NCBI GenBank assembly: GCA_964505185.1
Contig: CAZDGM010000001.1
Location: 263,734-327,733 of the forward strand
DNA length: 64,000 nt
DNA from: an uncultured Thermodesulfobacteriota bacterium
GTDB lineage: Bacteria; Desulfobacterota; JBBIRW01
Reading direction: 5' to 3'
Below, one piece after another: positions 1 through 64,000 of this stretch. The position numbers were made by a program, and so were the translations under genes. The notes beneath the pieces are model-generated. The model was not told where the DNA came from, did not search any database, and saw nothing but the letters and a program-made list of their open reading frames with translations. How positions within the stretch are numbered: position 1 is the first letter of the stretch; each line of letters starts with the position of its first letter.

Positions 1-608
1 TCCGCAATAGATACGGGGAGATTGGCAACGGATGAACAGCCTTCGATCCTTTTTAATCTCCCCCTCTCGAGGATTTCTACTGGTGAGATCGACTCTACAG
101 GATATATTTCAGCCTCTATTGAGCCACCTCCTTTAGGATAGAAGCCGTATGATCTGATCCTTAAACTGATCCTGATCCCTAACATATTTAGAAAATCTGC
201 GAACACCTTCTCAGCATAATCGTAAATGGGACTGAAGGGAACATGTGTTCCGCCTTTTATAAAGATCCTTGAAACATCTCCGGCAAAGATAAGGGAAGGT
301 ATAAGGGTTTGAAGGAGCAGTATAGATGATCCCGCGGTGCCTATATTAAATGAATACTCTCCTGCCTTTATCCTTCTGGGTGAAAAAATCAGTTCTGTTG
401 AGCCTATGGACCCTCCCTCCATATCTGCATCAGAAATTTCCTTTGCTGCCTTTATGGAGGCGAGATGCTGTGGCATGAGGCCTGGTTTTTCCCTGCCCTT
501 CCTTATGTTAAATATTCTGAAGGGTTTTCCTGTTATACAGGAAATACTGAGGGCGGTTCTCAGGATCTGCCCACCACCTTCACCATAGCTTCCATCTATA
601 ACTATCAT
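1..608 (-). CDS. rtcA: RNA 3'-terminal phosphate cyclase RtcA (N-terminal part; gene runs off the window start)
   Basis: Reverse-strand translation from ATG (rc of 606-608) reads MIVIDGSYGEGGGQILRTALSISCITGKPFRIFNIRKGREKPGL.QHL, the conserved RtcA N-terminus. There is no stop before the window edge. This ORF is not in the six-frame track because it is open-ended. Confidence 0.8.
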   Translation of the reverse strand, partial: MIVIDGSYGEGGGQILRTALSISCITGKPFRIFNIRKGREKPGLMPQHLASIKAAKEISDADMEGGSIGSTELIFSPRRIKAGEYSFNIGTAGSSILLLQTLIPSLIFAGDVSRIFIKGGTHVPFSPIYDYAEKVFADFLNMLGIRISLRIRSYGFYPKGGGSIEAEIYPVESISPVEILERGRLKRIEGCSSVANLPVSIA

Positions 609-687
609 ACTCACTAATATACCAGAAAATTCGGATGCTTGAATGTCCACCTATGAGGGTTTAAGTTATTTACTGAGGGAGGTTTTT

Positions 688-2145
688 ATGCCACATGCAC
701 TTCCATTTCGAAAAATAAAAGATTTTACCTATGAGATTCCGAAGGATTTCAAAGATGGGATGCGCGTTCCAGCCAGGATATATGTAACAGAGAAACTGAT
801 GAAAGAGATGGACTCGCAGGTCTTTGAACAGATAACAAATGTTGCAACACTTCCGGGTATTGTAAATTATGCCCTCTGTATGCCAGATGCACACTCCGGT
901 TATGGATTTCCCATCGGTGGTGTTGCTGCAATGGATCTGGAGGAAGGTGTAATATCACCAGGGGGTATTGGTTTTGATATAAACTGTGGAATGAGACTTG
1001 TTCTTACTTCCCTGACATTTGATGATATTAAATCAAGGATCAAAGAGATTGTTGATCTATTATTTGAAAGGGTTCCCTGTGGTGTGGGAAGCACCGGATT
1101 TCTGAAACTTAACAGAAATGAATTCATGGAGGTTCTTTCTGAAGGAGCAAGGTGGTGTGTAAGAAAGGGTTTTGGCTGGGAGGAGGATCTTGAAAGAACA
1201 GAAGAGGGGGGATGTATTCAGGGTGCGGATCCATCAAAGATCAGTGAAAAGGCAGTTGAAAGGGGAATAAATCAAATAGGAACCCTAGGATCAGGCAACC
1301 ACTATCTTGAGATTCAGATAGCAAAACCTGAAAACATATACGATGAAAGACTGGCAAAGATCTTCGGCATATCAATACCTGATCAGGTTGTAGTGATGTT
1401 TCACTGTGGTAGTCGTGGATTCGGGCATCAGGTTGCAACTGATTATCTTCAAATATTTCTTAAGGTTATGGAGAAGAAATACGGAATCAGCGTAAGGGAT
1501 AGGGAACTTGCCTGTGCACCCTTTGATTCTCCTGAAGGTCAGGATTATTTTGCTGCCATGAAGTGCGGGATAAATATGTCATTTGCAAACAGACAGGTAA
1601 TAACCCATAGAATAAGAGAGGTTTTTGAAAAGGTATTCAAGGAGGATGCAAAGAAGCTCGGGATGCAGATGGTTTACGATGTTTCACACAATACAGCAAA
1701 GCTTGAAAAACATTTTGTTAATGGAAAGGAGACGCAGCTTATTGTTCACAGAAAGGGAGCTACACGTGCCTTTGCTCCTGGAATGGAAGGGTTGCCTGAA
1801 ATCTACAGAGAAACAGGTCAGCCTGTTATTATTGGCGGGAGCATGGAGACAGGGAGCTATCTACTTGCAGGGATAAGTTCGGGGGCAAAGAGTTTCTTCT
1901 CAACAGCGCATGGTAGTGGAAGGACGATGAGCAGAACGAAGGCAAAGAAGTTATTTGAAGGAAGGGCTCTCCAGAGACAGATGGAAGAAAAGGGAATTTA
2001 CGTGAGAACGGCGTCCTTTTCAGGACTTGCTGAGGAAGCTGGTGCTGCTTACAAGAATATAGATGAAGTAGTTGATGCCACGGAGTTCGCAGGACTTTCA
2101 AAAAAGGTTGTGAGATTCATTCCAGTTGGAAACATCAAGGGTTAA
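688..2145 (+). CDS. rtcB: RNA-splicing ligase RtcB (3'-phosphate/5'-OH RNA ligase)
   Basis: The 500-aa frame carries RtcB hallmarks (MPDAHSGYGFPIGGV, GGIGFDINCGMRL, GSGNHYLE, HNTAKLE). Likely true start is ATG 688, preceded by AGGGAGG. The upstream ATG 643 has no RBS. The alignment to archaeal RtcB begins near Met16. Confidence 0.9.
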   Translation: MPHALPFRKIKDFTYEIPKDFKDGMRVPARIYVTEKLMKEMDSQVFEQITNVATLPGIVNYALCMPDAHSGYGFPIGGVAAMDLEEGVISPGGIGFDINCGMRLVLTSLTFDDIKSRIKEIVDLLFERVPCGVGSTGFLKLNRNEFMEVLSEGARWCVRKGFGWEEDLERTEEGGCIQGADPSKISEKAVERGINQIGTLGSGNHYLEIQIAKPENIYDERLAKIFGISIPDQVVVMFHCGSRGFGHQVATDYLQIFLKVMEKKYGISVRDRELACAPFDSPEGQDYFAAMKCGINMSFANRQVITHRIREVFEKVFKEDAKKLGMQMVYDVSHNTAKLEKHFVNGKETQLIVHRKGATRAFAPGMEGLPEIYRETGQPVIIGGSMETGSYLLAGISSGAKSFFSTAHGSGRTMSRTKAKKLFEGRALQRQMEEKGIYVRTASFSGLAEEAGAAYKNIDEVVDATEFAGLSKKVVRFIPVGNIKG

Positions 2146-2159
2146 ATTATTGTTTACAT

Positions 2160-3473
2160 ATGATCACAAAAACTCCTCTTACGCTGATAACGGGATATCT
2201 CGGCAGTGGCAAGACAACCCTTCTTAGAAATATCGTAAGGGATGCAAGGAAAAAGATTGCCATTGTCGTAAATGAATTCGGGGAGATCCCCATAGATAGC
2301 AAGGTTCTGGAGGGGAAGAATATCAGGATGGCTGAGCTCGCCGGAGGATGTGTATGCTGTTCACTATCAGGGGAATTTGAGGCAGCAGTTGAGGAGATAA
2401 TAAATGAAATAGGACCCGATATAATTTTTGTTGAGACGACTGGTCTTGCTGAACCGGATTCACTAATAGATATCATAGGTGAGGCATTAAAGATGGTGAA
2501 ACTTGACACAGTGGTCACTGTTGTTGATGCGGATGCCATGGTTAGATTTCCGGAAATAGGCTATACAGGGAGGATACAGATTGAATCGGCTGATGTAATT
2601 TTAATAAATAAGATAGATCTGGTCCATGAAGAGGATCTCTTACAGGTTGAGGAAAGGGTAAAGGAAATTAACAGAAGGGCAACCCTTTTCAGAACCTCTT
2701 TCTGCAATATAGATACAGAGCTTTTATCTGGGATGGGAATAGAGAGATATTTATCACATGCTGTTCATGCCCAACATGATATGGATTACTTTACTTTCTG
2801 TACAAATGAGATAATCAAAAGGGAAAGATTTGAGGAGATGGTAAAGGGCCTCTCTGGAAAGATATACAGGGCAAAGGGATTTGTAAAATTTTCCGATGGT
2901 TCCTACCTGTTCAATTATGTCTCTGATCGATGGGATTTTGAAGAATTTGAGTCAGAGGGTACGCGTCTTGTATTTATCGGTCACCGGGCTGGTCAAATAA
3001 AGGACGAGGTGATTTCTCAATTAGAAAGCATGAAATTGAAATTTGAGTACAGATTTCTTGAAGATCTGGCCACCGCGGATGTCGCATTTGAGGCAAAGGG
3101 TGATACGATTGAGGAACTTTTTATTTCCTCTGCGCTTGCAACAACAAATATTATGATACTTCAAACAGGTCAGATTGATCTTAAAGATAGAAGAGAGATA
3201 GAAATTGAGGCTGAAGAACTGGATCTTCTCCTTTTTAATCTTCTTCAGGAGATGATCTTTTTCAAAGATACAGAAAAACTGATCTTTGGAGAGTTTAATG
3301 TGAAAATTGGAAAGAAGGGCGATAAATGGATGCTCAGGATGAAGGCAGCCGGGGAAAGGATCAATCCGGAAAAACATATGCTTCATCTTGATGTGAAGGC
3401 AGTGACACTGCACATGCTTGAGGTGAGGAAAGATAATAATGGATGGATAGCTCATGTTATTCTTGATGTTTAG
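2160..3473 (+). CDS. Fusion protein: COG0523/CobW-type G3E GTPase (putative metallochaperone) N-terminal, archease C-terminal
   Basis: N-terminal part has P-loop GYLGSGKTTLL, VNEFGE, the GCVCC metal-binding motif and the CobW_C-like KGFVKFSDGSY...LVFIG. C-terminal ~146 aa align along their whole length with archease (ATADVAFEAKGDTIEELF...INPEKH...KAVTLH...GWIAHVILDV). Confidence 0.85.
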   Translation: MITKTPLTLITGYLGSGKTTLLRNIVRDARKKIAIVVNEFGEIPIDSKVLEGKNIRMAELAGGCVCCSLSGEFEAAVEEIINEIGPDIIFVETTGLAEPDSLIDIIGEALKMVKLDTVVTVVDADAMVRFPEIGYTGRIQIESADVILINKIDLVHEEDLLQVEERVKEINRRATLFRTSFCNIDTELLSGMGIERYLSHAVHAQHDMDYFTFCTNEIIKRERFEEMVKGLSGKIYRAKGFVKFSDGSYLFNYVSDRWDFEEFESEGTRLVFIGHRAGQIKDEVISQLESMKLKFEYRFLEDLATADVAFEAKGDTIEELFISSALATTNIMILQTGQIDLKDRREIEIEAEELDLLLFNLLQEMIFFKDTEKLIFGEFNVKIGKKGDKWMLRMKAAGERINPEKHMLHLDVKAVTLHMLEVRKDNNGWIAHVILDV

Positions 3474-3499
3474 AAGCATTTATAGAATGATGAGGGGTA

Positions 3500-5383
3500 A
3501 TGTGGCGGAAATTCGATAAGGCAGAAACCGTATCCCTTCCTGAAATTTACGAATCAGTGAAGATCCCCCATTACTGGAAATGGTGGAAGCGTCTCTTTGC
3601 TTTCCTTGGTCCTGCATATCTTGTTTCTGTGGGATACATGGATCCGGGTAACTGGGCGACGGATCTTGAAGGGGGAGCGAAATTTGGATACAGGCTCATA
3701 TGGGTTCTCCTTGCGAGCAATCTGATGGCTGTTTTGCTGCAAATGCTTTCTGCTCGTCTGGGTCTTGTCACGAGATGCGATCTCGCACAGGCATGTCGTG
3801 AAGCATATCCGCCTTTTGTATACTATCCTCTGTGGATCATCTGTGAACTTGCAATAGCTGCATGCGATCTCGCTGAAGTCCTTGGAACGGCGATAGGTTT
3901 GAATCTTCTTTTTGGGATTCCGCTTATAATCGGTGTCAGTTTAACAGCTCTTGATACAATCCTTCTCCTCTTTATACAGCGATACGGGATTCGCAAATTT
4001 GAAGGGATGATCCTCGGTCTCGTATTTGTCGTAGGTTGTTGCTTCGTTGTTGAAATCTTTCTTGCTAAACCTGACTTCAGATCAATTATAGGTGGTTTTA
4101 TTCCCACAATTGACAGAGAAAGCCTCTATGTTGCACTGGGCATGCTCGGGGCAACTGTTATGCCACACAACCTTTACCTTCATTCAGCGCTTGTTCAGAG
4201 CAGAGCAGTTGAGCGAACAGATAAGGGCATCCGGGCAGCAGTGCGCTTTAATCTTATAGATACATTTATTGCTCTCAATGCTGCTTTCTTTGTGAATTCA
4301 GCAATACTTGTTCTCTCATCTTCTGTTTTTTATTCTCGAGGTATTGAGGTGGTTGAGATTCAGCAGGCGCACGAACTTCTCTCACCACTGCTGGGAACAG
4401 GTCTTGCCTCTACTGCCTTTGCTGTTGCCCTTCTTGCTGCAGGTCAATCTTCGACACTCACAGGAACACTTGCAGGGCAGGTTGTGATGGAGGGGTTTAT
4501 CCGGATAAAGATTCAGCCATGGGCAAGAAGACTCATTTCTCGATTACTTGCGATCATTCCTGCAGTTATTGTTATTGCAATAAGCGGAAGCCATGGGACA
4601 TACAGGCTTCTTATACTGAGTCAGGTGATTCTCTCTTTGCAGCTTCCCTTTGCAATTGTTCCCCTTATCCAATTCACAAGTGATCGTGAATGGATGGGAA
4701 AATTTGTGAGCCCTCTATGGGTAAGGGTCCTTTCATGGCTTGTTGCACTTTTTATCATAAGTCTTAATGTCTGGCTTGTTTGGGTGACGGTGTCTGAATG
4801 GAGGATGAAAGCTATGTGGGTTGATTTTATAGTAATTCCAATTGGTGCATATTTGATGCTATTATTGGGGTATATGGGATTTGGACCGTTTATTAAGAAA
4901 TTATTAGAAAAGAAACCACCCTCTGTACCGGAACCCGTGCTACCATCCATTCAGGAGGACACTGGGTATGGGAAGATAGGGGTTGCTCTTGAGGTGAGGG
5001 AAACGGACCAAAAGATACTCAAGCATGCACTTGCCCTTGCAACGAGATACAATGCAGAGATTATTCTGATTCATATTGTTGAGAGTGCAACTGCTCAGGT
5101 CTGGGGCGGAACTGTGGAGGATAGGGAAAGAACAGAGGACGAGGATTATCTAATAAAACTTTCAGAAAAGATCAGGGCACAGGGAATAAGGGCGAGTTTC
5201 CGAATAGGATTTGGAAATGCAGCAAAAGGGGTTGTAAAAATAGCGAAAGAAGAGAATCTTGACCTTCTTGTCCTCGGGAGTCATGGCCACAAACATATAA
5301 AAGACTGGATATATGGTTCAACAGTTTCTGCTGTTCAACATGATATAGGTGATATACCCATCCTCGTTGTAAAAGGGACATAA
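3500..5383 (+). CDS. mntH: NRAMP-family divalent metal (Mn2+/Fe2+) transporter MntH fused to a C-terminal universal stress protein (UspA) domain
   Basis: GYMDPGNWATDLEGG (DPGN motif) and 11-12 TM helices. The C-terminal ~140 aa have the Usp fold signature (ILIHIVES..., LLVLGSHGH..., ILVV). Confidence 0.85.
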   Translation: MWRKFDKAETVSLPEIYESVKIPHYWKWWKRLFAFLGPAYLVSVGYMDPGNWATDLEGGAKFGYRLIWVLLASNLMAVLLQMLSARLGLVTRCDLAQACREAYPPFVYYPLWIICELAIAACDLAEVLGTAIGLNLLFGIPLIIGVSLTALDTILLLFIQRYGIRKFEGMILGLVFVVGCCFVVEIFLAKPDFRSIIGGFIPTIDRESLYVALGMLGATVMPHNLYLHSALVQSRAVERTDKGIRAAVRFNLIDTFIALNAAFFVNSAILVLSSSVFYSRGIEVVEIQQAHELLSPLLGTGLASTAFAVALLAAGQSSTLTGTLAGQVVMEGFIRIKIQPWARRLISRLLAIIPAVIVIAISGSHGTYRLLILSQVILSLQLPFAIVPLIQFTSDREWMGKFVSPLWVRVLSWLVALFIISLNVWLVWVTVSEWRMKAMWVDFIVIPIGAYLMLLLGYMGFGPFIKKLLEKKPPSVPEPVLPSIQEDTGYGKIGVALEVRETDQKILKHALALATRYNAEIILIHIVESATAQVWGGTVEDRERTEDEDYLIKLSEKIRAQGIRASFRIGFGNAAKGVVKIAKEENLDLLVLGSHGHKHIKDWIYGSTVSAVQHDIGDIPILVVKGT

Positions 5384-5396
5384 ATAAGCAGGAAAT

Positions 5397-6431
5397 CTAA
5401 TTATTTCTTCTGATCGTTAGAATCATAAGGGCTGCCATAATGATTGATTGAGAGATTACTTTTGCAGGATTTAGCTCAACAGATGGAAGAAGGAATAGCA
5501 ATCTTTCAAGAAATATACCTATAAGTATCAATACCGATATAATTGAGACGATCGATGGAATCGTTTTTGCCTTTCTTGAAAGGAGTGTTAGAAAAGGGAG
5601 GAAGAATAGCGAGGGGAGTATAACAAGCGAGATATTCCTGTAGGGCGATAATTGAGTCCTCACAAACAGAAAGCTTACCTCTTCAGGAATGTTTCCATAC
5701 CAGATGACAAGGAACTGCGCATAGAAAAGTCCTGCCCAAAGTAAGCTGAACCCGAAAATTAGTGTAGCAATATCCCTCAAAGTTTTGATTAAGCCTTCAC
5801 TTGACTGGCTTTCGGTTTTTCTCATAAGAAACAAACATATAATCCCTGAAATTGCAATACCGGAATATATGGATTCAATGAAAAAATAACCTCCAAAGAG
5901 AGTGCTGTACCACGGATATTCGAGAGACATTATCCAGTCAATGGCAATCATTGATTGTGATGCAACAAAGAACGCTATATAGATTGAGCCATAGATGTTT
6001 TTTCTTTCACTATCAATTAATGATTCCCTGGAGAACTTTCGTGCAGATAAAAAGGAAAGAAAAAGCAGGAAGAAGTTTCTTGCTATAAAGAATGGCCTGT
6101 TTAACCATAATCCTTCACTTTTAACCCATGGATATATATCCAGCTCATGAATAAGAAAGAGGAAAAGGATTGAGTGAAGCAATAACAACGGGTAAACGGA
6201 AAGAAGGTATCTCTTCAGCGGAGCTATCCATTTAGCCTTTGCAATATTAGCTGCTGCAACAAGGGCAATGCAGCCCTGCGTGATGGCTATCCAATATGAA
6301 AGAGTGAAGAGAAGTGAACCCTTTGTTATCCCTGCAAAAAACTCAATAGCAACAATAAAAAATCCACCGATAAAGAGATATAAGAAGTAATAGTTAATCC
6401 TCATCTCCTTTTCCATCATCTTCTCCATCAT
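5397..6431 (-). CDS. actF: Alternative complex III membrane subunit, ActF-like (NrfD/PsrC family polytopic protein)
   Basis: Polytopic membrane protein at the distal end of the act cluster. NrfD-like motifs (FLVIWYGNIPEE). Overlaps actD stop. Confidence 0.5.
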   Translation of the reverse strand: MMEKMMEKEMRINYYFLYLFIGGFFIVAIEFFAGITKGSLLFTLSYWIAITQGCIALVAAANIAKAKWIAPLKRYLLSVYPLLLLHSILFLFLIHELDIYPWVKSEGLWLNRPFFIARNFFLLFLSFLSARKFSRESLIDSERKNIYGSIYIAFFVASQSMIAIDWIMSLEYPWYSTLFGGYFFIESIYSGIAISGIICLFLMRKTESQSSEGLIKTLRDIATLIFGFSLLWAGLFYAQFLVIWYGNIPEEVSFLFVRTQLSPYRNISLVILPSLFFLPFLTLLSRKAKTIPSIVSIISVLILIGIFLERLLFLLPSVELNPAKVISQSIIMAALMILTIRRNN

Positions 6432-6849
6432 CTATCACTATTGTGAATCTGTTATCAAATTCCATGGGATTAATAATCCATCGAATATCAGGGAGGCGTG
6501 AGAGTAAAAGGAATCCGAGAAATGATGTGATCGCTCCAAAAAGAATTGTCAATTCAAATGCAATAATAACAAATGCAGGGATGGATATCAGTGGCTTTCC
6601 TCCTGTTATAAGAGGCCAGCTTAAAACTGTATAAGTCGTGAATCCGAAGCCTGTAATAGTTCCAGTGATAGCACCAAGAAGGGTAATGATATTCAGTTTG
6701 CTAACCGGCCTTCCAAGGATCTCTTCTACTTCTTCGACGGGGAAAGGGAGATATATTTGCATCCGATCAGCAGGTACACCTTTTTTTAAAAGCTCCTTAA
6801 GTTTTTCGATAAATTCGTGTTTGTCTTCAAATAAATATTCCTTTTTCAT
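6394..6849 (-). CDS. actD: Alternative complex III subunit ActD (membrane-anchored)
   Basis: About 150-aa protein with a central TM pair. Start ATG overlaps actC stop (ATGA), with GAGG RBS. Position is between actC and actF. The track ORF starts 45 codons upstream without an RBS. Confidence 0.55.
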   Translation of the reverse strand: MKKEYLFEDKHEFIEKLKELLKKGVPADRMQIYLPFPVEEVEEILGRPVSKLNIITLLGAITGTITGFGFTTYTVLSWPLITGGKPLISIPAFVIIAFELTILFGAITSFLGFLLLSRLPDIRWIINPMEFDNRFTIVIDDGEDDGKGDED

Positions 6850-8159
6850 TCGTGAACCTCTTTTAATTCTGTAATGGAAAGGATCGGAAGGACCTTCGCA
6901 AATATGAGAAAAAGCATGAAAAACATTCCGAAACTTCCAAGCGTGATTCCTATAGCAACAGGGCTGAATGATGGGAGTCCCCATGCGTAAGGATCAAAGT
7001 CTCTGGAAAGGGAAGTAACTATTATTACGAATCTTTCCATCCACATACCAACATTAACAAAAAGTGATGATATGAATAAGAATTTTATGTTTCTTCTTAA
7101 TTTTCCTATGAAGAGAAAGAGCGGGATAATGGAGTTGCAGATAATCATTATGGCGAAAAATATCCAGAAATCACCAAATGCCCTGTACCTGAATACTTCC
7201 ATCTCGAATATATTTCCACCATAAAATGCCATGGAGAACTCCACGATATATGAGTAGGTTACTATAAGTGATGTAAGAAGCAGTATTTTAGCGATACTAT
7301 CAAAGTGATCTAAGGTTATATATTTTTCAAGGGAAAAGAACTTTCTCATCGGAACAACAAGCGTTATTACCATTGCTGTTCCAGAAAATATAGCACCAGC
7401 AACAAAATATGGTGCAAATATGGTTGTATGCCAACCAGGAATAATGCTCATAGCAAAGTCCCATGAAACAACAGAATGAACTGAAACAACCAGTGGAGTT
7501 GCAAATGATGCAAGAAACATGTATAGTCTGTTATAGTGCCTCCATTGATCCGGTGTTCCCTGCCATCCAAGTGAGAGGAAAGAGTACAGGCGTTTCTTCC
7601 ATCCCGTTGAATATCTTCTTGCAATAGCGAGATCGGGAATCATACCAACGTAAAAGAAAATAAGGCTTACCGTAAAATAAGTCCCTACAGCGAAAACATC
7701 CCATATAAGCGGGGATCGAAAGTTAACCCAGAGCATTCTCTCATTTGGGTATGGAAGTAACCAGTAGAAAAGCCACGGTCTTCCAAGATGGATTATAGGG
7801 AAGAGTCCGGCAGTCATAATGGCAAAAACGGTCATCGCCTCCGCAGATCTATTGAAACTGCTTCTGAATCCTGCGCGGAATAGAAAAAGAACAGCTGATA
7901 TAAGTGTTCCTGAATGGGCGATTCCAACCCAGAATACGAAATTTGTTATATACATATACCATCCAACAGGATGTGTTTTACCGGAGACACCCATCCCTGT
8001 TTTTATCTGGTAGTACCAGAGAGACATGCCTGTTATAAACAGGATTGCAGAGATGCAAAGGAAGATCCAGTACTGGATATTCGGTTTCTTCATTGCAGCA
8101 AGAACATCCTTTTCAATCTGATAACGAAACTCAATGGCTTTGGAAATTGCGTTATTCAT
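6846..8159 (-). CDS. actC: Alternative complex III quinol-binding membrane subunit ActC (NrfD/PsrC family)
   Basis: About 10 TM helices in an NrfD-family polytopic protein directly after actB. True start MNNAISK has an AAAGAGGAAAAGAG RBS. The longer track ORF would overlap actB by 164 nt. Confidence 0.75.
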   Translation of the reverse strand: MNNAISKAIEFRYQIEKDVLAAMKKPNIQYWIFLCISAILFITGMSLWYYQIKTGMGVSGKTHPVGWYMYITNFVFWVGIAHSGTLISAVLFLFRAGFRSSFNRSAEAMTVFAIMTAGLFPIIHLGRPWLFYWLLPYPNERMLWVNFRSPLIWDVFAVGTYFTVSLIFFYVGMIPDLAIARRYSTGWKKRLYSFLSLGWQGTPDQWRHYNRLYMFLASFATPLVVSVHSVVSWDFAMSIIPGWHTTIFAPYFVAGAIFSGTAMVITLVVPMRKFFSLEKYITLDHFDSIAKILLLTSLIVTYSYIVEFSMAFYGGNIFEMEVFRYRAFGDFWIFFAIMIICNSIIPLFLFIGKLRRNIKFLFISSLFVNVGMWMERFVIIVTSLSRDFDPYAWGLPSFSPVAIGITLGSFGMFFMLFLIFAKVLPILSITELKEVHE

Positions 8160-10968
8160 CTCTTTTCCTCTTTCCAAGATAATATATTGATGGTTCTGTT
8201 CCGAGTTGCTCAAATATGCGATATGAACGGTCTGACTTTGAAAGTCTGTATAGAAATGAATTCTTATCAAGAATATTACCAAATGTAATTGCACGGGTTG
8301 GGCATGTCTGAGCACATGCAGGGATCACTTCCCCATCCCGTATGGACCTGCCTTCGTCCTTTGCTATATCACGTGCCCTTCTTATACGTTGTATGCAGAA
8401 TGTGCACTTTTCCATTACACCTGCCTGCCTTGCCGATACCTCAGGATTTAACATTCTGTCCCTTGGATATTCCCATTCATGAGGATACCAGTTAAATCTT
8501 CTGACCTTATATGGACAGTTATTCGAGCAGTATCTTGTTCCAACACATCTGTTATAGATTTGTGCATTTATTCCTTCAGGATTATGATATGTTGCATAAA
8601 CAGGGCAGACAGGCTCACATGGTGCATAATCACATTGCTGACATAGCATGAGATGGAATCTTATTCCATCCTTTTCATCATAAAATGGCTCAAGCCTGAT
8701 CCAGGACATCTCTCTTCCTTTGAGATGCTCATCAATTCCTACAATAGGAACATTGTTTTCGATATAACAAGCAGCAACACATGCAGAGCATCCTATACAG
8801 AGATCGAGATCGATAGCCATAGCCCATCGGTAATTTTCATGTTTATGTTCAGGATATAAACTCTCTTTGTGTTTTTTATTATTTTCCCTTCTATGTATGG
8901 GATAAGGTATTATACCCCTCCCTTCCTGTGACATTGAGCCTGAAAGGATTGGTATGGAAACCTTTTTTCCCGTTTTTCTTATATTTATACCTTCAATGTA
9001 TGAAAGGATTTCACCGCTTCTGGGATCGGTCAGGCCACTGTAATCTATCGATCCTCCGATCTGGACAATAAATATATCCTCTCCTATTCCTCTCTGAATC
9101 TTTGCAGGAACTCTTATAGACCATCGGTCCTTGCTAATTTCAAGCTCATCCCTTTCTGAGATATTCAATCTTTTTGCCGTTTCCTCTGAAAGGGAGACCC
9201 AGCTTCCATATGATATCGTGCTTATAGGATCTGGAATCTCCTTTAAGAGCTCGAGATCAGAAGATCTCCCATCAAAAAACCTCAGGGAAGGAGAAAAAAT
9301 AAGAAGGGGGGTTTTCATCGCTTCTGGATATTTGAGATCCCTGAGGAAGAGTTGTGCATTCTTTTCATTTAGTGATACCCTTACAGTGGAGGGGTTTTCT
9401 TCATGATAACCTTTTTCGATAAACATGTTTAGAGAATCTTTTCCATATCTTTTCTGGTAATTTCCCAAAACAAAGGATTTAAAATCTTCAGAAACAACTC
9501 TTCCACTTCTCCTCATAATTTCGATGATTAGGTCACCATCCGATTTTGTATTGAAAATGGCTTTTGTTGCAGGCTGCATAAGATTAACAAGTCCTCTTCT
9601 TGGATTTGCATCTCCCCATGATTCAAGAGAGTGAGAAAGAGGGAGGATAAGATCGCATAGTTTTGTTGTCTCATTGAAGGAGTCCGAAAGGGAGATCTTA
9701 AATCTTGCCCTAAGGAGTTTTTCTTTAATTCCAAGATGCGGAGGAAAGATAGAAACAGGATCTGTTTTAAGGAGAAAGAGTAAACCTATATCATTCTCAT
9801 CGATTGTTTTAAGGAGATTAACAAATTCCTCTGTTGTTCCTACCCTTGAGTAATTCTCTTCTCTGCTGAAATCAACAAGGCTACCAATAGATCCTGAAGC
9901 CCACTGGATTAATCCTGAGAGAACAGCCACGTCAAATCCACTGTTACTGCTGGTTGATACGCCGCCTGTTATAAGAAGCGGCTTTTTTGAATTAAGATAA
10001 GCATCCCTTATGAGAAGGATTTCTTCCTCTCTGAGCCCTGTTTTCTCTATCAGGAGATCCATAGAAAGAGGAGGAATTAATTGACCGACTGAAGCAGGAA
10101 TGTTGCCGATTGTTTTTCTTTTTTGAATAGAAGTTAGGATATAAATGAGAAGATATATCTCCGTTCCAGGATTGATTATAAATCTTTTATCAGAACATAT
10201 TCCTGTTAATGAAAGGTGTGGTTCAACATGAAACCACCTCAGGTTATTGTTTTTCCGTGCAATGGAGAATTGAACTGCATGTGAAACGGGACTGATAAAT
10301 GTCTCAAAAATATCAGCACCGATTGTTAAAAGAAAATCAGCATCCTTAATGTTATAGTAAGGTATCGAATATTTGCCGAAAAGAAATGAATTTGCCCTTC
10401 TGATTGCAGAATAATTATATATCTCAAGTTCCGGAAGTCTCTTTATATTGAATTCATGACAGAATTCATCAATGAGTGAGGAGAGGGAACCTGTTGTTCT
10501 TGATGAGAGAAAGAGGTTGTATTTTTTATCGGTCTTATGTTTTTCGATCTCCGAAATTATGGTCTGAAATGCTTGATCCCAGCTTATTGATCTGAAAACT
10601 CCATCCCTGTCCTTAGCCATGGGATTTTTTATACGGTGGGGGTTGTAGAGTCGTGTTATGGAGGCCTGACCCCTTATACATAGTGTGCCATCATTGATGG
10701 GATGATCCGGTATACCTTCAAGCTTTACAGGGTAAATACCCCTTTCCGTATCAAAGATCTTCTCATATGCTTTAACCTGAATCCCGCAGAGGGCAGGGCA
10801 TTCCGTGCAGGTTGTGTTGTAAAATACTGTCTCACCAGGTATGATCTCCTTTTCGGGTGGTATAGCGTAGGAAATGATTTTTCTTATACCTTTGTCAATG
10901 CCACAGGATGTAAGAAATGTTGATCCTGTAATAAAGCCAAGGAACTTCATGAAGTTTCTTCTATTCAT
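8152..10968 (-). CDS. actB: Alternative complex III subunit ActB (Tat-targeted molybdopterin-oxidoreductase-like domain fused to 4Fe-4S ferredoxin domain)
   Basis: Twin-arginine signal MNRRNFMKFLGF...TSCG. The N-terminal ~650 aa are molybdopterin-oxidoreductase fold. The C-terminal has 4x Cys clusters (CIGCSACVAAC, CQQCDYAPC, CPYK...). The 938-aa fused architecture is typical of ActB. Confidence 0.8.
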   Translation of the reverse strand: MNRRNFMKFLGFITGSTFLTSCGIDKGIRKIISYAIPPEKEIIPGETVFYNTTCTECPALCGIQVKAYEKIFDTERGIYPVKLEGIPDHPINDGTLCIRGQASITRLYNPHRIKNPMAKDRDGVFRSISWDQAFQTIISEIEKHKTDKKYNLFLSSRTTGSLSSLIDEFCHEFNIKRLPELEIYNYSAIRRANSFLFGKYSIPYYNIKDADFLLTIGADIFETFISPVSHAVQFSIARKNNNLRWFHVEPHLSLTGICSDKRFIINPGTEIYLLIYILTSIQKRKTIGNIPASVGQLIPPLSMDLLIEKTGLREEEILLIRDAYLNSKKPLLITGGVSTSSNSGFDVAVLSGLIQWASGSIGSLVDFSREENYSRVGTTEEFVNLLKTIDENDIGLLFLLKTDPVSIFPPHLGIKEKLLRARFKISLSDSFNETTKLCDLILPLSHSLESWGDANPRRGLVNLMQPATKAIFNTKSDGDLIIEIMRRSGRVVSEDFKSFVLGNYQKRYGKDSLNMFIEKGYHEENPSTVRVSLNEKNAQLFLRDLKYPEAMKTPLLIFSPSLRFFDGRSSDLELLKEIPDPISTISYGSWVSLSEETAKRLNISERDELEISKDRWSIRVPAKIQRGIGEDIFIVQIGGSIDYSGLTDPRSGEILSYIEGINIRKTGKKVSIPILSGSMSQEGRGIIPYPIHRRENNKKHKESLYPEHKHENYRWAMAIDLDLCIGCSACVAACYIENNVPIVGIDEHLKGREMSWIRLEPFYDEKDGIRFHLMLCQQCDYAPCEPVCPVYATYHNPEGINAQIYNRCVGTRYCSNNCPYKVRRFNWYPHEWEYPRDRMLNPEVSARQAGVMEKCTFCIQRIRRARDIAKDEGRSIRDGEVIPACAQTCPTRAITFGNILDKNSFLYRLSKSDRSYRIFEQLGTEPSIYYLGKRKRDE

Positions 10969-10980
10969 ATATCGCTCCGT

Positions 10981-11493
10981 TCATTTATGGCATGTGAGAC
11001 AATCTGTTGGTGCATCATTTACCCTGTGACATCTCACACACCAGCCCATCTTTAAAGTTCTTACTTTTCTTACCCTGTCCATGATCTGTACTTCACCGTG
11101 GCACTGCGAGCATTCTATCCCCTTCTTTATATGTCTTTTGTGTGAGAAATATACATGATCGGGAAGTTTGTGAATCCGGATCCATTCTATGGGTTTACGC
11201 TGTTCCCAGTATGAAGTAAGTTTCTTTATTTCAGGCCTTTCTGTGGCAACTGCCCTGTGGCAATCCATACATTTCTGGATATGAGGGATTCCCGCATTTT
11301 TTGATTTATCAGCGTAAACATGACAGAAGTTGCAGGGAAGACCAACCTTTGTGACATGTATACGGTGGCTGAAGGCAATGGGCTGAATGGGTGACCCATC
11401 ATAGTAGTAGTTGTAATAGCCCATTGCTAAAAATATGATGGAGAAGATGGATGCATAGCATGAAATGGTGGCAAGAACAAGGGATCTTCTCAC
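10981..11493 (-). CDS. actA: Alternative complex III pentahaem cytochrome c subunit ActA
   Basis: Five CxxCH motifs (CNFCH, CMDCH, CSQCH, CVRCH, CLTCH) in 170 aa with an N-terminal TM anchor. Confidence 0.8.
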   Translation of the reverse strand: MRRSLVLATISCYASIFSIIFLAMGYYNYYYDGSPIQPIAFSHRIHVTKVGLPCNFCHVYADKSKNAGIPHIQKCMDCHRAVATERPEIKKLTSYWEQRKPIEWIRIHKLPDHVYFSHKRHIKKGIECSQCHGEVQIMDRVRKVRTLKMGWCVRCHRVNDAPTDCLTCHK

Positions 11494-11502
11494 ATTCTCC
11501 TC

Positions 11503-12738
11503 CTACTTTTTCTCTCCGATCTCCTTCAGGAGATAGAATGAGACAGCCTCAATTTCATCATCTGGAAGTCCCAGGTTCGGCATTGGAGGATAGGATGGAT
11601 CTTTTTTCACAGGATTCTTTATGAATTTTTTAAGCTCATCAACCTTATTCCTGTAAGATGGAATAACAGCATTTAAAGGAGGACCAACAACCCTTTGGGT
11701 GAAGCTGTGACAGGCTGAGCAGATTGTTTTGAAAACCTTCTCGCCCTTTTCAAGGATTGCCTTCTCATCCAATTCAACCTTTTTCTTTTCAGCCCTTACC
11801 TCTTCTTTAACAGCCTGTGCTTTTGCTAATAATAACATGGTATTTTCTCTATGTGATGTTTCTCTTTCGATATATTCCATGCCGGAAACAATCATAAATT
11901 GCAATATGAAAAGGATGAGTATGCTATATTTGTATTCGGATTTTATTCCATCAAGGCGGTTGTAAAGGAGCCAAATGGAGATAGATGATGCCAGTGTTAA
12001 GAGTATTGATAGCAGAAATATAAAGGGTGATAGAGAAGGCTCAGGGAGGGTATAGATATACCAGAGGGAAAGCGGAGGTATAAAGATAAGCAATATCAGT
12101 GAGGAATAGGTTATGGCATTTCTGAGGTTAAAAAAAACTGCAAAGGTTGAGAAGGCAAATGAAAGCGCAAGAACAATAATCCGCAGGTATCTTACAACCG
12201 CATTCCATGAGATAAGCGGATCAATTGGATTCAAAAATAGATGGACCCTCTCCCTGTTTGATAGTGATGAAAGAACAGATGAGAGGATGTAAAGGGAGAA
12301 AAGCAGTGTCAGGATTGAGAAGATGGATGAAAGCAGTGCGATTGCGGGTTTTGTGCGAATAAGGTTTACTGTTGATCGATAAATATAAAGAAATATAAAT
12401 GAAACGAAGAGAAGGATATTGGAGAATAATGAAAGATTGACGAGATTCTTGTTCTCTATCATACCTGTTTCAATAAAAACAAGGAGTGCTATAATTGGCG
12501 GCAGGAGTCCTGCAAGAAATAAAAGACCCTTGCTCTTTGCAATGGTATTTATGATCGAGTGGGCGAGTTCAGATGAGAAGTGATTAGTTCCCCTGCCTCG
12601 GAGAAGAAGGAGGGAGAGGATCAAATATCCGAGAATAATGGATATGAAGGGGTAGAAGATAACAAATGCAAGTATTGAAATGTATCGAAGCGTTATTATA
12701 TGTTCAGGTTTGATAGCGATGGGATACTCCTGCATCAT
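11503..12738 (-). CDS. Polytopic membrane protein (~8 TM) with C-terminal monohaem class-I cytochrome c domain (CSACH...PPMP)
   Basis: Hydrophobic helices across ~300 aa, then a coiled-coil linker (EEVRAEKKKVELDEKAILEKGEK), then CSACH and a Met ligand region (SYPPMP). Located between coxB and actA. Confidence 0.6.
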   Translation of the reverse strand: MMQEYPIAIKPEHIITLRYISILAFVIFYPFISIILGYLILSLLLLRGRGTNHFSSELAHSIINTIAKSKGLLFLAGLLPPIIALLVFIETGMIENKNLVNLSLFSNILLFVSFIFLYIYRSTVNLIRTKPAIALLSSIFSILTLLFSLYILSSVLSSLSNRERVHLFLNPIDPLISWNAVVRYLRIIVLALSFAFSTFAVFFNLRNAITYSSLILLIFIPPLSLWYIYTLPEPSLSPFIFLLSILLTLASSISIWLLYNRLDGIKSEYKYSILILFILQFMIVSGMEYIERETSHRENTMLLLAKAQAVKEEVRAEKKKVELDEKAILEKGEKVFKTICSACHSFTQRVVGPPLNAVIPSYRNKVDELKKFIKNPVKKDPSYPPMPNLGLPDDEIEAVSFYLLKEIGEKK

Positions 12739-12801
12739 CAGGATTTTAATTTATATTATAGAAAAATAATAAAATTCATTCCCTATTTTAATTTTTTAAT
12801 A

Positions 12802-13395
12802 TCACTGCCCCGCTTCATACCATTTTACAAAGTCCTCTTCCGGCACCACAATTAGCTTTGAAAGCATATAGGAATGTCTGAGACCACAATACTCAGCACA
12901 TAATATATCGTATTCTCCCTGTATGTCTGTTTTAAACCAGAGGTGCGTTTTCATACCGGGGACAGCATCCTGTTTTATTCTTAAGGCGGGTATATATAGG
13001 CTGTGGATTACATCCATTGATGTAATGGTTAGCTTTACTGGCCTGCCGGCTGGCACATAAAGTTGATCGCTTTCTTTTCCATTTTCATACCTGAATGTCC
13101 ATGACCACATGCGTGCCGTAACATTTACATCCATCGATCCTTCGGGTATTTTACCCAGAACCCTATACCCTGTCCATCCGTAATAGAACATCGATAATAC
13201 AAGGATTATCGGGATAATGGTCCATGCGATCTCGAGGTAGGGATTTTCTGTGATATCAGCGGGCACCGGATTTCTCTTTCTGTTGAACCTGATAAGACAG
13301 TAGATCATGAAAACAGTGATTGAAATTAGAAGAAAGACTGAGATACCAGCTATATAGAAGAATGTGTTATCTACTCTTTCTGCAAAATTTTCCAT
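12802..13395 (-). CDS. coxB: Cytochrome c oxidase subunit II (CuA cupredoxin domain; no fused cytochrome c domain)
   Basis: Two N-terminal TM helices. CuA ligands HSLYIP ... CAEYCGLRHSYM. Confidence 0.85.
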   Translation of the reverse strand: MENFAERVDNTFFYIAGISVFLLISITVFMIYCLIRFNRKRNPVPADITENPYLEIAWTIIPIILVLSMFYYGWTGYRVLGKIPEGSMDVNVTARMWSWTFRYENGKESDQLYVPAGRPVKLTITSMDVIHSLYIPALRIKQDAVPGMKTHLWFKTDIQGEYDILCAEYCGLRHSYMLSKLIVVPEEDFVKWYEAGQ

Positions 13396-13403
13396 AAGTA
13401 ACT

Positions 13404-13697
13404 CTACCTAAAAGAGATATCAAAAAATGTGAATCCTATAATTATCGCAAGGGTAATAACAGAAAGAAGGAGCATGAAATGGAATAGGCGATCCTCATAT
13501 TTCAGATGCATAAAGAAGTTAAGAACCAGTAATGATTTGAATGATGCGATTGATAGCGCTGTGAGAACAGCAATTTTTCCGAGATTAAGAGCTGCTATAG
13601 TGACTGTAAATGCGGTGAGAACAATGAGAGATATCCACACGAAAAAATATGTCAAAAAGCCTGCTTCGTTTCTTTCGTTTTCCATTCCGATCCTCAT
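13404..13697 (-). CDS. coxD: Cytochrome c oxidase subunit IV (small bacterial CoxD/CtaF type)
   Basis: A 97-aa protein with 3 TM helices between coxB and coxC, overlapping coxC by 4 nt. Confidence 0.55.
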   Translation of the reverse strand: MRIGMENERNEAGFLTYFFVWISLIVLTAFTVTIAALNLGKIAVLTALSIASFKSLLVLNFFMHLKYEDRLFHFMLLLSVITLAIIIGFTFFDISFR

Positions 13698-14323
13698 GTT
13701 ATCAGATAAAAAAGTGGAAAGAGGTATATCCAGATTATATCCACAAAATGCCAGTATAGCCCTGTATTTTCAAGTTTAACAAAGTCATGCCTGTTTATAT
13801 TTTCCCTAAGGAGTAATACAAAAATTATGAAAAGGACAAAGATGCCTGCAAGAACATGTAAGGCATGAAGCCCTGTCATAACAAAGTAAAGATTGTAAAA
13901 AAGGACAACAGATGAATCTATGCCGGAAAGTGCTCCTGATCCCGGATAGATACCGTGTTCAATCTTATCCCCCCATTCAAAATATTTGTTCAAAAGGAAT
14001 AAAAGTCCGAAGATGATGGTGATCATGAGAAAGGAAGCGGATCTTATTCTACTTCCATTTTTTATAGAGAATATCGAGATAGCCATTGTGAGGCTGCTTG
14101 TAAGAAGAATTATTGTGTTTAACGTGCCTATTGCTATGTTGAGATCCTTTGCTGCAACATGGAATGAGATGGGATACTTTGCCCTGTATGTGGAATAAAG
14201 GAGAAAAAGACCGCCAAAAAGAAGCATTTCCGTAAATAAAAATAACCACATACCGATCTTTGAGCCAGTATAATCAGTGTGTTTTTCAACAGAAAAAGAA
14301 GTAATACCGAACATGAAAATCAC
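13694..14323 (-). CDS. coxC: Cytochrome c oxidase subunit III
   Basis: 209 aa with 5 TM helices and C-terminal [11 protein letters not shown], the conserved HxVDVVW motif. Confidence 0.8.
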
Positions 14324-15945
14324 CTTTTGAAATCATAGGGTCCTGCGCTGACAGCAGGTATATGCTCGAAGTTCTCAGGGGGCGGAGGAGACTGTATCTG
14401 CCATTCAAGCGTGCTTCCACCCCATAGATTATGTTCTGCCTTTTCACCATATTTCAGAGAATATATAAAATTGTAAAACATAATGATAAGACCAGTTGCA
14501 AGGATCCAGGAGCCAATGGTTGACATCAGATGAAGGGTATGGAATCTCGGAAGATAGTCATAATATCTCCTCGGCATTCCCTCCCATCCAAGAATAAACA
14601 TGGGAAAGTATAAAATATTAAAACCTGTAAAAAGAATGAGCCAGGCAATATTTGCAAGTCTTATGTTATACATCTTTCCAAACATCTTTGGAAACCAGTA
14701 GTGAAGTGCACCGAAAAAGGCAAAGGCAGTTCCCCCAAACATCGTATAATGGAAATGGCCAACGACAAAATATGTATCATGTATATGAACATCAGTGGCG
14801 AGTGCTCCATTTATAAGACCAGTTAAACCACCTATGGAAAACGCAAATATGAACGAGAGTGCATATAGCAGTGGAGGGGCAATTTCAATTGATCCTCCAT
14901 ACAGTGTTGCAACCCAGTTGAATGTCTTAACTCCACTTGGTATTGCTACGAGAAATGTTAACAGGGAAAATACCCACTTTGCAGTATCACTCATTCCGCT
15001 TGTGAACATGTGGTGTCCCCATACAAGATATCCAACGAGTGCTATGGAAAGACTCGAGAATGCTATTGCCTTATATCCGAATATATTCTTCTTTGAAAAA
15101 ACGGGGATTATTTCTGAGATAACACCCATCGCAGGAAGGATCATTATGTAAACAGCAGGGTGTGAATAGATCCAGAAGAGATGCTGAAACAGTAGAGGAT
15201 CACCCCCCTTTGCTGGATCAAAAAAGCCGATCCCAAAAAATCTTTCGCATATGATAAGAATTAGTGTTATTCCAACAACAGGTGTTGCAAGAAGCTGGAC
15301 CCAGCCTGTTGCATAAAGTGACCATACAAAAAGGGGCATGCGGAACCATCCCATTCCAGGTGCCCTCAATCTGTGTATGGTTGTCACGAAATTAAGTCCT
15401 GTTAGTATTGAGGAAAATCCAATTAAAAATGCACCCAAGACAGCGAGGGACACATTTGTTCCTGTTCTTATGCTGTATGGTGCATAGAACGTCCATCCTG
15501 TGTCAATAGGACCACCGCCTGTAAAAAGTGATATCACAGCAAGTGTTGCTCCTCCCATGAAGAAATACCATGACAGAAGATTTATCCTCGGAAACGATAC
15601 ATCCCTTGCACCTATGTGTATGGGAAGAAAGAAATTCCCGAAGGCAGCAGGTATTCCAGGGATAACAAATAAAAATATCATTATGACCCCATGAAGGGTG
15701 AATATGGAATTATACGTCTGCGGACCCATTATGGTTCTTCCTGGTGCAATAAGCTCAAGCCTCATAAGAAGTCCAAGGATAACACCGATAGAGAAGAAAG
15801 AAAGCATGGAGAGAAGGTAGAGTATGCCTATCCTCTTATGGTTCGTTGATAGGATCCAGGAAAGTATCCCCTGATATCTCCCTTTTTCTTCAAGGAAGCT
15901 AATCGTGTGCAGTCTCTGGAGATTGGACTCCTTTGTCATATTCAA
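14320..15945 (-). CDS. coxA: Cytochrome c oxidase subunit I (haem-copper oxidase catalytic subunit)
   Basis: 541 aa with 12 TM helices. Motifs [34 protein letters not shown]. Confidence 0.9.
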
Positions 15946-16754
15946 CCCCTGCTTCCCCTGTTTCTCAAAAGAAATATTGAGAATCCAGCAAGTGAAAGTA
16001 GTATGATTACACCTCCAATCCTTGTTATATTAAGCACGTATCTCCTGGCTTCGGGATCATAACTGTAGCAAAGAAGAAGCACTTTATTTATAGTCGCCCC
16101 CGTTCTTCCTTCAGATGCCTCCGCAATAGCCATTTTCAGATCGAATGGAAGGAGTGCCTTTCCAGGAACATAACGGATAATTTTACCGTCACTTGAAAGA
16201 ACAAGCAGTGAAACAGGATGTATAAATTCATCACCCTTTCTTTTGAAATTAAACCCGATTGCATCGGTGAGCCTTTTAATCGATTCTCTATCTCCTGTGA
16301 GAAATTTCCACGAATCATCAGGAATCTTTTTCTTGATAATCTTTTGAAAAATCCTCTTTTTTTCAAATGCCTTTTCCGGCTTATCATTTTCATCAAAGCT
16401 AAATGTTATTATGGAGTAGTCTCTTCCTGGTTCTGCCTCCATCTTATCAACGAGACGTGCAATCTCTTCAAGGAGAAGATTGCAAACATTGGGACAGCTG
16501 AAGTAAACAGGAGAAAGTATCACCGGCGTCTTAAAGAGTTCCTTGATCGAAACAACCTTCCCATTCTCATCGGTAAAAACCAGATCCAGAGGGATAAATT
16601 TACCTGTTCTATCCTCTATAATTACCTCTTCCCTCTCTTCCATCGCATCCGTATGTGCCTTTAACGGATATGTGGAAGAGATTAACAGAATAGTTATTAT
16701 GGGCAGATATTCTCCTAAGAATGCAAAGATTTTTCGCAAAAATACTCTTATCAT
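15942..16754 (-). CDS. sco: SCO1/SenC family copper chaperone (thioredoxin-like, CPNVC motif)
   Basis: N-terminal TM helix. FSCPNVC (CxxxC), a conserved H later. First gene of the cox operon, overlapping coxA start. Confidence 0.75.
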
Positions 16755-16876
16755 CTCCAGAGATTAATATAATCACTGAATCGCCCAGAATCAATCACTG
16801 GCAAGGAGGTCATTTAATTGAGGGAGATCGTATCATATAATAAAAAATTGGGTTGATATTGGAAAAGGAGGTTTTC

Positions 16877-17278
16877 ATGAAGGGTGTAGTATTGTTACTT
16901 TCAAGGGTATTTATTTCGATTATCTTTATCATTTCATGTATAACAAAGATAATCGACCCATCAGGGACGATAAACTATATGAGGGCATATGGAATGCCTT
17001 ATCCGGGTTTTTTCCTAATAGGTGCAATTTTACTCGAGGGGATCGGAGGTCTTTCCCTTCTACTTGGAATCAGGACAAAATGGGGAAGTTTAATGCTGCT
17101 GATCTTTTTAATACCAACAACAATAATCTTCCATACAGACTTCTCTCAGCGGCTTCAGGCAATCATGTTTTTAAAAAATCTTGCGATAATGGGTGGTCTG
17201 TTAACATACCTCTATGCTGAACCTGGCCCATTGAGTTTGGATTATAGATTTTTGAAAGAATATAAAGGAGAATCCTGA
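16877..17278 (+). CDS. doxX: DoxX family membrane protein
   Basis: Four-TM DoxX-like hydrophobic profile. AAGGAGG RBS before ATG 16877. Stop overlaps ndh start (TGATG). Confidence 0.7.
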   Translation: MKGVVLLLSRVFISIIFIISCITKIIDPSGTINYMRAYGMPYPGFFLIGAILLEGIGGLSLLLGIRTKWGSLMLLIFLIPTTIIFHTDFSQRLQAIMFLKNLAIMGGLLTYLYAEPGPLSLDYRFLKEYKGES

Positions 17279-18537
17279 TGCCTGAAGCCCCAAGGATTGT
17301 TATAATAGGCGCTGGTTTTGGTGGACTGTGGGCACTGAAATCGCTGAGTAGAATAGATGCAGAGATAGTTCTTATAGACAGGAATAATTATCATACCTTC
17401 TTTCCACTTCTATATCAAATTGCTGCCTCAGAGCTTGAACCCGAGGATATTGTCTATCCTGTAAGGAGTATTCTAAGAAAATTTCAGTCAGTAAAGTTTA
17501 TAATGGGTGAGGTAAAGGGTATCGATATAAAGAAAAGAATGATTGTTGGTGATGACTTCACTATTGGCTATGATTACCTGGTAATCGCATCAGGAAGCAT
17601 ATCGAATTTTTTTAATGTGAAGGGTGCAGCCGAATATAGTTTTCCCTTAAAGACGCTGGATGATGCCATTTACCTAAGGAACCATATACTCTCATGCTTT
17701 GAACATGCAGTTCACGAAAGGGATGGGGGAAAGAGAGGAAGGATGCTTACATTCTGTATAGTTGGAGGTGGCCCAACAGGTGTGGAGTTTGCAGGAGCGC
17801 TGGCAGAGCTTATAAGGGGTCCTATTGCAAAGGATTTTCCATCCATTGATATGAGTGAAGTAAAACTGATCCTCATTGAGGCCGGAGGGTTTCTTCTCCC
17901 TGGCATCCCGGAGAAACTGTCCCGTTATACAGCTGAAAGACTTAAATCAATGGGTGTTGATGTAAGATTGAACAGTATTGTTACGGAGATAGGGGCTGAT
18001 TATATTTTAATAAAGGAAGGGAAGAGGATTGATACAGAGACTGTTGTATGGACAGCAGGTGTTCGTGGAAGCAGATTAGCAGAGGAATCAGGTTTGAAAA
18101 CTATTAAAGGTGGAAGGGTTCCTGTTCTGCCCACACTTCAGGTGATGGAAGATCAAAGGGTTTATGTTATAGGCGATCTTGCTTATCTTGAGGAAGATGG
18201 AAAAGTTCTTCCCATGATTGCCCCTGTTGCAATTCAGCAGGGACTCCAGACAGGAAGAAACATAGCTTGTCAGATTCATGGCACTGATCCTATTCCTTTC
18301 AGATATAATGATAAGGGAACAATGGTTACAATAGGCCGCAACAAGGCTGTTGCACATCTGAGGGGTTTTGGATTTACTGGTTTCCCTGCGTGGGTAATAT
18401 GGCTTAGTGTTCATCTTTTTAACCTTATCGGATTCAGAAACAGGCTTATAGTTTTGATAAACTGGGCATGGGATTATATCTTTTATGAAAGGGCAATAAG
18501 ATTAATACTTCCAAAAAACATGAAGGTAAAAGGATGA
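17278..18537 (+). CDS. ndh: Type II NADH:quinone oxidoreductase (NDH-2) / FAD-dependent pyridine nucleotide-disulfide oxidoreductase
   Basis: [12 protein letters not shown] dinucleotide fold. HTFFPLLYQ motif. Second GG motif [14 protein letters not shown]. Confidence 0.75.
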
Positions 18538-18707
18538 TCGATACATTTTTGAGATACAGGTGCACAGTCTGTGGATATGTTTATGATCCTGAGAAGGGGG
18601 ATCCGGAATCAGATGTTAGAGAAGGGACACCCTTTGATCAACTTCCCGAAGACTGGGTCTGTCCCGTCTGTGGGGCACCCAAGAGCGAATTTGTATGCGA
18701 AATATAA
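18534..18707 (+). CDS. Rubredoxin (57 aa)
   Basis: [57 protein letters not shown] has two CxxCG knuckles. ATG overlaps ndh stop (ATGA). Not in the ORF track because it is under 60 aa. Confidence 0.85.
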
Positions 18708-18786
18708 TCAGAATATGATTTCGCTCATAGATTTAGTCCGAAGATGGATTTAACATGTTGAAAATTTCAGATGGGAGGTTTTCAAT

Positions 18787-19350
18787 ATGAAACCAACTGA
18801 ACAACTTAAAGAGGAACATAAGGCAATAAAGCTTATGCTAAAAATCCTGGAGAAGGTTTGTGAGATGCTTCAGAAAAACGAGAGGGTAAAGTCAAATGAT
18901 ATCGAAAAGATTATCGATTTCATCAGAACATTTGCCGATAGGTGTCACCATGGGAAGGAGGAGGACCTTCTATTCCCTGCCTTTGAGGAGTTGGGCATTC
19001 CCAAGGAAGGGGGTCCAATCGGTGTTATGCTTAATGAACATGAAATGGGTCGGAGTTATCTGAGGGGTATGAATGATGCCTTTTCGAGATACAGGGGTGG
19101 TGATGAAAAGGCTTCTGCAGATCTTGTAAAAAACGCAAGGGGCTATATTTCACTCCTTACTGATCACATCTACAAGGAGGACAACATCCTTTACCCTATG
19201 GGTGAGATGCGCCTTTCGGTTGAAAAGGAGAAGGAGCTTTTGGAGAATTTTGAAAAGATTGAGAGGGAGAGGATCGGTCCAGGAAAACATGAGGAATATC
19301 AAAGGCTTTTGCATCATCTAAGTGAAGTCTATCTTGGTGAACATTACTGA
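18787..19350 (+). CDS. Hemerythrin-like (HHE cation-binding domain) protein
   Basis: H..HHGKEEDLLFPAFEE, NEHEMGRSYL and LLTDHIYKEDN fit the hemerythrin/HHE His/Glu ligand pattern. GGAGG RBS. Confidence 0.7.
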   Translation: MKPTEQLKEEHKAIKLMLKILEKVCEMLQKNERVKSNDIEKIIDFIRTFADRCHHGKEEDLLFPAFEELGIPKEGGPIGVMLNEHEMGRSYLRGMNDAFSRYRGGDEKASADLVKNARGYISLLTDHIYKEDNILYPMGEMRLSVEKEKELLENFEKIERERIGPGKHEEYQRLLHHLSEVYLGEHY

Positions 19351-19383
19351 AGGAGAAATTTGTTGCAGATAAAAAAATTTATA

Positions 19384-19413
19384 TTGAATGATATGGATAT
19401 CTCCTGCTATAAT
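19384..19413 (+). promoter_or_regulatory. Sigma70-like promoter for bfr (TTGAAT-18-TATAAT)
   Basis: TTGAAT at 19384-19389 and a perfect TATAAT at 19408-19413, about 55 nt upstream of the bfr start. Confidence 0.45.
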
Positions 19414-19469
19414 GTGCAGAGTATCCTATCAGAGGTATACATTTGTATACAGAAATAAAGGAGGTATCC

Positions 19470-19907
19470 ATGTCAAGAGAGAAACTTATAAAGGCACTAA
19501 ATGATGATCTCGCACTGGAACTTGCTGCTATAACACAGTATATGTGGCATCATGTTATGGCAGAAGGACTGGAAAGCCCTGAGATTTCCGAGATGTTTAG
19601 AAAGATTGCCATCGATGAGATGAAACATGCTGAGAAACTTGCAGAGAGGGTAAACTACCTTGGTGGAACACCTATTACAAAACCGGGAGAGATAAAGGTT
19701 GGTGGTGATCTCAAAAAGATGATAAAAGATGACATCGATGGCGAAAGGATGGCAATAAAGCTGTACAAAGAACATCTGAAGCTTGCAGAGGAAACAGGTG
19801 ATCCTGTGACAAAGAGAATCCTTGAGGAGATTATAATGGATGAAGAAGGGCATGATGATAAATTCAGTGCCATCCTCAAAATTAAGACCCTTGCCGAAGA
19901 ACAATGA
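19470..19907 (+). CDS. bfr: Bacterioferritin (Bfr family ferritin-like di-iron protein)
   Basis: Aligns to Bfr through the LN..LA.ELAAI.QY..H block, IDEMKHAE (haem-axial Met position) and DEEGH. AAGGAGG RBS before ATG 19470. Confidence 0.75.
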   Translation: MSREKLIKALNDDLALELAAITQYMWHHVMAEGLESPEISEMFRKIAIDEMKHAEKLAERVNYLGGTPITKPGEIKVGGDLKKMIKDDIDGERMAIKLYKEHLKLAEETGDPVTKRILEEIIMDEEGHDDKFSAILKIKTLAEEQ

Positions 19908-19913
19908 TCAAGA

Positions 19914-19951
19914 GGGGAGGGATCTGTGATAGGAAATATGGATCCCTCCTT
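19914..19951 (+). terminator. Hairpin (9-bp GGAGGGATC stem, 16-nt loop) after bfr; possible terminator lacking a U-tract
   Basis: GGAGGGATC (19916-19924) pairs with GATCCCTCC (19941-19949). The downstream sequence is not T-rich. Confidence 0.3.
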
Positions 19952-20076
19952 CCCGCATATTAAAGATATTTAATCTTAGAGAAGGTATTGAATTTAGGAA
20001 GATCCATTGATATTTATTATTTTAAGTTTTAATGCTATCGCTAAGTAAAAATACAAAGAATCAAAAGGAGGATCTT

Positions 20077-20655
20077 ATGAGCTACAATCCAAAAGATTAC
20101 AGCAGGCTTATAGGTATTGAAGGCTTCAGTGAAACACTGCTCAAGAATCACTTCACCCTTTATCAGGGATATGTAACAAACACAAACAAATTAATTGATA
20201 CGTTAAACAGTATGTTGAAAGATGGGAAGGCGGGAACTCCCGAGTATGCGGAGCTCAAAAGGAGGCTTGGATGGGAATTCAATGGGATGAGGCTTCACGA
20301 ATATTACTTTGAAAATCTCGGTGGCAAGGGCGGAATAAAGAAGGAAAGCAGGATCGCAAGAAAGATTGCCGAGGATTTTGGAAGCTATGAGCAATGGGAG
20401 AGGGATTTCAAATCATGCGGGACAATGAGGGGTATTGGCTGGGTGATACTTTATCAGGATCCTGCAAATGGAAAGCTCATAAATTTCTGGATAAACGAAC
20501 ATGACGTTTCTCATCCTGCTGGATGTAATCCTATCCTAATAATGGATGTCTTTGAGCACGCATTCATGATAGATTATGGATTAAAGAGGGCAGATTATAT
20601 TGAGGCATTTTTCAGAAATATAAACTGGGATGTTGTTGAAGGAAGGTTAAAGTAG
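20077..20655 (+). CDS. sod: Fe/Mn-family superoxide dismutase (divergent N-terminus)
   Basis: C-terminal DVFEHAFMIDYGLKRADYIEAFFRNINWDVV matches the SOD DVWEHAYY signature. All four metal-ligand positions appear retained, but the HHxKHH gateway is replaced by NHFTLYQ. AAGGAGG RBS at ATG 20077. Confidence 0.75.
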   Translation: MSYNPKDYSRLIGIEGFSETLLKNHFTLYQGYVTNTNKLIDTLNSMLKDGKAGTPEYAELKRRLGWEFNGMRLHEYYFENLGGKGGIKKESRIARKIAEDFGSYEQWERDFKSCGTMRGIGWVILYQDPANGKLINFWINEHDVSHPAGCNPILIMDVFEHAFMIDYGLKRADYIEAFFRNINWDVVEGRLK

Positions 20656-20664
20656 TTAAAAACA

Positions 20665-21326
20665 ATGAAAGACGAAATGCCTGAGATCGGGAAGATATCA
20701 CAGCAGATCTTTGATGAGATAATACTGCCTCATCTTGGCAGAAGGATGAAGTAGGTTCTTGTAAGTCCGATGCATGGGGTTGATGTTGGTATTGTTGAGA
20801 TAAGTGAGGATCATGTAATGGCATTGACAACCGATCCTGTTTTCATTGTTCCGGAGTATGGATGGGAGAGATCCGCATGGTTAGCTGTTCACATTCTTGC
20901 TTCAGATGCAGCAACATCAGGGTTGAAGCCAGTATACATGTGAGGGATCAGGGTGTCACTGCAATGCACGATGAAACGGAATGCGGGGTTCTTGGGGGAC
21001 TATATGAGATCGCAGAGGCATCAAAAGTCGGGATGATTGTGGATAAGGATAAGATAATCGTAAAGGATTTGGTAAAGAAGATATGCGAGCTATTTCGGAT
21101 AGATCCTTCCAGCTCAATAAGTGAGGGAACGCTCATCATCACAGTAAGACCATATCGGGCAAAGGAGGTGGATCTCCTCATCAATAGTTGGTGAGATTCT
21201 TCCAAGGGAGGAAGGGATCCATATTATGGAAGGCGGGGTAAAGAGGGAGCTTCAGCACCCCAGGGTGGATCCCTTCTGGGCTGCATTCGAGAGGGAATTA
21301 AGGGTGGCGAGGGAGTGCAGTAGGTG
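20665..21326 (+). pseudogene. Decayed PurM/AIR-synthase-related (ThiL/HypE/SelD-like) gene broken into four frame fragments
   Basis: PurM-like N-domain text (GVDVGIVEI.EDHVMALTTDPVFIV..ASDAATSG) and C-domain text (ECGVLGGLYEIAEASKVGMIVD, then GGVKRELQHPRVDP) lie in three different frames. These are interrupted by TAG 20752, TGA 20940 and TGA 21192. Total length (~220 codons) is shorter than intact family members. Confidence 0.6.
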
Positions 21327-21329
21327 AAT

Positions 21330-21869
21330 TTAACTACTTGTTATCTCCTCAAGGACCCTTTTGTGTATGGAAAACGCCTTATCATCATAGAGGACAAAGC
21401 GGACAAGCTCTATCCCTTCGTTTTCCTTTAGAAAATCGATTACAGCCCTGATGGCAACCCTTGCTGCATCCTCCATGGGATATCCAAATACACCTGTGCT
21501 TATTGCGGGAAAGGCTATTGTTTTTATCCCGCGGGATTTTGCAAGCTTAAGTGAATTTATGTAGCACGATCGCAGATCTTTTTCATCCTGCTCTGATCCA
21601 CTGTAAACAGGACCCACCGTATGTATCACATATCTGTTAGGGAGCCTGTAGGCAGATGTAATCTTTGCCTCTCCTGTTTCACATCCTCCAAGACTTCTGC
21701 ACTCCTCCCAGAGTTCCGGTCCTGCCGCACGGTGGATCGCTCCTGCTACTCCACCTCCAGGGGCAAGAGCCTTATTGGCTGCATTAACTATTGCCTCTGT
21801 ATCCTGTTTTGTAATATCACCCTTTACAAGCTCGATAACTGAATCATTGATTCTTTTGCTGACCTTCAT
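21330..21869 (-). CDS. Macro-domain protein (ADP-ribose/O-acetyl-ADP-ribose processing, YmdB-like)
   Basis: IVNAANKALAPGGGVAGAIHRAAGP and TSAYRLPNRYVIHTVGP are the conserved macro-domain motifs. Confidence 0.85.
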   Translation of the reverse strand: MKVSKRINDSVIELVKGDITKQDTEAIVNAANKALAPGGGVAGAIHRAAGPELWEECRSLGGCETGEAKITSAYRLPNRYVIHTVGPVYSGSEQDEKDLRSCYINSLKLAKSRGIKTIAFPAISTGVFGYPMEDAARVAIRAVIDFLKENEGIELVRFVLYDDKAFSIHKRVLEEITSS

Positions 21870-21889
21870 ACTTTAGCTATAAAGATTAA

Positions 21890-22681
21890 TTACTTCTGTT
21901 CTTTTTCAGTTGAAGGAATTTCTACACTTCCTGTTATATTCTTTTTTGCAAGACTGTCAGTAATAATAAGCACTGCCTGGGCTATCACATCCCTCGTTGC
22001 CTCTTCAAGCGGTGTGTTCTTGAAGGACTCAAACCATCCGGCAGCACCGCCTCCCCCAAACCATCCAAATCCTCCTACGCCGAAATTCCATCTGCCGGAT
22101 TTTCCCTCGACTGCCTTACTAACGGTAATCTTTGCATCCTTGACTCTTATTACCCTCATATCAAGGCCTATATGTGCCTCACTTTTTCCTGCTTTAAGAC
22201 CAACCCCACCTATGAATGGAAGTGGCACAACTATACCACCTCCTCCTCCACCCACTCCAGATGCCTGAAGTTCAAGAGCAGTTATTGAGCCTGTTATCAA
22301 GAAATCAGCACCTTTTAGAACCTGTTCCGGATCCTTGCCAAGCATACGAAGTTCTTCTTTTACCTCCTCAAGGGCTTCTCTTTCATAAACCTCAAAACAA
22401 CCTGTTTCAGCAAGTGCCGTAAGGAGCATATCTGAAAGACCGTCTCCAAGGGCACGGGGTGAGACCTGAATTACATAGTTTCCACCAAATACGAGTCTTT
22501 CCCCCTGACAGGATGCTGCCTTGCATTTAAATCCCCTGGCCACAACCTTTCCAATGGGCTTATCACACTTTGGCAGCTTCAATGTTCTTTCTTTAACCTG
22601 CTCGGCATATTCATCTGCAAAAGATGGGACAGGAAGAAACATTAATAGTGCACATATCAGTAGAGGCATTATTTTTTTCAT
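21890..22681 (-). CDS. Secreted/lipoprotein of CsgG-like family (tentative), Gly-rich segment
   Basis: Signal peptide. LSDMLLTALAETGCFEVYEREALEEVK resembles the CsgG-family core. Poly-Gly run GVGGGGGGI. Confidence 0.35.
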   Translation of the reverse strand: MKKIMPLLICALLMFLPVPSFADEYAEQVKERTLKLPKCDKPIGKVVARGFKCKAASCQGERLVFGGNYVIQVSPRALGDGLSDMLLTALAETGCFEVYEREALEEVKEELRMLGKDPEQVLKGADFLITGSITALELQASGVGGGGGGIVVPLPFIGGVGLKAGKSEAHIGLDMRVIRVKDAKITVSKAVEGKSGRWNFGVGGFGWFGGGGAAGWFESFKNTPLEEATRDVIAQAVLIITDSLAKKNITGSVEIPSTEKEQK

Positions 22682-22807
22682 TCTTTCTCCTCCTCAAGGG
22701 GTGAAAACTTATATAAATTTTTTAAATTATATGGATAGTTGCTCCAATTATCAAATATTTTATGCTATTATTAGATCCCTGGAAACGCAGGACTTCCTAA
22801 ATTCGAT

Positions 22808-24190
22808 ATGAAATCATATCTTAACAGAGAAAAGATATTAGATGATCTTGACCAGTATATATCATCTTCCAGGATGTCATTTGAAGAGAAGCTTTCCGTA
22901 ATGGTAGGGATTGCTACTATTAGCGCTGATCCTGCCTGCCGAGGGCACATTGATCGAGCAGCGGATTTTGCAGTTGATCTAATAAAGAATTTTGGAGGTC
23001 GTGGAGAAAGATTTGATGCAGGCGGAAATCCAGTTGTTGTTGGGTCCTTTCAAATTTCGGAGAAAGCACCATGGATAACTATATATAATCATCTTGATGT
23101 TCAGCCGGCAGGCGAAGAGGGCTGGGAAACCGATCCTTTTAATTTCTGTAAAAAGGGCGATGTCTATTATGGAAGGGGGTGCACGGATGATAAAGGTCCT
23201 GCACTTACTGCACTCTTTGCTGCAAGATATGCATTTGAAAAGAAAATTCCCGTAAACATGAGGCTGCTCTGGGAATGTGAGGAAGAAATAGGTAGCCCTT
23301 CCTTTGACGATTTTCTCAAAACGCACAGAGGGGTGTTGAGGTCTGATTGTATCCTTGTTTCCGATACTGTATGGATTTCGAGGAAGAGACCCGCAATATC
23401 CTATTTTCTACGCGGCCTTCTTGCTGTGTCCATGAGACTTGAGACTGCAGAAAGAGAAAGTCACTCAGGGTTAACCGGAGGAGCTGCAAGGAACCCTTTA
23501 GCAGAGCTTTGCGATGTTATTTCAAAACTTCACGATGCGCGTTCTGGAAAAGTTAAGATTCCGGGATTTTACAGAAATGTAAAAAGAGTTGAAGAAAGGG
23601 AGATGAAAGATTTTATTTTATCAGGATTCAGTTTAAGGGAGTTCATGCGGGTTCATGGTCTAAGGTCTCTCAGGTCCAGGGACAGGAGAGAAACCCTTCT
23701 GAAAATATGGGGAAATCCAACCTTTGAGGTCCATGTAATAAACAGTTCCTATCCGGGTCCTGCTCTTAAAACAGTCGTTCCCTCCTGGGCAGAGGCAAAG
23801 ATAAGCATGAGACTTGTTCCTGATCAGGATCCACATGATATATTTCGGATCTTGAAGAGTCACTTGAAAAGATTAAATCCTGATATAAAACTCAAGGGTC
23901 TTGCCTTCCTCCATCCATTTTCCGGAGAAAGGAGCGGTGTATATGCTGATGCCGTGGCGAGGGCTATAGAATATGGATTCGGGAAAAGGCCGGTTTTTGT
24001 CCGCGAAGGAGGATCCATAGGAGCGGTGCTTTCAATGAAAAGATATCTGAAGGCACCTGTAATATTTATGGGTCTCAGTTTACCAGAGCACAACTATCAT
24101 GGTCCCAATGAAAATTTCGATTGGGGACAGGCAAGTGGCGGCATTAGGAGTTTTGTATATTTATTCTCTGAATTGTCAAAAGTGTGTTAA
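22808..24190 (+). CDS. M20-family metallopeptidase (dipeptidase/ArgE/DapE-like)
   Basis: ITIYNHLDVQPAGEEGWETDPF and YGRGCTDDKGP carry the M20 metal-binding and catalytic motifs. Confidence 0.8.
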   Translation: MKSYLNREKILDDLDQYISSSRMSFEEKLSVMVGIATISADPACRGHIDRAADFAVDLIKNFGGRGERFDAGGNPVVVGSFQISEKAPWITIYNHLDVQPAGEEGWETDPFNFCKKGDVYYGRGCTDDKGPALTALFAARYAFEKKIPVNMRLLWECEEEIGSPSFDDFLKTHRGVLRSDCILVSDTVWISRKRPAISYFLRGLLAVSMRLETAERESHSGLTGGAARNPLAELCDVISKLHDARSGKVKIPGFYRNVKRVEEREMKDFILSGFSLREFMRVHGLRSLRSRDRRETLLKIWGNPTFEVHVINSSYPGPALKTVVPSWAEAKISMRLVPDQDPHDIFRILKSHLKRLNPDIKLKGLAFLHPFSGERSGVYADAVARAIEYGFGKRPVFVREGGSIGAVLSMKRYLKAPVIFMGLSLPEHNYHGPNENFDWGQASGGIRSFVYLFSELSKVC

Positions 24191-24200
24191 AGATGGACCT

Positions 24201-24578
24201 TTAAGGTATATTGATATTTAGATCATATGTTCCCAGTGAAACTTTACTAACAAGGGCCTCTTTCCATAAGATATCCATAACTTTACTTTTAAGATCCTTT
24301 GGAATCATAATGATAAGTTTTACTCCAAGATTGGAAAGGGTCTTCCACTGGGATATTTTTTCAGGGTCTATAGAATGGGCAGTTTCAACTTCCATAACGG
24401 CCAGGGTTACACCATAATTTCCAAGGATGAGATCCGGAAAACAACCCTTAAAATCATGCTTTTTCATCCCTGTCACATTTATCTTTATGTCATTGAAATC
24501 CCTTGAGAGTCTCTCTGCCAGATACTCTATCATCCAATCGTGAAATATCTGCTCTTTCTTATCCATTATCACATCCAC
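24201..24578 (-). CDS. Hypothetical protein (125 aa)
   Basis: ORF with no recognisable motif. A PDLIL...MEVE stretch only hints at a PD-(D/E)xK-like fold. Confidence 0.3.
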   Translation of the reverse strand: MDVIMDKKEQIFHDWMIEYLAERLSRDFNDIKINVTGMKKHDFKGCFPDLILGNYGVTLAVMEVETAHSIDPEKISQWKTLSNLGVKLIIMIPKDLKSKVMDILWKEALVSKVSLGTYDLNINIP

Positions 24579-24629
24579 TCTATCATTTTTAGTAAGTATA
24601 CCATAGGATCAAAACTGCTCATATCAAAA

Positions 24630-24884
24630 CTATATTTTTCTTTTAAATATCAACTGCCACCATCCCCTGCCGGCAAGAAATACACCTGCTGAGAAAAGTG
24701 CCCAGCTTACTAAAGAACCTATAGTTGACACTACAATCTTTAGGGTTGAGGAAAGAGGAAGGAAAGGGATGACTGCATATAAAGGATATATGAGAAAGCT
24801 TGTCCCGATAAGTATTATGCCTGAAATGATTTTCCATAAAGGGATCGATTTTCCGGGGGAGGCTTTAATATTATCTCTTTCCAT
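24630..24884 (-). CDS. Small membrane protein (2 TM, 84 aa)
   Basis: Hydrophobic helices only. Weak coding evidence. Confidence 0.3.
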   Translation of the reverse strand: MERDNIKASPGKSIPLWKIISGIILIGTSFLIYPLYAVIPFLPLSSTLKIVVSTIGSLVSWALFSAGVFLAGRGWWQLIFKRKI

Positions 24885-24981
24885 ATAATCAATTTCTTGG
24901 AGACCTTGCTTATAAAGGATTCATTTAAGATGTAAAGCCTGCTCCTTGAAGCATCTCCATATTTAACATAATATTACTGAT

Positions 24982-25803
24982 ATGAGGATTAAAAAAGTCA
25001 TCTGCAAGTCCATCCTTACGAGGTCTGCGCTTGCCGATTATACCATAAATTGTTATACCGGATGTCAGCATGGATGTATTTACTGCTATGCACGTTTCAT
25101 GATGAAGTTTAAAGGATATACAGATCCATGGGGAAGCTTTGTCGATGTAAAAATAAACGCACCCGATCTGCTTAAAAAAGAAATTGTAAAATCGAGAAGA
25201 GGAACCGTTTTTATAAGCAGTGTGTGCGATGGATGGCAACCGCTTGAGGAGGAGTTCAGGCTGACGAGGAAGTGTTTGGAGATTTTAAAAGATCATGGCT
25301 TTCCGGTAAGGGTCCTTACAAAAAGTTCCCTTATCATTAGGGATATGAATATTCTTTCAGGATACAGGAACTGCGAGATAGGTGTAACAATAACAACGCT
25401 TAATGATTCCGTGCGGAAGGATTTTGAACCACAAGCCTCATCTGTATTTGATAGAATAGGCGTTCTGAAAGAGTCAAAGTCAGCGGGTCTTAAGACCTAC
25501 CTCTTCTTTGGTCCTCTCCTTCCAGGTATATCCGACAGTAAAGATGAAATTGATTCTATGGTAGAACTTGTAAAGAAAATAGGTGTTGATTTTTTCTTTG
25601 TTGATATAATGAACCCTCACTGGCAGATCTGGTCCTCGATGAAGGGAGTGCTTTTGAACAGATACCCCCATGCAGTGGATAATATGAGGGATGTGCTTTA
25701 CAACATTAACATAAGAAGGTTCTATGCAATGAGGATAAAGGCCGTTTTCAGAGAAAAATGTATCCATTACGATCTTAACAAAAAAGTGATTTTCTGTTTT
25801 TAA
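24982..25803 (+). CDS. Radical SAM protein, SPL/SplB-like (COG1533 family)
   Basis: CYTGCQHGCIYCYARF (CxxxCxxC) near the N-terminus. About 270-aa size typical of the spore-photoproduct-lyase-like family. Confidence 0.7.
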   Translation: MRIKKVICKSILTRSALADYTINCYTGCQHGCIYCYARFMMKFKGYTDPWGSFVDVKINAPDLLKKEIVKSRRGTVFISSVCDGWQPLEEEFRLTRKCLEILKDHGFPVRVLTKSSLIIRDMNILSGYRNCEIGVTITTLNDSVRKDFEPQASSVFDRIGVLKESKSAGLKTYLFFGPLLPGISDSKDEIDSMVELVKKIGVDFFFVDIMNPHWQIWSSMKGVLLNRYPHAVDNMRDVLYNINIRRFYAMRIKAVFREKCIHYDLNKKVIFCF

Positions 25804-27029
25804 TGCATTTCGCGGTAAAAGAGGCTTCTTTTAAGGTACCTGAAGAGTTCAAAGAAGTGGTTTTTCTGCTTAAGTATTATGATGGTAGAAAGGGCCAGGT
25901 AGATAAAAGAGTATATGTAGCGATTATGAACCGATGTAACAAAGAGCTGTGTTACAAAGAGCATAAAGAGGACTGTAACCTCAAGAATGGAGATTCTGAG
26001 GTTTACCAGTATGCTCAAAGCAAAAAGGGACTGTGCGGCGGTAAGCAAAACCTCCTCCCTTGCCCTTTCCAGAAGTTGGATAGAGGATGGGTTTCCTGAG
26101 GATATGCTGAAGGCAAGCGGGAGGGAGGCAATAAGCAGTGTCCACTGGTTGATCTTTGAAGATATCACTGCTGTCATTGATGATGTTGAGAAACCTTTCA
26201 AAGCAAAGTAAGAGATTATTATGAGTTCAGGTGATTCTGATGCAAGTGGGGCAATCCACTGGATGAGTAAGAATTCATCGACTCCAGCTATCTTCCCTAT
26301 CTTTATTAGACCTTCTGCAAAGGCCTCCGTTGATATAAATATTATGGAAGCAGAGTATATAAATATCGTAATAATCAGTAGCCTCCTCCACAGAGGTTTA
26401 AGCAGGGATAACAGGTGGAGCATCCCCTCTATTTCAGGTTCTTTATGTGGCATGCGCAAGGCAGTTAGTATGTAGAGGAAAAATATAGATGAGAGGAGAA
26501 CTGTATCCACAAGCGAAATAGTCCCTTTAATGGGGAGAATGAAGCAGTAAAAGGTTGCAATGCTCAAGAAACCTATCTCTGCGGAGAGATCCTTTTCAAG
26601 GATTATATGGAATATATCCCTGTTGATCTTTCCCTTTGATCGGAGCGCCCACCAGCTCAGCAATGTGGTAACTGACCATCCAATTCCTATAAGCAACCTG
26701 TTTGCACCGGTCATATTTGCTGAAACAAGAGGGATATAAAGGGGGTTCTTCCCTGCACTCCAGGCAAGGTATATATCAACTGCATATTCAGGGAAAACAG
26801 CAATCAGTGCAATTAATGCCATTGCAAAGGATCTTGACAGATCGAACTGCGCGAGTTCAGATGCCCATGAGATGAGAAAAGATGCACCTACAATAGCAAG
26901 CCCGCTTAAAAGGACCTCAGCATAGGCTCCTGCATGATAACCAAGGAATCTTACGGTTACCCATGGAATGGGACAGGAGAATGTGAACAAAAAGATACCC
27001 GCATATAAGAGAATTGGCCTTTTTTTCAA
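25800..27029 (-). CDS. Polytopic membrane protein, CaCA (cation/Ca2+ exchanger)-like with two alpha-repeat-like segments
   Basis: AVFPEYAVDIYLA and LASESPELIIISYFA resemble the paired G-S/T-x-PE alpha repeats. About 11 TM helices. Confidence 0.4.
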   Translation of the reverse strand: MKKRPILLYAGIFLFTFSCPIPWVTVRFLGYHAGAYAEVLLSGLAIVGASFLISWASELAQFDLSRSFAMALIALIAVFPEYAVDIYLAWSAGKNPLYIPLVSANMTGANRLLIGIGWSVTTLLSWWALRSKGKINRDIFHIILEKDLSAEIGFLSIATFYCFILPIKGTISLVDTVLLSSIFFLYILTALRMPHKEPEIEGMLHLLSLLKPLWRRLLIITIFIYSASIIFISTEAFAEGLIKIGKIAGVDEFLLIQWIAPLASESPELIIISYFALKGFSTSSMTAVISSKINQWTLLIASLPLAFSISSGNPSSIQLLERAREEVLLTAAQSLFALSILVNLRISILEVTVLFMLFVTQLFVTSVHNRYIYSFIYLALSTIIILKQKNHFFELFRYLKRSLFYREMH

Positions 27030-27141
27030 ACCTTCCTTTCCCTGAATAAAATCCTATTAATTACCTGTTATTGCACCTTTGTGTTCCTCAAGTGATGCAT
27101 ATCCAAAAGATAAGATTCCCACCCCGGCTCCTTTTAGGAAT

Positions 27142-27828
27142 TCAGTTTTGTTTTCCTATTTCCCTTTTCAGTATCTCTATATTTTTTCTCGCAAGGATAT
27201 TTTCAGGGTCGAGTTCAAGGACATCCTGAAATTCCGAAAGCGCATCATTGAATCTTCCAACCCTTGCATATGCAACGCCAAGATTTACCTTTGCAATGAT
27301 AGAATTTGGTCTTATATCCTTTGCCCTTTCAAACGCCCTGATGGCCTGCTCATGCTCATCTCTCATGCTGTAAATAACACCCATGTTGTAGTGTGCAAGA
27401 AAATGTCCTGGATCAAGTTTCACTGCATTCATCTGTGCATTCAGGGCTTCATCAAGCATTCCCATGCGTAGAAAGACAACGCCAAGGTTTGTATAAACCT
27501 CGGCTGCAGGGGAAATTCGGAGTGCCTCATTTAGCTCTTCAAGGGCTTCATTCAGCTGACCATTGTCTGAATAGGCTATACCGAGGCAGAGATGGCCCGC
27601 AGAGGCATCAGGATTTATACGAATTGCCTCATGGAATTCATTTATTGCAAGATTATACTTCTGCGTCCTGTGATAGATTATTCCAAGATTCATATGTGCT
27701 TCAAAACAGTCGGGATTGTAATGAATCGCCTCCTGGAGCAGATCAACAGCTTGTGAATAATCTCCGCCTTCAATCATGGAGAGTGCCTTTTTGAGATAGA
27801 TAAAAGAGAGGGTCTTATTATTCATCAA
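27142..27828 (-). CDS. Tetratricopeptide-repeat (TPR) protein
   Basis: Six tandem 34-residue repeats with the A..YN.G..Y....Y..AI..F..A pattern. Confidence 0.8.
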   Translation of the reverse strand: MMNNKTLSFIYLKKALSMIEGGDYSQAVDLLQEAIHYNPDCFEAHMNLGIIYHRTQKYNLAINEFHEAIRINPDASAGHLCLGIAYSDNGQLNEALEELNEALRISPAAEVYTNLGVVFLRMGMLDEALNAQMNAVKLDPGHFLAHYNMGVIYSMRDEHEQAIRAFERAKDIRPNSIIAKVNLGVAYARVGRFNDALSEFQDVLELDPENILARKNIEILKREIGKQN

Positions 27829-27892
27829 TTTTCTTTTCTTATCCGGACTTTAATTATATTATATACGAAAATCCTTTCGTAAAAGTAAATAT

Positions 27893-28546
27893 TTGAGGAT
27901 GAAAACCAATACCACCTTTTTGGTTCTCCTCGCTGTTTTTTTCAGTTCCTGCTCTTTAATCAGATACAAGCCTGTAGTTCCTTATGAAGAAAGAGGGTAT
28001 GCATCATGGTACGGACCGGGATTCCATGGAAAGAGAACAGCTTCCGGTGAGGTATTCGATATGTATGAGTTGACAGCAGCATCAAGAACACTTCCTGTGG
28101 GTAGCTATGCAATGGTAACAAATCTTGAGAATGGAAAGAGCGTTGTTGTTAGAATAAATGATTTTGGACCTTTTGTGGAAGGGAGAATAATCGATCTTTC
28201 CTATGCAGCTGCGAAACAGCTTGAAATGATTGGTAAGGGTGTTGTTCCTGTGGTTGTTCAGCCTATAAGTGTTCCTGCATCTTTTGAGTCCGAAAGTCTT
28301 AAAAAGGAGAGATACACACTTCAGGTGGGATCATTCATATCATATGAGTATGCAGTGAGGCTTAAGAAGGAGCTGGAGGTCAAGTTCAAAGGGGCTTATA
28401 TGGAGGAAAAGGTAATAGGTGGGAGAACCTTCTACAGGGTAAGGGTTGGATTCTTTAGCGATTACGGAAAGGCAAGGTCTACAGCTACAAAGTTAGCATC
28501 AAAAGGTTACCAGGTAATAATTATTGATAGATCAAAGGATTTTTAA
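27893..28546 (+). CDS. rlpA: Septal-ring lytic transglycosylase RlpA-like (DPBB domain) with C-terminal SPOR domain
   Basis: Signal peptide. [22 protein letters not shown]...VRINDFGP is the RlpA double-psi beta-barrel. The C-terminal YTLQVGSF....A..L block is a SPOR domain. Confidence 0.8.
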
Positions 28547-28626
28547 TTAAAAGAAAATCCTGGTAAAGGGCGGGATTAAAATGTATAATTCCTGAAAATA
28601 GAAAATGGTTTTAAAAGGAGGATCCC

Positions 28627-29109
28627 ATGCCTGCCTTTCTTCAGATCGATCCTTCAAGATGCACCGCTTGCAGGCTCTGTGAACTTGCCTGCTCCTTTGA
28701 AAAATTTCGTGAATTCAACCCTGAAAAATCATGTATCAGGGAGGTTGTACTCCTTGAGGAGGCATTTTACATACCTGTGGTATGCTACCAGTGCGATGAG
28801 GCCTGGTGTATGAAAGTATGCCCATCTGTTGCTCTAACAAGAAATCGTGAACTGGGTATTATTGAATTAAATGAAACAAGATGCACGGGATGCAGGATGT
28901 GCACCATGGCGTGTCCTTTTGGCGTTATGTTTTATTCCGCCGAGAAGGGGAAGGTATTCAAATGCGATCTCTGCAGGGGCAATCCTGCCTGCGCAAGGAT
29001 ATGTCCTACAAAGGCTATTGAATACAGGGAAGAAGATCTAACACTTCAGCGAAAGAGGAAGATTTACAGCATGAAACTCATGGATGCATACAGGGAGGTG
29101 CAGAGATGA
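28627..29109 (+). CDS. aorA: Poly-4Fe-4S ferredoxin-like electron-transfer subunit of aldehyde oxidoreductase (AorA-like)
   Basis: Four CxxCxxCxxxCP-type clusters. The stop overlaps the AOR start. Confidence 0.75.
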   Translation: MPAFLQIDPSRCTACRLCELACSFEKFREFNPEKSCIREVVLLEEAFYIPVVCYQCDEAWCMKVCPSVALTRNRELGIIELNETRCTGCRMCTMACPFGVMFYSAEKGKVFKCDLCRGNPACARICPTKAIEYREEDLTLQRKRKIYSMKLMDAYREVQR

Positions 29110-30911
29110 GGGGTTATGCAGGAAGGATTTTAAGGGTTGATCTTTCCAGCGGAGATATAAGAGAGGAGGAGATAAATTATGATGTTGCGAGGAAATTTAT
29201 TGGGGGAAGGGGTTTTGGAAGTAAGCTACTTTTTGATGAGATAGATCCAGCGATTGATCCGTTTGATGAAAGAAACAAACTCATTATGGTTACGGGACCC
29301 CTTACAGCTACCTTTGCTCCCACTGGTGGAAGATATATGGTTGTTACAAAATCACCGCTGACGGGAACAGTTGCATGCTCAAATTCGGGTGGCTACTTTG
29401 GTCCAGAATTAAAGTTTGCAGGCTATGATGCTTTGATCGTGGAGGGGAAATCGCGGAGTCCTGTTTATTTATGGATAAAGAATGGAAAGGTTGAGATAAG
29501 AAATGCGGAAAAATTGAGTATGAAGAGCACACATCAAACAGAGGATATCATCAGAGATGAGACGGATCCTGATGCAAAGATAGCAAGTATCGGTCCTGCA
29601 GGTGAAAAACTTGTGAGGCTCTCGTGCATAATAAACGATAAACACAGAGCTGCAGGCAGATCCGGTGTTGGTGCTGTTATGGGGTCAAAGAACTTGAAGG
29701 CGATTGCAGTGAGGGGATCACGCGGAATAAGGGTATTTGATCCTGATGGATTTATACAGGCTGTAAAGGCAGCAAATGAAAAGATATACTCATCGGCTGT
29801 TACATCAAAAGGGCTTCCTGCATATGGAACTGCAATACTTGTTAATATAATTAATGAGTGCGGGCTCTTTCCAACAAATAACTTTCAAAGAGGTGTTTTT
29901 GAATATGCATCAAAAATAAGCGGTGAAACTATGGCAGAGACTATTCTCATCAGAAACAAGGCATGCTTTGCATGCAGCATAGGGTGTGGGAGGATAACTG
30001 AAGTAAAAACTGATGGTCATAAGGTGAAGGGTGAGGGACCCGAGTATGAAAACATATTCGGTCTTGGATCGTGTGTTGGTGTATCTGATCTTGAAGCAAT
30101 TGCAAAGGGTAACTATCTGTGTAATGAACTGGGACTTGATCCAATATCTGCAGGTGCAACAATAGCATGCGCAATGGAACTATTTGAGAAAGGACATATT
30201 GATGAAAAGACAACAGGTCTTCCGCTGAGATTTGGTGATGCAGATCTTCTGATAAATCTTATAAAGATGATAGGAAAGAGGGAGGGTTTTGGCGATATCC
30301 TTGCTGAGGGCTCATACAGAATGGCAGAGCGCTTTGGATATCCTGAGTTATCCATAACAGTAAAACGACAGGAACTTGCTGCATATGATCCAAGGGGAGC
30401 GAAAGGGATGGGTCTCGGATATGCAACTGCAAACAGGGGAGCATGCCATCTCAGAAGCTATACGATTTCACCGGAAATACTTGGCCTTCCGGAGAAGCTT
30501 GATCCCTTTGCAATCGAGGGGAAGCATAACTGGGTAAAGGGATTTCAGGATTTTACATCCGTTGTGGATTCAACAGGTCTTTGCATTTTTAGCACATTTG
30601 CAATAGGGCAGAAGGAGATACTGAATCTTCTCAATACAGCAACAGGATTTAACTATACATCTGAGGAGATTTCAATTATTGGGGAGAGGATTTGGAATCT
30701 TGAAAGGTTGTTTAACATCCGATGTGGATTCAGCAGGAAGGACGATACCCTTCCATCCAGATTCTTGATGGAACCACTCCCTTCAGGCGCAGCTAAGGGG
30801 CAGGTTGTTGAGCTTGATCCCATGCTCGATAAGTATTATGAAATAAGGGGGTGGGATGAGAACGGTATTCCCAAGCAAGAAACATTAAGGAGGCTTGGTC
30901 TGAGTGGATGA
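29106..30911 (+). CDS. aorB: Tungsten-containing aldehyde:ferredoxin oxidoreductase (AOR family) catalytic subunit
   Basis: AOR N-domain (GYAGRILRVDLS...GGRG...TGPLT). AOR C-domain with the Fe-S/pterin region CFACSIGCGR. 601 aa. Confidence 0.85.
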   Translation: MRGYAGRILRVDLSSGDIREEEINYDVARKFIGGRGFGSKLLFDEIDPAIDPFDERNKLIMVTGPLTATFAPTGGRYMVVTKSPLTGTVACSNSGGYFGPELKFAGYDALIVEGKSRSPVYLWIKNGKVEIRNAEKLSMKSTHQTEDIIRDETDPDAKIASIGPAGEKLVRLSCIINDKHRAAGRSGVGAVMGSKNLKAIAVRGSRGIRVFDPDGFIQAVKAANEKIYSSAVTSKGLPAYGTAILVNIINECGLFPTNNFQRGVFEYASKISGETMAETILIRNKACFACSIGCGRITEVKTDGHKVKGEGPEYENIFGLGSCVGVSDLEAIAKGNYLCNELGLDPISAGATIACAMELFEKGHIDEKTTGLPLRFGDADLLINLIKMIGKREGFGDILAEGSYRMAERFGYPELSITVKRQELAAYDPRGAKGMGLGYATANRGACHLRSYTISPEILGLPEKLDPFAIEGKHNWVKGFQDFTSVVDSTGLCIFSTFAIGQKEILNLLNTATGFNYTSEEISIIGERIWNLERLFNIRCGFSRKDDTLPSRFLMEPLPSGAAKGQVVELDPMLDKYYEIRGWDENGIPKQETLRRLGLSG

Positions 30912-32158
30912 AGGGTGCAAAAAGGGTTGTTATTATCGGTCAGAGCGCAGCAGGGTTAAGTGCCCTTGAGAGCTTCAGACTCCATGATAAACATTCCGAA
31001 GTAATACTTATCTCAAAGGAAAAATGGCCACCATATACAAGGGTTTTTCTCCACTACTTCCTTGATGGTTCTATATCTGAGGATGTGCTTTATATAAGGG
31101 ATAGATCCTATTTCAAAGATCAGAAAGTAAAATACATAAATGGAAAAGTTCTCTTGATCGATCCTTTGCGATCAAAAATTTTCCTTGACAGCAGCAGAGA
31201 AATCTCATTTGACCAGCTACTCATTACAACAGGAGCTTCTCCCATCATCCCAGATATACCAGGTATCAGTGGAAAAGATGTATTTACGTTCTGGACTCTT
31301 GATGATTTAAAGAGGATAAAAAGGAGGATTGGAAGGATAAACAGTGTTGCGATTATCGGTGGTGGACTTATTGGTATCCAGGCGATGCAGGCATTTATTA
31401 ATCAAGGGAAGGAGGTTTATATTATTGAGGCAACAGAACAGCTACTTTCAAGAATCGCTGACAGAAGGCTTTCCCATATGATCGAGGATTTCCTGAAGGG
31501 CAGTGGTGTTCACTTAAGAAAAAAAGAAAGGGTTATGGAAATAAAGAGAAAAGGAAGGAAAAACATAGTGATTCTTTCAGGTGGTGATGAAATTGTTGTT
31601 GATGCAGTTATTGTTGCTATTGGTGCAAAACCGAATTTTCCCAAATTCACAGGAGAGAAAGTTCAAACAAGAACGGGAATAGTTGTTGATGAGAGGATGA
31701 GGAGCAGCATTAATAACATATTTGCAGCAGGGGATGTTGCTGAATCAACTGATATGATAACAGGCAGGAAGGAGGTTCACGGGCTATGGAGTATCGCAGT
31801 GGAACAGGGAAAGATTGCAGGTGAAAATATGGCCGGTAAGGATTCTTTATATGAAGGAGCACTCCCCTGGAATACACTTAAGGTCTTTAAGCTTGAGGTA
31901 GCATCCTTTGGATATATTGAAGATGGAGAATATGATTCCAGGGTTTATGAAAACAGGGATGAGCTCATTTACAGGAAGCTCATTTTCAGAGATGACAGGA
32001 TTATCGGTGGCTTATTCTTGAATGCGTCCTCAGATGCGGGTATTTTATATACACTATCAAAGAGGGGTATAGGTGTAGGTATCTGGAAGGAGGTCCTTCA
32101 CAGATCCAACTTCAATTATGGGAAAATTTTGAATGCCTCTATGAAATTATTAATTTAG
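30908..32158 (+). CDS. aorC: FAD/NAD(P)-binding pyridine nucleotide-disulfide oxidoreductase (AorC-like subunit)
   Basis: VVIIGQSAAGLSA and VAIIGGGLIGIQA Rossmann motifs. AAGDVAE. Translationally coupled to aorB. Confidence 0.7.
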   Translation: MKGAKRVVIIGQSAAGLSALESFRLHDKHSEVILISKEKWPPYTRVFLHYFLDGSISEDVLYIRDRSYFKDQKVKYINGKVLLIDPLRSKIFLDSSREISFDQLLITTGASPIIPDIPGISGKDVFTFWTLDDLKRIKRRIGRINSVAIIGGGLIGIQAMQAFINQGKEVYIIEATEQLLSRIADRRLSHMIEDFLKGSGVHLRKKERVMEIKRKGRKNIVILSGGDEIVVDAVIVAIGAKPNFPKFTGEKVQTRTGIVVDERMRSSINNIFAAGDVAESTDMITGRKEVHGLWSIAVEQGKIAGENMAGKDSLYEGALPWNTLKVFKLEVASFGYIEDGEYDSRVYENRDELIYRKLIFRDDRIIGGLFLNASSDAGILYTLSKRGIGVGIWKEVLHRSNFNYGKILNASMKLLI

Positions 32159-32167
32159 GGGGTCGAT

Positions 32168-34159
32168 ATGAGCAGACATGAGCTTGATTGCATTTTCAGA
32201 CCTGATTGTATTGCAGTAGTTGGTGCATCCAATAATCCGGAAAAATTCGGATACAAGATTTTTAAAAACATACTCGATGCAGGTTTTCAAGGGGAGGTTT
32301 TTCCGGTAAACCCGAAAGGTGAGGAGATACTTGGAAGAAGAAGCCTGCGGTCTGTTGATGAACTGCCGGAGGGTGTTGATCTTGCTGTTATTATAATTCC
32401 GGCAAAGTCTGTTCCTGATGCGATTTTGCGCTGTGGAAAAAGAGGTGTAAAGGCATCAATCATCATAACAGGTGGATTCAGCGAGGCAGGAAGGGAAGGG
32501 GAGATTCTGCAGCAGGAAGTGTTGAGGAACGCACGCGATTTTGGGATAAGGCTGATTGGTCCGAACTGTCAGGGTGTTAATTACCCATACCATCACCTTT
32601 GTGCATCCTGGCCATTGATAACGCTGAAAGGTGATATTGCAATCATTTCACAGAGCGGAACTGTTGGTGCAGCACTTATCGACTGGGCATCCCAGGAAAA
32701 ACTGGGTTTTTCTGCATTTGTAAGTATGGGAAACAGGGCGGATGTTGATGAATCGGATCTTATAGAATATTTCTCTCAGGATACAAACACAAAAGTGATA
32801 GCACTGTATATTGAAGGTATTAAAGATGCAGGGAAATTTTTCCGTGTGATGAAGAACTGTAGAAAACCTGTTGTTATATTAAAATCTGGAAGGACAGAAA
32901 GAGGAATTATAGCGGCAGAATCGCATACAAAATCGCTTGCTGGAAGGGATGAGGTTTACGATGCATTATTCAAGAAGTTTGGTATACACAGGGCGTTGGA
33001 TCTTGAGGAGCTTTACGATATCTCCAAGGCACTTGCCTATGTTAAGAAGCCAGCAGGAAGAAGGATGCTTATTGTTACAAGCTCCGGGGGTTCAGGCATA
33101 ATAGCGACTGACACTGCTGAAGAGTGTGGATTTGATGTAGCTCCTCTTCCAGAGGAACTGGAGAAGAAATTGAGGGAGATGCTTCCTCCACACTTTATCA
33201 TATCAAATCCACTGGATCTTACAGGTGATGCTGATGCTCAAACATACAAAAGAGTGATCCAGGAGGCAGGTCCATATTACGACATTGTTACCATTGTTTT
33301 TGGTGACCCCATAGAGAATGCGTCATCTGTTGTAAACAGGGATCGTTGCGAGCTTGTGATATTCCTCGGAGGAGCTGATGTGGAAAGAAGGGAGAAGGAG
33401 ATCATGCACATGAGCAAGATTGCTGTGTTTCCAACACCTGAGAGAGGGATAAAGGCAGCATCACATCATTTATCAACGAGGAAAAAGACGATCACGATTC
33501 CAAAGGTTACTCCCACAGGAAAGGGGAAAAGGCTTCTTTCACCGTATGAGGCACTTCAATTTCTCTCATCAAGGGGTATTATTACTGCAAAAAGCTTTAA
33601 GACAAACACTCTGGAAGATGCATTATCCTTTGCATCAAATGTTGGTTATCCTGTTGTATTGAAGATAAATTCAAAATCAGTCAGTCATAAGAGTGATGTT
33701 GGAGGAGTTATTCTTGATATAAGGGACGAGATTGCTCTAAGAAGTGGCTTTTCAAAACTGATCTCACTTGGCTTGGAAACGGATGGTTTACTCATATCGG
33801 AGATGGTGAAATCTGACATCGAGGTAATAGTAGGTGCCTTCAGAGATCTGCAGTTTGGGCCTGTTGCGATGTTTGGTCTGGGTGGCATAATGGTTGAGGT
33901 GATACGCGATGTTTCATTCAGGATTGCGCCTCTGAGTGAAAGGGATGCACTCGAAATGATCGATGAGATTAAGGGATCAAGGGTTCTACATGATTTTAGA
34001 GGGAAGGGGATGAGGGATAAAGGGGCATTAGCTAATCTTATTGTTGATATTTCGAAGATCATGATGGAGGATCAATCCATTGATGAGATAGATCTGAACC
34101 CTGTGGCATCATTTGAAAAGGGATATAAAGTGCTTGATGCAAGGATTGTAATGAGTTAG
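32168..34159 (+). CDS. acd: Acetyl-/acyl-CoA synthetase (ADP-forming), fused alpha-beta (CoA-binding + ligase-CoA + ATP-grasp)
   Basis: PDCIAVVGASNNPEKFGYKIF (CoA-binding). Central succinyl-CoA-synthetase-like fold. C-terminal ATP-grasp (GYPVVLKI...). Confidence 0.8.
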   Translation: MSRHELDCIFRPDCIAVVGASNNPEKFGYKIFKNILDAGFQGEVFPVNPKGEEILGRRSLRSVDELPEGVDLAVIIIPAKSVPDAILRCGKRGVKASIIITGGFSEAGREGEILQQEVLRNARDFGIRLIGPNCQGVNYPYHHLCASWPLITLKGDIAIISQSGTVGAALIDWASQEKLGFSAFVSMGNRADVDESDLIEYFSQDTNTKVIALYIEGIKDAGKFFRVMKNCRKPVVILKSGRTERGIIAAESHTKSLAGRDEVYDALFKKFGIHRALDLEELYDISKALAYVKKPAGRRMLIVTSSGGSGIIATDTAEECGFDVAPLPEELEKKLREMLPPHFIISNPLDLTGDADAQTYKRVIQEAGPYYDIVTIVFGDPIENASSVVNRDRCELVIFLGGADVERREKEIMHMSKIAVFPTPERGIKAASHHLSTRKKTITIPKVTPTGKGKRLLSPYEALQFLSSRGIITAKSFKTNTLEDALSFASNVGYPVVLKINSKSVSHKSDVGGVILDIRDEIALRSGFSKLISLGLETDGLLISEMVKSDIEVIVGAFRDLQFGPVAMFGLGGIMVEVIRDVSFRIAPLSERDALEMIDEIKGSRVLHDFRGKGMRDKGALANLIVDISKIMMEDQSIDEIDLNPVASFEKGYKVLDARIVMS

Positions 34160-34161
34160 AT

Positions 34162-35154
34162 ATGAAAGGGTGGAAGATTATTAAATGTGATAAGAAAACG
34201 TCCGCTCTCAAAAAATTTACATTTGGCTGCATGAAGGATCTTTATGCGATAAACATCACATCTGGATGTATCCATGATTGTATTTATTGTTATGCAAAAT
34301 CATATAGCAATTCACCTCCTCCATACTCAATCTATCTTTACAAGAATATACAAACAATGCTTGAAAAAGATCTGGATTCACTGACAAGAAGATCGCGCTC
34401 GATTTATGTTATCTTCAATACCGCCTCGGATTCCTTTCAGCCAGCAGCTGAAGTTCTTGAAATTACCTACAAGGCGATGCGTATCCTTATTGAAAGGGAT
34501 ATACCATTTTCCTTTCTAACAAAGGGCAATATACCTGAAGATTTTATCGACCTCTTTAGATTAAAGCCACATCTTATTCATGCCCGTATAGGAATTGTGA
34601 GCCTTTCCGATTATTATCATGATGTATTTGAGCCAAATACAGCAACGCCATACAAGAGGTTGAAGAATATAAGGATGCTAAAGGAAGCAGGTATCGATGT
34701 TGAGGTGAGGGTAGATCCGATTATTCCATCTGCAACCGACAGTTTTTTCGAAATAAAGAGACTCGTATCTGCCCTGAATGAGCATGGTGTAAGGAAGATT
34801 TCAATTAGCTGCCTTCATCTAAGGCCAAATATCATTTATGAGATGAGGAACAAACTGGGAAAGAGAGAGCTAAGCAGGATACTTTCATATTTTGTGAATG
34901 AGCCCTGGAGGGAGGTTTGCACTTCTAAAAAAACAAAGCTTGTTCCTTTTACAGAGAGGGCAAGTATATACGGGTTTATAAAGGACATTTCGTCGCATTC
35001 AGGGATTGAGGCACATATCTGTATCTGCAAAAATCCAGATTTTGATGGGGAGCCATGTAATGCTCTGCCGAAAAAATCTTTGATCACAGAAAAAGATCCA
35101 CTCCAGCCATTGTTACCTGGATTTTTTGACACCCACCTTCAGGCAGAATTGTGA
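34162..35154 (+). CDS. Radical SAM protein, SPL/SplB-like (second paralogue)
   Basis: ITSGCIHDCIYCYAKSY (CxxxCxxC). 330 aa. Starts 3 nt after the acd stop. Confidence 0.7.
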   Translation: MKGWKIIKCDKKTSALKKFTFGCMKDLYAINITSGCIHDCIYCYAKSYSNSPPPYSIYLYKNIQTMLEKDLDSLTRRSRSIYVIFNTASDSFQPAAEVLEITYKAMRILIERDIPFSFLTKGNIPEDFIDLFRLKPHLIHARIGIVSLSDYYHDVFEPNTATPYKRLKNIRMLKEAGIDVEVRVDPIIPSATDSFFEIKRLVSALNEHGVRKISISCLHLRPNIIYEMRNKLGKRELSRILSYFVNEPWREVCTSKKTKLVPFTERASIYGFIKDISSHSGIEAHICICKNPDFDGEPCNALPKKSLITEKDPLQPLLPGFFDTHLQAEL

Positions 35155-35775
35155 TATCTTGCAGATACTGCATAGTGGAATTACGGGTTTACAGATATGC
35201 TGACCGTAGCTTACAAGCAGACTGTTGAATTCTCTCCAGTATCTTTTAGGAAGCTTCTTTCTGAGCTCAAATTCTGTCTCTTCTGGATTTTTCGTTTTAA
35301 CATAGCCCCACCTGTTAACTATACGATGGACATGTGTATCGACGCATATGCCAAATTTATTATAACCAAGAGTGATTACAAGGTTGGCGGTTTTTCTTCC
35401 AACACCTTTAAGTTCCAGAAGATCGTTGAGGTTATCAGGAACCTTTCCATTGTATTTCTCAATAAGACTTTTACAGATCGATTTGATGAAGCGCGCTTTC
35501 TGGCGGTAAAATCCACAGGGATATATCGACTTTTCAATCTCCTCAATGGAAAGCAAGCTCATCTTGTATGGGTCTGATGCGAGCTGAAAGAGACGTGTTG
35601 AACAGTCACGGGTTATGTTATCTTTGGTTCGAAGAGAGAGGATACAGGAGATCAGGATCCTGAATGGATCCATTGAGCGGGCGACCATTGAGACAGCAGG
35701 TATTTGGAGATCTTCTGTTTCCTTTCTTATGATAGATATGATCCTGTTGATTTTCCATAATGATGATGCCTTCAT
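35113..35775 (-). CDS. nth: Endonuclease III (HhH-GPD DNA glycosylase with 4Fe-4S cluster)
   Basis: LLELKGVGRKTANLV (HhH-GPD). C-terminal CKPVIPLCSICKISQFC Fe-S cluster loop. Confidence 0.85.
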   Translation of the reverse strand: MKASSLWKINRIISIIRKETEDLQIPAVSMVARSMDPFRILISCILSLRTKDNITRDCSTRLFQLASDPYKMSLLSIEEIEKSIYPCGFYRQKARFIKSICKSLIEKYNGKVPDNLNDLLELKGVGRKTANLVITLGYNKFGICVDTHVHRIVNRWGYVKTKNPEETEFELRKKLPKRYWREFNSLLVSYGQHICKPVIPLCSICKISQFCLKVGVKKSR

Positions 35776-35816
35776 GTTTGTCAGTATTATATAATTAATT
35801 TTGAGGGGATTGAAGG

Positions 35817-37496
35817 ATGAATGGCGAGCTTGTAAGAATATCGCTTCTGGATGAGGATGGAGATTGTGAAGCTCTATTTATGGAAGTTCTGAAGGGGAAG
35901 GACTTTAAGCTTTCTGTCTCAGCCACACTGGATGAGGTCATTGAAGAGGTAGAAAAAGGGGGTGTTGATCTGCTTGTAATCGATTCCCCTAAAGGGACAG
36001 ACATGCTGAATGAACTTTATTTCAGGTTGATATCACTTCCACCCATTTCTCAAATCCCAATGCTCATGCTTTTAAATGAGGGTATAACCGATGAGACCAT
36101 CGAAAAGATTATCCAGCACGGAACTTCCGATTATTTGAAAAAGCCATTGAAACCTTATGAACTGTTATCAAAGATAAGGATACTCTCAAATCTCGCCCTG
36201 GAAAGGAAAAGATTATCGCAGTTTGAGAGAAAATACAGGCTTATCCTTGAGTCCATAAGGGAAGGCGTTTTTCTGAGCAGCAGGGATGGAAGGTTTATTG
36301 AATGCAATGATGCCCTTGCACGTATGCTTGGATATGAAAGTAAGGATGAATTGATGAAGGTAAATATTCCAAAGGATATATATGTGAATCCTGATGACAG
36401 AAAACTCTTCCAATATCTCATAGAGAAGAATGGTTTTGTTAATGACTTCAAAGTCAACTTCAAAAGAAAGGACGGAAGTATCATCACGGTTCTTATCTCG
36501 GGTCAGCTTGTAAGGGATGAGAAAGGCGAGATCATCGGTTATGAGGGTATAAACATAGGCCTGGATTCTGAAACCAACATGTGGGTGGAATCAAAAGAAA
36601 AAGGTGGAAGGGTAAGGAGGTTTCTTTTAAATATACTGAGCAATCTTATTCCCATCGAGAGGAATTTTATATGTATAAAAAGGATGTCAGAGCTTATCGC
36701 TGATAGGTACGAAAAGATTGAGAAACTTGGTGATGGGACTTTCTCGGAGATATGGAAGGCAAGGGATATTATGAATATGAACAGGGATGAATTTTGTGTG
36801 CTGAAGATACCGAAGAGCGAAAGATACAATAGAAGATTTTTAAAAGAGGCGTTGATATGCAAGAAACTTGAGCCACACAGAAATGCTGTATCAGTTAAGG
36901 ATATATTGAAGCACAATGAAAGGATAGTCATTGTTCAGGAGTTTGTCGATGGAATAACACTTAGTGATAAAATCAGGATTGGAATAAGTGAAGGTGATAA
37001 GAGGTTTTATATCAGTCAGCTTGTGGATATTGTTTCCCATGCCCACAGCAGAAATGTTGTTCATAGAGACATAAAGCCTGAGAATATACTGATAAGGAAT
37101 GATGGCATACTGAAGTTACTTGATTATGGAACAGCAAAGGAGCTACGGGATGAGGAGATAAGCAAAACCGTTATAGGGACAAGACCATATATGGCACCGG
37201 AACAGATACTGGGGAAAAGTGAAAAGAGGAGTGATATATGGGCCCTGGGGGTTATCATGTATCAGGTTCATACAGGGAGACTTCCATTTTATGATCCTGT
37301 TGAGAAAAACCTTATGGACAAAATCCTTGGAGAGGAACCCGAGAGACCCATAGTCATTGACCCGTCAATTGGAGAGGAGCTGGACAATATCATAATGAAG
37401 TGCTTAAGAAAGGATGTGAAGGAAAGATTTTCCAGTGGTGGCGAACTTAAGGAGGCATTGAAGTCCATATCTTACTATATAGAAAATCCATCCTAA
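35817..37496 (+). CDS. Hybrid signalling protein: receiver (REC) domain + PAS domain + Hanks-type Ser/Thr protein kinase
   Basis: REC: DLLVID (phospho-acceptor Asp) and DYLKKP. PAS: ILESIREGVFLSSRDGRFIECNDALARMLGY. Kinase: VHRDIKPENILI, DYGTAKE, TRPYMAPE. Confidence 0.8.
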   Translation: MNGELVRISLLDEDGDCEALFMEVLKGKDFKLSVSATLDEVIEEVEKGGVDLLVIDSPKGTDMLNELYFRLISLPPISQIPMLMLLNEGITDETIEKIIQHGTSDYLKKPLKPYELLSKIRILSNLALERKRLSQFERKYRLILESIREGVFLSSRDGRFIECNDALARMLGYESKDELMKVNIPKDIYVNPDDRKLFQYLIEKNGFVNDFKVNFKRKDGSIITVLISGQLVRDEKGEIIGYEGINIGLDSETNMWVESKEKGGRVRRFLLNILSNLIPIERNFICIKRMSELIADRYEKIEKLGDGTFSEIWKARDIMNMNRDEFCVLKIPKSERYNRRFLKEALICKKLEPHRNAVSVKDILKHNERIVIVQEFVDGITLSDKIRIGISEGDKRFYISQLVDIVSHAHSRNVVHRDIKPENILIRNDGILKLLDYGTAKELRDEEISKTVIGTRPYMAPEQILGKSEKRSDIWALGVIMYQVHTGRLPFYDPVEKNLMDKILGEEPERPIVIDPSIGEELDNIIMKCLRKDVKERFSSGGELKEALKSISYYIENPS

Positions 37497-38269
37497 TGAT
37501 CCATTGCCTCTATAAATCCCTTGATTTTCTCCATTCCAACCTCTACATCCTCCCTTGAATGGGCCTCAAGTGTGAGGATAGGTTTTGAAGGGAGTTTTGA
37601 GATAAGGGAGAAAAGGGTGTTGAAATCAATATTTCCACTTCCCGGTGCAAGATGTTCATCCCATTTTCCCCTGTTATCATGAAGATGAACCTCCATTATA
37701 AATTCGCCGAGATCATCAAACCACTTTCCAATAGGAATCTTGCCGAATATATGGAAATGTCCCACATCAAAACAATGCCCCATCTTTTTTGAACCGATCT
37801 CCTGGATAAGATTTTTTATAAGTGAGGTATCCTCCTCAAAGACATTTTCAAGTGCAATCGGGATATCTAACTTTTCTGCCTCACTGATAATCCTTTTCCA
37901 TGTTTTTTTACTACTCCTGAAGAACTCATCATAAAGACCCGCATACCTCCATTTCTCATAACCGGTGTGGACAACTATGAGTGCAGGATATAGATCCTTT
38001 GAGAGGTTCAGGACCTGAAGGATTCTTTTTTCCGATACCTTCCTTATTTTCTGGTCAAGGGCACCTGCCGAGAGGTCCATAAAGGGCGCATGGAAGGTGA
38101 TTGAAGGTTTATAATTAAGGGTGCTGATGATCTTCTGGAATTCTCCCCTTTTCATCTTATCGAGGGATCTTGCGTTAAAGGCGATCTCAAGATCAATTCT
38201 CATTTTCAATATGTTTTCCATATATGCTGTGAGCATATCAAAAGGGATGTGGACATGAATTTTATACAT
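37493..38269 (-). CDS. Sugar-phosphate isomerase/epimerase (xylose-isomerase-like TIM barrel)
   Basis: IALENV...GHCFDVGHFHIF metal-ligand pattern of the AP-endonuclease-2/xylose-isomerase TIM barrel fold. Confidence 0.55.
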   Translation of the reverse strand: MYKIHVHIPFDMLTAYMENILKMRIDLEIAFNARSLDKMKRGEFQKIISTLNYKPSITFHAPFMDLSAGALDQKIRKVSEKRILQVLNLSKDLYPALIVVHTGYEKWRYAGLYDEFFRSSKKTWKRIISEAEKLDIPIALENVFEEDTSLIKNLIQEIGSKKMGHCFDVGHFHIFGKIPIGKWFDDLGEFIMEVHLHDNRGKWDEHLAPGSGNIDFNTLFSLISKLPSKPILTLEAHSREDVEVGMEKIKGFIEAMDH

Positions 38270-38367
38270 CTTTTTTCCTCAGGGTTAAATGAAAAAAATA
38301 TTGAAGCAAAAAAAATCATAATGTAAAAAGAAAGGACATTCAAACAATTTTAAACTGAGGGTATTTC

Positions 38368-39066
38368 ATGCTTAGGGCGATCATATTTGACTTTGATGGG
38401 GTGATTGCTGATACAGAGGCACTACATTTGAGGGCATTCCAGAAGACATTGAGACAGGAGGGTATTGAGCTTACAGAAAAGGAATATTATGAAAAATACC
38501 TTGCCCTTGATGATAAGGGATGTTTCAGGGAGGTTTTCCTATCACATGGAAGGGAAATTAGCGGAGAGAAGATCAGGGAGCTTATAGAGAGAAAAAGCTT
38601 ATACTATGAGGAGGTAATGAGGGAAGGTGTGAGATTTTATGAAGGATCGATCGATTTTATTAAAGATGCCTCACGGAAATTTCCGCTTGCAATTGCATCA
38701 GGTGCAATGAAAAAGGAGATAGTCTTTTTATTGGAAAAGGGTGGTATTAAGGATTGTTTCTCCGTTATCGTTTCTGCTGATGATGTAGAAAAGGGAAAAC
38801 CCGATCCTGAATCTTATATAAAGGCACTTGATCAGCTCAATAAAATGTTAAAATTAAACCCACCCATTATTCCTTCAGAGTGTGTTGTTATAGAGGATTC
38901 AATTCATGGGATAAAGGCTGCAACAGAGGCCGGTATGTTCTGTATAGCTGTTACAAATTCCTACGCCAGGGAGAGGCTTGAGAAACTCTCCCCTCTTATT
39001 ATCCTGGATTCACTAAGAGAGATAGACCTTTCCCAGCTTGAAAGGATTATTTTAGGGTTAGAGTAG
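38368..39066 (+). CDS. HAD-superfamily hydrolase (beta-phosphoglucomutase-like subfamily)
   Basis: IIFDFDGVIADTE (motif I DxDG), a S/T motif II, and K...D motif III/IV. Confidence 0.8.
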   Translation: MLRAIIFDFDGVIADTEALHLRAFQKTLRQEGIELTEKEYYEKYLALDDKGCFREVFLSHGREISGEKIRELIERKSLYYEEVMREGVRFYEGSIDFIKDASRKFPLAIASGAMKKEIVFLLEKGGIKDCFSVIVSADDVEKGKPDPESYIKALDQLNKMLKLNPPIIPSECVVIEDSIHGIKAATEAGMFCIAVTNSYARERLEKLSPLIILDSLREIDLSQLERIILGLE

Positions 39067-39576
39067 CTCCTTGAGCCCGATTTCTGTCCATGTTGCTGAT
39101 ATAGCAAGCCATCGCCCCCTTTCCTTTTTAAAGGAGATTTCGAACATATAGATACCGAGTGCACTCTTGATAAGCTCTTGAATCTCCTGCGATGGCTTTT
39201 TTTCACCGGTAAAGATGACCTTGATTCTTGCCTTTCCCTTTTCCCCGCCTGCCTCTATCTCCTCCTTTACTATAAAAATTGATATCTTTTCATTTCTCGC
39301 AAAATGATAAAGAAGGATGCCCTTTATACCATCCCTGTCATTTCCCATGGGGTCCTTGTAGGATGTTGAAATATGTTTAAGAAAACCTTTTAAATCCTTT
39401 GCCTGTGCTGCCTGTGCTGCTTCCCTTATTGTCCGGCTTATAAGCTCCTCATCAGGGGTATGTTTTTTTGAGCACGAAATGAGGGAAAGAAGGATGAGTA
39501 AGAAAATAAAATGTCTGTGTGCGTAACATTTACTTATTTTTATTCTATCTGCTATCATTAATAAACTATCTATCAA
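39058..39576 (-). CDS. Lipoprotein of unknown function
   Basis: Signal peptide ending in a lipobox (LISCS). No other recognisable motif. Confidence 0.45.
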   Translation of the reverse strand: MIDSLLMIADRIKISKCYAHRHFIFLLILLSLISCSKKHTPDEELISRTIREAAQAAQAKDLKGFLKHISTSYKDPMGNDRDGIKGILLYHFARNEKISIFIVKEEIEAGGEKGKARIKVIFTGEKKPSQEIQELIKSALGIYMFEISFKKERGRWLAISATWTEIGLKELL

Positions 39577-39600
39577 ATTATAAGCAATGGAGGTACAGAG

Positions 39601-40317
39601 ATGAAGAGGTCTATTTTGATCCTGCTAATTTCAATACTGTTTTTAATAATTTCAGAAAATGGATATGCAATGGGAATTGGTAAACCGACTGTTTCTCTAC
39701 CCTATGGTAAAGCGCAGCTTGAAATGGGTTACGATTTCTCTATAAGGGAAATGGATTTTGATGAGATCCCCAGTGAGGATATCATCGTGCAAAGATTCTA
39801 TGTAAGGCCATCATTTACAATAGATAGAAACCTTGAGCTATTTTTTTCAATAGGTGCTGCCTGGGCCGAGTCTGACAACAGCATCCTTGGTAGTGATTTC
39901 AATGGTGATGTGGGATTAGGAATTGGCGGTGGTGCTGCAGTGAATCTTCTTGAGATTGAGGGGAAGCCCTTCTGGGGTATTAAGGCCGAACTTTTTTATT
40001 TCGAAAGTGAAGATGAGGATTTTATAGGTTCACTCGGTGGGAAGATAAAGCAACTTAACTGGGAGATTTCAACGGGTGTTCAGTTCCATCAGATGGCAAA
40101 GACTTCTCCCTTCACCCCATATATGGGAATTGCATTAAGCGGTGTGGAAGGAACCCTTAAAATTGAAGGTCTCCCTGATAGGGATTACAGGCAGGACGAG
40201 CTTATAAAGGTATTCGGAGGGGTCGAGTACAGGATCTCGCCACTTGCATCCCTCCTTGCTGAAATTGATATTGGAGCGGAAACAGCTTTTATGACAAGTG
40301 TTATCTGGAGATTTTAA
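39601..40317 (+). CDS. Outer-membrane beta-barrel protein (putative)
   Basis: Signal peptide. Alternating amphipathic strands. C-terminal aromatic (..IWRF). Confidence 0.45.
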   Translation: MKRSILILLISILFLIISENGYAMGIGKPTVSLPYGKAQLEMGYDFSIREMDFDEIPSEDIIVQRFYVRPSFTIDRNLELFFSIGAAWAESDNSILGSDFNGDVGLGIGGGAAVNLLEIEGKPFWGIKAELFYFESEDEDFIGSLGGKIKQLNWEISTGVQFHQMAKTSPFTPYMGIALSGVEGTLKIEGLPDRDYRQDELIKVFGGVEYRISPLASLLAEIDIGAETAFMTSVIWRF

Positions 40318-40343
40318 TAGAAAGGATTTTTAAGGGAGAAAGA

Positions 40344-41177
40344 TTGAATCTTGGCGCTCATATCTCTATCAGCGGGGGACTGTGGAGGGCACTTATAAGG
40401 GGGAAGGAGATCGGATGCAATGTAATTCAGATATTCTTGCGGAATCAGGTAAGATGGGATTTTCCACCACTTGAAGAATCCCAAATAGCACTTTTTGATA
40501 GGGCATGGAAAGAAACAGGGATAAAGGATGTCATTGCCCATTCAAGCTACCTTATAAACCTGGCATCTCCGGATGAAAAATTGTGGAAGAGGTCCATAGA
40601 TGCATCCATCGAAGAGATAAGGAGGTGTTCACGATTGGGCATCTCCTACTGGATTGTCCATTGCGGCTCTCATGGTGGAATGGGGGTGAGGTGGGGGATC
40701 AGGAGGTGTGGCTCCGCTATCGCCAAAATTATTGATGAAATACGGGATACTTCAACCATAATACTTCTTGAAAATACAGCAGGTCAGGGCTCCTCCATTG
40801 GATCAAGGCTGGAGGAGATCTTTGATCTATTTAATAGTGTGAAAAATACTAAAAGATTGGGTGTATGCCTTGATACATGCCATCTTTTTGCTGCTGGATA
40901 CAGGCTTAACCATAAAGGCTGGGATAAGATTTTCAAAATAATCGATTCATTTGCGGGCTTCTCGAGAATAAAGGTTTTCCATCTTAATGATTCGAAGATG
41001 CCTTTTAACTCAAAAGTGGATCGCCATGAGCACATAGGCAGAGGCTACATCGGGATCGAGTCTTTCCGGTTAATTCTTTCAAACGAAAGATTCAGGGATA
41101 CACCAATGGTTATAGAAACACCAAAAGAAGGCGATATGGACAGGGAGAACCTCAAGGTACTCAGGGGTCTGTTTTAA
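40344..41177 (+). CDS. nfo: Endonuclease IV (AP endonuclease family 2)
   Basis: TTG start with GGGAGAAAGA RBS. NLGAHISISGG, HSSYLINLAS, HCGSH, LLENTAGQGSS and HLNDSK are the Nfo metal-binding motifs. Confidence 0.85.
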   Translation: MNLGAHISISGGLWRALIRGKEIGCNVIQIFLRNQVRWDFPPLEESQIALFDRAWKETGIKDVIAHSSYLINLASPDEKLWKRSIDASIEEIRRCSRLGISYWIVHCGSHGGMGVRWGIRRCGSAIAKIIDEIRDTSTIILLENTAGQGSSIGSRLEEIFDLFNSVKNTKRLGVCLDTCHLFAAGYRLNHKGWDKIFKIIDSFAGFSRIKVFHLNDSKMPFNSKVDRHEHIGRGYIGIESFRLILSNERFRDTPMVIETPKEGDMDRENLKVLRGLF

Positions 41178-41297
41178 AATAAAACGGGATTATATAAAAT
41201 GCCTTTTTTAAAGAATATTTTTAAAGAAAATTGTTGACAAGATTTGTAAGAGAAGATTTATTTTATAGATAACCTAAACTGATAAGGAGGAATAACA

Positions 41298-42878
41298 ATG
41301 AGTTTTAGCAGGGATATCAATAGGGGATCTATAACATCCACAAGATTAAGGATTCCCGAGGCTTCCCCATCTTCGGGCATCTGTTCTGTGTGCCTTGATG
41401 GATGCCCCGGCACATGTGAGATAGCAAAATCATCATTCAGAGGCAGGGAAGTTATATATCCAGAGCCATTTGGCAAGGTTACAGCAGGTGCAACAAAGGA
41501 TTATCCTGTTGATTTTTCCCATTTCAATATCCACGGCTCATGTGTAGGTGCATATGGTATTGAGGCAGACCCTGATAAGGCGATTTTTCCCAATGTAAAT
41601 GTGGAAACCATAATCGGAAAGGGGGATTATAAGATAAAGCTGCAGGTTCCCATTTTTACAGGTGCCCTTGGATCCACTGATATTGCAAGGAACAACTGGG
41701 AGGGTATGGCTATCGGATCAGCAATATCCGGCATTACGCTTGTAATAGGTGAGAATGTATGTGGTATGGATCCCGATGCAGAATTCAGAAACGGGAGGGT
41801 TATAAAATCGCCCGAGCTGGAAAGAAGGGTGAGGCTTTTTCAAGAATGGTATGAGGGGTATGGGGAGATCCTGGTTCAGCACAATGTCGAGGATGGAAGG
41901 GCAAGGGTGCCTGAATATGCTGTTGAAAAACTCGGTGTTAAGGCAATCGAGATAAAGTGGGGGCAGGGTGCAAAGGATATAGGTGGAGAGGTAAAGCTTT
42001 CCACCCTGGATCTTGCCCTCGAGTTAAAGGAAAGGGGGTATGTGGTTCTGCCTGATCCAGAGGATAGGGTGATTCAGAAGGCATTCAGGGATGGTGTTTT
42101 TAAAGAATTTGAAAGGCATTCAAGACTTGGCATGGTTAATGAGGAGGAGTTCATTAAGGAAGTGGAATATCTGAGGAAGATAGGTGTTAAGTTCGTATCC
42201 CTTAAAACCGGTGCCTACAGACCAAGGGACCTTGCCCTGGCACTTAAGCTTTGTTCCATAGCAAAGGTTGATCTCCTTACTGTTGATGGCGCCGGTGGAG
42301 GAACAGGAATGAGTCCATGGAGAATGATGAATGAATGGGGTATCCCGACTGTGCATATAGAATGTCTCCTTTATCAGTACGCAAAGAGGCTTCACGAAAA
42401 GGGTAAATATATACCTTCCCTTGCGATAGGTGGGGGGATTTCTTTTGAGGATCATATCTTTAAGGCGCTTGCCCTTGGTGCACCATTCGTTAAGGCCGTT
42501 TGCATGGGAAGGGCAACCATGATCCCTGCAATGGTTGGAAAGAATATAGGTATCTGGATAAAGGAGGGGAAGCTTCCGAAGAACATCTCACAATTTGGCA
42601 CTGACATAGAACACATATTTGTAACTGCAGAGATCCTTGAAAGCAAATATGGGAATAAATACAGGATGATCCCCCCTGGTGCTATAGGTCTCTATACATA
42701 TATAGACAGGATAAAAACAGGACTTCAGCAGCTTATGGCTGGAGCAAGGAAATTCACGATCGATCACATCTCAAGGGATGATATCTTTGCACTTACAAAA
42801 GAGGCATCGGAGATTTCAGGTATCCCCTACGTTATGGAGTGTGATCGGGAAGAGGCGGAAAAGATCCTCGATTTTTGA
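41298..42878 (+). CDS. Glutamate-synthase-related FMN-domain protein (GltS domain 2 family, stand-alone)
   Basis: N-terminal Cys cluster CSVCLDGCPGTCE. LTVDGAGGGTGMSP (FMN/substrate motif). GGGISFEDHIFKALALGA. Confidence 0.7.
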   Translation: MSFSRDINRGSITSTRLRIPEASPSSGICSVCLDGCPGTCEIAKSSFRGREVIYPEPFGKVTAGATKDYPVDFSHFNIHGSCVGAYGIEADPDKAIFPNVNVETIIGKGDYKIKLQVPIFTGALGSTDIARNNWEGMAIGSAISGITLVIGENVCGMDPDAEFRNGRVIKSPELERRVRLFQEWYEGYGEILVQHNVEDGRARVPEYAVEKLGVKAIEIKWGQGAKDIGGEVKLSTLDLALELKERGYVVLPDPEDRVIQKAFRDGVFKEFERHSRLGMVNEEEFIKEVEYLRKIGVKFVSLKTGAYRPRDLALALKLCSIAKVDLLTVDGAGGGTGMSPWRMMNEWGIPTVHIECLLYQYAKRLHEKGKYIPSLAIGGGISFEDHIFKALALGAPFVKAVCMGRATMIPAMVGKNIGIWIKEGKLPKNISQFGTDIEHIFVTAEILESKYGNKYRMIPPGAIGLYTYIDRIKTGLQQLMAGARKFTIDHISRDDIFALTKEASEISGIPYVMECDREEAEKILDF

Positions 42879-42960
42879 TCAAAGATCCCGTTCACTTTAA
42901 AGGCAGGGCTGCATTGGCTCTCATGTTATACCTCTGATATAAATCGATCGGGGTGGAGAA

Positions 42961-44007
42961 ATGTTATTAAAGATGATCCCGAGGCCTACTTTTACCTTAG
43001 TAACCGCCCTTGCTGTGCTTATAATAGGATATATCATAAGGCATCTACTTTTTAACATCCTTCATAAGTGGGCGAAAAAAACAGAATCAAAGTTAGATGA
43101 TATAATACTCAATGCAACAGGCAGGGCATCGATCTTCTGGATTGTTCTTCTTGCTATCTACATGACAGTAAGAACGATGGATCTTGAATTGAGAACTTCT
43201 CTCCTTTTTGAGAAAGGGTTAATATCACTCCTTATCTTCAGTGTTTCTCTTGTCATTGCAAAGATAGTCGGTGATTTCATTGAATCCTACGGAGAGAGAT
43301 TTGAAGGAATAATGCCGATAACTACACTTACAAGAAATATCTCTCGATGGGTAATTATCATAATAGGTCTCTTAATAATACTGAACATGCTCGATATCTC
43401 AATCACGCCCATCCTTACAGCACTCGGTGTTGGCGGTCTTGCAGTTGCACTCGGTCTTCAGGACACCCTCTCAAACCTTTTTGCAGGTATTTACATAACG
43501 ATTTCAAAACAGATAAGGGTTGGTGATTATATAAAACTTGACACAGGAGATGAGGGCTATGTTGTTGATATTGGTTGGAGGGCTACGAGGATAAGGACTC
43601 TCCCAAACAATCTTGTAATAATCCCCAATGCAAAACTTTCCCAATCCATAATTACAAACTACTACCTTCCTGAAAAAAGGATGTCCCTTCTCATACCGAT
43701 TTCTGTAAGTTATGAGAGCGATCCTGAAAGAATTGAACGGATTCTTATTGATGAGGCAAAAAAGGCGACAAAGGAGATTCCAGGAATGGTTGAAGAGTCA
43801 GAGCCGTTTGTAAGATTTATTCCGGGCTTTGGCGATTTTTCACTCAATTTTACGCTAATCTGTCAGGTAAAGGAGTTTGTGGATCAGTATTATGTGCAGC
43901 ATGAGATGAGAAAGAGGATATTCAGGCGTTTCAAGGAGGAAGGTATTGAAATCCCTTTTCCTATAAGGACTGTTTATCTGAGATCAGATTCCATGTCTGA
44001 AAAATAA
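42961..44007 (+). CDS. Mechanosensitive ion channel, MscS family
   Basis: Three TM helices then the MscS beta-domain (VGDYIKLDTGDEGYVVDIGWRATRIRTLPNNLVIIPN). Confidence 0.8.
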   Translation: MLLKMIPRPTFTLVTALAVLIIGYIIRHLLFNILHKWAKKTESKLDDIILNATGRASIFWIVLLAIYMTVRTMDLELRTSLLFEKGLISLLIFSVSLVIAKIVGDFIESYGERFEGIMPITTLTRNISRWVIIIIGLLIILNMLDISITPILTALGVGGLAVALGLQDTLSNLFAGIYITISKQIRVGDYIKLDTGDEGYVVDIGWRATRIRTLPNNLVIIPNAKLSQSIITNYYLPEKRMSLLIPISVSYESDPERIERILIDEAKKATKEIPGMVEESEPFVRFIPGFGDFSLNFTLICQVKEFVDQYYVQHEMRKRIFRRFKEEGIEIPFPIRTVYLRSDSMSEK

Positions 44008-44078
44008 CCGTAATGCTCTCAATTTTAAGGGTTAGACTGTATAATAAGAATGATATAGAATATAAGTGCTTTTAATGT

Positions 44079-44438
44079 ATGAACGAGATAAAGATTTTCA
44101 AAAGAAGCAGAGAAGAGGCGATAAGAGAGCTGGAGAATTATATCTGGAGCGAGATTTCAAACACAATAAAGCATGAATTAGAGCTGCTCCAGGCAATGGA
44201 AAAGAGGGCATGTAATATCTACGACCTCGCCTCAAGGTTAAGGGAAAAAGAGTTGATGCAGCTTTTCAGTTCAAGGAGGAGGAAGAAGTTTTATATGATG
44301 ATGAGGGCTATAATCAAGATGAAGGATGGGACATATGGATTGTGTGAAGATTGCGGTGAGCCAATAGCCCTTAAACGCCTAAAGGCCATCCCATATGCCA
44401 CCCTCTGCTTCTCCTGTCAGTTGAGGAAGGAGAGGTAA
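44079..44438 (+). CDS. DksA/TraR-family C4 zinc-finger protein
   Basis: C-terminal CEDCGEPI...CFSCQ four-Cys finger after a coiled-coil region. Confidence 0.65.
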   Translation: MNEIKIFKRSREEAIRELENYIWSEISNTIKHELELLQAMEKRACNIYDLASRLREKELMQLFSSRRRKKFYMMMRAIIKMKDGTYGLCEDCGEPIALKRLKAIPYATLCFSCQLRKER

Positions 44439-44558
44439 CTTTTCCTTGCAATTTAGGTTTTCTTGGATTTAAATAGAGAAAAATAGAACCTTTCAAAGTC
44501 TTACGGGAAGCAAGCGGGCATTTAAGCCCGGAGGAATCCCTGGTTCTTTGGAGGTATT

Positions 44559-44873
44559 TTGGAGGAAGGTATGCCAACCAAACTTTATGTAGGTAACCTC
44601 TCTTTTAAAGTAACAGAGAGTGAGCTTCAGGAATTATTTCAGAAAGTAGGAGAGGTGAGATCAGTAAAAATCATAACGGATCGCTACACAGGTCAAAGCC
44701 GTGGCTTTGGATTTGTCGAAATGGCAAATGCTGAGGATGCAAGTAAGGCTATCTCCGAATTGAACGGAAAGTCATTTAAAGAGAGACAGATAATCGTTAA
44801 CGAGGCAAGACCGGAGAGGGAAGACAGAAGGTCAGGCAGAAGAGAAGGGAAAGGGAAGGGCAGGAGATATTAA
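44559..44873 (+). CDS. RRM-type RNA-binding protein (RNP-1/RNP-2), Gly/Arg-rich tail
   Basis: KLYVGNLSF (RNP-2). RGFGFVEM (RNP-1). C-terminal RRSGRREGKGKGRRY. Confidence 0.85.
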   Translation: MEEGMPTKLYVGNLSFKVTESELQELFQKVGEVRSVKIITDRYTGQSRGFGFVEMANAEDASKAISELNGKSFKERQIIVNEARPEREDRRSGRREGKGKGRRY

Positions 44874-44909
44874 TTGCCCTTATGAGATAGAGACAGTATC
44901 CTCTCTGCT

Positions 44910-46106
44910 TTGAAATTTTGTCCAGAAATTAAAGGCCCCGGTATCTGGGGAAAAGATCAGCGACATATAGTTATGTTCAGAATCATTGAGAAGTATGTTG
45001 ATATCTTACCATCTCAAAATGGAGAATTTTTTGCACATCTTGCACAGATCCCATGTAGCCTTAAGGTAAAGGATTTTTACTGGAAGATTGAGGATCCCGA
45101 ATCCCACTGGCATTGCATGAAATCCATTCTTCAGATAATATCGCAATGTGAAAAAGGAAAGGATTTTCTGAACTTTGTTATTTTTCCAGAAGCATCTGTT
45201 CCACATCTATTTATAAAGGATTTCATTGAATTTGCGAGAAAAGATTTAAGGAAAAACAGTATTGTCATAGCAGGTATTGAACATATCTCCCTCTATGAGT
45301 ATGAAAATCTTCTTGAGGAGTTTGCGATCGATAATTGTGAGGCACTTACTGAGGTAAGAAGGGATGCTGAGTCTGAAGAAAAAGAAAAGCCGGTTAACTG
45401 CTGTATGATAATAGTCAAGGAAGTAAATGATAACTTTCATATTTTCTTTGAAGCAAAAACACATCCATTTAGAGGTGAGGAACATATAAGCCATTTTATA
45501 GATCTCTACCGCGGAAAACATATATATCTATTCAGATCGGAGCAGTATTCCTTCAATTTTATAGTCCTCCTGTGTTTCGATTATGTATATAGAGATTTGA
45601 GATATTCAAATATTCAGACTATAATCGAAAGGGCTAATAATCTATTTTTTGATGAAAGGCAGGATCTTGATCTCCTGATAATAATACAGAACAATCCAAA
45701 ACCAGAGCATAAGGCTTTTATCGACACAGTTGCTGGATTTTATGGAGAATTTCTCAGCTATAATCCTGGTGTAAGGAATGCATTAACCATTTTCTTGAAT
45801 ACATCGGGCGAGGTTTATCCTGAGGAAAGCAATCTATATGGTTATAGTTCTGTTTGTTTTAATGAAAGATTTAAACTAAGGGATATAAATACAGCAGAGT
45901 ATTCAACAGATGATTTCTATGGGGCAAGGGTCTGCAGGGTAAGATTTGGAAGGAACACAAGGCTTTATCTATTAAAATTGATACTTGAGCACGAGATTGA
46001 TCCGAGGACAGTAAGGATCCCAATAAGGGTTATCGATATCTATAAACAGGAGGATGGAAGGTGGAGAAAGATGCTTGTTGATGAGATTATCTATGGAAAA
46101 AAATGA
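44910..46106 (+). CDS. Nitrilase-superfamily (carbon-nitrogen hydrolase) fold protein with N- and C-terminal extensions; function unknown
   Basis: FVIFPEASVP (catalytic Glu context), EAKTHPF (catalytic Lys context, cf. YrKiHLF) and IVLLCFDYVY (catalytic Cys context, cf. ICyDlrFPE), in the right order and spacing for the E-K-C triad. Confidence 0.5.
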   Translation: MKFCPEIKGPGIWGKDQRHIVMFRIIEKYVDILPSQNGEFFAHLAQIPCSLKVKDFYWKIEDPESHWHCMKSILQIISQCEKGKDFLNFVIFPEASVPHLFIKDFIEFARKDLRKNSIVIAGIEHISLYEYENLLEEFAIDNCEALTEVRRDAESEEKEKPVNCCMIIVKEVNDNFHIFFEAKTHPFRGEEHISHFIDLYRGKHIYLFRSEQYSFNFIVLLCFDYVYRDLRYSNIQTIIERANNLFFDERQDLDLLIIIQNNPKPEHKAFIDTVAGFYGEFLSYNPGVRNALTIFLNTSGEVYPEESNLYGYSSVCFNERFKLRDINTAEYSTDDFYGARVCRVRFGRNTRLYLLKLILEHEIDPRTVRIPIRVIDIYKQEDGRWRKMLVDEIIYGKK

Positions 46107-46572
46107 TATATCCCTTCTTGAAGATAAGATAAAATATTATTTTCATAACAGAGAACTCCTTCATCAGTGTCTTACACACCCATCGTATTCAAATGAAAAT
46201 CCTTCGAGCAAGAGCAACAGGCGACTTGAATTTTTAGGCGATGCTGTTCTTAATAGCATAGTGACAATAATTCTTTACAAGATATTCCCAGGTCTTCGGG
46301 AGGGGGCCTTGAGTTATATGAGATCAATGCTCGTTAGTAAACAGGAATTGTTTGAGATAGGTAAATCTATCTCCCTTCAGGAATTCATATTTCTTGGAAA
46401 GGGTGAAGAAAAAACGGATGGAAGAAATAAGATATCCATTGTTGCTGGTTCACTTGAGGCATTAATAGGAGCGGTTTTCCTCGATGGTGGTTTTGAAAGG
46501 GTCTTTGAAGTTGTAAAGCATCTTTACAATGAAAGGGTAGAACGCATCCTATATAAGGAAAAAATCGAGTAA
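46093..46572 (+). CDS. RNase III catalytic-domain protein lacking a dsRNA-binding domain (159 aa)
   Basis: NRRLEFLGDAVL (RNase III signature) and EALIGAVFLDGG. The protein ends about 25 aa after the catalytic domain. ATG 46093 overlaps the upstream gene by 14 nt. Confidence 0.75.
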   Translation: MEKNDISLLEDKIKYYFHNRELLHQCLTHPSYSNENPSSKSNRRLEFLGDAVLNSIVTIILYKIFPGLREGALSYMRSMLVSKQELFEIGKSISLQEFIFLGKGEEKTDGRNKISIVAGSLEALIGAVFLDGGFERVFEVVKHLYNERVERILYKEKIE

Positions 46573-46637
46573 TTATTTAAATTTTTGTTGAGTCAATATA
46601 CAGATCCAGTATATAATGCAAACAAAAGGAGTTCTCT

Positions 46638-48110
46638 ATGGCAGTTGTGATAAGAAAGGATCCGAGGCTTCCAGTTTCCATTCCTGTTACGCTGGAGAGC
46701 AAGGAAAATAAGGAAGGTAGGATTGCAATTGCAAAAAATGTGAGCCTTTCAGGAATGTATATCGAAGGAATGGTGCCTTCCCCACCTGATGACCTTGTGA
46801 AGGTGAGATTCAATCTTCCAGGTTTTGATATGGATGTGGAGGTTGTGGGGAGGATTGTCAGAAGGGATGAGAAAGGAGGCGCTATAAGTTTTCTGGATTT
46901 TCAGGAGCCCTTGAAGATAAAACTCTGGGATTTCATGAGGGAGAAACTTATTCAGGAGAGACACTGCCCCTACTGTGGTGAGTATTTTGAGGTAAGACCA
47001 AGGATATGCAGGGAGTGTGGACTGAGTCTTGCGTTTGAGGAGCCTGATTACCTGCAGTTCCATAAAAGGGATTCCCTTAAAAGAAGGCTTATAGAAAGGA
47101 TCAGCCTGCTTCCTGATGAGAAGATCGTCGAGATAATAAATGCATTGGGCAGGGAGATGAAAAGGGTACAGAGTGAAGCGACTACTGAATTTGAAGGAAT
47201 GATCGGTATGTCTGAATCGATGGGCGATATATTTCAATTAATTAGAAATGTGGCCCATACAGATCTTCCCGTGCTTATAATCGGTGAGAATGGAACGGGG
47301 AAGGAACTTGCAGCATATACTATCCATAAAAAGAGTTTGAGAAAGGATAAGCCATTTGTTGTTGTTAACTGTTCAAATGTTCCTGAAGCATTTATAGAAA
47401 AGGAACTATTTGGAACAGAGGGTTCTTCCGGATTGTCGGAAAGCTTAACCGCTATGGGAAAATTCGCATATACAAGGGGTGGGACCCTTTACTTTGATGA
47501 GGTTGGTAATCTCCCCCTTTCGATACAGGACAGGATCCTTAATTTTATGAAATGCGAAGCATTCTCCTCACTCAATGTGAGGATAATATCAGGAACGAGT
47601 AGAGAGATTTCGAGGGATGTGGAGGAAGGGAGATTTCGAAATGAGCTTTTCCAGAGGCTTGCAGCAATCACGATCAAGATGCCTCCGCTTCGTGAAAGGG
47701 GTGAGGATATTATACTCCTTGCAAAATACTATCTCGAAAGGTTAACAAGGGATATAAAAAAGGAAACAAAAGGCTTTACTGAAGAAGCGTTAAGATTGCT
47801 TAAAGATCATTCGTGGCCTGGGAATGTAGCAGAGCTTATAAACAGGATAAGAAGGGCAATAATAATGTCTGTTGGTGAATATATAAGTGGTGAAGACCTT
47901 GGACTTATTCATGTTGAGAGCTCAAAGGGTCTTTATACACTCAAACAGGCAAAGAACATAGCTGAAGGTGAGATAATAAAGAAGACCCTTTATCATTTTG
48001 GCGGAAATATATCAAGGGCGTCAAAAAGTCTCGGTGTAAGTAGAACCTGCCTTTACCGTCTTATCAAGAAGCATCGTCTTGAAGCCATCGAGATAAAGAA
48101 AAAGAAGTAA
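46638..48110 (+). CDS. PilZ domain – zinc ribbon – AAA+ sigma54-activator-like domain (GAFTGA absent) – Fis-type HTH regulator
   Basis: PilZ motifs RKDPR ... NVSLSG. CPYCGEYFEVRPRICRECG zinc ribbon. Walker A GENGTGKE, Walker B LYFDEV, R-finger LNVRIISGTSR. The GAFTGA position reads GTEGSSGLSESLTAM. C-terminal HTH. Confidence 0.75.
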   Translation: MAVVIRKDPRLPVSIPVTLESKENKEGRIAIAKNVSLSGMYIEGMVPSPPDDLVKVRFNLPGFDMDVEVVGRIVRRDEKGGAISFLDFQEPLKIKLWDFMREKLIQERHCPYCGEYFEVRPRICRECGLSLAFEEPDYLQFHKRDSLKRRLIERISLLPDEKIVEIINALGREMKRVQSEATTEFEGMIGMSESMGDIFQLIRNVAHTDLPVLIIGENGTGKELAAYTIHKKSLRKDKPFVVVNCSNVPEAFIEKELFGTEGSSGLSESLTAMGKFAYTRGGTLYFDEVGNLPLSIQDRILNFMKCEAFSSLNVRIISGTSREISRDVEEGRFRNELFQRLAAITIKMPPLRERGEDIILLAKYYLERLTRDIKKETKGFTEEALRLLKDHSWPGNVAELINRIRRAIIMSVGEYISGEDLGLIHVESSKGLYTLKQAKNIAEGEIIKKTLYHFGGNISRASKSLGVSRTCLYRLIKKHRLEAIEIKKKK

Positions 48111-48156
48111 TCCATGAAAGATTCTTTTAATTTATGGTAAATGAAAGGGGGAAACT

Positions 48157-48345
48157 ATGTCTGACCAGAGGGAGATAATTCTCGATCTTCTTACAATGAT
48201 TGGGATTAGCTGTAATACCTGTAAAAAGGCACTTTACATTGAGCCTCTTCCTAAGAATATAATAGTTGGAAATCTTGACTGCATCATTAAAATAACAGAT
48301 GTTATAAAAGAGGCCCTTCAGATTCATCCGGCCTCCAGAGAGTAA
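48157..48345 (+). CDS. Small hypothetical protein (62 aa)
   Basis: Strong RBS AAGGGGGAA 7 nt upstream of ATG. Sits in the gap between the regulator and the FabI-like gene. Confidence 0.4.
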   Translation: MSDQREIILDLLTMIGISCNTCKKALYIEPLPKNIIVGNLDCIIKITDVIKEALQIHPASRE

Positions 48346-48366
48346 TGATCAGCAAGGGGGTAAAAA

Positions 48367-49176
48367 GTGGAAGTTTTAACTGATGCCTATGAGGGTCAAT
48401 GGGCACTTATCCTTGGTGCATCAAGTGGATTTGGAGAGGCAATAAGCATTGAGCTTGCAAGGTGGGGGATGAATATATTTGGTGTTCATCTGGACAGAAG
48501 GGCGACGCTTCCAAATGTTGAGAGGATTATGGAGGTTATAAAATCAATGGGAAGGCAGGCGGTTTTTTTCAACATCAATGCTGCGGATGCGGGCAAAAGA
48601 AGGGGTGCGCTTGATGAAATGGAGGAGATCCTCAAAAGGGAAGATTCCACAATAAGGGTTTTTGTTCATTCACTTGCCTTTGCTTCCCTTAAGCCATTTG
48701 TAGGAGAAGGGCCGCAGGAATCGATTACGGAGATTCAGATGACAATGACAATGGATGTAATGGCACATACCCTTGTTTACTGGGTCCAGGAACTCGTCTG
48801 GAGGGGGATGATGGGAAGGGATGGAAGGATCTTTGCACTCACAAGTTCTGGTTCCCAGAGGGTATGGCCGAGTTATGGTGCAACATCAGGGGCGAAGGCT
48901 GCGCTTGAATCCCATATAAGGCAGCTTGCCCTCGAGCTTGCGCCCCTTGGCATTACGGCAAATGCAATTAAGGCAGGTGTTACGGATACCCCGGCATTAA
49001 GAAAGATCCCGGGTCATGAGAGACTTATGGAAAGGGCGATGGAGAAAAACCCCATGGGCAGGCTCACAAGGCCTGAGGATGTTGCAAAGGCAATTGCTGT
49101 TCTCTCACATCCAAACACATACTGGATGACAGGAAACGTTATCGCTGTGGATGGGGGAGAGGATATAACAGGTTGA
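48367..49176 (+). CDS. SDR-superfamily enoyl-reductase-like protein (FabI/FabL-like Y-x6-K active site)
   Basis: GTG start with AAGGGGG RBS. GASSGFGEA Rossmann motif. YGATSGAKAAL (Tyr-x6-Lys, as in FabI rather than the classical SDR YxxxK). Confidence 0.55.
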   Translation: MEVLTDAYEGQWALILGASSGFGEAISIELARWGMNIFGVHLDRRATLPNVERIMEVIKSMGRQAVFFNINAADAGKRRGALDEMEEILKREDSTIRVFVHSLAFASLKPFVGEGPQESITEIQMTMTMDVMAHTLVYWVQELVWRGMMGRDGRIFALTSSGSQRVWPSYGATSGAKAALESHIRQLALELAPLGITANAIKAGVTDTPALRKIPGHERLMERAMEKNPMGRLTRPEDVAKAIAVLSHPNTYWMTGNVIAVDGGEDITG

Positions 49177-49185
49177 GATAATGCT

Positions 49186-50067
49186 ATGAAGAAGACAACA
49201 ATCCTAAAGAAGAAGCTTCTTGAAAGAAGAGGGCTAGTGATGCCTGGCTGTTATGATGCACTCAGTGCAAAACTGATAGAAATATGTGGTTTTGAGGCCC
49301 TTCAGGTAAGTGGATTTGCACTGTCCGCATCGATGCTTGGTTTACCTGATATGGGTCTGATTTCATTCTATGAGGTGCTCATGCAGACAAGGAATATAGT
49401 GAATGCAGTGGATATACCTGTAATGGCGGATGCGGACACTGGCTATGGAAATGCCATAAATGTAATAAGGACTGTCAGGGAATTTGAAAGGATAGGTTGT
49501 GCAGGTATAAATATTGAGGATCAGATTTTTCCAAAGAAATGCGGACATATGGAGGGGAAGAGGCTGATATCTGAAGAGGAGATGGTCCTTAAGATTATGG
49601 CAGCAAGGAATGCCCTGAAGGATCCTGATTTTGTGATAAATGCAAGGACAGATGCCATCTCCGTTTATGGGATCGAGGAGGCGATAAAAAGGGGCAATAG
49701 CTATGCAAAGGCAGGTGCTGATGTCATTTTCGTTGAGGCCCCTGAGAGGATCGAGGATATAAAAAGGATCGTTAAGGAGATTGATGCACCAGTTAGCATA
49801 AACCTGTTTGATGCGGTCACAGGAGGAAAGACACCACTTGTTTCCATAGAAGAGCTGAGGGAGATGGGTGTTGCAAGGATAAGTATTCCAGTAGGTCCCG
49901 TATTTGCAGCTACAAGGGGTATGATGAATTTTCTCATTGCATTGAAGAAGGAGGGGATACTGCCTTCAAGGACTGACCTTGTTGTTTCCTTCGATGAATT
50001 CAAATCAATCACGGGATATGGTGAAATAAAAGCGATGGAGGAGAGATATCTTCCCCGTGATGGATAA
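49186..50067 (+). CDS. Isocitrate lyase/PEP mutase superfamily enzyme, 2-methylisocitrate-lyase (PrpB)-like
   Basis: VMADADTGYG. EDQIFPKKCGHMEGKRL (the K-K-C-G-H lyase signature rather than the PEP-mutase variant). 293 aa. Confidence 0.7.
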   Translation: MKKTTILKKKLLERRGLVMPGCYDALSAKLIEICGFEALQVSGFALSASMLGLPDMGLISFYEVLMQTRNIVNAVDIPVMADADTGYGNAINVIRTVREFERIGCAGINIEDQIFPKKCGHMEGKRLISEEEMVLKIMAARNALKDPDFVINARTDAISVYGIEEAIKRGNSYAKAGADVIFVEAPERIEDIKRIVKEIDAPVSINLFDAVTGGKTPLVSIEELREMGVARISIPVGPVFAATRGMMNFLIALKKEGILPSRTDLVVSFDEFKSITGYGEIKAMEERYLPRDG

Positions 50068-50934
50068 TTTCCCGACCCAGATGTCTATGATCCGGGAAAG
50101 CTCCTCTTCATATCCCCTGAAATCGTGATCAGCCCCTTCAATAATTGAAAGCTCAGAAAATTCCCTTCTTTCACCCCATAATCTTTTTGAAACATCAGGA
50201 TCTGCAAGTTTGTCCTTTGAGCCATGAATAATAAGGATGGGGATGTTTATTTTTCCAATATTCTTAAAGGGATCAGAGGGGGAGTCAGGATCCCTGAGAC
50301 TTAAAAGATGCTGAGGAGAATACAGATTCTTTCCAAGGGGACCAAGATCAACAACCATGAGTTCCTCTCTTTTCTCCTTCAGCATTTCCTTTGCCTTATT
50401 TAAATCTGCAAGGACCTTTTCCCTTCCAAAGAATTTTACATTCCATTCAAAGAGGTTACCTGGTGATGCAATGAGGATGAGTCCTTTTATTTGATTGTAG
50501 TTTTTTCTCGCAGCAAAGAAGAGGACTTTGTTTGCTCCCATACTCTCTCCGATAAGAAAGATCTCTTTAGCTCCCCTCTTTATAGAAAAGAGAATAGCTG
50601 ACTCTATATCCTTTATGCAATCATCAAAGATTGAGATCTTTGGACCCCTTCCATGATCCCTCATATTCACGCTTAGAGAAACAAACCCTCTTTTCGCCAT
50701 TGCTTCCGGCAGAAATGCGTTAATCCCTGAATAGAAATCTCCACCATATCCGTGGATAAATATGAGCCAGGGTCTTTGGGGATCAGGATCACCATATAAT
50801 GCACCCCTCAATATATGACCGTCATCTGTTGTGATTGTTATAAGTTCAACACAAAGTCTTTTTTCAGAGGCTTGAATAGATGTTGTTGCAATAAATAAAA
50901 ATAAAATGGAAACAAGAATCTTCAAAGCTCTCAT
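50005..50934 (-). CDS. Secreted alpha/beta-hydrolase
   Basis: Signal peptide. GESMGAN nucleophile elbow (GxSxG). Downstream D and H. Confidence 0.65.
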   Translation of the reverse strand: MRALKILVSILFLFIATTSIQASEKRLCVELITITTDDGHILRGALYGDPDPQRPWLIFIHGYGGDFYSGINAFLPEAMAKRGFVSLSVNMRDHGRGPKISIFDDCIKDIESAILFSIKRGAKEIFLIGESMGANKVLFFAARKNYNQIKGLILIASPGNLFEWNVKFFGREKVLADLNKAKEMLKEKREELMVVDLGPLGKNLYSPQHLLSLRDPDSPSDPFKNIGKINIPILIIHGSKDKLADPDVSKRLWGERREFSELSIIEGADHDFRGYEEELSRIIDIWVGKLSITGKISLLHRFYFTISRD

Positions 50935-50943
50935 ATCTTTACC

Positions 50944-51672
50944 TCAGAAAGAAAAGATATTAAGGAATGAAAGATACGACGCTATAACTGATAAGCTGTT
51001 TGTAAGGATCAGTATTCCCATTATAATAAGCAGAATACCTGACCCCATTTCAATCCATCTCACATATCCCTTTATACGGGAAAACGTCCTGAAGAATAGA
51101 TCAATTGCAGCTGCTGAGAGAAGAAACGGTATACCAAGTCCCATTGAATAGAAGAATAGAAGGTAGATCCCCTCGAAGAGGGTTTTTCTCGTGCTTGCAA
51201 AAAGCAGGATTGATCCAAGGATTGGTCCGATACAGGGAGTCCATCCGAAGGCGAATGCCATACCCACGAGAAGGGATCCTAAGAGCCCGGGTGGTTTCTT
51301 TTCGATGGATAATCTTTTTTCCCTGTAGAGAAACGAAATCCTGAAAAGACCTGTGAGATGAAGACCAAAGATTATGATAACAATAGAAGCAATTTTTGAT
51401 AATATGAATGAGTTACTTTTGAGGATCTGTCCTATGGATGTTGCAGAGGCACCAAAAAGCACGAATATCATTGTGAATCCGAGAACAAAGAAAAATGCAT
51501 TAAAAAAAACAAAGGGATCCTTCCTCCCCCCTTCCTTTTCCATGAGTTTTTCAACTGCTGTGCCTGCAATGAAGGATATATAGCCGGGAACAAGGGGGAG
51601 CACACAGGGGGATAGAAAGGATACAACCCCCGCAATAAATGAAGTTAAAATACCTATATCCCTCATTTCCAT
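50944..51672 (-). CDS. ccdA: Cytochrome c biogenesis/thiol-disulfide transporter CcdA (DsbD transmembrane-domain family)
   Basis: FLSPCVLPLVPGY and GWTPCIGPILGSIL: two conserved Cys in a 6-TM protein. Confidence 0.8.
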   Translation of the reverse strand: MEMRDIGILTSFIAGVVSFLSPCVLPLVPGYISFIAGTAVEKLMEKEGGRKDPFVFFNAFFFVLGFTMIFVLFGASATSIGQILKSNSFILSKIASIVIIIFGLHLTGLFRISFLYREKRLSIEKKPPGLLGSLLVGMAFAFGWTPCIGPILGSILLFASTRKTLFEGIYLLFFYSMGLGIPFLLSAAAIDLFFRTFSRIKGYVRWIEMGSGILLIIMGILILTNSLSVIASYLSFLNIFSF

Positions 51673-51776
51673 CAGAAAATGTTAATATCTAAAAGGATAA
51701 AATTAAAGTATAAACTTTGAAAATAAAAAATTATCGGCAATATAATAGCTTAAAAACACGATCCGGAGGATTGTTT

Positions 51777-52292
51777 ATGGACCTGCTGAATATAATAAAG
51801 GAGAGAAGAAGCATAAGGAATTTTCTTTCAAGGCCAGTGCCCGATGAAATAATATCACAACTTGTTGAGGCCCTGATCTGGGCGCCCAGCGCGGGAAATC
51901 TTCAGAGAAGAAGGTTTTATTTTGTTTTCAATGCAGAGATAAAGAGGGCACTTGCAGGGGCTGCATACGGGCAGGATTTTATATACGAAGCACCACTTGC
52001 AATTGTTGGATGCCTTGACAAAAGGATTGAATGGGATTATGGGAAGAGGGGGAGAGACCTCTATGCCATTCAGGATGTTTCTGCAAGCATACAGAATATG
52101 CTTCTTATTGCACATGCCCTTGGTCTTGGAACTGTATGGGTTGGTGCCTTTAACGAAGAGAAGGTTTCAGAGATACTTAAACTTCCCAACTATCTAAGGC
52201 CTATTGCAATTGTGCCTGTTGGTTATCCCGCAGAGAAACCGTCACCACCACCAAGGGTAAGTGCTGAGGAGGCTGTTGAATTCATAAGATAA
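51777..52292 (+). CDS. Nitroreductase-family protein
   Basis: MDLLNIIKERRSIRNF N-terminal signature. GGAGG RBS before ATG 51777. Confidence 0.8.
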   Translation: MDLLNIIKERRSIRNFLSRPVPDEIISQLVEALIWAPSAGNLQRRRFYFVFNAEIKRALAGAAYGQDFIYEAPLAIVGCLDKRIEWDYGKRGRDLYAIQDVSASIQNMLLIAHALGLGTVWVGAFNEEKVSEILKLPNYLRPIAIVPVGYPAEKPSPPPRVSAEEAVEFIR

Positions 52293-52355
52293 GGTGGATA
52301 ATGATAATGAGGGATTTATGGTGTTTAAATCGTTAGATTTTTAAAGGGGGAGTTA

Positions 52356-52526
52356 ATGGGGAAGGAGGAGAAGAATAAAAAGGAAAAGAAGGGAAAATGC
52401 ATGATATGTGGTGCACCCTCAGATGAGAGTATATGTGAGACATGCAAGGCGAAGATAAGGGGCGAAGCGCTGGAAAAAAAGCTTCAGGATGAAAAGAAAG
52501 GTAAGACGGACACAGGGAGAAAATAG
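52356..52526 (+). CDS. Small lysine-rich zinc-ribbon protein (56 aa)
   Basis: MGKEEKNKKEKKGKCMICGAPSDESICETCKAKIRGE... with CxxC-x8-CxxC. AAGGGGGA RBS. Missing from the track because it is under 60 aa. Confidence 0.4.
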   Translation: MGKEEKNKKEKKGKCMICGAPSDESICETCKAKIRGEALEKKLQDEKKGKTDTGRK

Positions 52527-52531
52527 AGGAT

Positions 52532-53929
52532 TTACTGGGATAATAACCCTTTAATCCCGTCAGGGATCTCGGGCATTTTTACTACAGGTTTTATATAATC
52601 ATCGATCAACCCTTTAGTATTGGAAACTTTTAACTGATCGAAGAGGAAAAGAAATTTTTCCTCAAGACTTTTAGCTATCTCCTTTCGTGCGTTTTCTGGA
52701 ATATCCCAGATTTCCCTTTTGAATGGTCCTAATGCCTTCTTCCTTGTTTTATATAGAAACTGCGCCTCGGTTTCTCCATGCTTTCTTTCATCGGAAAATT
52801 CCCTTTTGAGGAAATTGTATATCGTTGAAAGGAGATCCTTAGGAAAATAGACCGAATCAAGGATTATATTCTGAAATTCAGTTGCAAGATGTATCTCTGC
52901 TGTTTCTACTTCAGGGAATTTATGAAAGAGTTGAGGAGGAAGGGTGGATGCACCATGCTGGACAGCACCTGCCATCTGGAATTCCTCCCTTGCTACCCTT
53001 GATAATTCATAAAGCGTATTGAAATCGAGGTTGATTTTTGCAACACTACCATCGGGAAGCACTATCCCGCCGTGAGCAGTTCCCGTCTGAACACTGATCT
53101 TACTGATCCCTATCCTATCAGAAGAAAGTAGCTTTCTGTAACCTTTCATAAAGGCACGAAGCTCTTCAACAGTTGAATTTTTGGCACCGACCTCACCGAT
53201 CTCACCCCCAATGGATATATTTATCCCTTCAGGCTGATGCTTCCTTATAAAATCTGTGAAGTGGGCACAGATTTCGAAGTTTAACCTTTGCTGTTCCTCA
53301 ATTGTATCCTTCTCAAGGTCAACAAGTGTTGATGTATCTATGTCTATGTTATAGAAACCCGCAGATATAGATTCCACAATTAGCTTCTCAATAGCATCGA
53401 TCTCCTTCTCGGGGTCTTTTTTAAAGATCGATTTACTTATCTGGTAGTGATCACCCTGAAGGAAGATGGGTCCCTTAAAACCTTCTCTTAATGCAGCTGC
53501 CATTATGACCGTAGTATACTCTTCAGGTCTCTGGTTTGTGTATGAGATTTCGGAACGGGCTATTTCAAAGATAAATGCACCGCAATTACTTCTCATTGCA
53601 GCCCTGAAAACTGCTCTTGCAACATCATAGGTAAGGCACCTTATATTTATTGCAGGGACTGTGAAACCTGAAACAGATCCTTTTCCCCTTGCTTCGTAGA
53701 GGGGTTGTATTGAGGATGGAATTATGCCCCTGTTGATGGCTGTTGCCCTTATGATATATAGGGAAAGCCTCTTTGCAAGATCATCACCGAAGGCGGATGC
53801 ACGGGCAAGACTATCTATGATCTCATGAAGATCTTCCCTTCTTCCTTTGATTAGGAGGGTTGCGGGAAAACTTTTATTCTCCTCTATGAAATCGAGAAGT
53901 TCGCTTCCTTTTTCAAAATCATACTTCAT
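52532..53929 (-). CDS. Class II (metal-dependent) aldolase-like protein (FBA/tagatose-bisphosphate aldolase superfamily), extended 465-aa form
   Basis: FTVPAINIRCLTYDVARAVFRAA...GAFIFEIARSE, LQGDHYQ, IGGEIGEVG and VQTGTAHGG mirror the class II aldolase motifs (HLDH, GELG, GnvHG). Confidence 0.45.
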   Translation of the reverse strand: MKYDFEKGSELLDFIEENKSFPATLLIKGRREDLHEIIDSLARASAFGDDLAKRLSLYIIRATAINRGIIPSSIQPLYEARGKGSVSGFTVPAINIRCLTYDVARAVFRAAMRSNCGAFIFEIARSEISYTNQRPEEYTTVIMAAALREGFKGPIFLQGDHYQISKSIFKKDPEKEIDAIEKLIVESISAGFYNIDIDTSTLVDLEKDTIEEQQRLNFEICAHFTDFIRKHQPEGINISIGGEIGEVGAKNSTVEELRAFMKGYRKLLSSDRIGISKISVQTGTAHGGIVLPDGSVAKINLDFNTLYELSRVAREEFQMAGAVQHGASTLPPQLFHKFPEVETAEIHLATEFQNIILDSVYFPKDLLSTIYNFLKREFSDERKHGETEAQFLYKTRKKALGPFKREIWDIPENARKEIAKSLEEKFLFLFDQLKVSNTKGLIDDYIKPVVKMPEIPDGIKGLLSQ

Positions 53930-53980
53930 CGCTACCTCCTTTTCTCTAATTATATCAATAATGGATTGATAAAAAGAGGG

Positions 53981-54232
53981 TTACTTTTTTTCGCTTTTAC
54001 CCTTAATATCTTTTGCAGGGCCGGGGATTAGCCTCACGTTGGGCTTTCTGGGGATTGTCCTTTCCATATACATCTCTTCAGATATTCTTAACGCTTCTTT
54101 ATAAAGTTTTATTGTCTTATTTATCTCCGCTCTCAGGGTAATGAGCCTTTTTATCTCCTCCCTGTATTTTCTAATGGTCTCTTTAAGATTTTCAGTCGAG
54201 TCAATTGAGGTATTGTCTGTTCCTTTTTTCAT
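53981..54232 (-). CDS. Small coiled-coil hypothetical protein (83 aa)
   Basis: ORF directly downstream of the aldolase-like gene. No motif. Confidence 0.3.
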   Translation of the reverse strand: MKKGTDNTSIDSTENLKETIRKYREEIKRLITLRAEINKTIKLYKEALRISEEMYMERTIPRKPNVRLIPGPAKDIKGKSEKK

Positions 54233-54430
54233 AATCGGGAAAAGAATTTAATTTGAGATTATGATGATCAGCAATTATAGGGAGTGAGATGAGATATTTC
54301 AAACTATTTTTTCTCATGGAATATTAATATTTTACATTCAATTTTAGTTAACTTTCAGTGATAATACTCCCGGTGATCATAAAGGATTTTTAAAAAATAA
54401 GGATGGACAGGATGGGGTGGATTGGATATC

Positions 54431-54458
54431 TTGACATTACTGGAAAAATCTATATCAT
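54431..54458 (+). promoter_or_regulatory. Sigma70-like promoter driving the 5S rRNA gene (TTGACA-16-TATCAT)
   Basis: Perfect -35 TTGACA at 54431-54436. 5/6 -10 TATCAT at 54453-54458. The predicted transcription start is about 7 nt downstream, coincident with the 5S 5' end. Confidence 0.6.
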
Positions 54459-54463
54459 ATATT

Positions 54464-54587
<124 letters not shown>

Positions 54588-54589
54588 TA

Positions 54590-55174
54590 TTATTTTCCCC
54601 CCTTCAAGGGTTCTTCTCGTTTTTCTGATACTGGCTCAAATGATGAAATCACCATGAAAACATCCATATACCTGGGATCATCAAACCGTGATTTCATATT
54701 TAACCTTTTTATCCTCATATAAATAGGAGAGTGTTCAATCTCGTAAAGGAGGTTTGTTATCTGTGAGATATTGAGCGATTCCCATCGTGATTCTAGGGTA
54801 ACTTCCCTGTATTCTCCCATCGTCTGCGTTATAGATGGCTTTGCATAGACAAGATATTCTCTAACCCTTACCCTTGTTGAAGCCTCTTCAAGCTGGGATA
54901 GGACGGAAGCATGGCGAGATCCATTTACCCTCTTTTCTATATCATCAATTAATGCCTTCAGCCGGAGGTATTCTACCCTTATTGACTCAAGTTCCCTTAT
55001 GGACCTTTCTGTGGATGCTATCTTCTTATCAAGTCCATGAAAATACCCAAGAAGAGGATTTATAAGAAATTCATATAAGAGGAAGATTATTATCAGGCAT
55101 GATCCAGAGATAACGATAATCCTCTCCCTTTTTGAGAACCTTCTGTATAGATTTATAATATCATCTATCTTCAT
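54590..55174 (-). CDS. gspM: Type II secretion system protein GspM-like (PilO-like bitopic inner-membrane protein)
   Basis: Single N-terminal TM helix, coiled coil, periplasmic domain. Last gene of the gsp operon. Confidence 0.55.
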   Translation of the reverse strand: MKIDDIINLYRRFSKRERIIVISGSCLIIIFLLYEFLINPLLGYFHGLDKKIASTERSIRELESIRVEYLRLKALIDDIEKRVNGSRHASVLSQLEEASTRVRVREYLVYAKPSITQTMGEYREVTLESRWESLNISQITNLLYEIEHSPIYMRIKRLNMKSRFDDPRYMDVFMVISSFEPVSEKREEPLKGGK

Positions 55175-56586
55175 CTCTTCCCTCTGATCTTCATGGTTAT
55201 TTTAAAAAGAACGGATTTTTTATCACTGGAAGCCCTTGTCTCTGTAACGCTAACTTCGGAGAATCCTTTTGCCCTTTGTAATCCCTCCCTTATTCGATCC
55301 AGCGAATCAAAGGTATCAGTTTTCCCCTCCATCCACACACTTTCTCCATCCCAGTTCCATTCATTGATATCGATCTTTACTCCATCGGGGATGTTCAATG
55401 ATATTTCTCTTAGCGCATCAAGTGGGGATCTTATCGAATCTTCCACTATCCCCAGATCCCTTGCCTTCTTTTTTAGATTTTCCATTTTTTCTCGTGCCTG
55501 CTCAACCTCATTCACAATCCTCTGCACATCTGTGAATGTTTCTCGAAACAGCAACTGTGATTGGTTCTTTAACAGATTATAACGCGATGATTTGAGATAG
55601 ATCCTCAGTGTGAAATCAGTAATTGCAAGTGAGAGGAGAATGGAGCCCATGATACCGAATCTCACGAGCTGTGATTTTTTTATATCCCTGACCTTTTCTC
55701 TTCTGAATTCTTCCTTTCTCAGATCAACACCCCTATTTGAAACACCTTTCCAGCCTTTAATAGCGAGGGAAAGGCTGAGAAGCATTGATGGGCTTACAGG
55801 TTTCGGGGCTTTTATCGATTCCGTAAGGATATCGGCGGTTGATACATCCGTTCCTGCTTCCCTTTTGATTATGCTTAAAAAATCACTGTCCAGCGCACCT
55901 CCGCCTGCAATAAACCACCTCTCAACCATCCTTTTCTCTTTAACTTCAAAGGTTCTTACACTCTGAAGGATGGTTTTCGAGAGAAGAGCAGGAGAATCAA
56001 TTCCATAAGGTATCCTTTTTGTATAAAGGACAGAATCCCTGACTGCTATAAGTATGTTTGTTTTGGATGATCCTGCATCAATGATTGCAGCGACTTTTTC
56101 ATTTTCATGATATTGTTGATAGAGATGGATGAGTGCCAATCCTTCTGCTTCCAGCATCCATGGGTTTATCGATGCATCCTTCAGTAATTCTAAAAAGTCT
56201 TTTAGGTCATCTTTTTTTGTGAATATAACTAATAGTTGAAATCCGGAGGGAGTCTCTCCTATAATATGGAAGTCAGCTACTATCTCTTCGATCGAAAAAG
56301 GGATTATATCCTCAATTTCAAATTTGAGAATCTTTTCTATTTTTTTTCTTTCAGAGAAAGGGAGTACAATCTTTCTTTGTGAATAATGACTTGAGGGATA
56401 TGAAACAATAACCTCGCCATTGAAGGAAGGAGGGATAATATCTTTAAGTATTTTTGTTACATTCCCATTTTCAGCAACAACCTCTTCCCTCTGTTCAATG
56501 ATCTTAAACTCCTTCCAGTATGCTTCTATGATTGTTACTTTTATTGAATGGCTACCTATATCGATTCCTGCAATAAGCTTTGGCAA
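55171..56586 (-). CDS. gspL: Type II secretion system protein GspL-like (actin-like cytoplasmic domain + TM + periplasmic domain; PilM/PilN-type fusion)
   Basis: N-terminal LIAGIDIGSHSIKVTII actin-like ATPase fold start. Central TM segment. Confidence 0.6.
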   Translation of the reverse strand: MPKLIAGIDIGSHSIKVTIIEAYWKEFKIIEQREEVVAENGNVTKILKDIIPPSFNGEVIVSYPSSHYSQRKIVLPFSERKKIEKILKFEIEDIIPFSIEEIVADFHIIGETPSGFQLLVIFTKKDDLKDFLELLKDASINPWMLEAEGLALIHLYQQYHENEKVAAIIDAGSSKTNILIAVRDSVLYTKRIPYGIDSPALLSKTILQSVRTFEVKEKRMVERWFIAGGGALDSDFLSIIKREAGTDVSTADILTESIKAPKPVSPSMLLSLSLAIKGWKGVSNRGVDLRKEEFRREKVRDIKKSQLVRFGIMGSILLSLAITDFTLRIYLKSSRYNLLKNQSQLLFRETFTDVQRIVNEVEQAREKMENLKKKARDLGIVEDSIRSPLDALREISLNIPDGVKIDINEWNWDGESVWMEGKTDTFDSLDRIREGLQRAKGFSEVSVTETRASSDKKSVLFKITMKIRGKR

Positions 56587-56592
56587 TTTCTA

Positions 56593-57588
56593 TCAACCTC
56601 CTCTTTCCATTCGATGGACTATAACTTTCCCCTTCCCATCGATCTCAACAAGGACCTTAAGTGTTAATTTCACCGGAGGAATATTAGCTCCTTCATGAGA
56701 TATTATGGCAGAAGAAAAAATTTTAAAAAAGCGACTTTTTACATCTATAAGGGGAAAAATCCCGGGATAAATCTTGCTCATCCTTGCTTCATCAACCCTT
56801 TTTATCTCCTCTTTTCTCCTGAAAGGCCCATTTTCTCTCCTGTTTCTTATTATAGCCTCAGCCAGATATGAATCTATTTCATACTCCCTTCCTGCTGAGA
56901 TGATCTGAAAAATGCGTGGATCCTGAACGGTATTGATGTTAATGTATGTTTCACCCTGTTTGTAGGGGTAAACGGTAAAAACATCCTGCAATTTAGCAAT
57001 ATCATCGATCTTGAAATCCTTCAGAAGAACAAGCTCATAGAGTGAATCAAGGAAATTGTTTTTGCATTTATAGGGAGGAATAAGCCCCATATAGTAGGAA
57101 TTTTCCGCACCTGAGTATTCTGGAACATTGTTGCTATCTATCCAGTCAACTATTACAGGAATGCGTTCGAGTGGAATGCCGCAAAGAAGGAAACCTCTTT
57201 CAAATTTTGGAATGTATATTATGTTCTTTGCGCTCCTGCTTGGAGTAACTATCATATTTAAATTTATTTTGCTGTTTTCATCAACAATCGAAACATCGAT
57301 TATTCCCTGCTCCGTTTCTATTCTGAAAGCCTTCGCCCAGGGCTGGTCGAGATGGTGATAGGTTTCTGACGGGATTGTTGTTTTAAGGAGGAGGAGTGCT
57401 TGATTGATCCCGCCTTTTGCGAGCCAGTATGCCTTTGTTTCATCTCTGAGATTGGTAGATTTTCTTATGTTTACGCGAACAGAGTAGTTGAAATCCATGA
57501 TCAGAAAGGTAAGGATTGAAACTATGATAATTGCTATAATAAGGGCAGCCCCATCTTCTTTTTTTATATATGTTGAGTAACTTATCAT
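56593..57588 (-). CDS. gspK: Type II secretion minor pseudopilin GspK
   Basis: DGAALIIAIIIVSILTFLIM N-terminal hydrophobic segment with the GspK pattern. YININTV motif. 331 aa. Confidence 0.65.
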   Translation of the reverse strand: MISYSTYIKKEDGAALIIAIIIVSILTFLIMDFNYSVRVNIRKSTNLRDETKAYWLAKGGINQALLLLKTTIPSETYHHLDQPWAKAFRIETEQGIIDVSIVDENSKINLNMIVTPSRSAKNIIYIPKFERGFLLCGIPLERIPVIVDWIDSNNVPEYSGAENSYYMGLIPPYKCKNNFLDSLYELVLLKDFKIDDIAKLQDVFTVYPYKQGETYININTVQDPRIFQIISAGREYEIDSYLAEAIIRNRRENGPFRRKEEIKRVDEARMSKIYPGIFPLIDVKSRFFKIFSSAIISHEGANIPPVKLTLKVLVEIDGKGKVIVHRMERGG

Positions 57589-57977
57589 TTCAGATCCGCA
57601 ATGTATGTAATCAATTCAACTCGATCTTCACTGTTTCCTTCATTGAAGATAACCTGGACCTTTAACTCCCTTACAGACGGATTTGAAGTAGGAGATATCT
57701 GTTCCTTCCATCTGAATATGGGAAATTCATTTCCGAAGTCGCCCTCCCTTTCTCCCGTCGCGGGAAATCCTTCTGCCTCTATCTCCGACATCTTTGAGGA
57801 TGCAAGAAATGTTGCAGTATCGATGTTTCTAATCTTTGCAGATGCCCTGAGGCTTAATATTTCTGAATAAAGGATGGTGCTGAGGGCAACTGCGATAATG
57901 AAAACTGCTATCATTATTTCAAGTAAACTGAATCCACTTATATTATTGATTGGTTTTCTTTTGCTTGTATCCCTCAT
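57585..57977 (-). CDS. gspI: Type II secretion minor pseudopilin GspI-like
   Basis: Prepilin-peptidase site GFSLLEIMIAVFII. 130 aa. Confidence 0.6.
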   Translation of the reverse strand: MRDTSKRKPINNISGFSLLEIMIAVFIIAVALSTILYSEILSLRASAKIRNIDTATFLASSKMSEIEAEGFPATGEREGDFGNEFPIFRWKEQISPTSNPSVRELKVQVIFNEGNSEDRVELITYIADLK

Positions 57978-58506
57978 ATACTGTTACTTTTCCTGAGTAT
58001 GGATGCAGATAAACTGTATATTGCATGTTATTTCCTGCTTTAATATGGATAAATGTTTCATCGGCATATCCTGATGGTCTCAATTCTATATAAGCAATCT
58101 GTCCCTCCATAAACTTTCCCCTGTTTACAACATCGACATCTTCAAAGTTTATTCCAGCAGGAAGGGTAAATGTTTCTTGTTTGATTGGAGTGAGATTGCC
58201 TTCTCTGTCCAGAGTAAGGTAGGATGTCCAGTATTTTCCTTCCTTTATATCAAAGTAAATGCGATGGTTTGTTTTTCTGAAGACGGCTTCATCATACTGG
58301 AATTCGATGATGGTTTTTAATCTTCGAATAGCACTTTCCGCTGAGGATTCAGCGATATCCTGGAATTTCGGAGCAGCAAAGAAAAATACAAGTGAGATTA
58401 TGACAACAACAACTATAAGTTCAAGGAGTGTAAAAGCCTTATTCGAGATTCCAGCTTTCAATATCGGCATTTTTTCCTTCTCCTCCTGGTTCTCCATCAG
58501 CACCAT
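57943..58506 (-). CDS. gspH: Type II secretion minor pseudopilin GspH-like (or GspJ-like)
   Basis: Prepilin motif [17 protein letters not shown]. 187 aa. Positioned immediately after gspG. Confidence 0.55.
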
Positions 58507-58879
58507 AGGATATTATGTCATATTCGCCATGTTTTCCCGGACATATGTAGATATAGGGATTACCCCAGGGATCTTTTGGAATTCTATCTATGTATCCTTC
58601 CTCCCTGTATCTTGGCGGAATGGGCGAGACTGTGGGTTTTTTAACAAGTGCCTCAAGACCCTGTTCTGTGGTTGGATAGAAGCCATTGTCCAGCTTAAAG
58701 AGATCAAGGGCCTGCTGGAAGTTTCTTATCTGTATCTTTGCCTTTGTTCTTCTTGCCTCTTCAGGTCTTCCCATAAGTTTTGGAACAACAATGGATGCAA
58801 GTATTCCAAGGATGATTATGACAATCATTAATTCTATGAGTGTAAAGCCCTTTGATTGTTTCAGGTTTTTTATGGACAT
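58439..58879 (-). CDS. gspG: Type II secretion major pseudopilin GspG
   Basis: [28 protein letters not shown] and the PKDPWGNPY signature. Confidence 0.9.
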
Positions 58880-58891
58880 TTAGACCTCCGA

Positions 58892-60112
58892 TCATTTAAT
58901 AATGAGATTTGCCTGAAATAAAGGCAGAAGTATTGAAAAAACAACAAAGGCAACAATAGCTCCCATAAACAGGATCATAACTGGCTCAAGAAGTGAAGTC
59001 AGTCTTGAAATGTTCATCTCCATTTCATTTTCATAAGCATCAGATATCTTAAAAAGCATACTTTCAAGTTCACCTGTTTGCTCACCAATGGCTATCATCT
59101 GTGAAACCATTGGTGGAAATAGTCCACTTTGCCTTAGAGGTGCTGAAAGAGTGCCACCCTCTTTTATATGCTCCTTTGCGATTTCCATAGCTTTTGAAAG
59201 AAGTGTGTTTGTTGTAACAGATCTGGCAATATCGATAGCGGTAAGAAGGGGAACGCCACTGGATATAAGTGTTGCCAGCGTTCTCATAATCCTCGATATG
59301 GATGCGATCCTTACCAGCCTTCCAAAAACAGGAAGTTTCAGTGAGATCCTGTCATATAAAGCCCTCCCCTTTTCTGTCCTTATATATCTTTTTGTAATTA
59401 TAATTGAAATTATCAGCAATACTGCAAAAATCCACCACAGTTTAACTGTTATATGGGAAAAACCTATCAGGATACGTGTAGGAAGAGGAAGTGCGGTCCC
59501 CATATCTTCAAATATCCTTGTAATCTTCGGTATAACTGATGTCATCAGGAAGATGAGTATACCTGTCCCGACGATGAGCATAAGGATGGGATAGGCAAGC
59601 GCAGCCCTTATTCTGTTTCTTATTTTTCCCTGATTTTCGAGAAACTCTGCAAGTCTGAGAAGAACACTGTCAAGTGTACCGCTGGACTCTCCAGACCTTA
59701 TCATATTTACATATACATCCGAAAATACCTTTGGATATTCTTTTAAGGCATCTGCAAGTGAAACACCCTCAGTGACCCTTGTTCTTACATGAGATATAAC
59801 CTTCTTCAGGTAATTATTTTCTGTTTGTTCAATAAGGGAATGAAGGCTTTCAGAGAGGGGAACGCCCGAAGAGAGAAGTGTTGCAAGCTGTCTCGTCATA
59901 ATCGCTCTGTCCTCAAGTGTTACAGGAAAAAGAAATTCCCGAATACTGGATGCTGTTGAAAGTTTTTGCGTAACCTTTGGCTCAGAGATCTCAGTAAGAT
60001 AGATTCCCTTTTCTCTCAGGCGTTGCCTTACTTTCCTCTGATTATCAGCCTCTATGATACCTTTTACCTCTTTCCCCTTTATATCAATACCTCTATATTC
60101 ATAAATTGGCAT
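58892..60112 (-). CDS. gspF: Type II secretion inner-membrane platform protein GspF
   Basis: 406 aa. Duplicated GspF/PilC domain with 3 TM helices. Confidence 0.85.
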   Translation of the reverse strand: MPIYEYRGIDIKGKEVKGIIEADNQRKVRQRLREKGIYLTEISEPKVTQKLSTASSIREFLFPVTLEDRAIMTRQLATLLSSGVPLSESLHSLIEQTENNYLKKVISHVRTRVTEGVSLADALKEYPKVFSDVYVNMIRSGESSGTLDSVLLRLAEFLENQGKIRNRIRAALAYPILMLIVGTGILIFLMTSVIPKITRIFEDMGTALPLPTRILIGFSHITVKLWWIFAVLLIISIIITKRYIRTEKGRALYDRISLKLPVFGRLVRIASISRIMRTLATLISSGVPLLTAIDIARSVTTNTLLSKAMEIAKEHIKEGGTLSAPLRQSGLFPPMVSQMIAIGEQTGELESMLFKISDAYENEMEMNISRLTSLLEPVMILFMGAIVAFVVFSILLPLFQANLIIK

Positions 60113-60120
60113 ATCCCATC

Positions 60121-61422
60121 CTACTTTTCTAATATAATCTTCAATGGTGTTGTTCCGGCTGTAAAAGGAGACCCTGTAACCTGTGAAAAGTCAGAGGCTT
60201 TAAGAATGCTAAAGTTATTGGAGTTTGAATTCACAGCATAGATATGCTGCTTTGAAGAGAGATATAAAACGCCTTCTGGACCATTTCCCACGGAAACAGG
60301 TGTCCCTGGGATTGGTAAGAAGGTTGTTGCATCAAGAACTGTGAGAAGATTTGCTGAAGAGTTTGTTATGTAAATTCTGTTATTATCCTGATCGTATTCA
60401 GCTGCTGCAGGACTGGATCCCGCATTATACGGTGAATTCGGAAGCTCGGTAAGTGTTGATGCATCATAAACTGTTATGTTATTGCTCCCTCTATTAGAAA
60501 TAATTATTCTGTTTTTAGACTGTATATATAAAACATGGGAAGGGCTGTCTCCTGCCGGGAATGGGGATCCTGAGACAAAGTCTGGAGGGTCATTAATCGT
60601 GCTCAATACACTCATGTTATCGCTATATTCATTTGCAATATATATCCTTTTTTTAATTCCGTCATATGCAATAGATACGGGACCTGATCCATCAAGGCTC
60701 TTTGGTGACCACGATAGTTTGGTAAGTGTTTCCGCATCAAATGCGGAAATATTATTACTTTCCTTATTTACTACATAGATCCTATTTCTATCTGGATCAT
60801 AGGCAACATCGTAAGGGGATAGCCCGCCAGTTAAAATTGGTGAGCTTCCTATCGGTGTAAATGATGATCCATCAAGGATTGAAAGATTGTTGCTCTCTGT
60901 ATTGGCGATATATATCCTGTTATTGTTTATATCAAAGCAGATCCCCCTCGGAGAATTTATTCCATTTCCTATGGGAAATGGGGAGCCCGGGATCTGGATC
61001 ATGGATTCTGTATCAAAAACAGTAAGATCATTGCTATTACTATTTGTAATCAATATATACCTCGTTGCTTTAAATGTTAACTGATTGCTTTCTCTACTGT
61101 CTACGATTACCTTTACCATATTATCTCCGGGAGATACGGATGTAGGAACGCTGATTGTTATAGTTGTATTAGACCAGCTTAATGCAATACCCGCATTTAT
61201 TCCCCCTATGGAGACAATGCTTGATCCCTGAGATGCGCCGAATCCGGACCCATTTATTGTTATCTTTATACCAGGCGCACCTGATGAGGGATCTATGGAA
61301 TTAATAATAGGTGTTGATATCCCGACTGAAAGATTTACATCACCACATGCAAAAAAAGAGATTATTAATAGAAATGGAGCAAGGGGGGATAGGCGATTTC
61401 TTCTGAAAGTTCTAATTAGCAT
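60121..61422 (-). CDS. Lipoprotein with N-terminal IPT/TIG domain and a YVTN-type beta-propeller (6-7 blades), encoded inside the gsp operon
   Basis: Signal peptide plus lipobox-like SFFAC. IPT/TIG-like PIINSIDPSSGAPGIKITINGSGF...VKVIV. Repeated NRIY(I/V)xNxxSNN(I/L)S(V/I)(L/F)D blades. Confidence 0.65.
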   Translation of the reverse strand: MLIRTFRRNRLSPLAPFLLIISFFACGDVNLSVGISTPIINSIDPSSGAPGIKITINGSGFGASQGSSIVSIGGINAGIALSWSNTTITISVPTSVSPGDNMVKVIVDSRESNQLTFKATRYILITNSNSNDLTVFDTESMIQIPGSPFPIGNGINSPRGICFDINNNRIYIANTESNNLSILDGSSFTPIGSSPILTGGLSPYDVAYDPDRNRIYVVNKESNNISAFDAETLTKLSWSPKSLDGSGPVSIAYDGIKKRIYIANEYSDNMSVLSTINDPPDFVSGSPFPAGDSPSHVLYIQSKNRIIISNRGSNNITVYDASTLTELPNSPYNAGSSPAAAEYDQDNNRIYITNSSANLLTVLDATTFLPIPGTPVSVGNGPEGVLYLSSKQHIYAVNSNSNNFSILKASDFSQVTGSPFTAGTTPLKIILEK

Positions 61423-61462
61423 CCGATCTCTTCCCTCTCATCAGGATTTTCGGAAAGATGAT

Positions 61463-63175
61463 TTAGAGAAATGCCTCTTCCTGTGTTACACGAAATACCT
61501 CTTCGGCAGAGGTTATACCTTCAAGAACCTTTCTTCCTCCATCCTTTCTGAGCCCAACCATCCCTTTTGAGATGGCCTCCCTCCTTATCGTTGATGAATC
61601 AACCCCCCTTTTTATGAGATTTCTAATATCCTCATCCACTATCAGAAGTTCGTAGATTCCTGTTCTTCCCCAGTATCCTGTATTCATACACTTCTTGCAT
61701 CCGGATGCCCTGTACACTACTGTCTCCTTATCATGAGGGATCTCATCAGATAGCTCAAGTTCCTTCAATAATTCGGGTGAAGCCCTGTAAGGGATTTTGC
61801 ATTCGTTACAGAGTATTCTGACGAGCCTCTGCGCGAGGACAGCACGCAGGGATGATGCAACCAGATAGGGCTCAATCCCCATATCGAGGAGTCTTGTTAC
61901 AGCTCCTGCAGAGTCATTTGTATGGAGTGTGCTGAATACAAGGTGTCCTGTAAGTGATGCCTGGATCGCAATTTCGGCTGTCTCCCTGTCCCTTATCTCT
62001 CCAACAAGGATTACATCGGGATCCTGGCGGAGTATGGATCGGAGTCCCGCTGCAAAGGTAAGATCAATTTTTGGATTCACCTGCATCTGTCCGATACCGG
62101 TTAGTTGATACTCGATAGGATCTTCGATTGTTATGATGTTTTTTTCTGTTGTGTTTATCCTTGTAAGTGCAGCATAAAGTGTTGTTGTTTTTCCGCTACC
62201 TGTTGGTCCTGTAACAAGTATTATCCCATTAGAAAGGCTTATGAATTTGAGCAGCTTTCTCAGTGTATCAGGACCCATACCGAGTTCCTCAAGTTTGAGA
62301 AGAACCCGGCCTTTATCAAGGAGTCTCATCACTATCCTTTCTCCATGAATGGTCGGGATTATGGATACCCTTATATCAATATCGCGAGATGCTATTTTTA
62401 TCCTTATTCTCCCATCCTGAGGGAGGCGTTTTTCAGCAATGTTGAGACCCGCCATTATCTTTATCCTTGAGGATATGGATGGATGAAATCTTTTTGGCGG
62501 TGATACAATATCATATAGAAGCCCGTCAATCCTGAATCTCACAACAAGCTGCCTTTCGTAAGGTTCTATATGTATGTCTGTTGCTCTCTGTCTTACAGCC
62601 TGGTATAGGAGGCTGTTTACAAATCTTATGATTGGGGCTTCGTCATCCGCTTCAAGAAGATCCTTTGGTTCCTCCATTTCGTGTGCGATGATGCCAAGAT
62701 CAACACCGTTGAGCTCTTCCATTACAGTGACAGACCCCTCGGAAAGCTTTTCATATGCATTGTTTATTGCTGCATTGAGTTTTGCAGGTATGGTTAGAAT
62801 AGGAACAATGTCACTTTTAAAAATAAGTTTCAGATCGTCCAATACCTCATCATTCAGTGGATCAGAGATAAATACCTCTATTGCTCCATTTTTTTTCCTT
62901 ACGGGAAGGATAAGATGCTTTCTTGCATAGGATATGGGGATTGTCCTTATAAGGGGAGGCTCTATCTCTTCAATGTAGATCTCCTCCCTGTATTTCATAT
63001 CCCATTGAATGGACAGCGCCCTGTAGACCTCTTCCTCCGTACAGTAATTCATTTCGCAGAGTATCTCACCAATCCTGCCACCCTTTTCCTTCTGGATGGA
63101 TAGTGCCTCTGAGATTTTCAAGGGATCGATTGAGAATTTTTCAACGAGGATTTCTCCAAGAAGTTTTCTCTTCAT
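61463..63175 (-). CDS. gspE: Type II secretion ATPase GspE with tandem MshEN-type (c-di-GMP-binding) N-terminal motifs
   Basis: Walker A GPTGSGKTTT. Asp box, His box and tetra-Cys CKKC motifs. N-terminal LLGEILVEKFSIDPLKISEALSIQ and RIGEILCEMNYCTEEEVYRALSIQ. Confidence 0.9.
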   Translation of the reverse strand: MKRKLLGEILVEKFSIDPLKISEALSIQKEKGGRIGEILCEMNYCTEEEVYRALSIQWDMKYREEIYIEEIEPPLIRTIPISYARKHLILPVRKKNGAIEVFISDPLNDEVLDDLKLIFKSDIVPILTIPAKLNAAINNAYEKLSEGSVTVMEELNGVDLGIIAHEMEEPKDLLEADDEAPIIRFVNSLLYQAVRQRATDIHIEPYERQLVVRFRIDGLLYDIVSPPKRFHPSISSRIKIMAGLNIAEKRLPQDGRIRIKIASRDIDIRVSIIPTIHGERIVMRLLDKGRVLLKLEELGMGPDTLRKLLKFISLSNGIILVTGPTGSGKTTTLYAALTRINTTEKNIITIEDPIEYQLTGIGQMQVNPKIDLTFAAGLRSILRQDPDVILVGEIRDRETAEIAIQASLTGHLVFSTLHTNDSAGAVTRLLDMGIEPYLVASSLRAVLAQRLVRILCNECKIPYRASPELLKELELSDEIPHDKETVVYRASGCKKCMNTGYWGRTGIYELLIVDEDIRNLIKRGVDSSTIRREAISKGMVGLRKDGGRKVLEGITSAEEVFRVTQEEAFL

Positions 63176-64000
63176 TTTTTCCCGGGCTCCTCACCACTTC
63201 TGGTTTCCTCAGGTATGATAATGACCTTTCTTTTCGGTATACCCTCCTTCTTGAGAAACTCCTCCATAGCCTTCTCTTTGCCCTTTGATATTTCCTCTAT
63301 ATCTTTTTGCTCCTTGATTATGTGAGGGGTAAGAAATATAAGGAGGTTGGTCTTGCTCGTTGTCTGGGATTGATAACTAAAAAGCCATTTAATAATGGGA
63401 ATATCGCCCAGTATGGGAACCTTTGTTTCGTTTATTATCCTGTCATCCTTTATTAAGCCTCCTATAACAACTGTCTGCCCATTTTTTGCAACTATGCTAC
63501 TTTTTGCTGATCTCTTTGAGATAGTTGGTCCAACAAGGTTTGGGTCAAGTCCTGCAACCTGTGCAAGGGCAGAGATCTCCTGATATATATTGAGCTTTAT
63601 AAATTCACTTTCACTTATCTGTGGTGTTATACGAAGTGTAATGCCAACATCCCTTCTGTCAACAGTTGCTATGAGTGCGAGCCCGGTTGTATCCCTCTGC
63701 TGACTCACGATGAATGGAACATTCTGTCCAACAACGATCTCGGCTTCCTTGTTATCTGATGTGAGTATGTGCGGATTTGAGAGTATATTTACTCTTGAGT
63801 CAGCCTGAACAGCCCTGAGTATCACATTGAGTGCAGAAGTCTGTATAACCGTTCCATCAGGAAGTGTTATCTTTATAGGATCAAAGATACCAACTGTTGT
63901 AAGTCCTGAACCTGTTAGAGTAGGTAATGTTCCTGCTGTGATTGATGCAAGAAATGATGCAAGATTTCCCGGGGGAGGAACCAGATTCGTTCCACCACCT
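63172..64000 (-). CDS. gspD: Type II secretion secretin GspD (C-terminal secretin domain; N-terminus beyond window end)
   Basis: VPILGDIPIIKWLFSYQSQTTSKTNLLIFLTPHII secretin motif. The reading frame is open to the window edge. The stop overlaps gspE start. Confidence 0.85.
   Translation of the reverse strand, partial: GGGTNLVPPPGNLASFLASITAGTLPTLTGSGLTTVGIFDPIKITLPDGTVIQTSALNVILRAVQADSRVNILSNPHILTSDNKEAEIVVGQNVPFIVSQQRDTTGLALIATVDRRDVGITLRITPQISESEFIKLNIYQEISALAQVAGLDPNLVGPTISKRSAKSSIVAKNGQTVVIGGLIKDDRIINETKVPILGDIPIIKWLFSYQSQTTSKTNLLIFLTPHIIKEQKDIEEISKGKEKAMEEFLKKEGIPKRKVIIIPEETRSGEEPGKK

Follow-up and report, generated by a model that had tools for sequence, protein, structure and literature searches.

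We found that rtcB, archease and the gene for a distinct subfamily of COG0523 GTPases (~294 aa) form a conserved unit in distant bacterial phyla and in DPANN archaea. We took 25 loci, not counting the one described here, in which the COG0523 gene shares 45% or more identity with our G domain, and compared them to 104 loci in which a different COG0523 gene is present (25-43% identity). Archease was present at 24 of the 25 subfamily loci and rtcB at 21 of them. In contrast, neither gene was found at any of the 104 other loci (Fisher p = 3e-25 for archease and 2e-20 for rtcB). Three of the subfamily loci without rtcB (L006, L018, L023) are on short or edge-cut contigs, and at the remaining one (L011) there was no rtcB within 8 kb. 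The module occurs in Cyanobacteria, Verrucomicrobiota, Acidobacteriota, Latescibacterota, Tectomicrobia, Gemmatimonadota, Kerfeldbacteria, Aenigmatarchaeota and Woesearchaeota, including the cultured cyanobacteria Scytonema, Microcoleus, Trichocoleus and Aerosakkonema. All-against-all clustering of neighboring ORFs at module loci revealed no other recurrent partner. The GTPase is not universally required, because there are rtcB-archease operons without it (L097).

Based on gene context and family membership, we think it probable (roughly 0.6) that the locus is an archease-dependent RtcB operon with a dedicated COG0523 GTPase that metallates RtcB, with a Mn importer co-transcribed in this lineage and with sigma-70-like regulation. 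A sequence-only reading of this DNA had connected a metallochaperone to RtcB; the comparison of loci bears this out, and the connection goes deeper than that reading could see.

Layout and regulation of the locus

The genes and domains in the window (the whole 64-kb stretch of DNA that was analyzed) are as follows.

1-608, minus strand: rtcA, first 202 codons only (the window edge cuts the gene), start codon at 606-608
609-687: divergent intergenic region of 79 bp, aligned among the window and relatives L002 and L137
688-2145, plus strand: rtcB (Pfam RtcB, E 3e-170)
2160-3473, plus strand: gene for a 437-aa fusion of a COG0523/CobW-type G3E GTPase to archease (Pfam cobW, CobW_C, Archease)
2175-2687, plus strand: G domain of the fusion, with Walker A GSGKTT (aa 15-20), CVCC (aa 64-67; nt 2349-2360), ETTG (aa 92-95) and NKID (aa 150-153)
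2790-3029, plus strand: CobW_C domain (Pfam E 2e-11), with the RxKG motif R237-A-K239-G240
3048-3473, plus strand: archease domain, aligned to 4n2p, 1jw3 and 8btx
3500-5383, plus strand: mntH::usp, Nramp/MntH fused to Usp (Pfam Nramp E 4e-135, Usp E 1e-21)

The four genes, their coordinates and the gaps between them match those described earlier, and each has strong family matches. The partial rtcA product matched Pfam RTC (E 1e-62) and TIGR03399 (277 bits, cut-off 250); the full-length ortholog in relatives L001 and L002 is 348 aa and has an RTC_insert domain. Direct reading of the sequence confirmed that rtcA and rtcB diverge from a shared 79-bp region. The rtcB ORF could alternatively open at position 643; the GGAGG at 678-682 favors the ATG at 688, and the 485-aa product that results is identical to a publicly recorded protein. 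As had also been proposed, rtcB, the fusion gene and mntH::usp are co-oriented and packed as in an operon, with gaps of 14 nt (2146-2159) and 26 nt (3474-3499). Packing is tight in L137 as well: rtcB and the GTPase gene are 7 nt apart, the separate GTPase and archease genes overlap by 4 nt, and mntH follows after another 6 nt. The layout, including mntH, is kept in three genome groups whose RtcB proteins are 84-94% identical. No terminator-like site was found between the three co-oriented genes, in a terminator scan that overall performed at chance level.

Four short blocks in the divergent region are conserved in three genomes.

616-621: AATATA, minus-strand TATATT, 7 nt ahead of the rtcA ATG
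638-646: CTTGAATGT, giving TTGAAT on the plus strand and TTCAAG on the minus strand
662-667: TAAGTT
678-682: GGAGG, which fits the rtcB ATG at 688

Judging from the three related sequences, rtcA and rtcB are most likely transcribed from back-to-back sigma-70-like promoters with a common -35 block. We infer this assignment, because a generic promoter scan was at chance level. There was no match to Rfam, no riboswitch and no inverted repeat in 609-687, and the sigma-54 element TGGCAC-N5-TTGC was absent from the entire 64-kb window.

The sequence-only reading had also reported that there is no rtcR here, and had treated this as a departure from the canonical locus. As far as the sequence reaches, the absence holds: we found no RtcR gene (CARF + AAA+ + HTH) in the 64-kb window. 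The sole gene with a sigma-54-interaction domain (46638-48110) does not encode RtcR; it has an N-terminal PilZ domain, no RtcR or CARF domain and no GAFTGA loop. Syntenic relatives also had no RtcR in the 8-9 kb beyond rtcA, where there are instead ubiA, cox genes and a gene for an Rrf2 regulator. Within the window, the locus has neither the divergent rtcR nor the -24/-12 promoter of an RtcR-controlled, sigma-54-dependent rtcBA operon. However, the absence is not unusual. The RtcB here is of the archease-dependent type that is known from rtcB-archease operons (PMC3973293). Compared to the sigma-54-controlled rtcR-rtcBA system of E. coli and Salmonella, as outlined in PMC10630183 (citing Genschik et al. 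1998), rtcA and rtcB are likewise neighbors. In contrast to that system, they are divergent and not co-transcribed, RtcR and a sigma-54 promoter are missing, and the 485-aa RtcB is archease-dependent.

The three proteins of the module

The 485-aa rtcB product matched PF01139 over model positions 1-426 and P. horikoshii RtcB (7lfq/1uc2) with 564 bits; against a shorter RtcB-family model, NF007153 (379 positions), it scored 154 bits versus a cut-off of 407. The motifs DINCG, GSGNH, HCGSRGFGH, SHN and AHGSGR align with those of PhoRtcB, and on PhoRtcB numbering we take them to contain the metal ligands D95/C98, H203, H234 and H329 and the guanylylated H404. The protein is predicted to be an RtcB of the archaeal/human type, a GTP- and Mn-dependent 3'-phosphate/5'-OH RNA ligase.

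The archease domain matched PF01951 over model positions 1-136 (E 2e-38). In an AlphaFold2 model of the fusion protein, this part had a Foldseek TM-score of 0.87 to P. horikoshii archease (4n2p) and an rmsd of 2.1 A to the archease of the human RTCB complex (8odo). P. horikoshii D12, K117 and D141-I142 all have aligned counterparts in the window: the metal-binding Asp is within TADV, the conserved Lys is within DVKAVT, and the position of the C-terminal carboxylate is kept in the final LDV-COOH. Residues of the archease metal site are essential for RtcB activation (PMC3973293), and human archease extends into the RTCB active site, where it coordinates GTP and metal ions (PMC10944509). Where P. 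horikoshii archease has His9, the window protein has Ala. All 11 fused proteins have Ala, Val or Thr at this position, and the four stand-alone module-linked archeases examined have Ala. His9 is not universal in the archease family, because MTH1598 has Val there.

The GTPase part of the fusion has the features of the COG0523 family: motifs G1-G4, a CxCC between G2 and G3, and a CobW_C domain with RxKG, a superfamily-wide arginine-finger motif (PMC13001444). Its cobW domain matched Pfam with E 6e-48. GSGKTT, GGCVCCS (containing the CxCC), ETTG and NKID, as well as R237, K239 and G240, are invariant columns in an alignment of 24 subfamily members. The protein is not CobW proper (TIGR02475, 124 bits versus a cut-off of 332), and its gene is beside rtcB and archease, not cob genes. 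Nor is it the zinc chaperone ZigA (NF038288, 99 bits versus 600); its neighbors are not Zur-regulon genes. The best structural match of the AlphaFold2 model (pLDDT 78) was Zn-bound YjiA (4ixm, E 6e-16); the relative placement of the domains in the model is not confident (pTM 0.44), and pLDDT is below 50 in the metal loop. The CxCC site would be expected to bind metal.

GTPase and archease have become fused at least three separate times. In a neighbor-joining tree, fused genes fell in at least three separate clades (bootstrap 63, 99 and 76), each beside unfused genes. The fusion in the window is recent, because in the syntenic relative L137 (RtcB 84% identical) GTPase and archease are still two genes.

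The predicted manganese importer and the metal for RtcB

The mntH::usp product has an Nramp part (aa 52-403) and a C-terminal Usp domain (aa 490-625). It scored 597 bits against NF001923 MntH (cut-off 430) and is predicted to be an Nramp-family Mn2+/Fe2+ importer. The Usp domain contains an ATP-binding-type motif, G-x2-G-x9-G-S-T (GSHGHKHIKDWIYGST in translation).

The sequence-only reading took the locus to be a single stress-induced unit that delivers imported Mn to RtcB and of which mntH::usp is a full part. We consider this doubtful. The tight co-oriented packing in three related genomes, the requirement of RtcB for Mn2+ (PMC10944509), the motif in the Usp domain and the lack of any MntR/DtxR homolog in the window are all consistent with it. 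However, there was no Nramp or Usp neighbor at any of the other 25 module loci. In addition, orthologous mntH::usp genes (~70% identity) are located away from the module, one directly after a gene for a DtxR/MntR-family repressor and one alone. Nramp::Usp is also common as a stand-alone architecture in Bacteroidota, Ignavibacteria, KSB1 and Calditrichota; these proteins have the same two domains and are 55-72% identical, but the window gene, unlike them, ends an rtcB operon and is not alone or behind an MntR-type repressor gene. Joining of mntH::usp to the module is one evolutionary event, in the lineage of the window only. Of the earlier overall reading, the layout, the packing and the link between metallochaperone and RtcB stand. 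The connection to manganese supply is no general feature of the system.

It is also conceivable, though we think it unlikely, that the GTPase serves RtcB with a metal other than Mn and that mntH is incidental. The GTPase might supply Zn or Co; a more plausible role would be metal proofreading or repair, in which inhibitory Zn or Cu is stripped from the Cys/His site. In characterized COG0523 proteins, CxCC is a high-affinity Zn site (PMC11672702). Mn2+ supports RTCB activity and equimolar Zn2+ abolishes it, with guanylylation blocked even in the presence of equimolar Mn2+ (PMC10944509). The RtcB active-site Cys, according to PMC12263435, is prone to metal-induced oxidation. Yet no module locus had a Zur box or a zinc-linked neighbor, and the sole metal-transport gene seen beside the module encodes a Mn/Fe importer. 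With regard to stripping, we know of no G3E protein that removes metals.

It is improbable that the GTPase is not a metallochaperone at all and instead, as a GTP-sensing switch or an assembly factor, controls the interaction of archease with RtcB, an enzyme that itself consumes GTP. Such a role would fit with archease, not RtcB, being the fusion partner and with the effect of archease on the NTP specificity of RtcB (PMC3973293), but a pure switch would have no need for the CxCC and neighboring Glu residues that are invariant across the subfamily. That the neighborhood has no functional meaning and the four genes are merely adjacent is very improbable and, despite promoter and terminator scans at chance level, strongly disfavored for rtcB, GTPase and archease by the cross-phylum association (p ~ 1e-20), the recurrent independent fusions and the genes in L137 that overlap or are 6-7 nt apart; it is possible only for mntH::usp and rtcA.

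Our preferred explanation is a GTPase dedicated to metallation of RtcB. It would act through or together with archease, whose metal-binding tip enters the RtcB active site, and its hydrolysis of GTP would load or correct the active-site metals, at a Cys/His site that requires Mn2+ and is poisoned by Zn2+. The correct metal is probably Mn; we infer both metal and mechanism. The neighboring Nramp::Usp is one circumstantial pointer to Mn, and this importer, as the last gene of the packed unit, probably couples Mn uptake to expression of the ligase. The Cys-rich CxCC motif offers poor ligands for Mn2+. Delivery of Mn would be unprecedented, because Zn, Co or Fe are the metals of the characterized COG0523 proteins; Mn is not described as a COG0523 metal in two reviews (PMC2770081, PMC11672702).

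Relation to known systems

Operons of rtcB and archease have been described as a 'tRNA splicing operon' (Desai et al. 2014, PMC3973293; Desai et al. 2015, PMC4604427). As in those operons, RtcB of the archaeal/human type is encoded beside an archease with the activation residues (Asp, Lys and C-terminal carboxylate). Unlike those operons, the module has a COG0523 GTPase between the two genes or, in the window, fused to the archease N terminus, and the module archeases examined have Ala, Val or Thr in place of His9. No GTPase is mentioned in either paper, and we found no papers in the searchable literature linking RtcB or archease to COG0523.

The GTPase shares its G motifs, CxCC, CobW_C domain and RxKG finger with other COG0523 G3E proteins (CobW, ZigA/ZagA/YeiR/YjiA, Nha3, and eukaryotic ZNG1 with its client METAP1). 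It differs from them in being short (~294 aa), in having an RNA ligase and its activator as predicted client, sometimes with fusion to the activator, and in the lack of a Zur, B12 or nitrile-hydratase context at module loci.

The largest problem still unsolved in the study of COG0523 metallochaperones is to identify their clients, few of which have been established (PMC11672702, PMC13001444). Questions stated as open for RtcB are which metals its active site contains, where they come from and whether archease supplies one of them, including whether archease carries a pre-bound metal (PMC10944509). The cross-phylum module and the repeated fusion of GTPase to archease name a specific client and partner for a COG0523 GTPase. 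A more tentative possibility is that the rtcB-linked subfamily represents the first metallochaperone for manganese that is driven by GTP, with RtcB as its client and archease as a docking adaptor that brings the metal to the active site of the ligase. If so, this would settle the question of a metal pre-bound to archease and explain how the Cys/His site escapes zinc poisoning in vivo. If metallation of RtcB by the GTPase is correct, nucleotide-driven metal insertion would extend to an enzyme of RNA repair and tRNA splicing, and possibly to manganese.

Genes of the rtc locus and its flanks

The sequence-only reading had placed four genes in this locus, and open reading frames together with Pfam and TIGR profile matches bear out all four positions.

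Genes of the locus (window coordinates)
1-608, minus strand: rtcA, RNA 3'-phosphate cyclase, first 202 residues before the window edge (Pfam RTC, E 1e-62)
688-2145, plus strand: rtcB, 485 aa (Pfam RtcB, E 3e-170)
2160-3473, plus strand: COG0523 GTPase::archease, 437 aa (cobW, CobW_C and Archease domains)
3500-5383, plus strand: mntH::usp, 627 aa (Nramp/MntH with a C-terminal Usp domain)

The gaps along the locus are 79, 14 and 26 nt. The rtcA product scored 277 bits against TIGR03399, above the model cut-off. The rtcB open reading frame may open at 643; the GGAGG at 678-682 suits an ATG at 688, and the 485-aa product from that ATG is identical to a protein record in a public collection. Judged by its sequence, this RtcB is of the 485-aa archaeal/human type and not of the E. 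coli type: it aligned with the Pyrococcus horikoshii enzyme at 564 bits, catalytic motifs included. Its closest named matches are from Nitrospirota and Acidobacteriota, at 74-76%.

Downstream, a respiratory block on the minus strand (5397-16754) converges on mntH::usp. The gene of this block nearest to mntH::usp (5397-6431) opens a cluster for alternative complex III and cytochrome oxidase.

Genes of the respiratory block
6394-6984, minus strand: ActD, alternative complex III
6846-8315, minus strand: NrfD-like gene, alternative complex III
8152-10968, minus strand: ActB-like, molybdopterin/Fe-S, 938 aa, alternative complex III
14320-15945, minus strand: COX1 oxidase, in the same block with cytochrome c genes

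Farther along, a tungsten-type aldehyde:ferredoxin oxidoreductase gene is followed by genes for a pyridine-nucleotide-disulphide oxidoreductase and an ADP-forming acyl-CoA synthetase (29106-34159, plus strand), which together look like an aldehyde-oxidation module.

A conserved rtcB-GTPase-archease module

We found that the GTPase belongs with rtcB and archease well beyond this lineage. Fused relatives of the 437-aa protein were few. Stand-alone relatives of ~294 aa, 50-61% identical, were many, and on their contigs rtcB, the GTPase gene and the archease gene are adjacent and co-oriented, in that order. We searched 80 genome and 43 metagenome loci containing COG0523 relatives, using the six protein segments of the window as queries. 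Among the 25 non-self loci with a GTPase at least 45% identical, archease was present in 24 and rtcB in 21; most loci missing a partner lay on short or edge-cut contigs. In the 104 loci whose COG0523 genes are more distant, rtcB, archease, rtcA and Nramp were all absent. Association with the close GTPase was significant for both rtcB (Fisher's exact test, p = 2e-20) and archease (p = 3e-25). Module hosts included Cyanobacteria, Verrucomicrobiota, Acidobacteriota, Latescibacterota, Tectomicrobia, Gemmatimonadota, a CPR bacterium and, among archaea, DPANN lineages. When all neighbouring ORFs were clustered, no further recurrent partner, such as a metal transporter, was found. In the cyanobacterium Myxacorys chilensis (L012:9387-10022), rtcA lies directly downstream of rtcB, GTPase and archease genes and is co-oriented with them, so rtcA is associated with the module a second time, independently.

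The fusion has arisen repeatedly. GTPase and archease were two separate genes in all 15 species-representative genomes. In a neighbour-joining tree of G domains, fused proteins fell at three or more separate positions beside unfused ones (bootstraps: 63% for the window clade with P0011/P0015, 99% for P0006 with P0115, and 76% for P0003-P0010 as a clade of their own). This recurrence argues for a physical partnership between GTPase and archease. The window's fusion is recent, since locus L137, which is fully syntenic and has an RtcB 84% identical, still encodes its GTPase (295 aa) and archease (142 aa) in separate genes with a 4-nt overlap. An ATGA-type overlap of this sort could be the kind of junction from which the window's fusion arose. 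The GTPase and archease of L137 (10466-11778) are 51% and 47% identical to those of the window (2160-3473), and the flanking proteins 75-84% (RtcA 80, RtcB 84, Nramp 75, Usp 75); the window's GTPase is nearer to that of the non-syntenic L008 (61%) than to that of L137 (51%). These identities suggest either an in-place replacement of the GTPase-archease pair or rapid evolution of the pair in a single lineage.

Subfamily members share several GTPase motifs without variation: Walker A, CxCC (CVCC, aa 64-67), ETTG, NKID and the RxKG finger of CobW_C (motif as defined in PMC13001444). The archease domain retains the metal-site Asp, the conserved Lys and the exact position of the C-terminal carboxylate ligand (functional residues from PMC3973293). 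The equivalent of P. horikoshii His9, mutation of which impaired activation of RtcB, was never His in the module-linked archeases examined, fused or stand-alone, and was mostly Ala, including in the window. In GTPase-linked archeases (window 3048-3090; L008-L010, L137), the N terminus is very short (M-x-Y-x-F-L-E-D). An AlphaFold2 model of the fusion protein (pLDDT 78) matched Zn-bound YjiA and archease, including archease in its human RTCB-bound form. Its pTM was 0.44, so the model is uninformative on domain packing.

Control of the locus and the place of mntH::usp

The sequence-only reading had described an apparent stress-induced unit lacking rtcR, the gene for the sigma-54-dependent activator of E. 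coli-type rtcBA operons. The absence of rtcR held up, both in the window and beyond rtcA in syntenic relatives. The comparison with related rtc neighbourhoods, which that reading had named as a check, covered relatives with a fusion or RtcB protein 84-94% identical. Their entire neighbourhood is syntenic with the window, and in the 8-9 kb past the 3' end of rtcA they have no RtcR but ubiA, coxABC and an Rrf2 regulator. With this second cox cluster and the Rrf2 regulator across rtcA, the rtc genes are flanked by two respiratory clusters. For an RtcB of the archaeal/human type, the lack of RtcR is nothing out of the ordinary.

Sigma-54 control was rejected: the 64-kb window has no -24/-12 element anywhere and no GAFTGA-type activator. 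Its sole protein with a sigma-54-interaction domain (46638-48110, plus strand; PilZ, sigma-54-interaction AAA+ and HTH_8 domains) has PilZ at the N terminus and no GAFTGA loop; it is an unusual enhancer-binding-like regulator, possibly c-di-GMP-responsive, and may work independently of sigma-54. A riboswitch or Y RNA was also rejected, as Rfam gave no match in 1-6000 with the E cut-off relaxed to 1. At the gathering threshold, Rfam matched only 5S rRNA in the whole window: a full-length gene (54471-54583, plus strand, 100 bits), which appears to be an orphan, and no 23S rRNA, 16S rRNA or tRNA gene was found in the 64 kb. No operator palindrome was found in the rtcA-rtcB gap, and tblastn found no MntR/DtxR gene in the window.

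We aligned the rtcA-rtcB gap from three related sequences (window, L002 and L137).

Conserved blocks in the rtcA-rtcB gap
616-621: AATATA, reading TATATT on the minus strand, 7 nt ahead of the rtcA ATG
638-646: CTTGAATGT, with TTGAAT on the plus and TTCAAG on the minus strand
662-667: TAAGTT, 17 nt 3' of TTGAAT
678-682, plus strand: GGAGG, rtcB ribosome-binding site

On the minus strand TTCAAG and TATATT are 16 nt apart. The blocks would fit back-to-back sigma-70-like promoters with a single -35 block in common, and the closeness of TATATT to the ATG suggests a leaderless rtcA transcript; transcription is predicted to begin near 674 for rtcB and near 608 for rtcA. A generic promoter scan was at chance level. 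A 14-nt direct repeat, TACTGAGGG(C/A)GGTT, has one copy within the rtcA coding region (545-558) and one overlapping the rtcB ribosome-binding site (671-684); it is possibly due to chance.

The proposal that the locus is wired to manganese supply was not supported for the module in general. Packing ahead of mntH::usp is tight in this lineage (26 nt in the window, 6 nt in L137, no terminator-like site), and mntH::usp is likely co-transcribed with the module genes there. The adjacency does not define the system. Nramp::Usp is a common architecture, with more than 100 clusters among the matches listed and named carriers among them in Bacteroidota, Ignavibacteria, KSB1 and Calditrichota. Its adjacency to the rtcB module is confined to the lineage of the window (L001-L003, L093, L137/L138), a single evolutionary event. 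Orthologs ~70% identical occur at other sites, immediately 3' of a DtxR/MntR-family repressor gene (L092) or alone (L091). The neighbour hints at Mn as the metal and is no defining feature. The Usp domain contains the motif G-x2-G-x9-G-S-T (GSHGHKHIKDWIYGST; window 5220-5270, ~aa 575-590), typical of ATP-binding Usp proteins, and the transporter may therefore be nucleotide-gated.

A possible role in RtcB metallation

With its conserved tip in the active site of RTCB, archease takes part in coordinating GTP and metal ions; guanylylation is supported by Mn2+ and abolished by equimolar Zn2+, and the authors left open whether archease arrives with pre-bound metal (PMC10944509). In the current view, COG0523 proteins hand CxCC-bound metal to a client enzyme via GTP hydrolysis (PMC11672702). 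In the simplest reading, the GTPase would load or correct the metals of RtcB while bound to archease or joined to it in one protein. The metal handled could be Mn, which RtcB requires and to which the mntH neighbour points. It is also possible that the GTPase takes out inhibitory Zn from RtcB, a better match to CxCC chemistry than Mn. The invariant metal motif makes a role as a pure GTP switch less likely.

We found no relevant literature tying RtcB or archease to COG0523, CobW, G3E or cobalamin; earlier mention is possible in two studies that reportedly analysed gene neighbourhoods, Edmonds et al. 2021 (Metallomics) and Burroughs & Aravind 2016 (NAR). The link to RtcB/archease is unmentioned in the founding COG0523 survey (PMC2770081), the 2024 metallostasis review (PMC11672702), a 2023 RtcB review and the rtcB-archease operon paper (PMC3973293). 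The rtcB-archease operon is known; the module found here adds a putative COG0523 metallochaperone, and the window's locus is a fused, mntH-extended case of this rtcB-GTPase-archease operon.

Follow-up and report, generated by a model that had tools for sequence, protein, structure and literature searches.

A COG0523 GTPase fused to archease beside rtcB, a candidate metal-handling activation factor for the RNA ligase RtcB

Described systems and the locus

Clients known or proposed for COG0523 GTPases are those of CobW (Co, B12), Nha3 (Fe nitrile hydratase) and ZNG1 (Zn, METAP1), and ZigA, ZagA, YeiR and YjiA are Zn-linked proteins of the same family. A 2024 review noted that, CobW and Nha3 apart, there is little insight into which clients bacterial COG0523 proteins serve. 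In nickel insertion, the SIMIBI-class G3E systems HypB/HypA and UreG/UreE-F-D pair a GTPase with a docking or adaptor protein that touches the active site of the client, and GTP hydrolysis gates the metal transfer. For the RNA ligase RtcB, the described partner and activator is archease, encoded with it in the "tRNA splicing operon" (Desai et al. 2014, PMC3973293). That paper makes no mention of a GTPase or CobW gene, and many rtcB-archease operons function without COG0523 (PMC3973293). In metazoans, PYROXD1 protects the active-site cysteine of RTCB. The metal sites of RtcB are rich in Cys and His, and the question of whether a metal is already bound to archease on arrival has been raised explicitly. 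Furthermore, the identity and loading of the RtcB metal are openly debated: Mn2+ gives the highest activity, and some RtcBs also take Co and Ni. The sequence-only reading of the present locus had held that RtcB strictly needs Mn2+, which overstates the case.

The locus lies at the start of the window (the whole 64,000-nt stretch of DNA analysed) and contains the following features.

1..608, minus strand: rtcA, divergent from rtcB and running off the window; its translation begins MIVIDGSYGEGGGQILRTALS
688..2145, plus strand: rtcB, a 3'-P/5'-OH RNA ligase of the archaeal/eukaryal (archease-dependent) type, 485 aa (Pfam RtcB 3.2e-170)
2160..3473, plus strand: COG0523 GTPase-archease fusion, 437 aa, with ATG at 2160 and stop at 3471-3473
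2175..2687, plus strand: G domain, residues 6-176 (Pfam cobW 5.8e-48, profile 1-178/180)
2193-2219, plus strand: Walker A (G1), G12-YLGSGKT-T20
2349-2360, plus strand: CxCC, C64-V-C66-C67, preceded by G63 (GCVCC)
2433-2444, plus strand: Walker B/G3, E92-TTG95
2607-2618, plus strand: G4 (NKxD), N150-KID153
2790..3029, plus strand: CobW_C, the COG0523 C-terminal domain (CTD), residues 211-290 (Pfam 1.8e-11)
2868-2879, plus strand: RxKG motif, R237-A-K239-G240, inside CobW_C
3030..3047, plus strand: fusion junction, about residues 291-296, ..ES-MKLK-FEY..
3048..3470, plus strand: archease domain, residues 297-437 (Pfam Archease 2.2e-38, profile 1-136/136)
3078-3080 and 3465-3470, plus strand: ligands of archease metal site C, D307 and D436 with the C-terminal carboxylate of V437, respectively
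3396-3398, plus strand: phosphate-binding Lys of archease, K413, in DVKAVTLH
3500..5383, plus strand: MntH-type Nramp importer with a C-terminal universal-stress-protein (Usp) domain, 627 aa

The fusion gene had been placed at 2160-3473 and immediately after rtcB; the coordinates are exact, and 14 nt separate it from the rtcB stop at 2145. The mechanically predicted rtcB ORF starts at 643, and its likely true start is the ATG at 688, which follows a GGGAGG Shine-Dalgarno sequence and gives a protein of 485 aa, the length of its homologues. This RtcB matches that of P. horikoshii (7lfq/1uc2) with 564 bits, and the metal ligands D95, C98, H203, H234 and H329 and the nucleophile H404 (P. horikoshii numbering) are identical, in the motifs FDINCG (D95/C98), GSGNHY (H203), FHCGSRGFGH (H234), DVSHN (H329) and TAHGSGR (H404).

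On the other side, the Nramp-Usp gene has the same orientation as the fusion gene, begins 26 nt past its end and is preceded by the Shine-Dalgarno sequence GAGGGG. Its product scores 596.9 bits against the NCBIfam model NF001923 "Mn(2+) uptake NRAMP transporter MntH" (cutoff 430), matches Pfam Nramp (3.9e-135) and Usp (1e-21), and carries the DPGN and MPHN metal-site motifs in its translation (YMDPGNW, VMPHNLY). No terminator-like site was found on the plus strand between 2100 and 3500. Likewise, an Rfam search of the whole window at gathering thresholds found no riboswitch or other RNA element by the operon, where there is little room for one because the intergenic gaps are only 14, 26 and about 80 nt. 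The sole Rfam match in the window was a 5S rRNA, away from the operon. The divergent rtcA is 92% identical to the corresponding sequence of L001 (tblastn), and its position is occupied by a 348-aa RTC/RTC_insert gene in the relative whose fusion protein is 88% identical. The downstream Nramp/MntH gene, the divergent rtcA and the relation of the fusion to a common unfused operon, of which it is a rare form, were all absent from the sequence-only reading.

Domains and motifs of the fusion protein

Domain searches bear out the earlier assignment of an N-terminal COG0523 GTPase and of a full-length archease in the C-terminal third of the protein, and the GCVCC motif is present as described. Walker A, CxCC, ETTG and NKID are invariant in the 11 fusions found and in 149 members of the GTPase subfamily to which the N-terminal part belongs, and Walker A is also invariant in 35 outgroup COG0523 sequences. 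The three Cys of CxCC, a high-affinity metal motif in the switch I region, are conserved in 100% of the subfamily. The same holds for RxKG, an arginine-finger "self-GAP" motif (PMC13001444), in subfamily and outgroup COG0523 alike, and RxKG is unchanged in the 11 fusions as well.

The alignment to P. horikoshii archease (4n2p) equates its D12, K117, D141 and I142-COOH with D307, K413, D436 and V437 of the window protein; the human counterpart of K413 is K156. The roles of these metal-site and Lys residues are described in PMC3973293 and PMC10944509. All four are invariant across the 11 fusions, which share 41-88% identity. With its metal site C and its phosphate-binding Lys preserved, the archease domain should keep the known archease activity. 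One position differs: His9 of P. horikoshii archease is replaced by A304 in the window and by A, T, I or V in the other fusions. This His of the N-terminal tail is not universal, however, as MTH1598 (1jw3) has Val there too.

The predicted structure of the fusion protein has a mean pLDDT of 80. The best solved relative of the GTPase half is YjiA (1nij), at 9.9e-26 by sequence and E 7.5e-17 by fold; the Foldseek match to the fusion model spans 329 columns with a high rmsd because the domain orientation differs. The C-terminal part has the archease (SHS2-type) fold and superimposes on 4n2p with a TM of 0.86 and an rmsd of 1.6 A (94 bits by sequence), on 1jw3 with a TM of 0.87 and on the archease of the human RTCB complex (8odo) with a TM of 0.74. 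Judging from motif conservation, domain coverage and fold, both halves of the fusion are complete and under selection.

Compared with the described archeases (4n2p and the human RTCB complex 8odo/8odp), the window protein thus shares the full-length Pfam match, the fold, the ligands of metal site C and the Lys, and it is likewise encoded beside an rtcB of the archease-dependent type. Unlike them, its archease is not a free 16-kDa protein but the C-terminal third of a 437-aa fusion, with a GTPase attached about 4 residues ahead of the first archease strand. Compared with the named COG0523 GTPases, it shares G1-G4, CxCC, a CTD with the RxKG arginine finger and a YjiA-like fold. Nevertheless, orthology to CobW, ZigA or YjiA/YeiR was rejected, as the NCBIfam scores fall far under the cutoffs: 124.4 against 332.1 for TIGR02475 (CobW), 111 against 361 for NF008578 (YjiA-type) and 98.7 against 600 for NF038288 (ZigA).

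The fusion and the unfused three-gene unit

A survey of COG0523-archease fusions and adjacencies by rtcB found the fusion to be rare, with 11 protein clusters among 5.8 billion, and the unfused adjacency to be widespread. An orthologue with 88% identity and the same layout was found in three independent assemblies, and nine further full-length fusions with 41-50% identity retain all motifs. Archease is C-terminal in 11/11 fusions, every one of which ends in ...LD[IV]; this domain order fits the chemistry, because the C-terminal carboxylate of archease is a metal ligand. Upstream sequence was available for six fusion lineages; in five of them rtcB is the next gene upstream, at a distance of -4 to 60 nt. 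The fusion P0008 does not adjoin rtcB, which counts against a role dedicated to RtcB.

The junction takes the place of the stop codon, 1-nt spacer and start codon of an unfused pair. In the unfused Nitrospirota loci L013 and L014, ...QLESCEE and a stop codon are followed by 1 nt and MPYVFLEDMATAD, and the window junction reads ...QLESMKLKFEYRFLEDLATAD. GTPase and archease were fused in situ here, by a seamless join of neighbouring genes. The window GTPase clusters with the unfused Nitrospirota genes at 96% bootstrap, and a single clade of all fusions was recovered in 0% of the bootstrap replicates; the fusion therefore arose independently at least twice.

It is important to consider that a single ORF of this kind could reflect a faulty assembly, a frameshift error or the recent, functionally meaningless loss of a stop codon. 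Frameshifted genes were indeed present at several loci of metagenome-assembled genomes (L029, L036, L040), and P0205, an apparent RtcB-COG0523 "fusion" and the sole RtcB-cobW match of the representative search, proved to be a garbled, frameshifted read-through and was discarded. However, the 88%-identical ORF recurs in three independent assemblies, the 11 fusion clusters have clean junctions with every catalytic residue conserved, and at least two clades carry the fusion independently. We rejected the artefact on the basis of the independent assemblies and the 11 conserved fusions, and consider it extremely improbable. Fusions of RtcB with COG0523, or of all three proteins, were absent from the best 120 matches to a concatenated RtcB+fusion query, which comprised only RtcB and intein-containing RtcB.

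The GTPase half has its nearest unfused relatives in operons with the order rtcB, a COG0523 gene of ~294 aa and archease; such operons were seen in Nitrospirota, Cyanobacteria, Verrucomicrobiota, Acidobacteriota, Chlamydiota, DPANN archaea and others. We defined this triad by a subfamily GTPase of at least about 41% identity with the GGCVCCSLxGEFEAA signature, a same-strand rtcB upstream and an archease downstream; the window corresponds to it with rtcB 14 nt upstream and archease fused. Relative to the named COG0523 proteins, the triad GTPase is short and has no His-rich stretch, and its subfamily signature comprises G62, E74, A75, A76, E79, E98, D125, P131, G134 and N252.

Across representative genomes and metagenomes, rtcB adjoins 41/47 subfamily loci compared with 0/113 other COG0523 loci. 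In species-representative genomes, rtcB was found at 26 and archease at 27 of the 29 subfamily loci, within 8 kb and mostly abutting, and neither gene was found at any of 51 other COG0523 loci of the same genomes (Fisher p = 4.8e-18). In metagenomes, rtcB lies upstream at 15 of 18 subfamily loci, the remaining 3 being cut by a contig end, and at none of 62 outgroup loci. Three archaeal or CPR genome loci had no rtcB neighbour, which counts against dedication to RtcB. When 424 neighbouring ORFs from 39 loci were clustered, only RtcB, COG0523 and archease were recurrent; neither metal transporters nor regulators nor any other kind of neighbour came up repeatedly. The earlier suggestion of a factor dedicated to RtcB is consequently strongly supported by the gene neighbourhoods, by an operon conserved in many phyla and by a fusion that arose at least twice.

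These comparisons show that the window gene is the rare fused form of a widespread, conserved three-gene unit. As in the tRNA splicing operon, rtcB and archease run in the same direction at close spacing, which implies their co-expression; here, a third conserved gene, COG0523, lies in between or is fused to archease. In a full-text literature search, which did not extend to the COG0523 review of Edmonds et al. 2021 with its sequence-similarity network (PMC8360895), no link of COG0523 or CobW with RtcB or archease was found. The three-gene unit is thus apparently new to the literature, and the fusion of a COG0523 protein to the activator of its client is, as the sequence-only reading had supposed, undescribed as far as we could find.

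Proposed function and alternative readings

Taken together, these results nominate RtcB as a candidate client of the COG0523 metallochaperone family, and as with CobW and Nha3, genomic linkage is the pointer to the client. The fusion protein would be a two-part activation factor for the neighbouring RtcB. Its archease domain would act as known archeases do, with its tip entering the active site of RtcB to drive His-guanylylation. The COG0523 module is tethered by about 4 residues to the archease N-terminus, which lies at the same tip. By binding and hydrolysing GTP, this module would supply or swap a divalent metal in the composite RtcB-archease active site, at RtcB sites A/B, archease site C or both, so that RtcB would be correctly metalated at the time of activation. 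In most organisms, rtcB, COG0523 and archease would share this task as separate genes that are transcribed together. The domain make-up, the intact motifs, the conserved gene order and the repeated fusion are observed; that the protein acts physically on RtcB and transfers metal, and in which direction and with which metal it does so, is what we infer. The reading that we favour, with moderate confidence, is a metal-handling module gated by GTP, attached to an RtcB-docking activator and serving RtcB metalation.

A metal-handling factor would be needed because the RtcB sites are rich in Cys and His and Zn2+ abolishes Mn-dependent guanylylation: equimolar with Mn2+, it abolishes both guanylylation and ligation by RTCB, and the same has been reported for P. 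horikoshii RtcB. As many rtcB-archease operons work without COG0523, the GTPase would be an accessory and not a requirement. The fusion resembles the HypB and UreG systems in its proposed action, though the triad GTPase belongs to a different G3E branch, its putative client is a nucleic-acid enzyme, an RNA ligase that prefers Mn2+ in vitro (which also sets it apart from the clients of the named COG0523 proteins), and the adaptor, archease, activates catalysis itself and brings in a metal site. It resembles PYROXD1 as an accessory that guards a metal- and Cys-dependent RTCB site from metal-linked inactivation; PYROXD1, however, is a flavoprotein unrelated to it, works by a redox mechanism and is confined to eukaryotes.

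Which metal is handled, and how, can be read in several ways. The module might bind Mn2+ and place it in sites A/B of RtcB or site C of archease, which would make it the first Mn-specific G3E chaperone. The preference of RtcB for Mn2+ agrees with this, as do the additional acidic residues near the metal site (E74, E79, E98, D125), absent from other COG0523 proteins, and the MntH-type importer in the same gene string of the window lineage, a hint that the RtcB-activation unit there includes the supply of Mn2+. However, the Nramp neighbour is kept in the 88% relative and absent from all other triad loci; its linkage is confined to the window lineage, about two genomes, a point against both this reading and the favoured one, and the substrates of Nramp proteins include Fe2+ and other divalent metals. 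Moreover, the Cys-rich CxCC site argues against simple Mn2+ insertion, as thiolates are poor ligands for Mn. The COG0523 proteins measured so far bind Mn(II) with a Kd of at least 1e-4 M compared with pM for Zn(II), and YeiR and YjiA show no measurable Mn binding, so that a plain Mn insertase is chemically doubtful; we regard it as distinctly unlikely. The same affinities, together with the inhibition by equimolar Zn2+ and the full conservation of the three CxCC Cys, would suit metal proofreading, in which the GTP-bound CxCC, with a high affinity for metals of the Zn/Co type, strips inhibitory Zn2+ (or Co, Ni or Cu) from the Cys/His sites of RtcB or the carboxylate site of archease. Abundant, weakly binding Mn2+ would then occupy the sites, GTP hydrolysis would free the scavenged metal, and the MntH neighbour would supply the Mn that cannot be chaperoned. 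On the other hand, the accepted model for COG0523 proteins is transfer from donor to client on GTP hydrolysis, none of them is known to be a demetallase, and the idea is purely inferential here; we consider it rather unlikely.

The module could also be a regulatory GTP switch that transfers no metal. The G domain would sense GTP, which is a ligand of the GTPase and a cofactor of RtcB, or the metal status, and would gate the access of the archease domain to RtcB or set the moment at which that domain leaves and makes way for RNA. Archease and substrate RNA compete for, and exclude each other from, the cleft of RtcB, so a factor for timed release would be useful, and the arginine finger of the CTD implies regulated hydrolysis. 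Nevertheless, CxCC in every subfamily member points to essential metal binding, and all characterised G3E proteins serve the assembly of metal centres, which makes such a switch very unlikely.

Returning to the favoured reading of a metal-handling module on an RtcB-docking activator, COG0523 proteins are ubiquitous and almost none has an identified client; here, gene order and repeated fusion point to RtcB and archease. A naturally fused chaperone and activator offers one polypeptide with which the identity and loading of the RtcB metals, and whether archease brings a metal along, can be probed directly. These results suggest that, in many bacteria and archaea, metal homeostasis is coupled to RNA repair and tRNA ligation. 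Tentatively, this COG0523 subfamily, from DPANN archaea to cyanobacteria, may be a dedicated factor for maturation or proofreading of the RtcB metal centre, with archease as its docking adaptor. If so, this would be the first time that a G3E chaperone has a nucleic-acid enzyme, RtcB, as its client, and the subfamily would be the first G3E chaperone to secure a Mn-dependent enzyme against mis-metalation by Zn, by Mn loading or by Zn removal. It would also explain how the third metal, that of archease, reaches the RtcB active site.

Domain architecture and neighbourhood of the fusion gene

The sequence-only reading described a COG0523 GTPase joined to archease in one ORF immediately downstream of rtcB, and this description proved accurate: its coordinates, 2160-3473, are exact, and profile searches returned Pfam cobW, CobW_C and Archease, which together fill the 437-aa protein. 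The relevant genes and domains are as follows:

1-608, minus strand: N-terminal part of rtcA (RNA 3'-phosphate cyclase), divergent from rtcB
From 688 (probable start ATG, behind GGGAGG), plus strand: rtcB, 485 aa, like its relatives (Pfam 3.2e-170)
2160-3473 (ATG at 2160, stop 3471-3473), plus strand: fusion gene, 437 aa, 14 nt after the rtcB stop
Fusion residues 6-176: cobW/G domain (Pfam 5.8e-48)
Fusion residues 211-290: CobW_C domain (Pfam 1.8e-11)
Fusion residues 297-437: Archease domain (Pfam 2.2e-38, all 136 profile positions)
3500-5383, plus strand: MntH-type Nramp-Usp gene, 627 aa, behind GAGGGG, 26 nt past the fusion gene

Both halves were also recovered with NCBIfam. The GTPase half falls far under the NCBIfam equivalog cutoffs for CobW, YjiA-type and ZigA proteins, and it is thus a COG0523 member that is the orthologue of no named one. 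The nearest solved relatives by sequence are E. coli YjiA (residues 6-190) and P. horikoshii archease (305-437). Given 68 sequences, AlphaFold2 produced a model with a mean pLDDT of 80, of low confidence only at residues 61-69, the CxCC loop, and 199-206, which connect the G domain to the C-terminal domain, or CTD; with it, Foldseek retrieved YjiA at an E-value of 7.5e-17, the archease of P. horikoshii (TM 0.86, rmsd 1.6 Å) and that of human in the RTCB complex (TM 0.74). In the alignment, D307, D436, V437-COOH and K413 are counterparts of archease metal site C ligands or GTP-contact positions, and the RxKG arginine finger is present in the CTD. The automatic JGI name, "G3E family GTPase/SHS2 domain-containing protein", shows that pipelines detect both domains, without interpretation.

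The neighbouring RtcB can be aligned from end to end with its P. horikoshii counterpart (564 bits), and neither the nucleophilic His nor any of the five metal ligands is lost. Only about 80 nt separate the start codons of rtcA and rtcB, and no RtcR-type regulator was seen near them. The first 430 residues of the Nramp-Usp protein score 596.9 bits against the NCBIfam cutoff of 430 for the Mn2+ uptake transporter MntH, the last 140 form a universal-stress-protein (Usp) domain, and no terminator-like site was found on the plus strand between rtcB and this gene. Neither rtcA nor the transporter gene had been mentioned in the earlier reading.

Elsewhere in the window, a minus-strand gene string (5397-13395) matches by position and size the ActD, NrfD, molybdopterin-FeS and multihaem cytochrome c genes of a relative whose fusion protein is 88% identical (L001), where COX2 and COX4 genes come after the ActD-NrfD-type string. 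Going by the Pfam annotation precomputed for L001, it looks like an alternative-complex-III-like module beside haem-copper oxidase genes. A solitary 5S rRNA gene (54471-54583, plus strand, 99.9 bits) is flanked by two minus-strand ORFs, and no 16S rRNA, 23S rRNA or tRNA gene was matched anywhere in the 64-kb window.

Distribution and origin of the fused and unfused forms

All three domains occur together in only 11 protein clusters among 5.8 billion: P0001, identical to the window protein; P0002, at 88% identity; P0003-P0010, at 46-50%; and P0029, at 41%. The window protein was the sole full-length fusion among the best 150 matches in 1.84 billion 50%-identity representatives. The 88% orthologue is present in three independent assemblies, each with rtcA followed by rtcB, fusion and Nramp-Usp. 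Across the 11 aligned fusions, GxxGxGKT, GGCVCCS, ExTG, NKxD and RAKG are invariant, as are archease D307, K413, D436 and a terminal I/V. In five of the six fusion lineages having upstream sequence, rtcB lies directly upstream (gaps of -4 to 60 nt), the one not next to rtcB being P0008.

P0205 (513 aa), an apparent RtcB-COG0523 fusion by Pfam RtcB and cobW, has several garbled low-complexity, frameshift-type stretches and a Met right at the junction; the likeliest explanation is that a neighbouring rtcB and COG0523 gene were merged by misassembly or read-through. In a set of ~600-aa proteins (P0184, P0225, P0229, P0230, P0249, P0251, P0262, P0264 and P0265), the C-terminal half contains a COG0523 module with 32-38% identity to the GTPase of the window protein; the N-terminal half of P0184 (~300 residues) has no Pfam match, and the group is a different, uncharacterised COG0523 architecture.

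The remaining top matches are stand-alone COG0523 proteins of ~294 aa, 50-62% identical to the GTPase half, and the three looked up all lie in strings of rtcB, an optional small gene, COG0523 and archease, here called triads. From a scan with one genome per species we obtained 80 COG0523 loci and searched these with the window RtcB, GTPase, archease, Nramp and RtcA; 29 of the loci have a GTPase at least 41% identical to the window's (the subfamily) and 51 are more distant. Same-strand rtcB lies upstream in 26 of the 29 subfamily loci, usually within 0-150 nt, and archease within 8 kb in 27, usually overlapping or at most ~100 nt downstream; rtcB or archease was found at none of the 51 distant loci (Fisher p = 4.8e-18). 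A metagenome scan splits subfamily and outgroup the same way, with rtcB upstream in 15/18 subfamily loci, the other three being cut by a contig end, and rtcB or archease at 0/62 outgroup loci. These counts strongly support the dedication to RtcB proposed from the sequence, and the suggested survey of adjacency finds the fusion rare and the unfused triad in many phyla.

Among the taxa with triads are Nitrospirota, Cyanobacteria, Verrucomicrobiota/Udaeobacter, Acidobacteriota, Chlamydiota (Waddlia), Latescibacterota, Tectomicrobia, Gemmatimonadota, Syntrophobacterales, a CPR bacterium and DPANN archaea, whose rtcB in some cases contains an intein. When all ORFs around triad loci were clustered, only rtcB, COG0523 and archease recurred. 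The Nramp-Usp gene is kept in the 88% relative and missing from all other triad loci, and rtcA was seen in only one other, the cyanobacterial L017. Beyond the shared COG0523 motifs, the subfamily has residues of its own, including G62, E74, A75, A76, E79, E98, D125, P131, G134 and N252.

Several loci showed further peculiarities. In two DPANN triads, rtcB is split by ~1.4-kb inserts consistent with inteins (L032, 4091-6973; L034, 4409-7312), and many intein-containing RtcB proteins (PF14890) were among the matches to a concatenated RtcB and fusion query. Some cyanobacterial-type triads have a small DUF2127 gene (149 aa) between rtcB and COG0523 (L009, 7549-7998; L010, 2497-2946), and in L011 the gap holds an opposite-strand Uma2-family endonuclease gene. 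On MAG contigs, triad genes lie in several frames in L029 (rtcB), L036 (rtcB, GTPase and archease) and L040 (GTPase), probably through long-read or assembly frameshift errors and not as pseudogenes; these loci were left out of alignments.

Not one of the 47 triad loci from genomes and metagenomes has the fused form. Both window halves are most similar to unfused Nitrospirota genes (GTPase 61-62%, archease 53-58% identity), where the GTPase ends ...QLESCEE*, followed by 1 nt and MPYVFLEDMATAD...; the window junction, ...QLESMKLKFEYRFLEDLATAD..., unites the two reading frames without a seam and leaves a linker of about four residues. Of 500 bootstrap replicates of an NJ tree for the GTPase part, 96% put the window protein and P0002 with unfused Nitrospirota genes, and 0% unite all fusions in a single clade. 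It follows that fusion took place on at least two occasions; as many as five events are suggested by the tree, but its deeper nodes are weak.

A putative role in RtcB metalation

[quoted passage not shown] Archease may or may not carry its metal when it arrives, a question that this literature leaves open (PMC10944509, PMC3973293). In COG0523 proteins, the CxCC site has a higher metal affinity in the GTP than in the GDP form, and metal is thought to pass to the client upon GTP hydrolysis (2024 review), which depends on the CTD RxKG arginine finger (PMC13001444).

All of the fusions have archease at their C-terminal end, because its free carboxylate must be preserved. Since both termini of archease are located at its tip (PMC3973293) and the linker is so short, a docked archease domain would have to bring the chaperone module next to the RtcB active site. 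On balance, we lean towards a module that is tethered to the RtcB activator and delivers or exchanges metal under the control of GTP.

Metal insertion, Mn insertion above all, is an inference. The presence of MntH in the operon of this lineage is a hint that the supply of Mn is important, although that neighbour is not conserved elsewhere. The COG0523 proteins YeiR and YjiA bind Mn(II) with a Kd of at least 1e-4 M, versus Zn(II) at pM (PMC7895991), so a simple Mn insertase seems quite unlikely and less attractive than two alternatives, in which a softer metal is loaded or inhibitory Zn is stripped; Zn stripping is itself a rather doubtful option. That CxCC is absolutely conserved makes a purely regulatory GTP switch highly improbable.

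The rtcB-archease operon is already well known, as are the two domain families. The paper describing that operon (PMC3973293) mentions no GTPase, whereas here COG0523 is the third gene or is fused. Full-text searches for archease or RtcB with COG0523, CobW, G3E or metallochaperone gave nothing relevant among the papers covered, to which the Edmonds/Giedroc review of 2021 and its sequence-similarity network do not belong; neither a comparative-genomics paper on COG0523 from 2009 nor reviews from 2022 and 2024 (the latter in Chem Rev) mention RtcB or archease. The arrangement, suspected from the sequence to be novel, thus apparently lacks a description as far as we found, both as a conserved third operon member and as an archease fusion; new here are the COG0523 subfamily, its putative client and the domain architecture. 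The fusion introduces no new principle; it offers a concrete candidate client for the enigmatic COG0523 chaperone family and a handle on the question of RtcB metalation.

Follow-up and report, generated by a model that had tools for sequence, protein, structure and literature searches.

The hand-over of electrons from ACIII to a haem-copper oxidase is unsettled. A c-type donor is required by any cytochrome c oxidase. The three solved ACIII complexes differ in ActA and ActE, the latter being encoded between actD and actF and held by a lipid or a single helix, not polytopic. The locus described here raises the question of which protein would make the connection between the two complexes when CoxII has no haem domain and ActE is missing. 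We analysed a window of 64 kb (the whole stretch of DNA, at its full length) in which a gene for a 411-aa membrane protein with a cytochrome c domain lies at the junction of the cox and act genes. The features of this operon are listed in Table 1.

Table 1. Positions in the window, strand and supporting evidence for the 411-aa protein, its parts and the surrounding cox and act genes.
Feature	Position	Strand	Evidence
SCO1	15942-16754	(-)	Pfam, NCBIfam, translation
CoxI, YSHPAV	14320-15945	(-)	Pfam, NCBIfam, translation
CoxIII	13694-14323	(-)	Pfam, NCBIfam, translation
CoxIV	13404-13697	(-)	Pfam, NCBIfam, translation
coxB: CoxII, 197 aa, CuA domain only	12802..13395	(-)	TIGR02866 (186 bits), PF00116, PF02790
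Whole gene, 411-aa polytopic membrane cytochrome c	11503..12738	(-)	ORF with ATG start; full-length homologues; AlphaFold model
N-terminal eight-TM domain, aa 1-295	11854..12738	(-)	hydropathy, positive-inside rule
Charged helical connector from TM8 to haem domain, aa 296-328	11755..11853	(-)	AlphaFold model
C-terminal class I cytochrome c domain, aa 329-411 + stop codon	11503..11754	(-)	PF13442, PF00034
Haem attachment motif CSACH, aa 340-344	11707..11721	(-)	read in sequence
Axial ligand Met386 (PPMP)	11581..11583	(-)	read in sequence
actA: membrane-anchored pentahaem cytochrome c	10981..11493	(-)	five CxxCH; PF14522, QrcA-like
actB	8152-10968	(-)	Pfam, NCBIfam
actC	6846 to about 8159	(-)	Pfam, NCBIfam
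actD	6394 to about 6849	(-)	Pfam, NCBIfam
actF, 344 aa	5397-6431	(-)	no Pfam match; NrfD-like via hhalign against ActC, 100%

The genes form one long minus-strand respiratory operon in the order SCO1-CoxI-CoxIII-CoxIV-CoxII-411-aa protein-ActA-ActB-ActC-ActD-ActF. The starts of actB to actF were fixed by comparison with locus L001, and CoxI was assigned to the A2 type because of its YSHPAV motif. CoxII showed the COX2 TM and CuA domains and an intact CuA motif (H...CxExCGxxHxxM) with no CxxCH, in agreement with the initial annotation, which had read it as a bare CuA domain. The placement of the 411-aa gene between coxB and actA was also correct: a 63-nt AT-rich spacer separates it from coxB, and actA starts with a GTG 9 nt past its stop, with a GGAGGAG Shine-Dalgarno sequence. 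A scan for promoters and terminators gave no signal better than shuffles.

We found no actE, and no CxxCH ORF was present within the actB-actF stretch (5397..10968). In all six frames of the 64-kb window, the only CxxCH ORFs were ActA and the 411-aa protein. Since the 411-aa protein is the sole monohaem cytochrome c among these ORFs, CoxII is CuA-only and ActE is absent, it is the only candidate donor encoded there. This donor inventory covers 64 kb only, and a soluble cytochrome c elsewhere in the genome is possible.

Divergent from SCO1 are genes for DoxX, NDH-2, hemerythrin, a ferritin-like protein and Fe/Mn superoxide dismutase. With the cox/act operon, NDH-2 and these oxygen-defence neighbours, the island provides a short but complete route from NADH to O2 plus oxygen defence. 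In this it is similar to the A2-type oxidases of Desulfovibrio and Melioribacter roseus, for which a detoxifying role has been discussed (PMC5492636).

The description of the 411-aa product as an eight-TM protein fused to a monohaem cytochrome c was borne out by the ORF, hydropathy, Pfam and AlphaFold, which all agreed. Hydropathy placed the TM segments at residues 22-40, 71-89, 99-121, 133-151, 183-205, 208-231, 240-258 and 270-290, and the eight helices were also present in two AlphaFold models, the second of which, built on 131 homologues, had a pLDDT of 93.9 and a pTM of 0.86. Pfam recognised the cytochrome c domain alone (aa 329-404; PF13442 and PF00034, above gathering cut-offs). No family in Pfam or NCBIfam, whether assembly factor or other, matched the first 328 residues. 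The full-length conservation of the protein across hundreds of protein clusters shows that the ORF is more than a chance reading frame.

Lys and Arg were enriched in loops 1-2, 3-4, 5-6 and 7-8 of the window protein, and the family average showed the same pattern. Across 131 members, the mean K+R count of the four inside loops was 5.8, 3.3, 1.5 and 2.1, while that of the outside loops was 1.0, 0.3, 1.1 and 0.3 (average totals of ~12.6 inside versus 2.8 outside). By this positive-inside bias the protein is predicted to be N-out/C-out with both termini in the periplasm, which would make the haem domain periplasmic. The connector was modelled within one long helix (residues 297-338, pLDDT ~90), so that of the charged coiled-coil linker proposed initially the model shows the charged helix but does not demonstrate a coiled coil. 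The distance from TM8 to CxxCH is kept at 35-57 residues across the family, with a median of 45. The protein has no lipobox.

A single-sequence search with the 411-aa protein returned 14 relatives. The profile built on the membrane domain only returned 106 clusters at 90% identity, nearly all of them with cytochrome c Pfam domains and labelled in the database just as 'cytochrome c'. An exhaustive HMM search with the membrane domain against 1.84 billion representatives gave 661 members at E <= 1e-3 and 271 at E <= 1e-30, each member being a cluster at 50% identity. Almost all of the best 150 of the 661 were 420-470 aa long and carried the membrane domain at the N-terminus. In nearly every member the membrane domain is joined to a single cytochrome c domain or to a pair of them, and tandem dihaem members exist. 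Four stand-alone membrane domains (P0065, P0104, P0105 and P0111) looked frameshifted or truncated and were not counted as a separate architecture, and an apparent CtaB fusion to the homologue in L035 was an artefact of an ORF extended in another frame. The proteins are a conserved family whose membrane domain has had no earlier description, the records saying only 'cytochrome c'.

With one genome scanned per species, 351 family loci were counted. The main carriers were Ignavibacteria, Melioribacter, Calditrichia, Latescibacterota, Krumholzibacteriia, some Bacteroidota and MAGs labelled Deltaproteobacteria; an 84% relative is labelled 'Deltaproteobacteria bacterium'.

To map the neighbourhoods, the Cox and Act proteins of the window were compared by tblastn with 85 loci. 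Among 80 species loci, coxB/ctaB lay directly upstream of the family gene in 63 and actA directly downstream in 29. In six loci the family gene headed an actABCDF operon without cox genes nearby, and in two neither cox nor act genes were adjacent, which leaves 78 of the 80 at cox and/or act genes. The paralogues in L033 and L071 were found beside molybdenum-cofactor biosynthesis, MFS-Usp and hemerythrin genes and not beside cox or act genes, which means that not every family member belongs to the cox/ACIII junction.

The clusters showed two circularly permuted orders, and the family gene follows coxB-ctaB in both. In type A (Ignavibacteria and Melioribacter) the order is ActB-ActC-ActD/E fusion-ActF-309-aa cytochrome c-SCO1-CoxI-III-IV-II-CtaB-family gene. 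In type B (Calditrichia, Latescibacterota, Krumholzibacteriia and the clade of the window) it is SCO1-CoxI-III-IV-II-(CtaB)-family gene-ActA-B-C-D-F, without ActE. An insertion of ~4 kb in Calditrichia splits ctaB from the family gene, which still adjoins actA.

The haem proteins around the family gene differed between these types. ActA was pentahaem in every locus where it was seen, and ActE was present solely as the type A ActD-E fusion. In 19 type B loci CoxII ended in a haem domain at its C-terminus; 49 others, among them all type A loci and the clade of the window, had a CoxII without it. The number of monohaem modules was three in type A (ActE, the 309-aa protein and the family protein), two in most of type B (the family protein and the CoxII haem domain) and one in the window, where the 411-aa protein stands alone. 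The initial proposal that the protein stands in for the missing haem domain of CoxII is therefore true of the window but not in general: 19 clusters keep the gene together with the CoxII fusion, and Ignavibacteria also keep it with the ActD-ActE fusion and the 309-aa cytochrome c. Because relatives with ActE or a CoxII haem domain retain the family gene, its role may exceed gap-filling.

The haem site was intact. Among the 131 relatives, C340 and C343 were conserved in 99%, H344 in 100% and the axial ligand M386, whose presence had been in question, in 98%. By its sequence the domain is a class I cytochrome c with predicted His/Met ligation, and we infer that the haem is incorporated covalently. 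PDB sequence searches and the fold showed a resemblance to c551/c552/c555/c6-type cytochromes and to the R. marinus cytochrome c. An HMM of the haem domain matched all 19 of the CoxII-fused cytochrome c domains of related clusters with 28-54 bits (median 47.8), and matched the 309-aa cluster cytochrome with ~18 bits. The same HMM matched none of 33 ActE domains at E <= 10, and the ActE chains (6btm/6f0k) were not among the PDB matches of the haem domain at E <= 1. As the CoxII-fused domains score highest, the nearest relative is the 'c' of caa3 oxidases, and the haem domain of the 411-aa protein is, on this comparison of sequences, a caa3-type 'c' supplied in trans. Mean pairwise identity across the family was 47% in the haem domain and 25% in the membrane domain.

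The membrane domain had no match to any Pfam model at E <= 1 across 23 family members, and no match to PDB sequences even by profile at E <= 10. We compared it by hhalign with the NrfD-like subunits of ACIII, and the probability was 0.5% against ActC and 1.2% against ActF, while the positive control of ActC against ActF gave 100%. Kinship with ActC/ActF was rejected on this basis. Against E. coli-type CydB hhalign gave 0.4%, which leaves CydB homology unsupported at the profile level, although this is a weak test with a low-diversity CydB profile whose members are >=85% identical to E. coli.

In Foldseek searches of the PDB with both models, CydB chains from six structures ranked top (TM 0.51-0.59 over ~300 columns, 10-13% identity, E 6.6e-3 to 2e-2), and CydA of cytochrome bd was also among the best structural neighbours. 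The TM value for ActF/ActC was ~0.33. CydB (PF02322) has an eight-helix core of two four-helix bundles and carries no haem, and the modelled membrane domain may share this core, a borderline resemblance of fold that we read as real but that stops short of demonstrated homology. Unlike CydB it lacks a ninth helix and a neighbouring CydA partner, and the two show no similarity by sequence or by profile; cydA and cydB were not found in the loci examined.

Conserved positions of the membrane domain in 131 sequences were S42, P80, Q90, Y120, G138, W165, P221, P232, Y259 and D288, and Pro, Gly, Ser and aromatic residues make up most of the conserved set. Apart from the start Met, no His, Cys or Met was conserved in aa 1-295 of these sequences (H13 reached 67%). 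Roles as haem A synthase, CtaG/CopD, CcsA or CcdA were rejected because there are no conserved His, Cys or Met ligands. Fast evolution of the domain, at 25% identity, and the missing His/Cys/Met ligand set are as expected for a scaffold. On the other hand, conserved polar and aromatic positions (Q90, W165, S177, S237 and D288) are found at the periplasmic helix ends beneath the haem domain, and some of them (Q90, D288 and W165) hint at a further role. The window protein deviates from the family consensus here, with E90, V165 and E288. Eight helices far exceed what anchoring requires.

One member of the family has been observed as a protein. The M. roseus cluster comprises Mros0045-0033, in which Mros0033 was called a 'class I soluble c551/c552 cytochrome' and an oxidase redox partner (PMC3534657, PMC5492636). 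Thus, of the novelty claimed for the 411-aa protein, the unannotated membrane family remains, but an orthologue had already been proposed as a partner of the oxidase. Proteomics detected the MROS_0033 peptide FLIDLTTFNK (residues 65-74) in aerobically grown cells only (PMC5492636). In the Melioribacter homologue of L069, FLIDLVTFNK occupies residues 65-74, in a cytoplasmic loop of the membrane domain. The match at the same residues indicates that MROS_0033 is orthologous and that its membrane domain is translated, so the protein is not soluble. It shares the post-ctaB position of the family, and the soluble carrier of the literature is polytopic according to the sequence family. The emPAI values in M. 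roseus were 0.18-0.20 for MROS_0033, 0.31-0.35 for CoxI, 0.40-0.44 for CoxII and 0.18-0.27 for ActDE (PMC5492636).

Taken together, the 411-aa protein is probably a membrane-integral monohaem cytochrome c that acts as the last carrier between ACIII and the A2-type haem-copper oxidase. Menaquinol would be oxidised at ActC, and the electrons would pass through the [3Fe-4S] cluster of ActB to the five haems of ActA, a path that follows the published ACIII structures summarised in PMC8552683. From ActA they would move at the periplasmic face to the His/Met haem c of the 411-aa protein, and from there to CuA of CoxII and the binuclear centre. We infer these last steps, from ActA to the 411-aa protein and on to CuA, from the window encoding no other c-type donor, from the caa3-like haem domain and from the fixed position of the gene. 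The eight-helix domain, free of cofactors, would hold the haem domain in the membrane beside its partners. From the genomic evidence, the protein is most likely a supernumerary subunit of an ACIII-oxidase supercomplex, lying against one or both complexes or bridging them. The high pTM of the model and its confidently predicted connector, a single helix, suggest that the haem domain would be a fixed relay and not a swinging arm, which would need close docking.

Membrane-anchored cytochromes c that connect enzymes of the complex III type with oxidases are a known class, and the protein is a polytopic variant within it. Cytochrome cy of Rhodobacter and c550 of B. subtilis are class I haem domains held at the membrane that pass electrons between membrane complexes. 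The cytochrome c domain of CoxII in caa3 oxidases (Thermus, Rhodothermus) is likewise a class I His/Met haem c next to CuA, but here the haem domain sits on a separate eight-helix protein, which in some lineages coexists with the CoxII fusion. ActE is also a monohaem cytochrome c encoded with ACIII, and both would accept electrons from the ActA haems. In contrast to ActE, the family protein has eight TM helices, no specific sequence similarity to ActE and a gene upstream of actA, directly before it in ACIII operons without ActE. In F. johnsoniae, CoxII has no haem domain, ActE is dispensable, and a membrane-anchored, mobile N-terminal domain of ActA with a sixth haem has been proposed to feed CuA (PMC8552683). 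This is a functional precedent for a membrane-anchored haem domain feeding a haem-free CoxII (PMC8552683). However, cytochrome cy, c550 and the F. johnsoniae ActA domain use one TM or lipid anchor and a flexible linker, whereas an eight-helix bundle and a long helix are found here.

Instead of a fixed subunit, the protein could be a general membrane-tethered shuttle similar to cytochrome cy that serves several partners, such as A-type and cbb3 oxidases and N-oxide or other reductases. Such a shuttle would be consistent with the L033 and L071 paralogues away from cox/act, with the tandem dihaem versions and with the scheme of the M. roseus authors, who drew MROS_0033 as electron donor to both oxidases (PMC5492636). 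We regard it as rather unlikely, since nearly all the species loci are tied to cox and/or act genes, the gap from the stop to actA is so short, and the model, in which the domains are confidently placed and look fixed, agrees better with a docked subunit. The position of the gene after ctaB in most clusters, in an operon shared with SCO1, and the presence in the PDB of a cytochrome c fused to an SCO1-family protein (2l4d) would suit a factor in the biogenesis of ACIII or the oxidase. In such a factor the membrane domain would handle copper or haem O/A, and electrons would be supplied or removed during assembly by the cytochrome c domain. This is quite improbable given that Caa3_CtaG, CopD, COX15/CtaA, CcsA and CcdA did not match in Pfam or NCBIfam (23 members at E = 1) and that no His, Cys or Met able to bind copper or haem is conserved in the membrane domain. 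It is also at odds with an abundance in M. roseus comparable to that of structural subunits, and with the six loci that pair the gene with ACIII only.

The likeness to cytochrome bd raises the further idea that the eight-helix domain is itself catalytic, binding quinol in a cytochrome bd-like fold and reducing the attached haem c directly, which would amount to a minimal quinol:cytochrome c route alongside ACIII. CydB and CydA as best structural neighbours, the conserved polar/aromatic cluster under the haem domain and the confidently modelled domain arrangement are all compatible with this. But the fold match is borderline (E ~7e-3, TM 0.5-0.6), profile comparison shows no likeness to CydB of the E. 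coli type or to the NrfD-type ActC/ActF, an intermediate cofactor is absent, the window protein departs from the consensus at three positions of the cluster, and the gene is always alongside a complete ACIII; a catalytic domain is thus highly improbable. It would be a long shot to derive the domain, by remote structural descent, from the fold of cytochrome bd subunits, recruited to a haem-copper oxidase/ACIII system not as a passive anchor but to bind menaquinol or a structural quinone beneath a fixed haem c; if true, it would be a second entry point from quinol to cytochrome c, or a gating element of the supercomplex.

Under the preferred reading, that of a last carrier between ACIII and the oxidase, the family would offer a fourth solution to the hand-over, a dedicated polytopic cytochrome c, across several hundred lineages. 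The comparison defines an unannotated family of membrane domains that may be linked to the fold of cytochrome bd, and corrects the published description of MROS_0033 from a soluble carrier to a polytopic protein. The lineage of the window is the minimal case, with one monohaem cytochrome c between pentahaem ActA and CuA, and makes the proposed relay directly testable.

The gene for the eight-helix cytochrome c fusion protein was separated from coxB by an AT-rich spacer, and this spacer contained a perfect TATAAT approximately 22 nt upstream of the ATG of the fusion gene (see table). [quoted passage not shown] The promoter consensus scan did not call it. Further along the ACIII genes, the longest open reading frames of actC and actD each extended far into the upstream gene. 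The corresponding gene calls in L001, the locus of the 84% relative, were 437 aa (ActC) and 151 aa (ActD), and comparison with them places the true starts in the window near 8159 and near 6849, respectively.

Positions of features in the window
Feature	Position	Strand	Remark
CobW-type GTPase + archease domain fusion	2160-3473	+	
Nramp metal transporter + universal stress protein (Usp) domain fusion	3500-5383	+	
ActD, longest ORF	6394-6984	-	196 aa
ActC, longest ORF	6846-8315	-	489 aa
coxB-fusion gene spacer	12739-12801		63 nt
TATAAT	12766-12761		
Oxygen-handling cluster	16853-20655	+	
5S rRNA gene	54471-54583	+	Rfam 99.9 bits

Where the ACIII operon ends, it was adjoined by two further fusion genes, CobW-archease and Nramp-Usp, both of which were conserved in L001. 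An oxygen-handling cluster, divergent from the SCO1-cox operon, encoded DoxX, a type 2 NADH dehydrogenase (NDH-2), hemerythrin, a ferritin-like protein and an Fe/Mn superoxide dismutase; L001 carried an additional 57-aa rubredoxin between NDH-2 and hemerythrin. The 5S rRNA gene was solitary, with no match to 23S or 16S rRNA anywhere in the window.

Among proteins sharing the eight-helix domain, versions of ~500-570 aa carried two tandem cytochrome c domains behind it (loci L017, L020, L025, L052, L068 and L077, and protein P0003 of L005). In the Calditrichia loci (L008-L012), a ~4 kb insertion with 2-oxoacid dehydrogenase E1/E2-like ORFs (about 5900-9600 in L009) split ctaB from the family gene, which still adjoined actA.

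Two loci from Ignavibacteria MAGs (L071, 5338-18100, and L033) encoded a 423-aa family member with no adjoining cox or act genes. Directly upstream lay a molybdenum-cofactor operon (MoaA, MoaC, MOSC, MoeA and MobA), with hemerythrin, a porin and two MFS transporters (one with a Usp fusion) around the gene and an ActB-like Fe-S/molybdopterin match nearby on the opposite strand. This family member may be a paralogue for some anaerobic reductase.

Follow-up and report, generated by a model that had tools for sequence, protein, structure and literature searches.

The overlapping genes for a divergent nitrilase-type (NIT-like) protein and an RNase III nuclease domain in this uncultured bacterium look like a local operon arrangement rather than a conserved RNA-targeting module. 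The explanation that we favor, with moderate confidence, is that two independently acting enzymes share one transcription/translation unit in a single isolated 'deltaproteobacterial' lineage. What the analysis shows directly is how the genes are laid out and folded, which residues are conserved, that both genes are under selection, and how neighboring genes are distributed; catalysis, substrate class, dsRNA cleavage by a dimer, and independence of the two proteins, for which the comparative evidence is their lack of co-occurrence elsewhere, are inferred. The DNA under study, referred to below as the window, is a stretch of 64,000 nt from an uncultured Thermodesulfobacteriota bacterium (assembly GCA_964505185.1, contig CAZDGM010000001.1, positions 263,734-327,733, forward strand), and the features discussed are collected in Table 1.

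Table 1. Features of the NIT-like/RNase III locus, in window coordinates.
Feature	Position	Strand	Basis
DksA/TraR-type C4 zinc-finger protein, 119 aa	44079..44438	+	Pfam zf-dskA_traR 2e-16
RRM-type RNA-binding protein, 100 aa from ATG	44571..44873	+	Pfam RRM_1 2e-25
NIT-like gene, probable divergent nitrilase-fold amidohydrolase, 377 aa	44973..46106	+	Conserved ATG, homologues, AF2/Foldseek
Glu73 codon, 'VIFPE', putative catalytic general base	45189..45191	+	Invariant in 86 sequences; after model strand 66-70
Lys162 and Glu169/Glu170, 'EAKTHPFRGEE', putative catalytic Lys and fourth (Glu) tetrad residue	45456..45482	+	
Cys201 codon, 'LLCFDY', putative nucleophile	45573..45575	+	
RNase III nuclease domain, predicted class-1, without dsRBD, 159 aa	46093..46572	+	Pfam PF14622, TIGR02191, AF2
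NIT-like/RNase III gene overlap, 14 nt (ATGGAAAAAAATGA)	46093..46106	+	Read directly from sequence
PilZ / Zn-ribbon / sigma-54 activator, 490 aa	46638..48110	+	Pfam PilZ, Sigma54_activat, AAA_lid_14, HTH_8

Gene models and layout of the locus

The open reading frame at 44910-46106 (+) is present as given in the first-pass annotation, which read it as a protein of 398 residues; that length corresponds to a TTG start. The frame stands but that start does not: the TTG at 44910 is CTG in the related lineage L081 and is not conserved, and every homologue begins at the ATG at 44973, giving 377 residues. For the RNase III gene (46054/46093-46572, +), the upstream ATG at 46054, which would give 172 residues, is ATA in a second related lineage (L001), and the start at 46093 (159 residues) is the likely one. 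Both are real genes under purifying selection, more than chance open reading frames, with dN/dS values of 0.04-0.07 for the NIT-like gene and 0.07-0.18 for the RNase III gene, whose product evolves at about 3 times the rate of its neighbors.

Pfam matches bear out the earlier statement that genes for an RRM protein and a DksA/TraR-like protein lie upstream of the pair (Table 1). The RRM protein also scores 118 bits (cutoff 100) against the NCBIfam 'RNA-binding regulator' model NF058537, and the DksA/TraR-type protein scores under the NCBIfam DksA cutoffs. The spacer between the RRM and NIT-like genes is 99 nt long, and neither a terminator nor significant structure was found in it (z = -0.45). 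At the other end, 65 nt separate the RNase III stop codon from the sigma-54 activator gene, which is syntenic in L001 and L081. When homologues of this activator were used to look for the ancestral locus, the next relatives (39-40% identity) had unrelated neighbors and no synteny. The 64-kb window was searched for arg and NUDIX genes and for a canonical rnc, and none was found. The local theme is RNA-related, with the RRM protein directly upstream, an observation that speaks against independence of the two enzymes.

The 14-nt overlap reported in the first-pass annotation is seen in the sequence, and the same geometry (ATG 46093 to TGA 46106) is kept in the window and in both L001 and L081. Because this geometry persists even though synonymous sites among the three lineages are near saturation (dS 1.2-2.5), co-expression of the pair is tolerated at the least and may be selected for. 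The overlap would couple translation of the two genes, and so lead to matched expression of both enzymes, but it does not show that they share a function. Programmed frameshifting or transcriptional slippage that would fuse the two frames at the A7 run (46097-46103) was rejected; the run becomes A5 in L001 and L081, where the last sense codons differ, and there is therefore no conserved slippery site.

The NIT-like protein and its family

The first-pass annotation had called the 398-residue product a carbon-nitrogen hydrolase, and the Pfam CN_hydrolase profile (PF00795), a check that it put forward, gives no match to the window protein at E ≤ 1. With the same profile, the best outcome among 22 members of the NIT-like family was a match to 1 of the 22 (E = 0.13), and a profile search of the PDB sequences with the family returned nothing at E ≤ 10. 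Because the CN_hydrolase profile fails, membership in the nitrilase superfamily rests on Foldseek comparisons, matches to RT-nitrilase models (which are weak), and an invariant triad. The AF2 model of the protein (pLDDT 86, pTM 0.90) shows the alpha-beta-beta-alpha sandwich of solved superfamily enzymes: it has 13 Foldseek matches in the PDB at E ≤ 1e-3, and all 13 belong to the nitrilase superfamily (amidases, carbamoylases, vanin, and nitrilase), with E values from 1.7e-7 to 9.5e-4, probability 1.00, TM-scores of 0.35-0.46, and identities of 8-12%.

The Glu/Lys/Cys contexts of carbon-nitrogen hydrolases, which the earlier reading had described as retained, are invariant across 86 family sequences (Glu73, Lys162, Glu169/Glu170, and Cys201), as are His164 and Pro165 beside the lysine and Asp203 and Tyr204 beside the cysteine. 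In the AF2 model, Lys162 comes after strand 155-161 and Cys201 ends strand 195-201 at the nucleophile-elbow position, so that Glu73, Lys162, and Cys201 all lie at the C-terminal ends of predicted strands, as in the catalytic triad of the superfamily. In addition, hhalign pairs FVIFPE with FIVFPE (Glu47) of D-carbamoylase, a comparison with a single carbamoylase sequence in which only the Glu motif aligned. Taken from sequence and model, the description of the protein as a divergent nitrilase-fold Glu/Lys/Cys hydrolase appears essentially right. Cys201 would then attack a non-peptide C-N bond (amide or carbamoyl) via a thioester intermediate, with Glu73 as the base and Lys162 and Glu169/170 completing the tetrad.

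The predicted fold is shared with amidases of the nitrilase superfamily such as the aliphatic amidase of Geobacillus pallidus (4gyl/4kzf), N-carbamoyl-D-amino-acid amidohydrolase (1erz, 6le2), and vanin-1 (4cyy), and the window family likewise has Glu, Lys, and Cys at matching strand ends together with the GEE motif. Unlike these enzymes, however, the window protein lacks CN_hydrolase and PDB sequence matches, and it possesses a conserved, beta-rich C-terminal region (approximately residues 300-377) with family-specific invariant residues. All 333 homologues are labelled 'hypothetical', and they make up an unnamed family of ~385 residues present in at least 282 species-level genomes. Their alignments span 97-100% of the length, and the N- and C-terminal extensions that had been described as unique are thus conserved throughout the family. 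Full-length homology (42-47% identity) places the window protein in this ~385-residue argG–argH 'hypothetical protein' family, and it retains all 43 invariant positions.

Elsewhere in the family, argG lies upstream in 52 of 66 loci and argH downstream in 56 of 71, the hosts of this arrangement being Geobacterales, Desulfuromonadales, NC10, and Anaeromyxobacter. Directly upstream of the family gene in most loci, some without arg genes among them, is a small MutT-like NUDIX gene. The window clade, in contrast, lacks argG, argH, and NUDIX neighbors, and its NIT-like gene overlaps the RNase III gene instead. The family tree mostly tracks taxonomy, with the window clade as one long isolated branch, and a literature search on the argG–argH gene found nothing specific. 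We suggest that the NIT-like gene is the local orthologue of this widespread family of predicted nitrilase-type fold, displaced from its arginine operon context. Because the family is found mostly between argG and argH, and usually after NUDIX, its substrate is most likely a small nitrogen metabolite tied to arginine or nucleotide metabolism.

The NUDIX hydrolase that is the usual partner of the family could act on nucleotides or RNA ends, which is an observation against independence. Carried further, it would make the stand-alone amidase-fold family the constant partner of a nucleic-acid- or nucleotide-directed enzyme (mostly NUDIX; RNase III and RRM here) and not an arginine-pathway enzyme, a proposal that we regard as very improbable. 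If true, the locus would encode a new kind of RNase III holoenzyme. Its nitrilase-fold protein, a relative of immune effector domains, would either stand in for the dsRBD or hydrolyze an amide-linked modification of RNA or nucleotides in a step coupled to RNA cleavage.

The RNase III nuclease domain

The 159-residue protein matches Pfam Ribonucleas_3_3 (PF14622) at 2.3e-34 and Ribonuclease_3 (PF00636) at 7.5e-22. Against TIGR02191 it scores 163.2 bits, under the cutoff of 166.25, and covers profile positions 1-144 of 219 only; PF00035 (dsRBD), present in full-length matches, is absent from it. An RNase III domain without a dsRBD, encoded outside the era/lepB context, is what the first-pass annotation had described, and both the domain and the context calls are upheld; the motifs that it quoted, NRRLEFLGDAVL and EALIGAVFLDGG, are found in the sequence. 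The AF2 model (pLDDT 93.6) compares well with the nuclease domain of E. coli RNase III (7r97; TM 0.86, rmsd 0.9 A). Equivalents of E41, D45, E65, E100, and E117 are kept, E38 is replaced by R, and D114 is replaced by G. Replacement of E38 (by R or M) is confined to the RNase III proteins of the window clade. The D114G change is also seen in 8 of 42 full-length RNase III relatives, and catalytic death by this route is therefore not a firm conclusion.

Profile matches and predicted structure identify the protein as the nuclease domain of a class-1 RNase III that has lost the dsRBD at the linker. It is 41% identical to E. coli Rnc and keeps the signature RLEFLGD of bacterial class-1 enzymes; unlike them, it stops at the linker, has no dsRBD, and is not encoded beside era or lepB. 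A close counterpart is the engineered E. coli RNase III without its dsRBD, which reportedly still cuts substrates accurately in vitro. We would expect the window protein, as a canonical bacterial enzyme from which the dsRBD has been cleanly lost, still to dimerize and to cut dsRNA, with substrate binding that is probably weaker and less autonomous. That an RNase III without a dsRBD plausibly needs a helper protein is a further observation against independence.

Mini-III (MrnC/YazC), a natural dsRBD-less enzyme of Firmicutes, cyanobacteria, and plastids that uses ribosomal protein L3 as a helper, has the same nuclease-only architecture (~140-160 residues, presumably homodimeric). No Mini-III chain is present, however, among the PDB sequence matches at E ≤ 1e-3 or the top 50 fold matches, and comparison with a B. 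subtilis Mini-III sequence gives only a 22-residue local match at E = 0.007. With the canonical RLEFLGD carried as well, identity as a Mini-III was rejected, and loss of the dsRBD would therefore be independent of that family. Among 5.8 billion proteins, just three are relatives of the truncated protein, and the matches that follow them are full-length Rnc at 45-50% identity. A search of JGI metagenomes found no close relatives; the RNase III proteins that it did find were canonical and at most 41% identical.

The 159-residue RNase III may be either a paralogue or the one RNase III of its genome. Were it the only RNase III of the lineage, a housekeeping rnc that has moved and lost its dsRBD, adjacency to the amidase gene would be incidental. 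This alternative is consistent with its closeness to canonical Rnc, as measured by the TIGR02191 score and the identity to the E. coli enzyme, with the retained core catalytic residues and purifying selection, with the lack of another rnc in the 64-kb window, and with the reported in vitro accuracy of the E. coli enzyme deprived of its dsRBD. We nevertheless think it unlikely: the window covers 64 kb of a contig that is 482 kb or longer, which leaves ample room for a canonical rnc elsewhere, evolution faster than that of neighboring genes would be more usual in a secondary copy, and a full-length rnc is generally retained in almost all bacteria.

Distribution of the gene pair

The neighborhood count covered 80 genomes with the NIT-like family, the window included. 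An RNase III gene adjoins the NIT-like gene in just one of the 79 others, which is a 95%-identical relative. In a third occurrence (L081/L082) the RNase III proteins are 74% identical, and the whole region of ~10 genes is syntenic, with the shared order GltS-like / DksA / RRM / NIT / RNC / sigma-54 activator / SDR / ICL; adjacency in that lineage is therefore uninformative on function. With the pair restricted to one of 79 other genomes and one close syntenic lineage, the conserved two-gene RNA-processing or RNA-targeting module put forward in the first-pass annotation is not borne out. The outcome that the annotation itself named as refuting, a first protein that does not score as a CN hydrolase together with a pair that is not conserved as neighbors, is what the Pfam search and the neighborhood count gave.

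A narrower form of that idea is a lineage-specific module, in which the dsRBD-less RNase III takes the amidase-fold protein, the RRM protein, or both as recognition or regulatory partners in a new RNA-processing holoenzyme. The overlap kept in three lineages, the RRM gene a short terminator-free spacer upstream, and an RNase III without a dsRBD of its own are all consistent with such a module, and the clade-specific E38 replacement and accelerated evolution fit a changed role for RNase III. Co-occurrence is, however, limited to one narrow, wholly syntenic clade, the amidase family is conserved over its full length with the catalytic set complete, and its orthologues in arg operons work without RNase III. 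Among distant relatives, none was seen in which the family is fused to an RNase III, RRM, or dsRBD domain. We consider this module distinctly unlikely, although a partnership may have evolved newly in the window lineage, which is compatible with the absence of co-occurrence elsewhere.

Relationship to Lamassu and STAND proteins

The closest sequence relationship found for the NIT-like protein is to the N-terminal domain of Lamassu LmuA. The PADLOC LmuA model PDLC03850 matches it at 5.6e-34, with residues 33-301 aligned to positions 36-308 of 604, and the same model is matched by 22 of 22 family members tested. The domain likewise forms the N-terminus of many LmuA-sized proteins of ~590-620 residues and of NB-ARC/NACHT/TPR (STAND) proteins. 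Unlike LmuA and the STAND fusions, the window protein stands alone at 377 residues, with its own C-terminal region and without the C-terminal part of LmuA. The nitrilase domain of RT-nitrilase defense proteins acts as an effector of abortive infection, on a substrate that is unknown (PMC13275509). A search of the literature for amidase or nitrilase effectors in Lamassu found nothing specific.

These homologies, together with the weak similarity to RT-nitrilase defense proteins, raise the idea of an anti-phage or conflict system in which the pair supplies an LmuA-like amidase effector and a nuclease. There is, however, no LmuB/SMC-type gene within the annotated surroundings, where the context is housekeeping, and no STAND or RT partner; PADLOC gives no match to the RNase III protein, and the stand-alone NIT-like family is inherited vertically inside arginine operons. 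The surrounding genes are of ordinary chromosomal kinds and their synteny is stable, and a defense-island context was rejected on that ground. We therefore regard a defense function for the pair as exceedingly improbable.

Implications

Since the proposed RNA-targeting module is not upheld, the direct importance of the pair is modest. A by-product of the analysis is a sizeable unnamed family, of probable nitrilase fold, inside a textbook biosynthetic operon (argG–argH) and usually accompanied by a NUDIX gene. Through its homology to Lamassu and STAND proteins, this family could open a way to the chemistry of 'amidase/nitrilase' immune effectors. The 159-residue protein, for its part, would be a class-1 RNase III that has lost its dsRBD in nature, separately from Mini-III. 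Should its genome encode no other rnc, it would indicate the extent to which a bacterial RNase III can be pared down in a living cell.

Gene models of the overlapping pair

The amidase-like and RNase III genes lie downstream of genes for RRM and DksA/TraR-like proteins, as described in the first-pass annotation, and the TGA stop codon of the first ORF (46104-46106) overlaps the ATG at 46093 by 14 nt, again as described. The first product, which had been given as 398 aa, is 377 aa because the Met encoded at 44973 is the first residue in all homologues and the most distant of the syntenic relatives has CTG in place of the upstream TTG. Similarly, a close relative has ATA in place of ATG 46054, whereas ATG 46093 is conserved, so that the RNase III protein has 159 residues. 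Comparisons of three related lineages, namely the window, L001 (95%/89% identity), and L081 (89%/74%), give dN/dS values of 0.04-0.07 for the amidase-like gene and 0.07-0.18 for the RNase III gene, which indicates that both genes are real and under selection. Amino-acid change in the RNase III protein is approximately threefold that of its neighbors in these lineages.

Two further features were seen in this run of genes. A terminator-like hairpin and T-run, located in the 5' leader just before the RRM gene start, could be a regulatory leader structure for this RNA-binding protein. In addition, a 62-aa ORF between the sigma-54 activator and an SDR gene is called in all three syntenic lineages.

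Features of the window and of related loci
Feature	Position	Strand	Remark
RtcB RNA ligase	643-2145	+	
RtcB plus CobW-Archease fusion ORF	643-3473	+	
Nramp-Usp protein	3500-5383	+	
DksA/TraR-type zinc-finger protein	44079-44438	+	same-strand run
Terminator-like hairpin	44528-44551	+	
RRM protein	44571-44873	+	same-strand run
Amidase-like ORF	44910-46106	+	same-strand run; start corrected to 44973
RNase III-domain ORF	46054/46093-46572	+	same-strand run; start corrected to 46093
PilZ/sigma-54 activator	46638-48110	+	same-strand run
62-aa ORF	48157-48345	+	no Pfam match on record
62-aa ORF in L081	12058-12246		
62-aa ORF in L084	5065-5253		
5S rRNA gene	54471-54583	+	
P0124 gene in L085	354-1073		
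Example locus L014	4099-8563		X between argG and argH
Example locus L002	284-4634		X between argG and argH

An RNase III lacking the dsRBD

The 159-aa protein is a class-1 RNase III nuclease domain. It matches the first 144 of the 219 positions of TIGR02191 with 163 bits, contains both of the motifs quoted in the first-pass annotation, and is 41% identical to E. coli Rnc; its model (pLDDT 93.6) superposes on the E. coli nuclease domain with a TM-score of 0.86 and an rmsd of 0.9 A. Because the chain ends at the linker, approximately 27 residues past FLDGG, and its stop codon is only 65 nt from the next gene, the dsRBD is cleanly absent, as first proposed, rather than frameshifted. Equivalents of E. 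coli residues E41, D45, E65, E100, and E117 are retained, whereas D114 is replaced by Gly, a change shared by 8 of 42 full-length relatives, and E38 by Arg or Met in the window clade only. The protein is probably an active enzyme. Mini-III identity was considered and rejected, there being no Mini-III chain among the sequence or fold matches; a B. subtilis Mini-III sequence gave only a 22-residue local match.

Only three dsRBD-less relatives (100%, 89%, and 74% identity) are present in a collection of 5.8 billion proteins, the remaining matches being full-length Rnc proteins of 50% identity or less, and JGI metagenomes yielded no further examples. The best non-truncated relative, P0124 (239 aa), is encoded in an rnc-smc-ftsY-ffh context and has a partial internal duplication of the nuclease domain (repeat GKGEEATGGR...EAVIAAIYLDGG), with the dsRBD degenerate or missing.

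A predicted nitrilase-like fold in the first protein

The amidase-like protein has no match in Pfam or NCBIfam; the CN_hydrolase HMM, suggested as a check, gives a best score of E=0.13, reached by 1 of 22 family members, and the family profile finds nothing among PDB sequences. An AlphaFold2 model built on 86 homologues is confident (pLDDT 86, pTM 0.90), and 13 PDB chains are its only significant fold matches; their E-values run from 1.7e-7 to 9.5e-4, and the TM-scores, at 0.35-0.46, are moderate. All 13 belong to the nitrilase superfamily, being chains of aliphatic amidase, N-carbamoyl-D-amino-acid amidohydrolase, vanin-1, and a nitrilase. All 86 sequences keep Glu73 (FPE), Lys162 (EAK), Glu169/170 (GEE), and Cys201 (CxDY), each of which is placed at a predicted strand end, as in nitrilases. 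Fold and active site therefore bear out the Glu/Lys/Cys contexts originally noted, even though the protein fails the standard HMM. The terminal extensions called unique are not so, since homologues align end to end.

Genomic context of the pair and of the amidase-like family

Relatives of the amidase-like protein are encoded in 282 species-representative genomes, from which 80 loci were examined. In only one of these, from the 95%-identical relative L001, is an RNase III gene nearby. In the third lineage (L081/L082) the pair and its 14-nt overlap recur, but so does the window's order of approximately 10 flanking genes, so that adjacency there is inherited and uninformative. The first-pass annotation is partly confirmed, its domain calls being essentially right, but conservation does not support the two-gene RNA module that it envisaged.

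The other genomes place the family in another, strongly conserved setting, with the usual order argB-argD-argF-argG-(NUDIX)-X-argH-(fn3 lipoprotein)-dapA-dapB, where X is the amidase-like gene; argG is upstream in 52 of 66 loci and argH downstream in 56 of 71. The argG-X-argH arrangement occurs in Geobacterales, Desulfuromonadales, NC10, and Anaeromyxobacter. Directly upstream in most loci is a small NUDIX gene of MutT-like type, whose product falls under every NCBIfam cutoff; the NUDIX-X pair is kept in some loci that lack arg genes (L013, L033, and L079), and NC10 loci have argG-X-argH without NUDIX. Other contexts are miscellaneous (Usp, birA, lspA-lgt). The neighbor-joining tree largely follows taxonomy, and in it the window clade forms a long branch set apart from the others.

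The 64-kb window, part of a contig of at least 482 kb, has no arg, NUDIX, or second rnc gene, and its wider surroundings are ordinary chromosomal genes. Homologues of the adjacent sigma-54 activator fall abruptly to 39-40% identity, have unrelated neighbors, and do not reveal the ancestral arrangement here. Elsewhere in the window, an intergenic gap of approximately 660 nt separates an aldolase-like gene from a pilus/T2SS cluster and contains a solitary full-length 5S rRNA gene (99.9 bits), with a TTGACA-like box some 35 nt upstream of that gene; no 16S rRNA, 23S rRNA, or tRNA gene is found in the 64 kb. The RtcB gene is followed by an ORF joining a CobW-type GTPase (PF02492 and PF07683) to an Archease domain (PF01951), an unusual combination of RtcB activator and metallochaperone-like GTPase in one protein. 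An Nramp metal transporter carries a C-terminal universal stress protein (Usp) domain.

Relatives among immune effector domains

Beyond its own family, the nearest sequence kin of the amidase-like protein is the PADLOC Lamassu LmuA model, matched over the model's N-terminal ~270 residues (5.6e-34) and by all 22 family members tested; weak matches to RT-nitrilase defence proteins are also seen. When 1.84 billion cluster representatives were searched exhaustively with a profile, 409 relatives were recovered, only 4 of which are full-length stand-alone clusters. Most others are LmuA-sized (~590-620 aa), and further, longer relatives place the domain ahead of NB-ARC, NACHT, or nSTAND NTPases with TPR/HEAT repeats (examples with an N-terminal amidase-fold domain are P0393, P0394, P0396, P0398, P0409, and many ~600-aa matches). 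These architectures make the amidase fold a recurrent N-terminal module of conflict-system proteins and a putative effector domain of immune-type proteins. The chemistry of nitrilase-type effectors in conflict systems is still unknown (PMC13275509).

Interpretation of the gene pair

A lineage-specific functional partnership of the hydrolase and RNase III is the less likely reading. In its favor, the overlap is kept despite high synonymous divergence, no terminator was detected between the pair and the RRM gene immediately before it, and an RNase III without a dsRBD may well need a helper. Genome comparison, however, gives no support for this idea, and no protein joining the family to an RNA-binding or RNase III domain was seen among the distant relatives. 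The best-supported reading is that two independent enzymes share an operon peculiar to this lineage. One would be an uncharacterised nitrilase-fold amidohydrolase, of a family tied elsewhere to arginine biosynthesis and a NUDIX hydrolase; its substrate is most likely a small metabolite with an amide or carbamoyl group. The other, the RNase III without a dsRBD, would be a homodimeric dsRNA endonuclease that binds less well on its own, and the overlap would couple translation of the two genes.

What is modestly new here is an independent natural loss of the dsRBD in class-1 RNase III, together with a nitrilase-fold protein whose gene has left the usual setting of its unnamed family. Of greater interest, beyond the window, is the argG-NUDIX-X-argH family, where an unassigned, unnamed gene sits inside a textbook arginine operon and is kin to immune effector domains.
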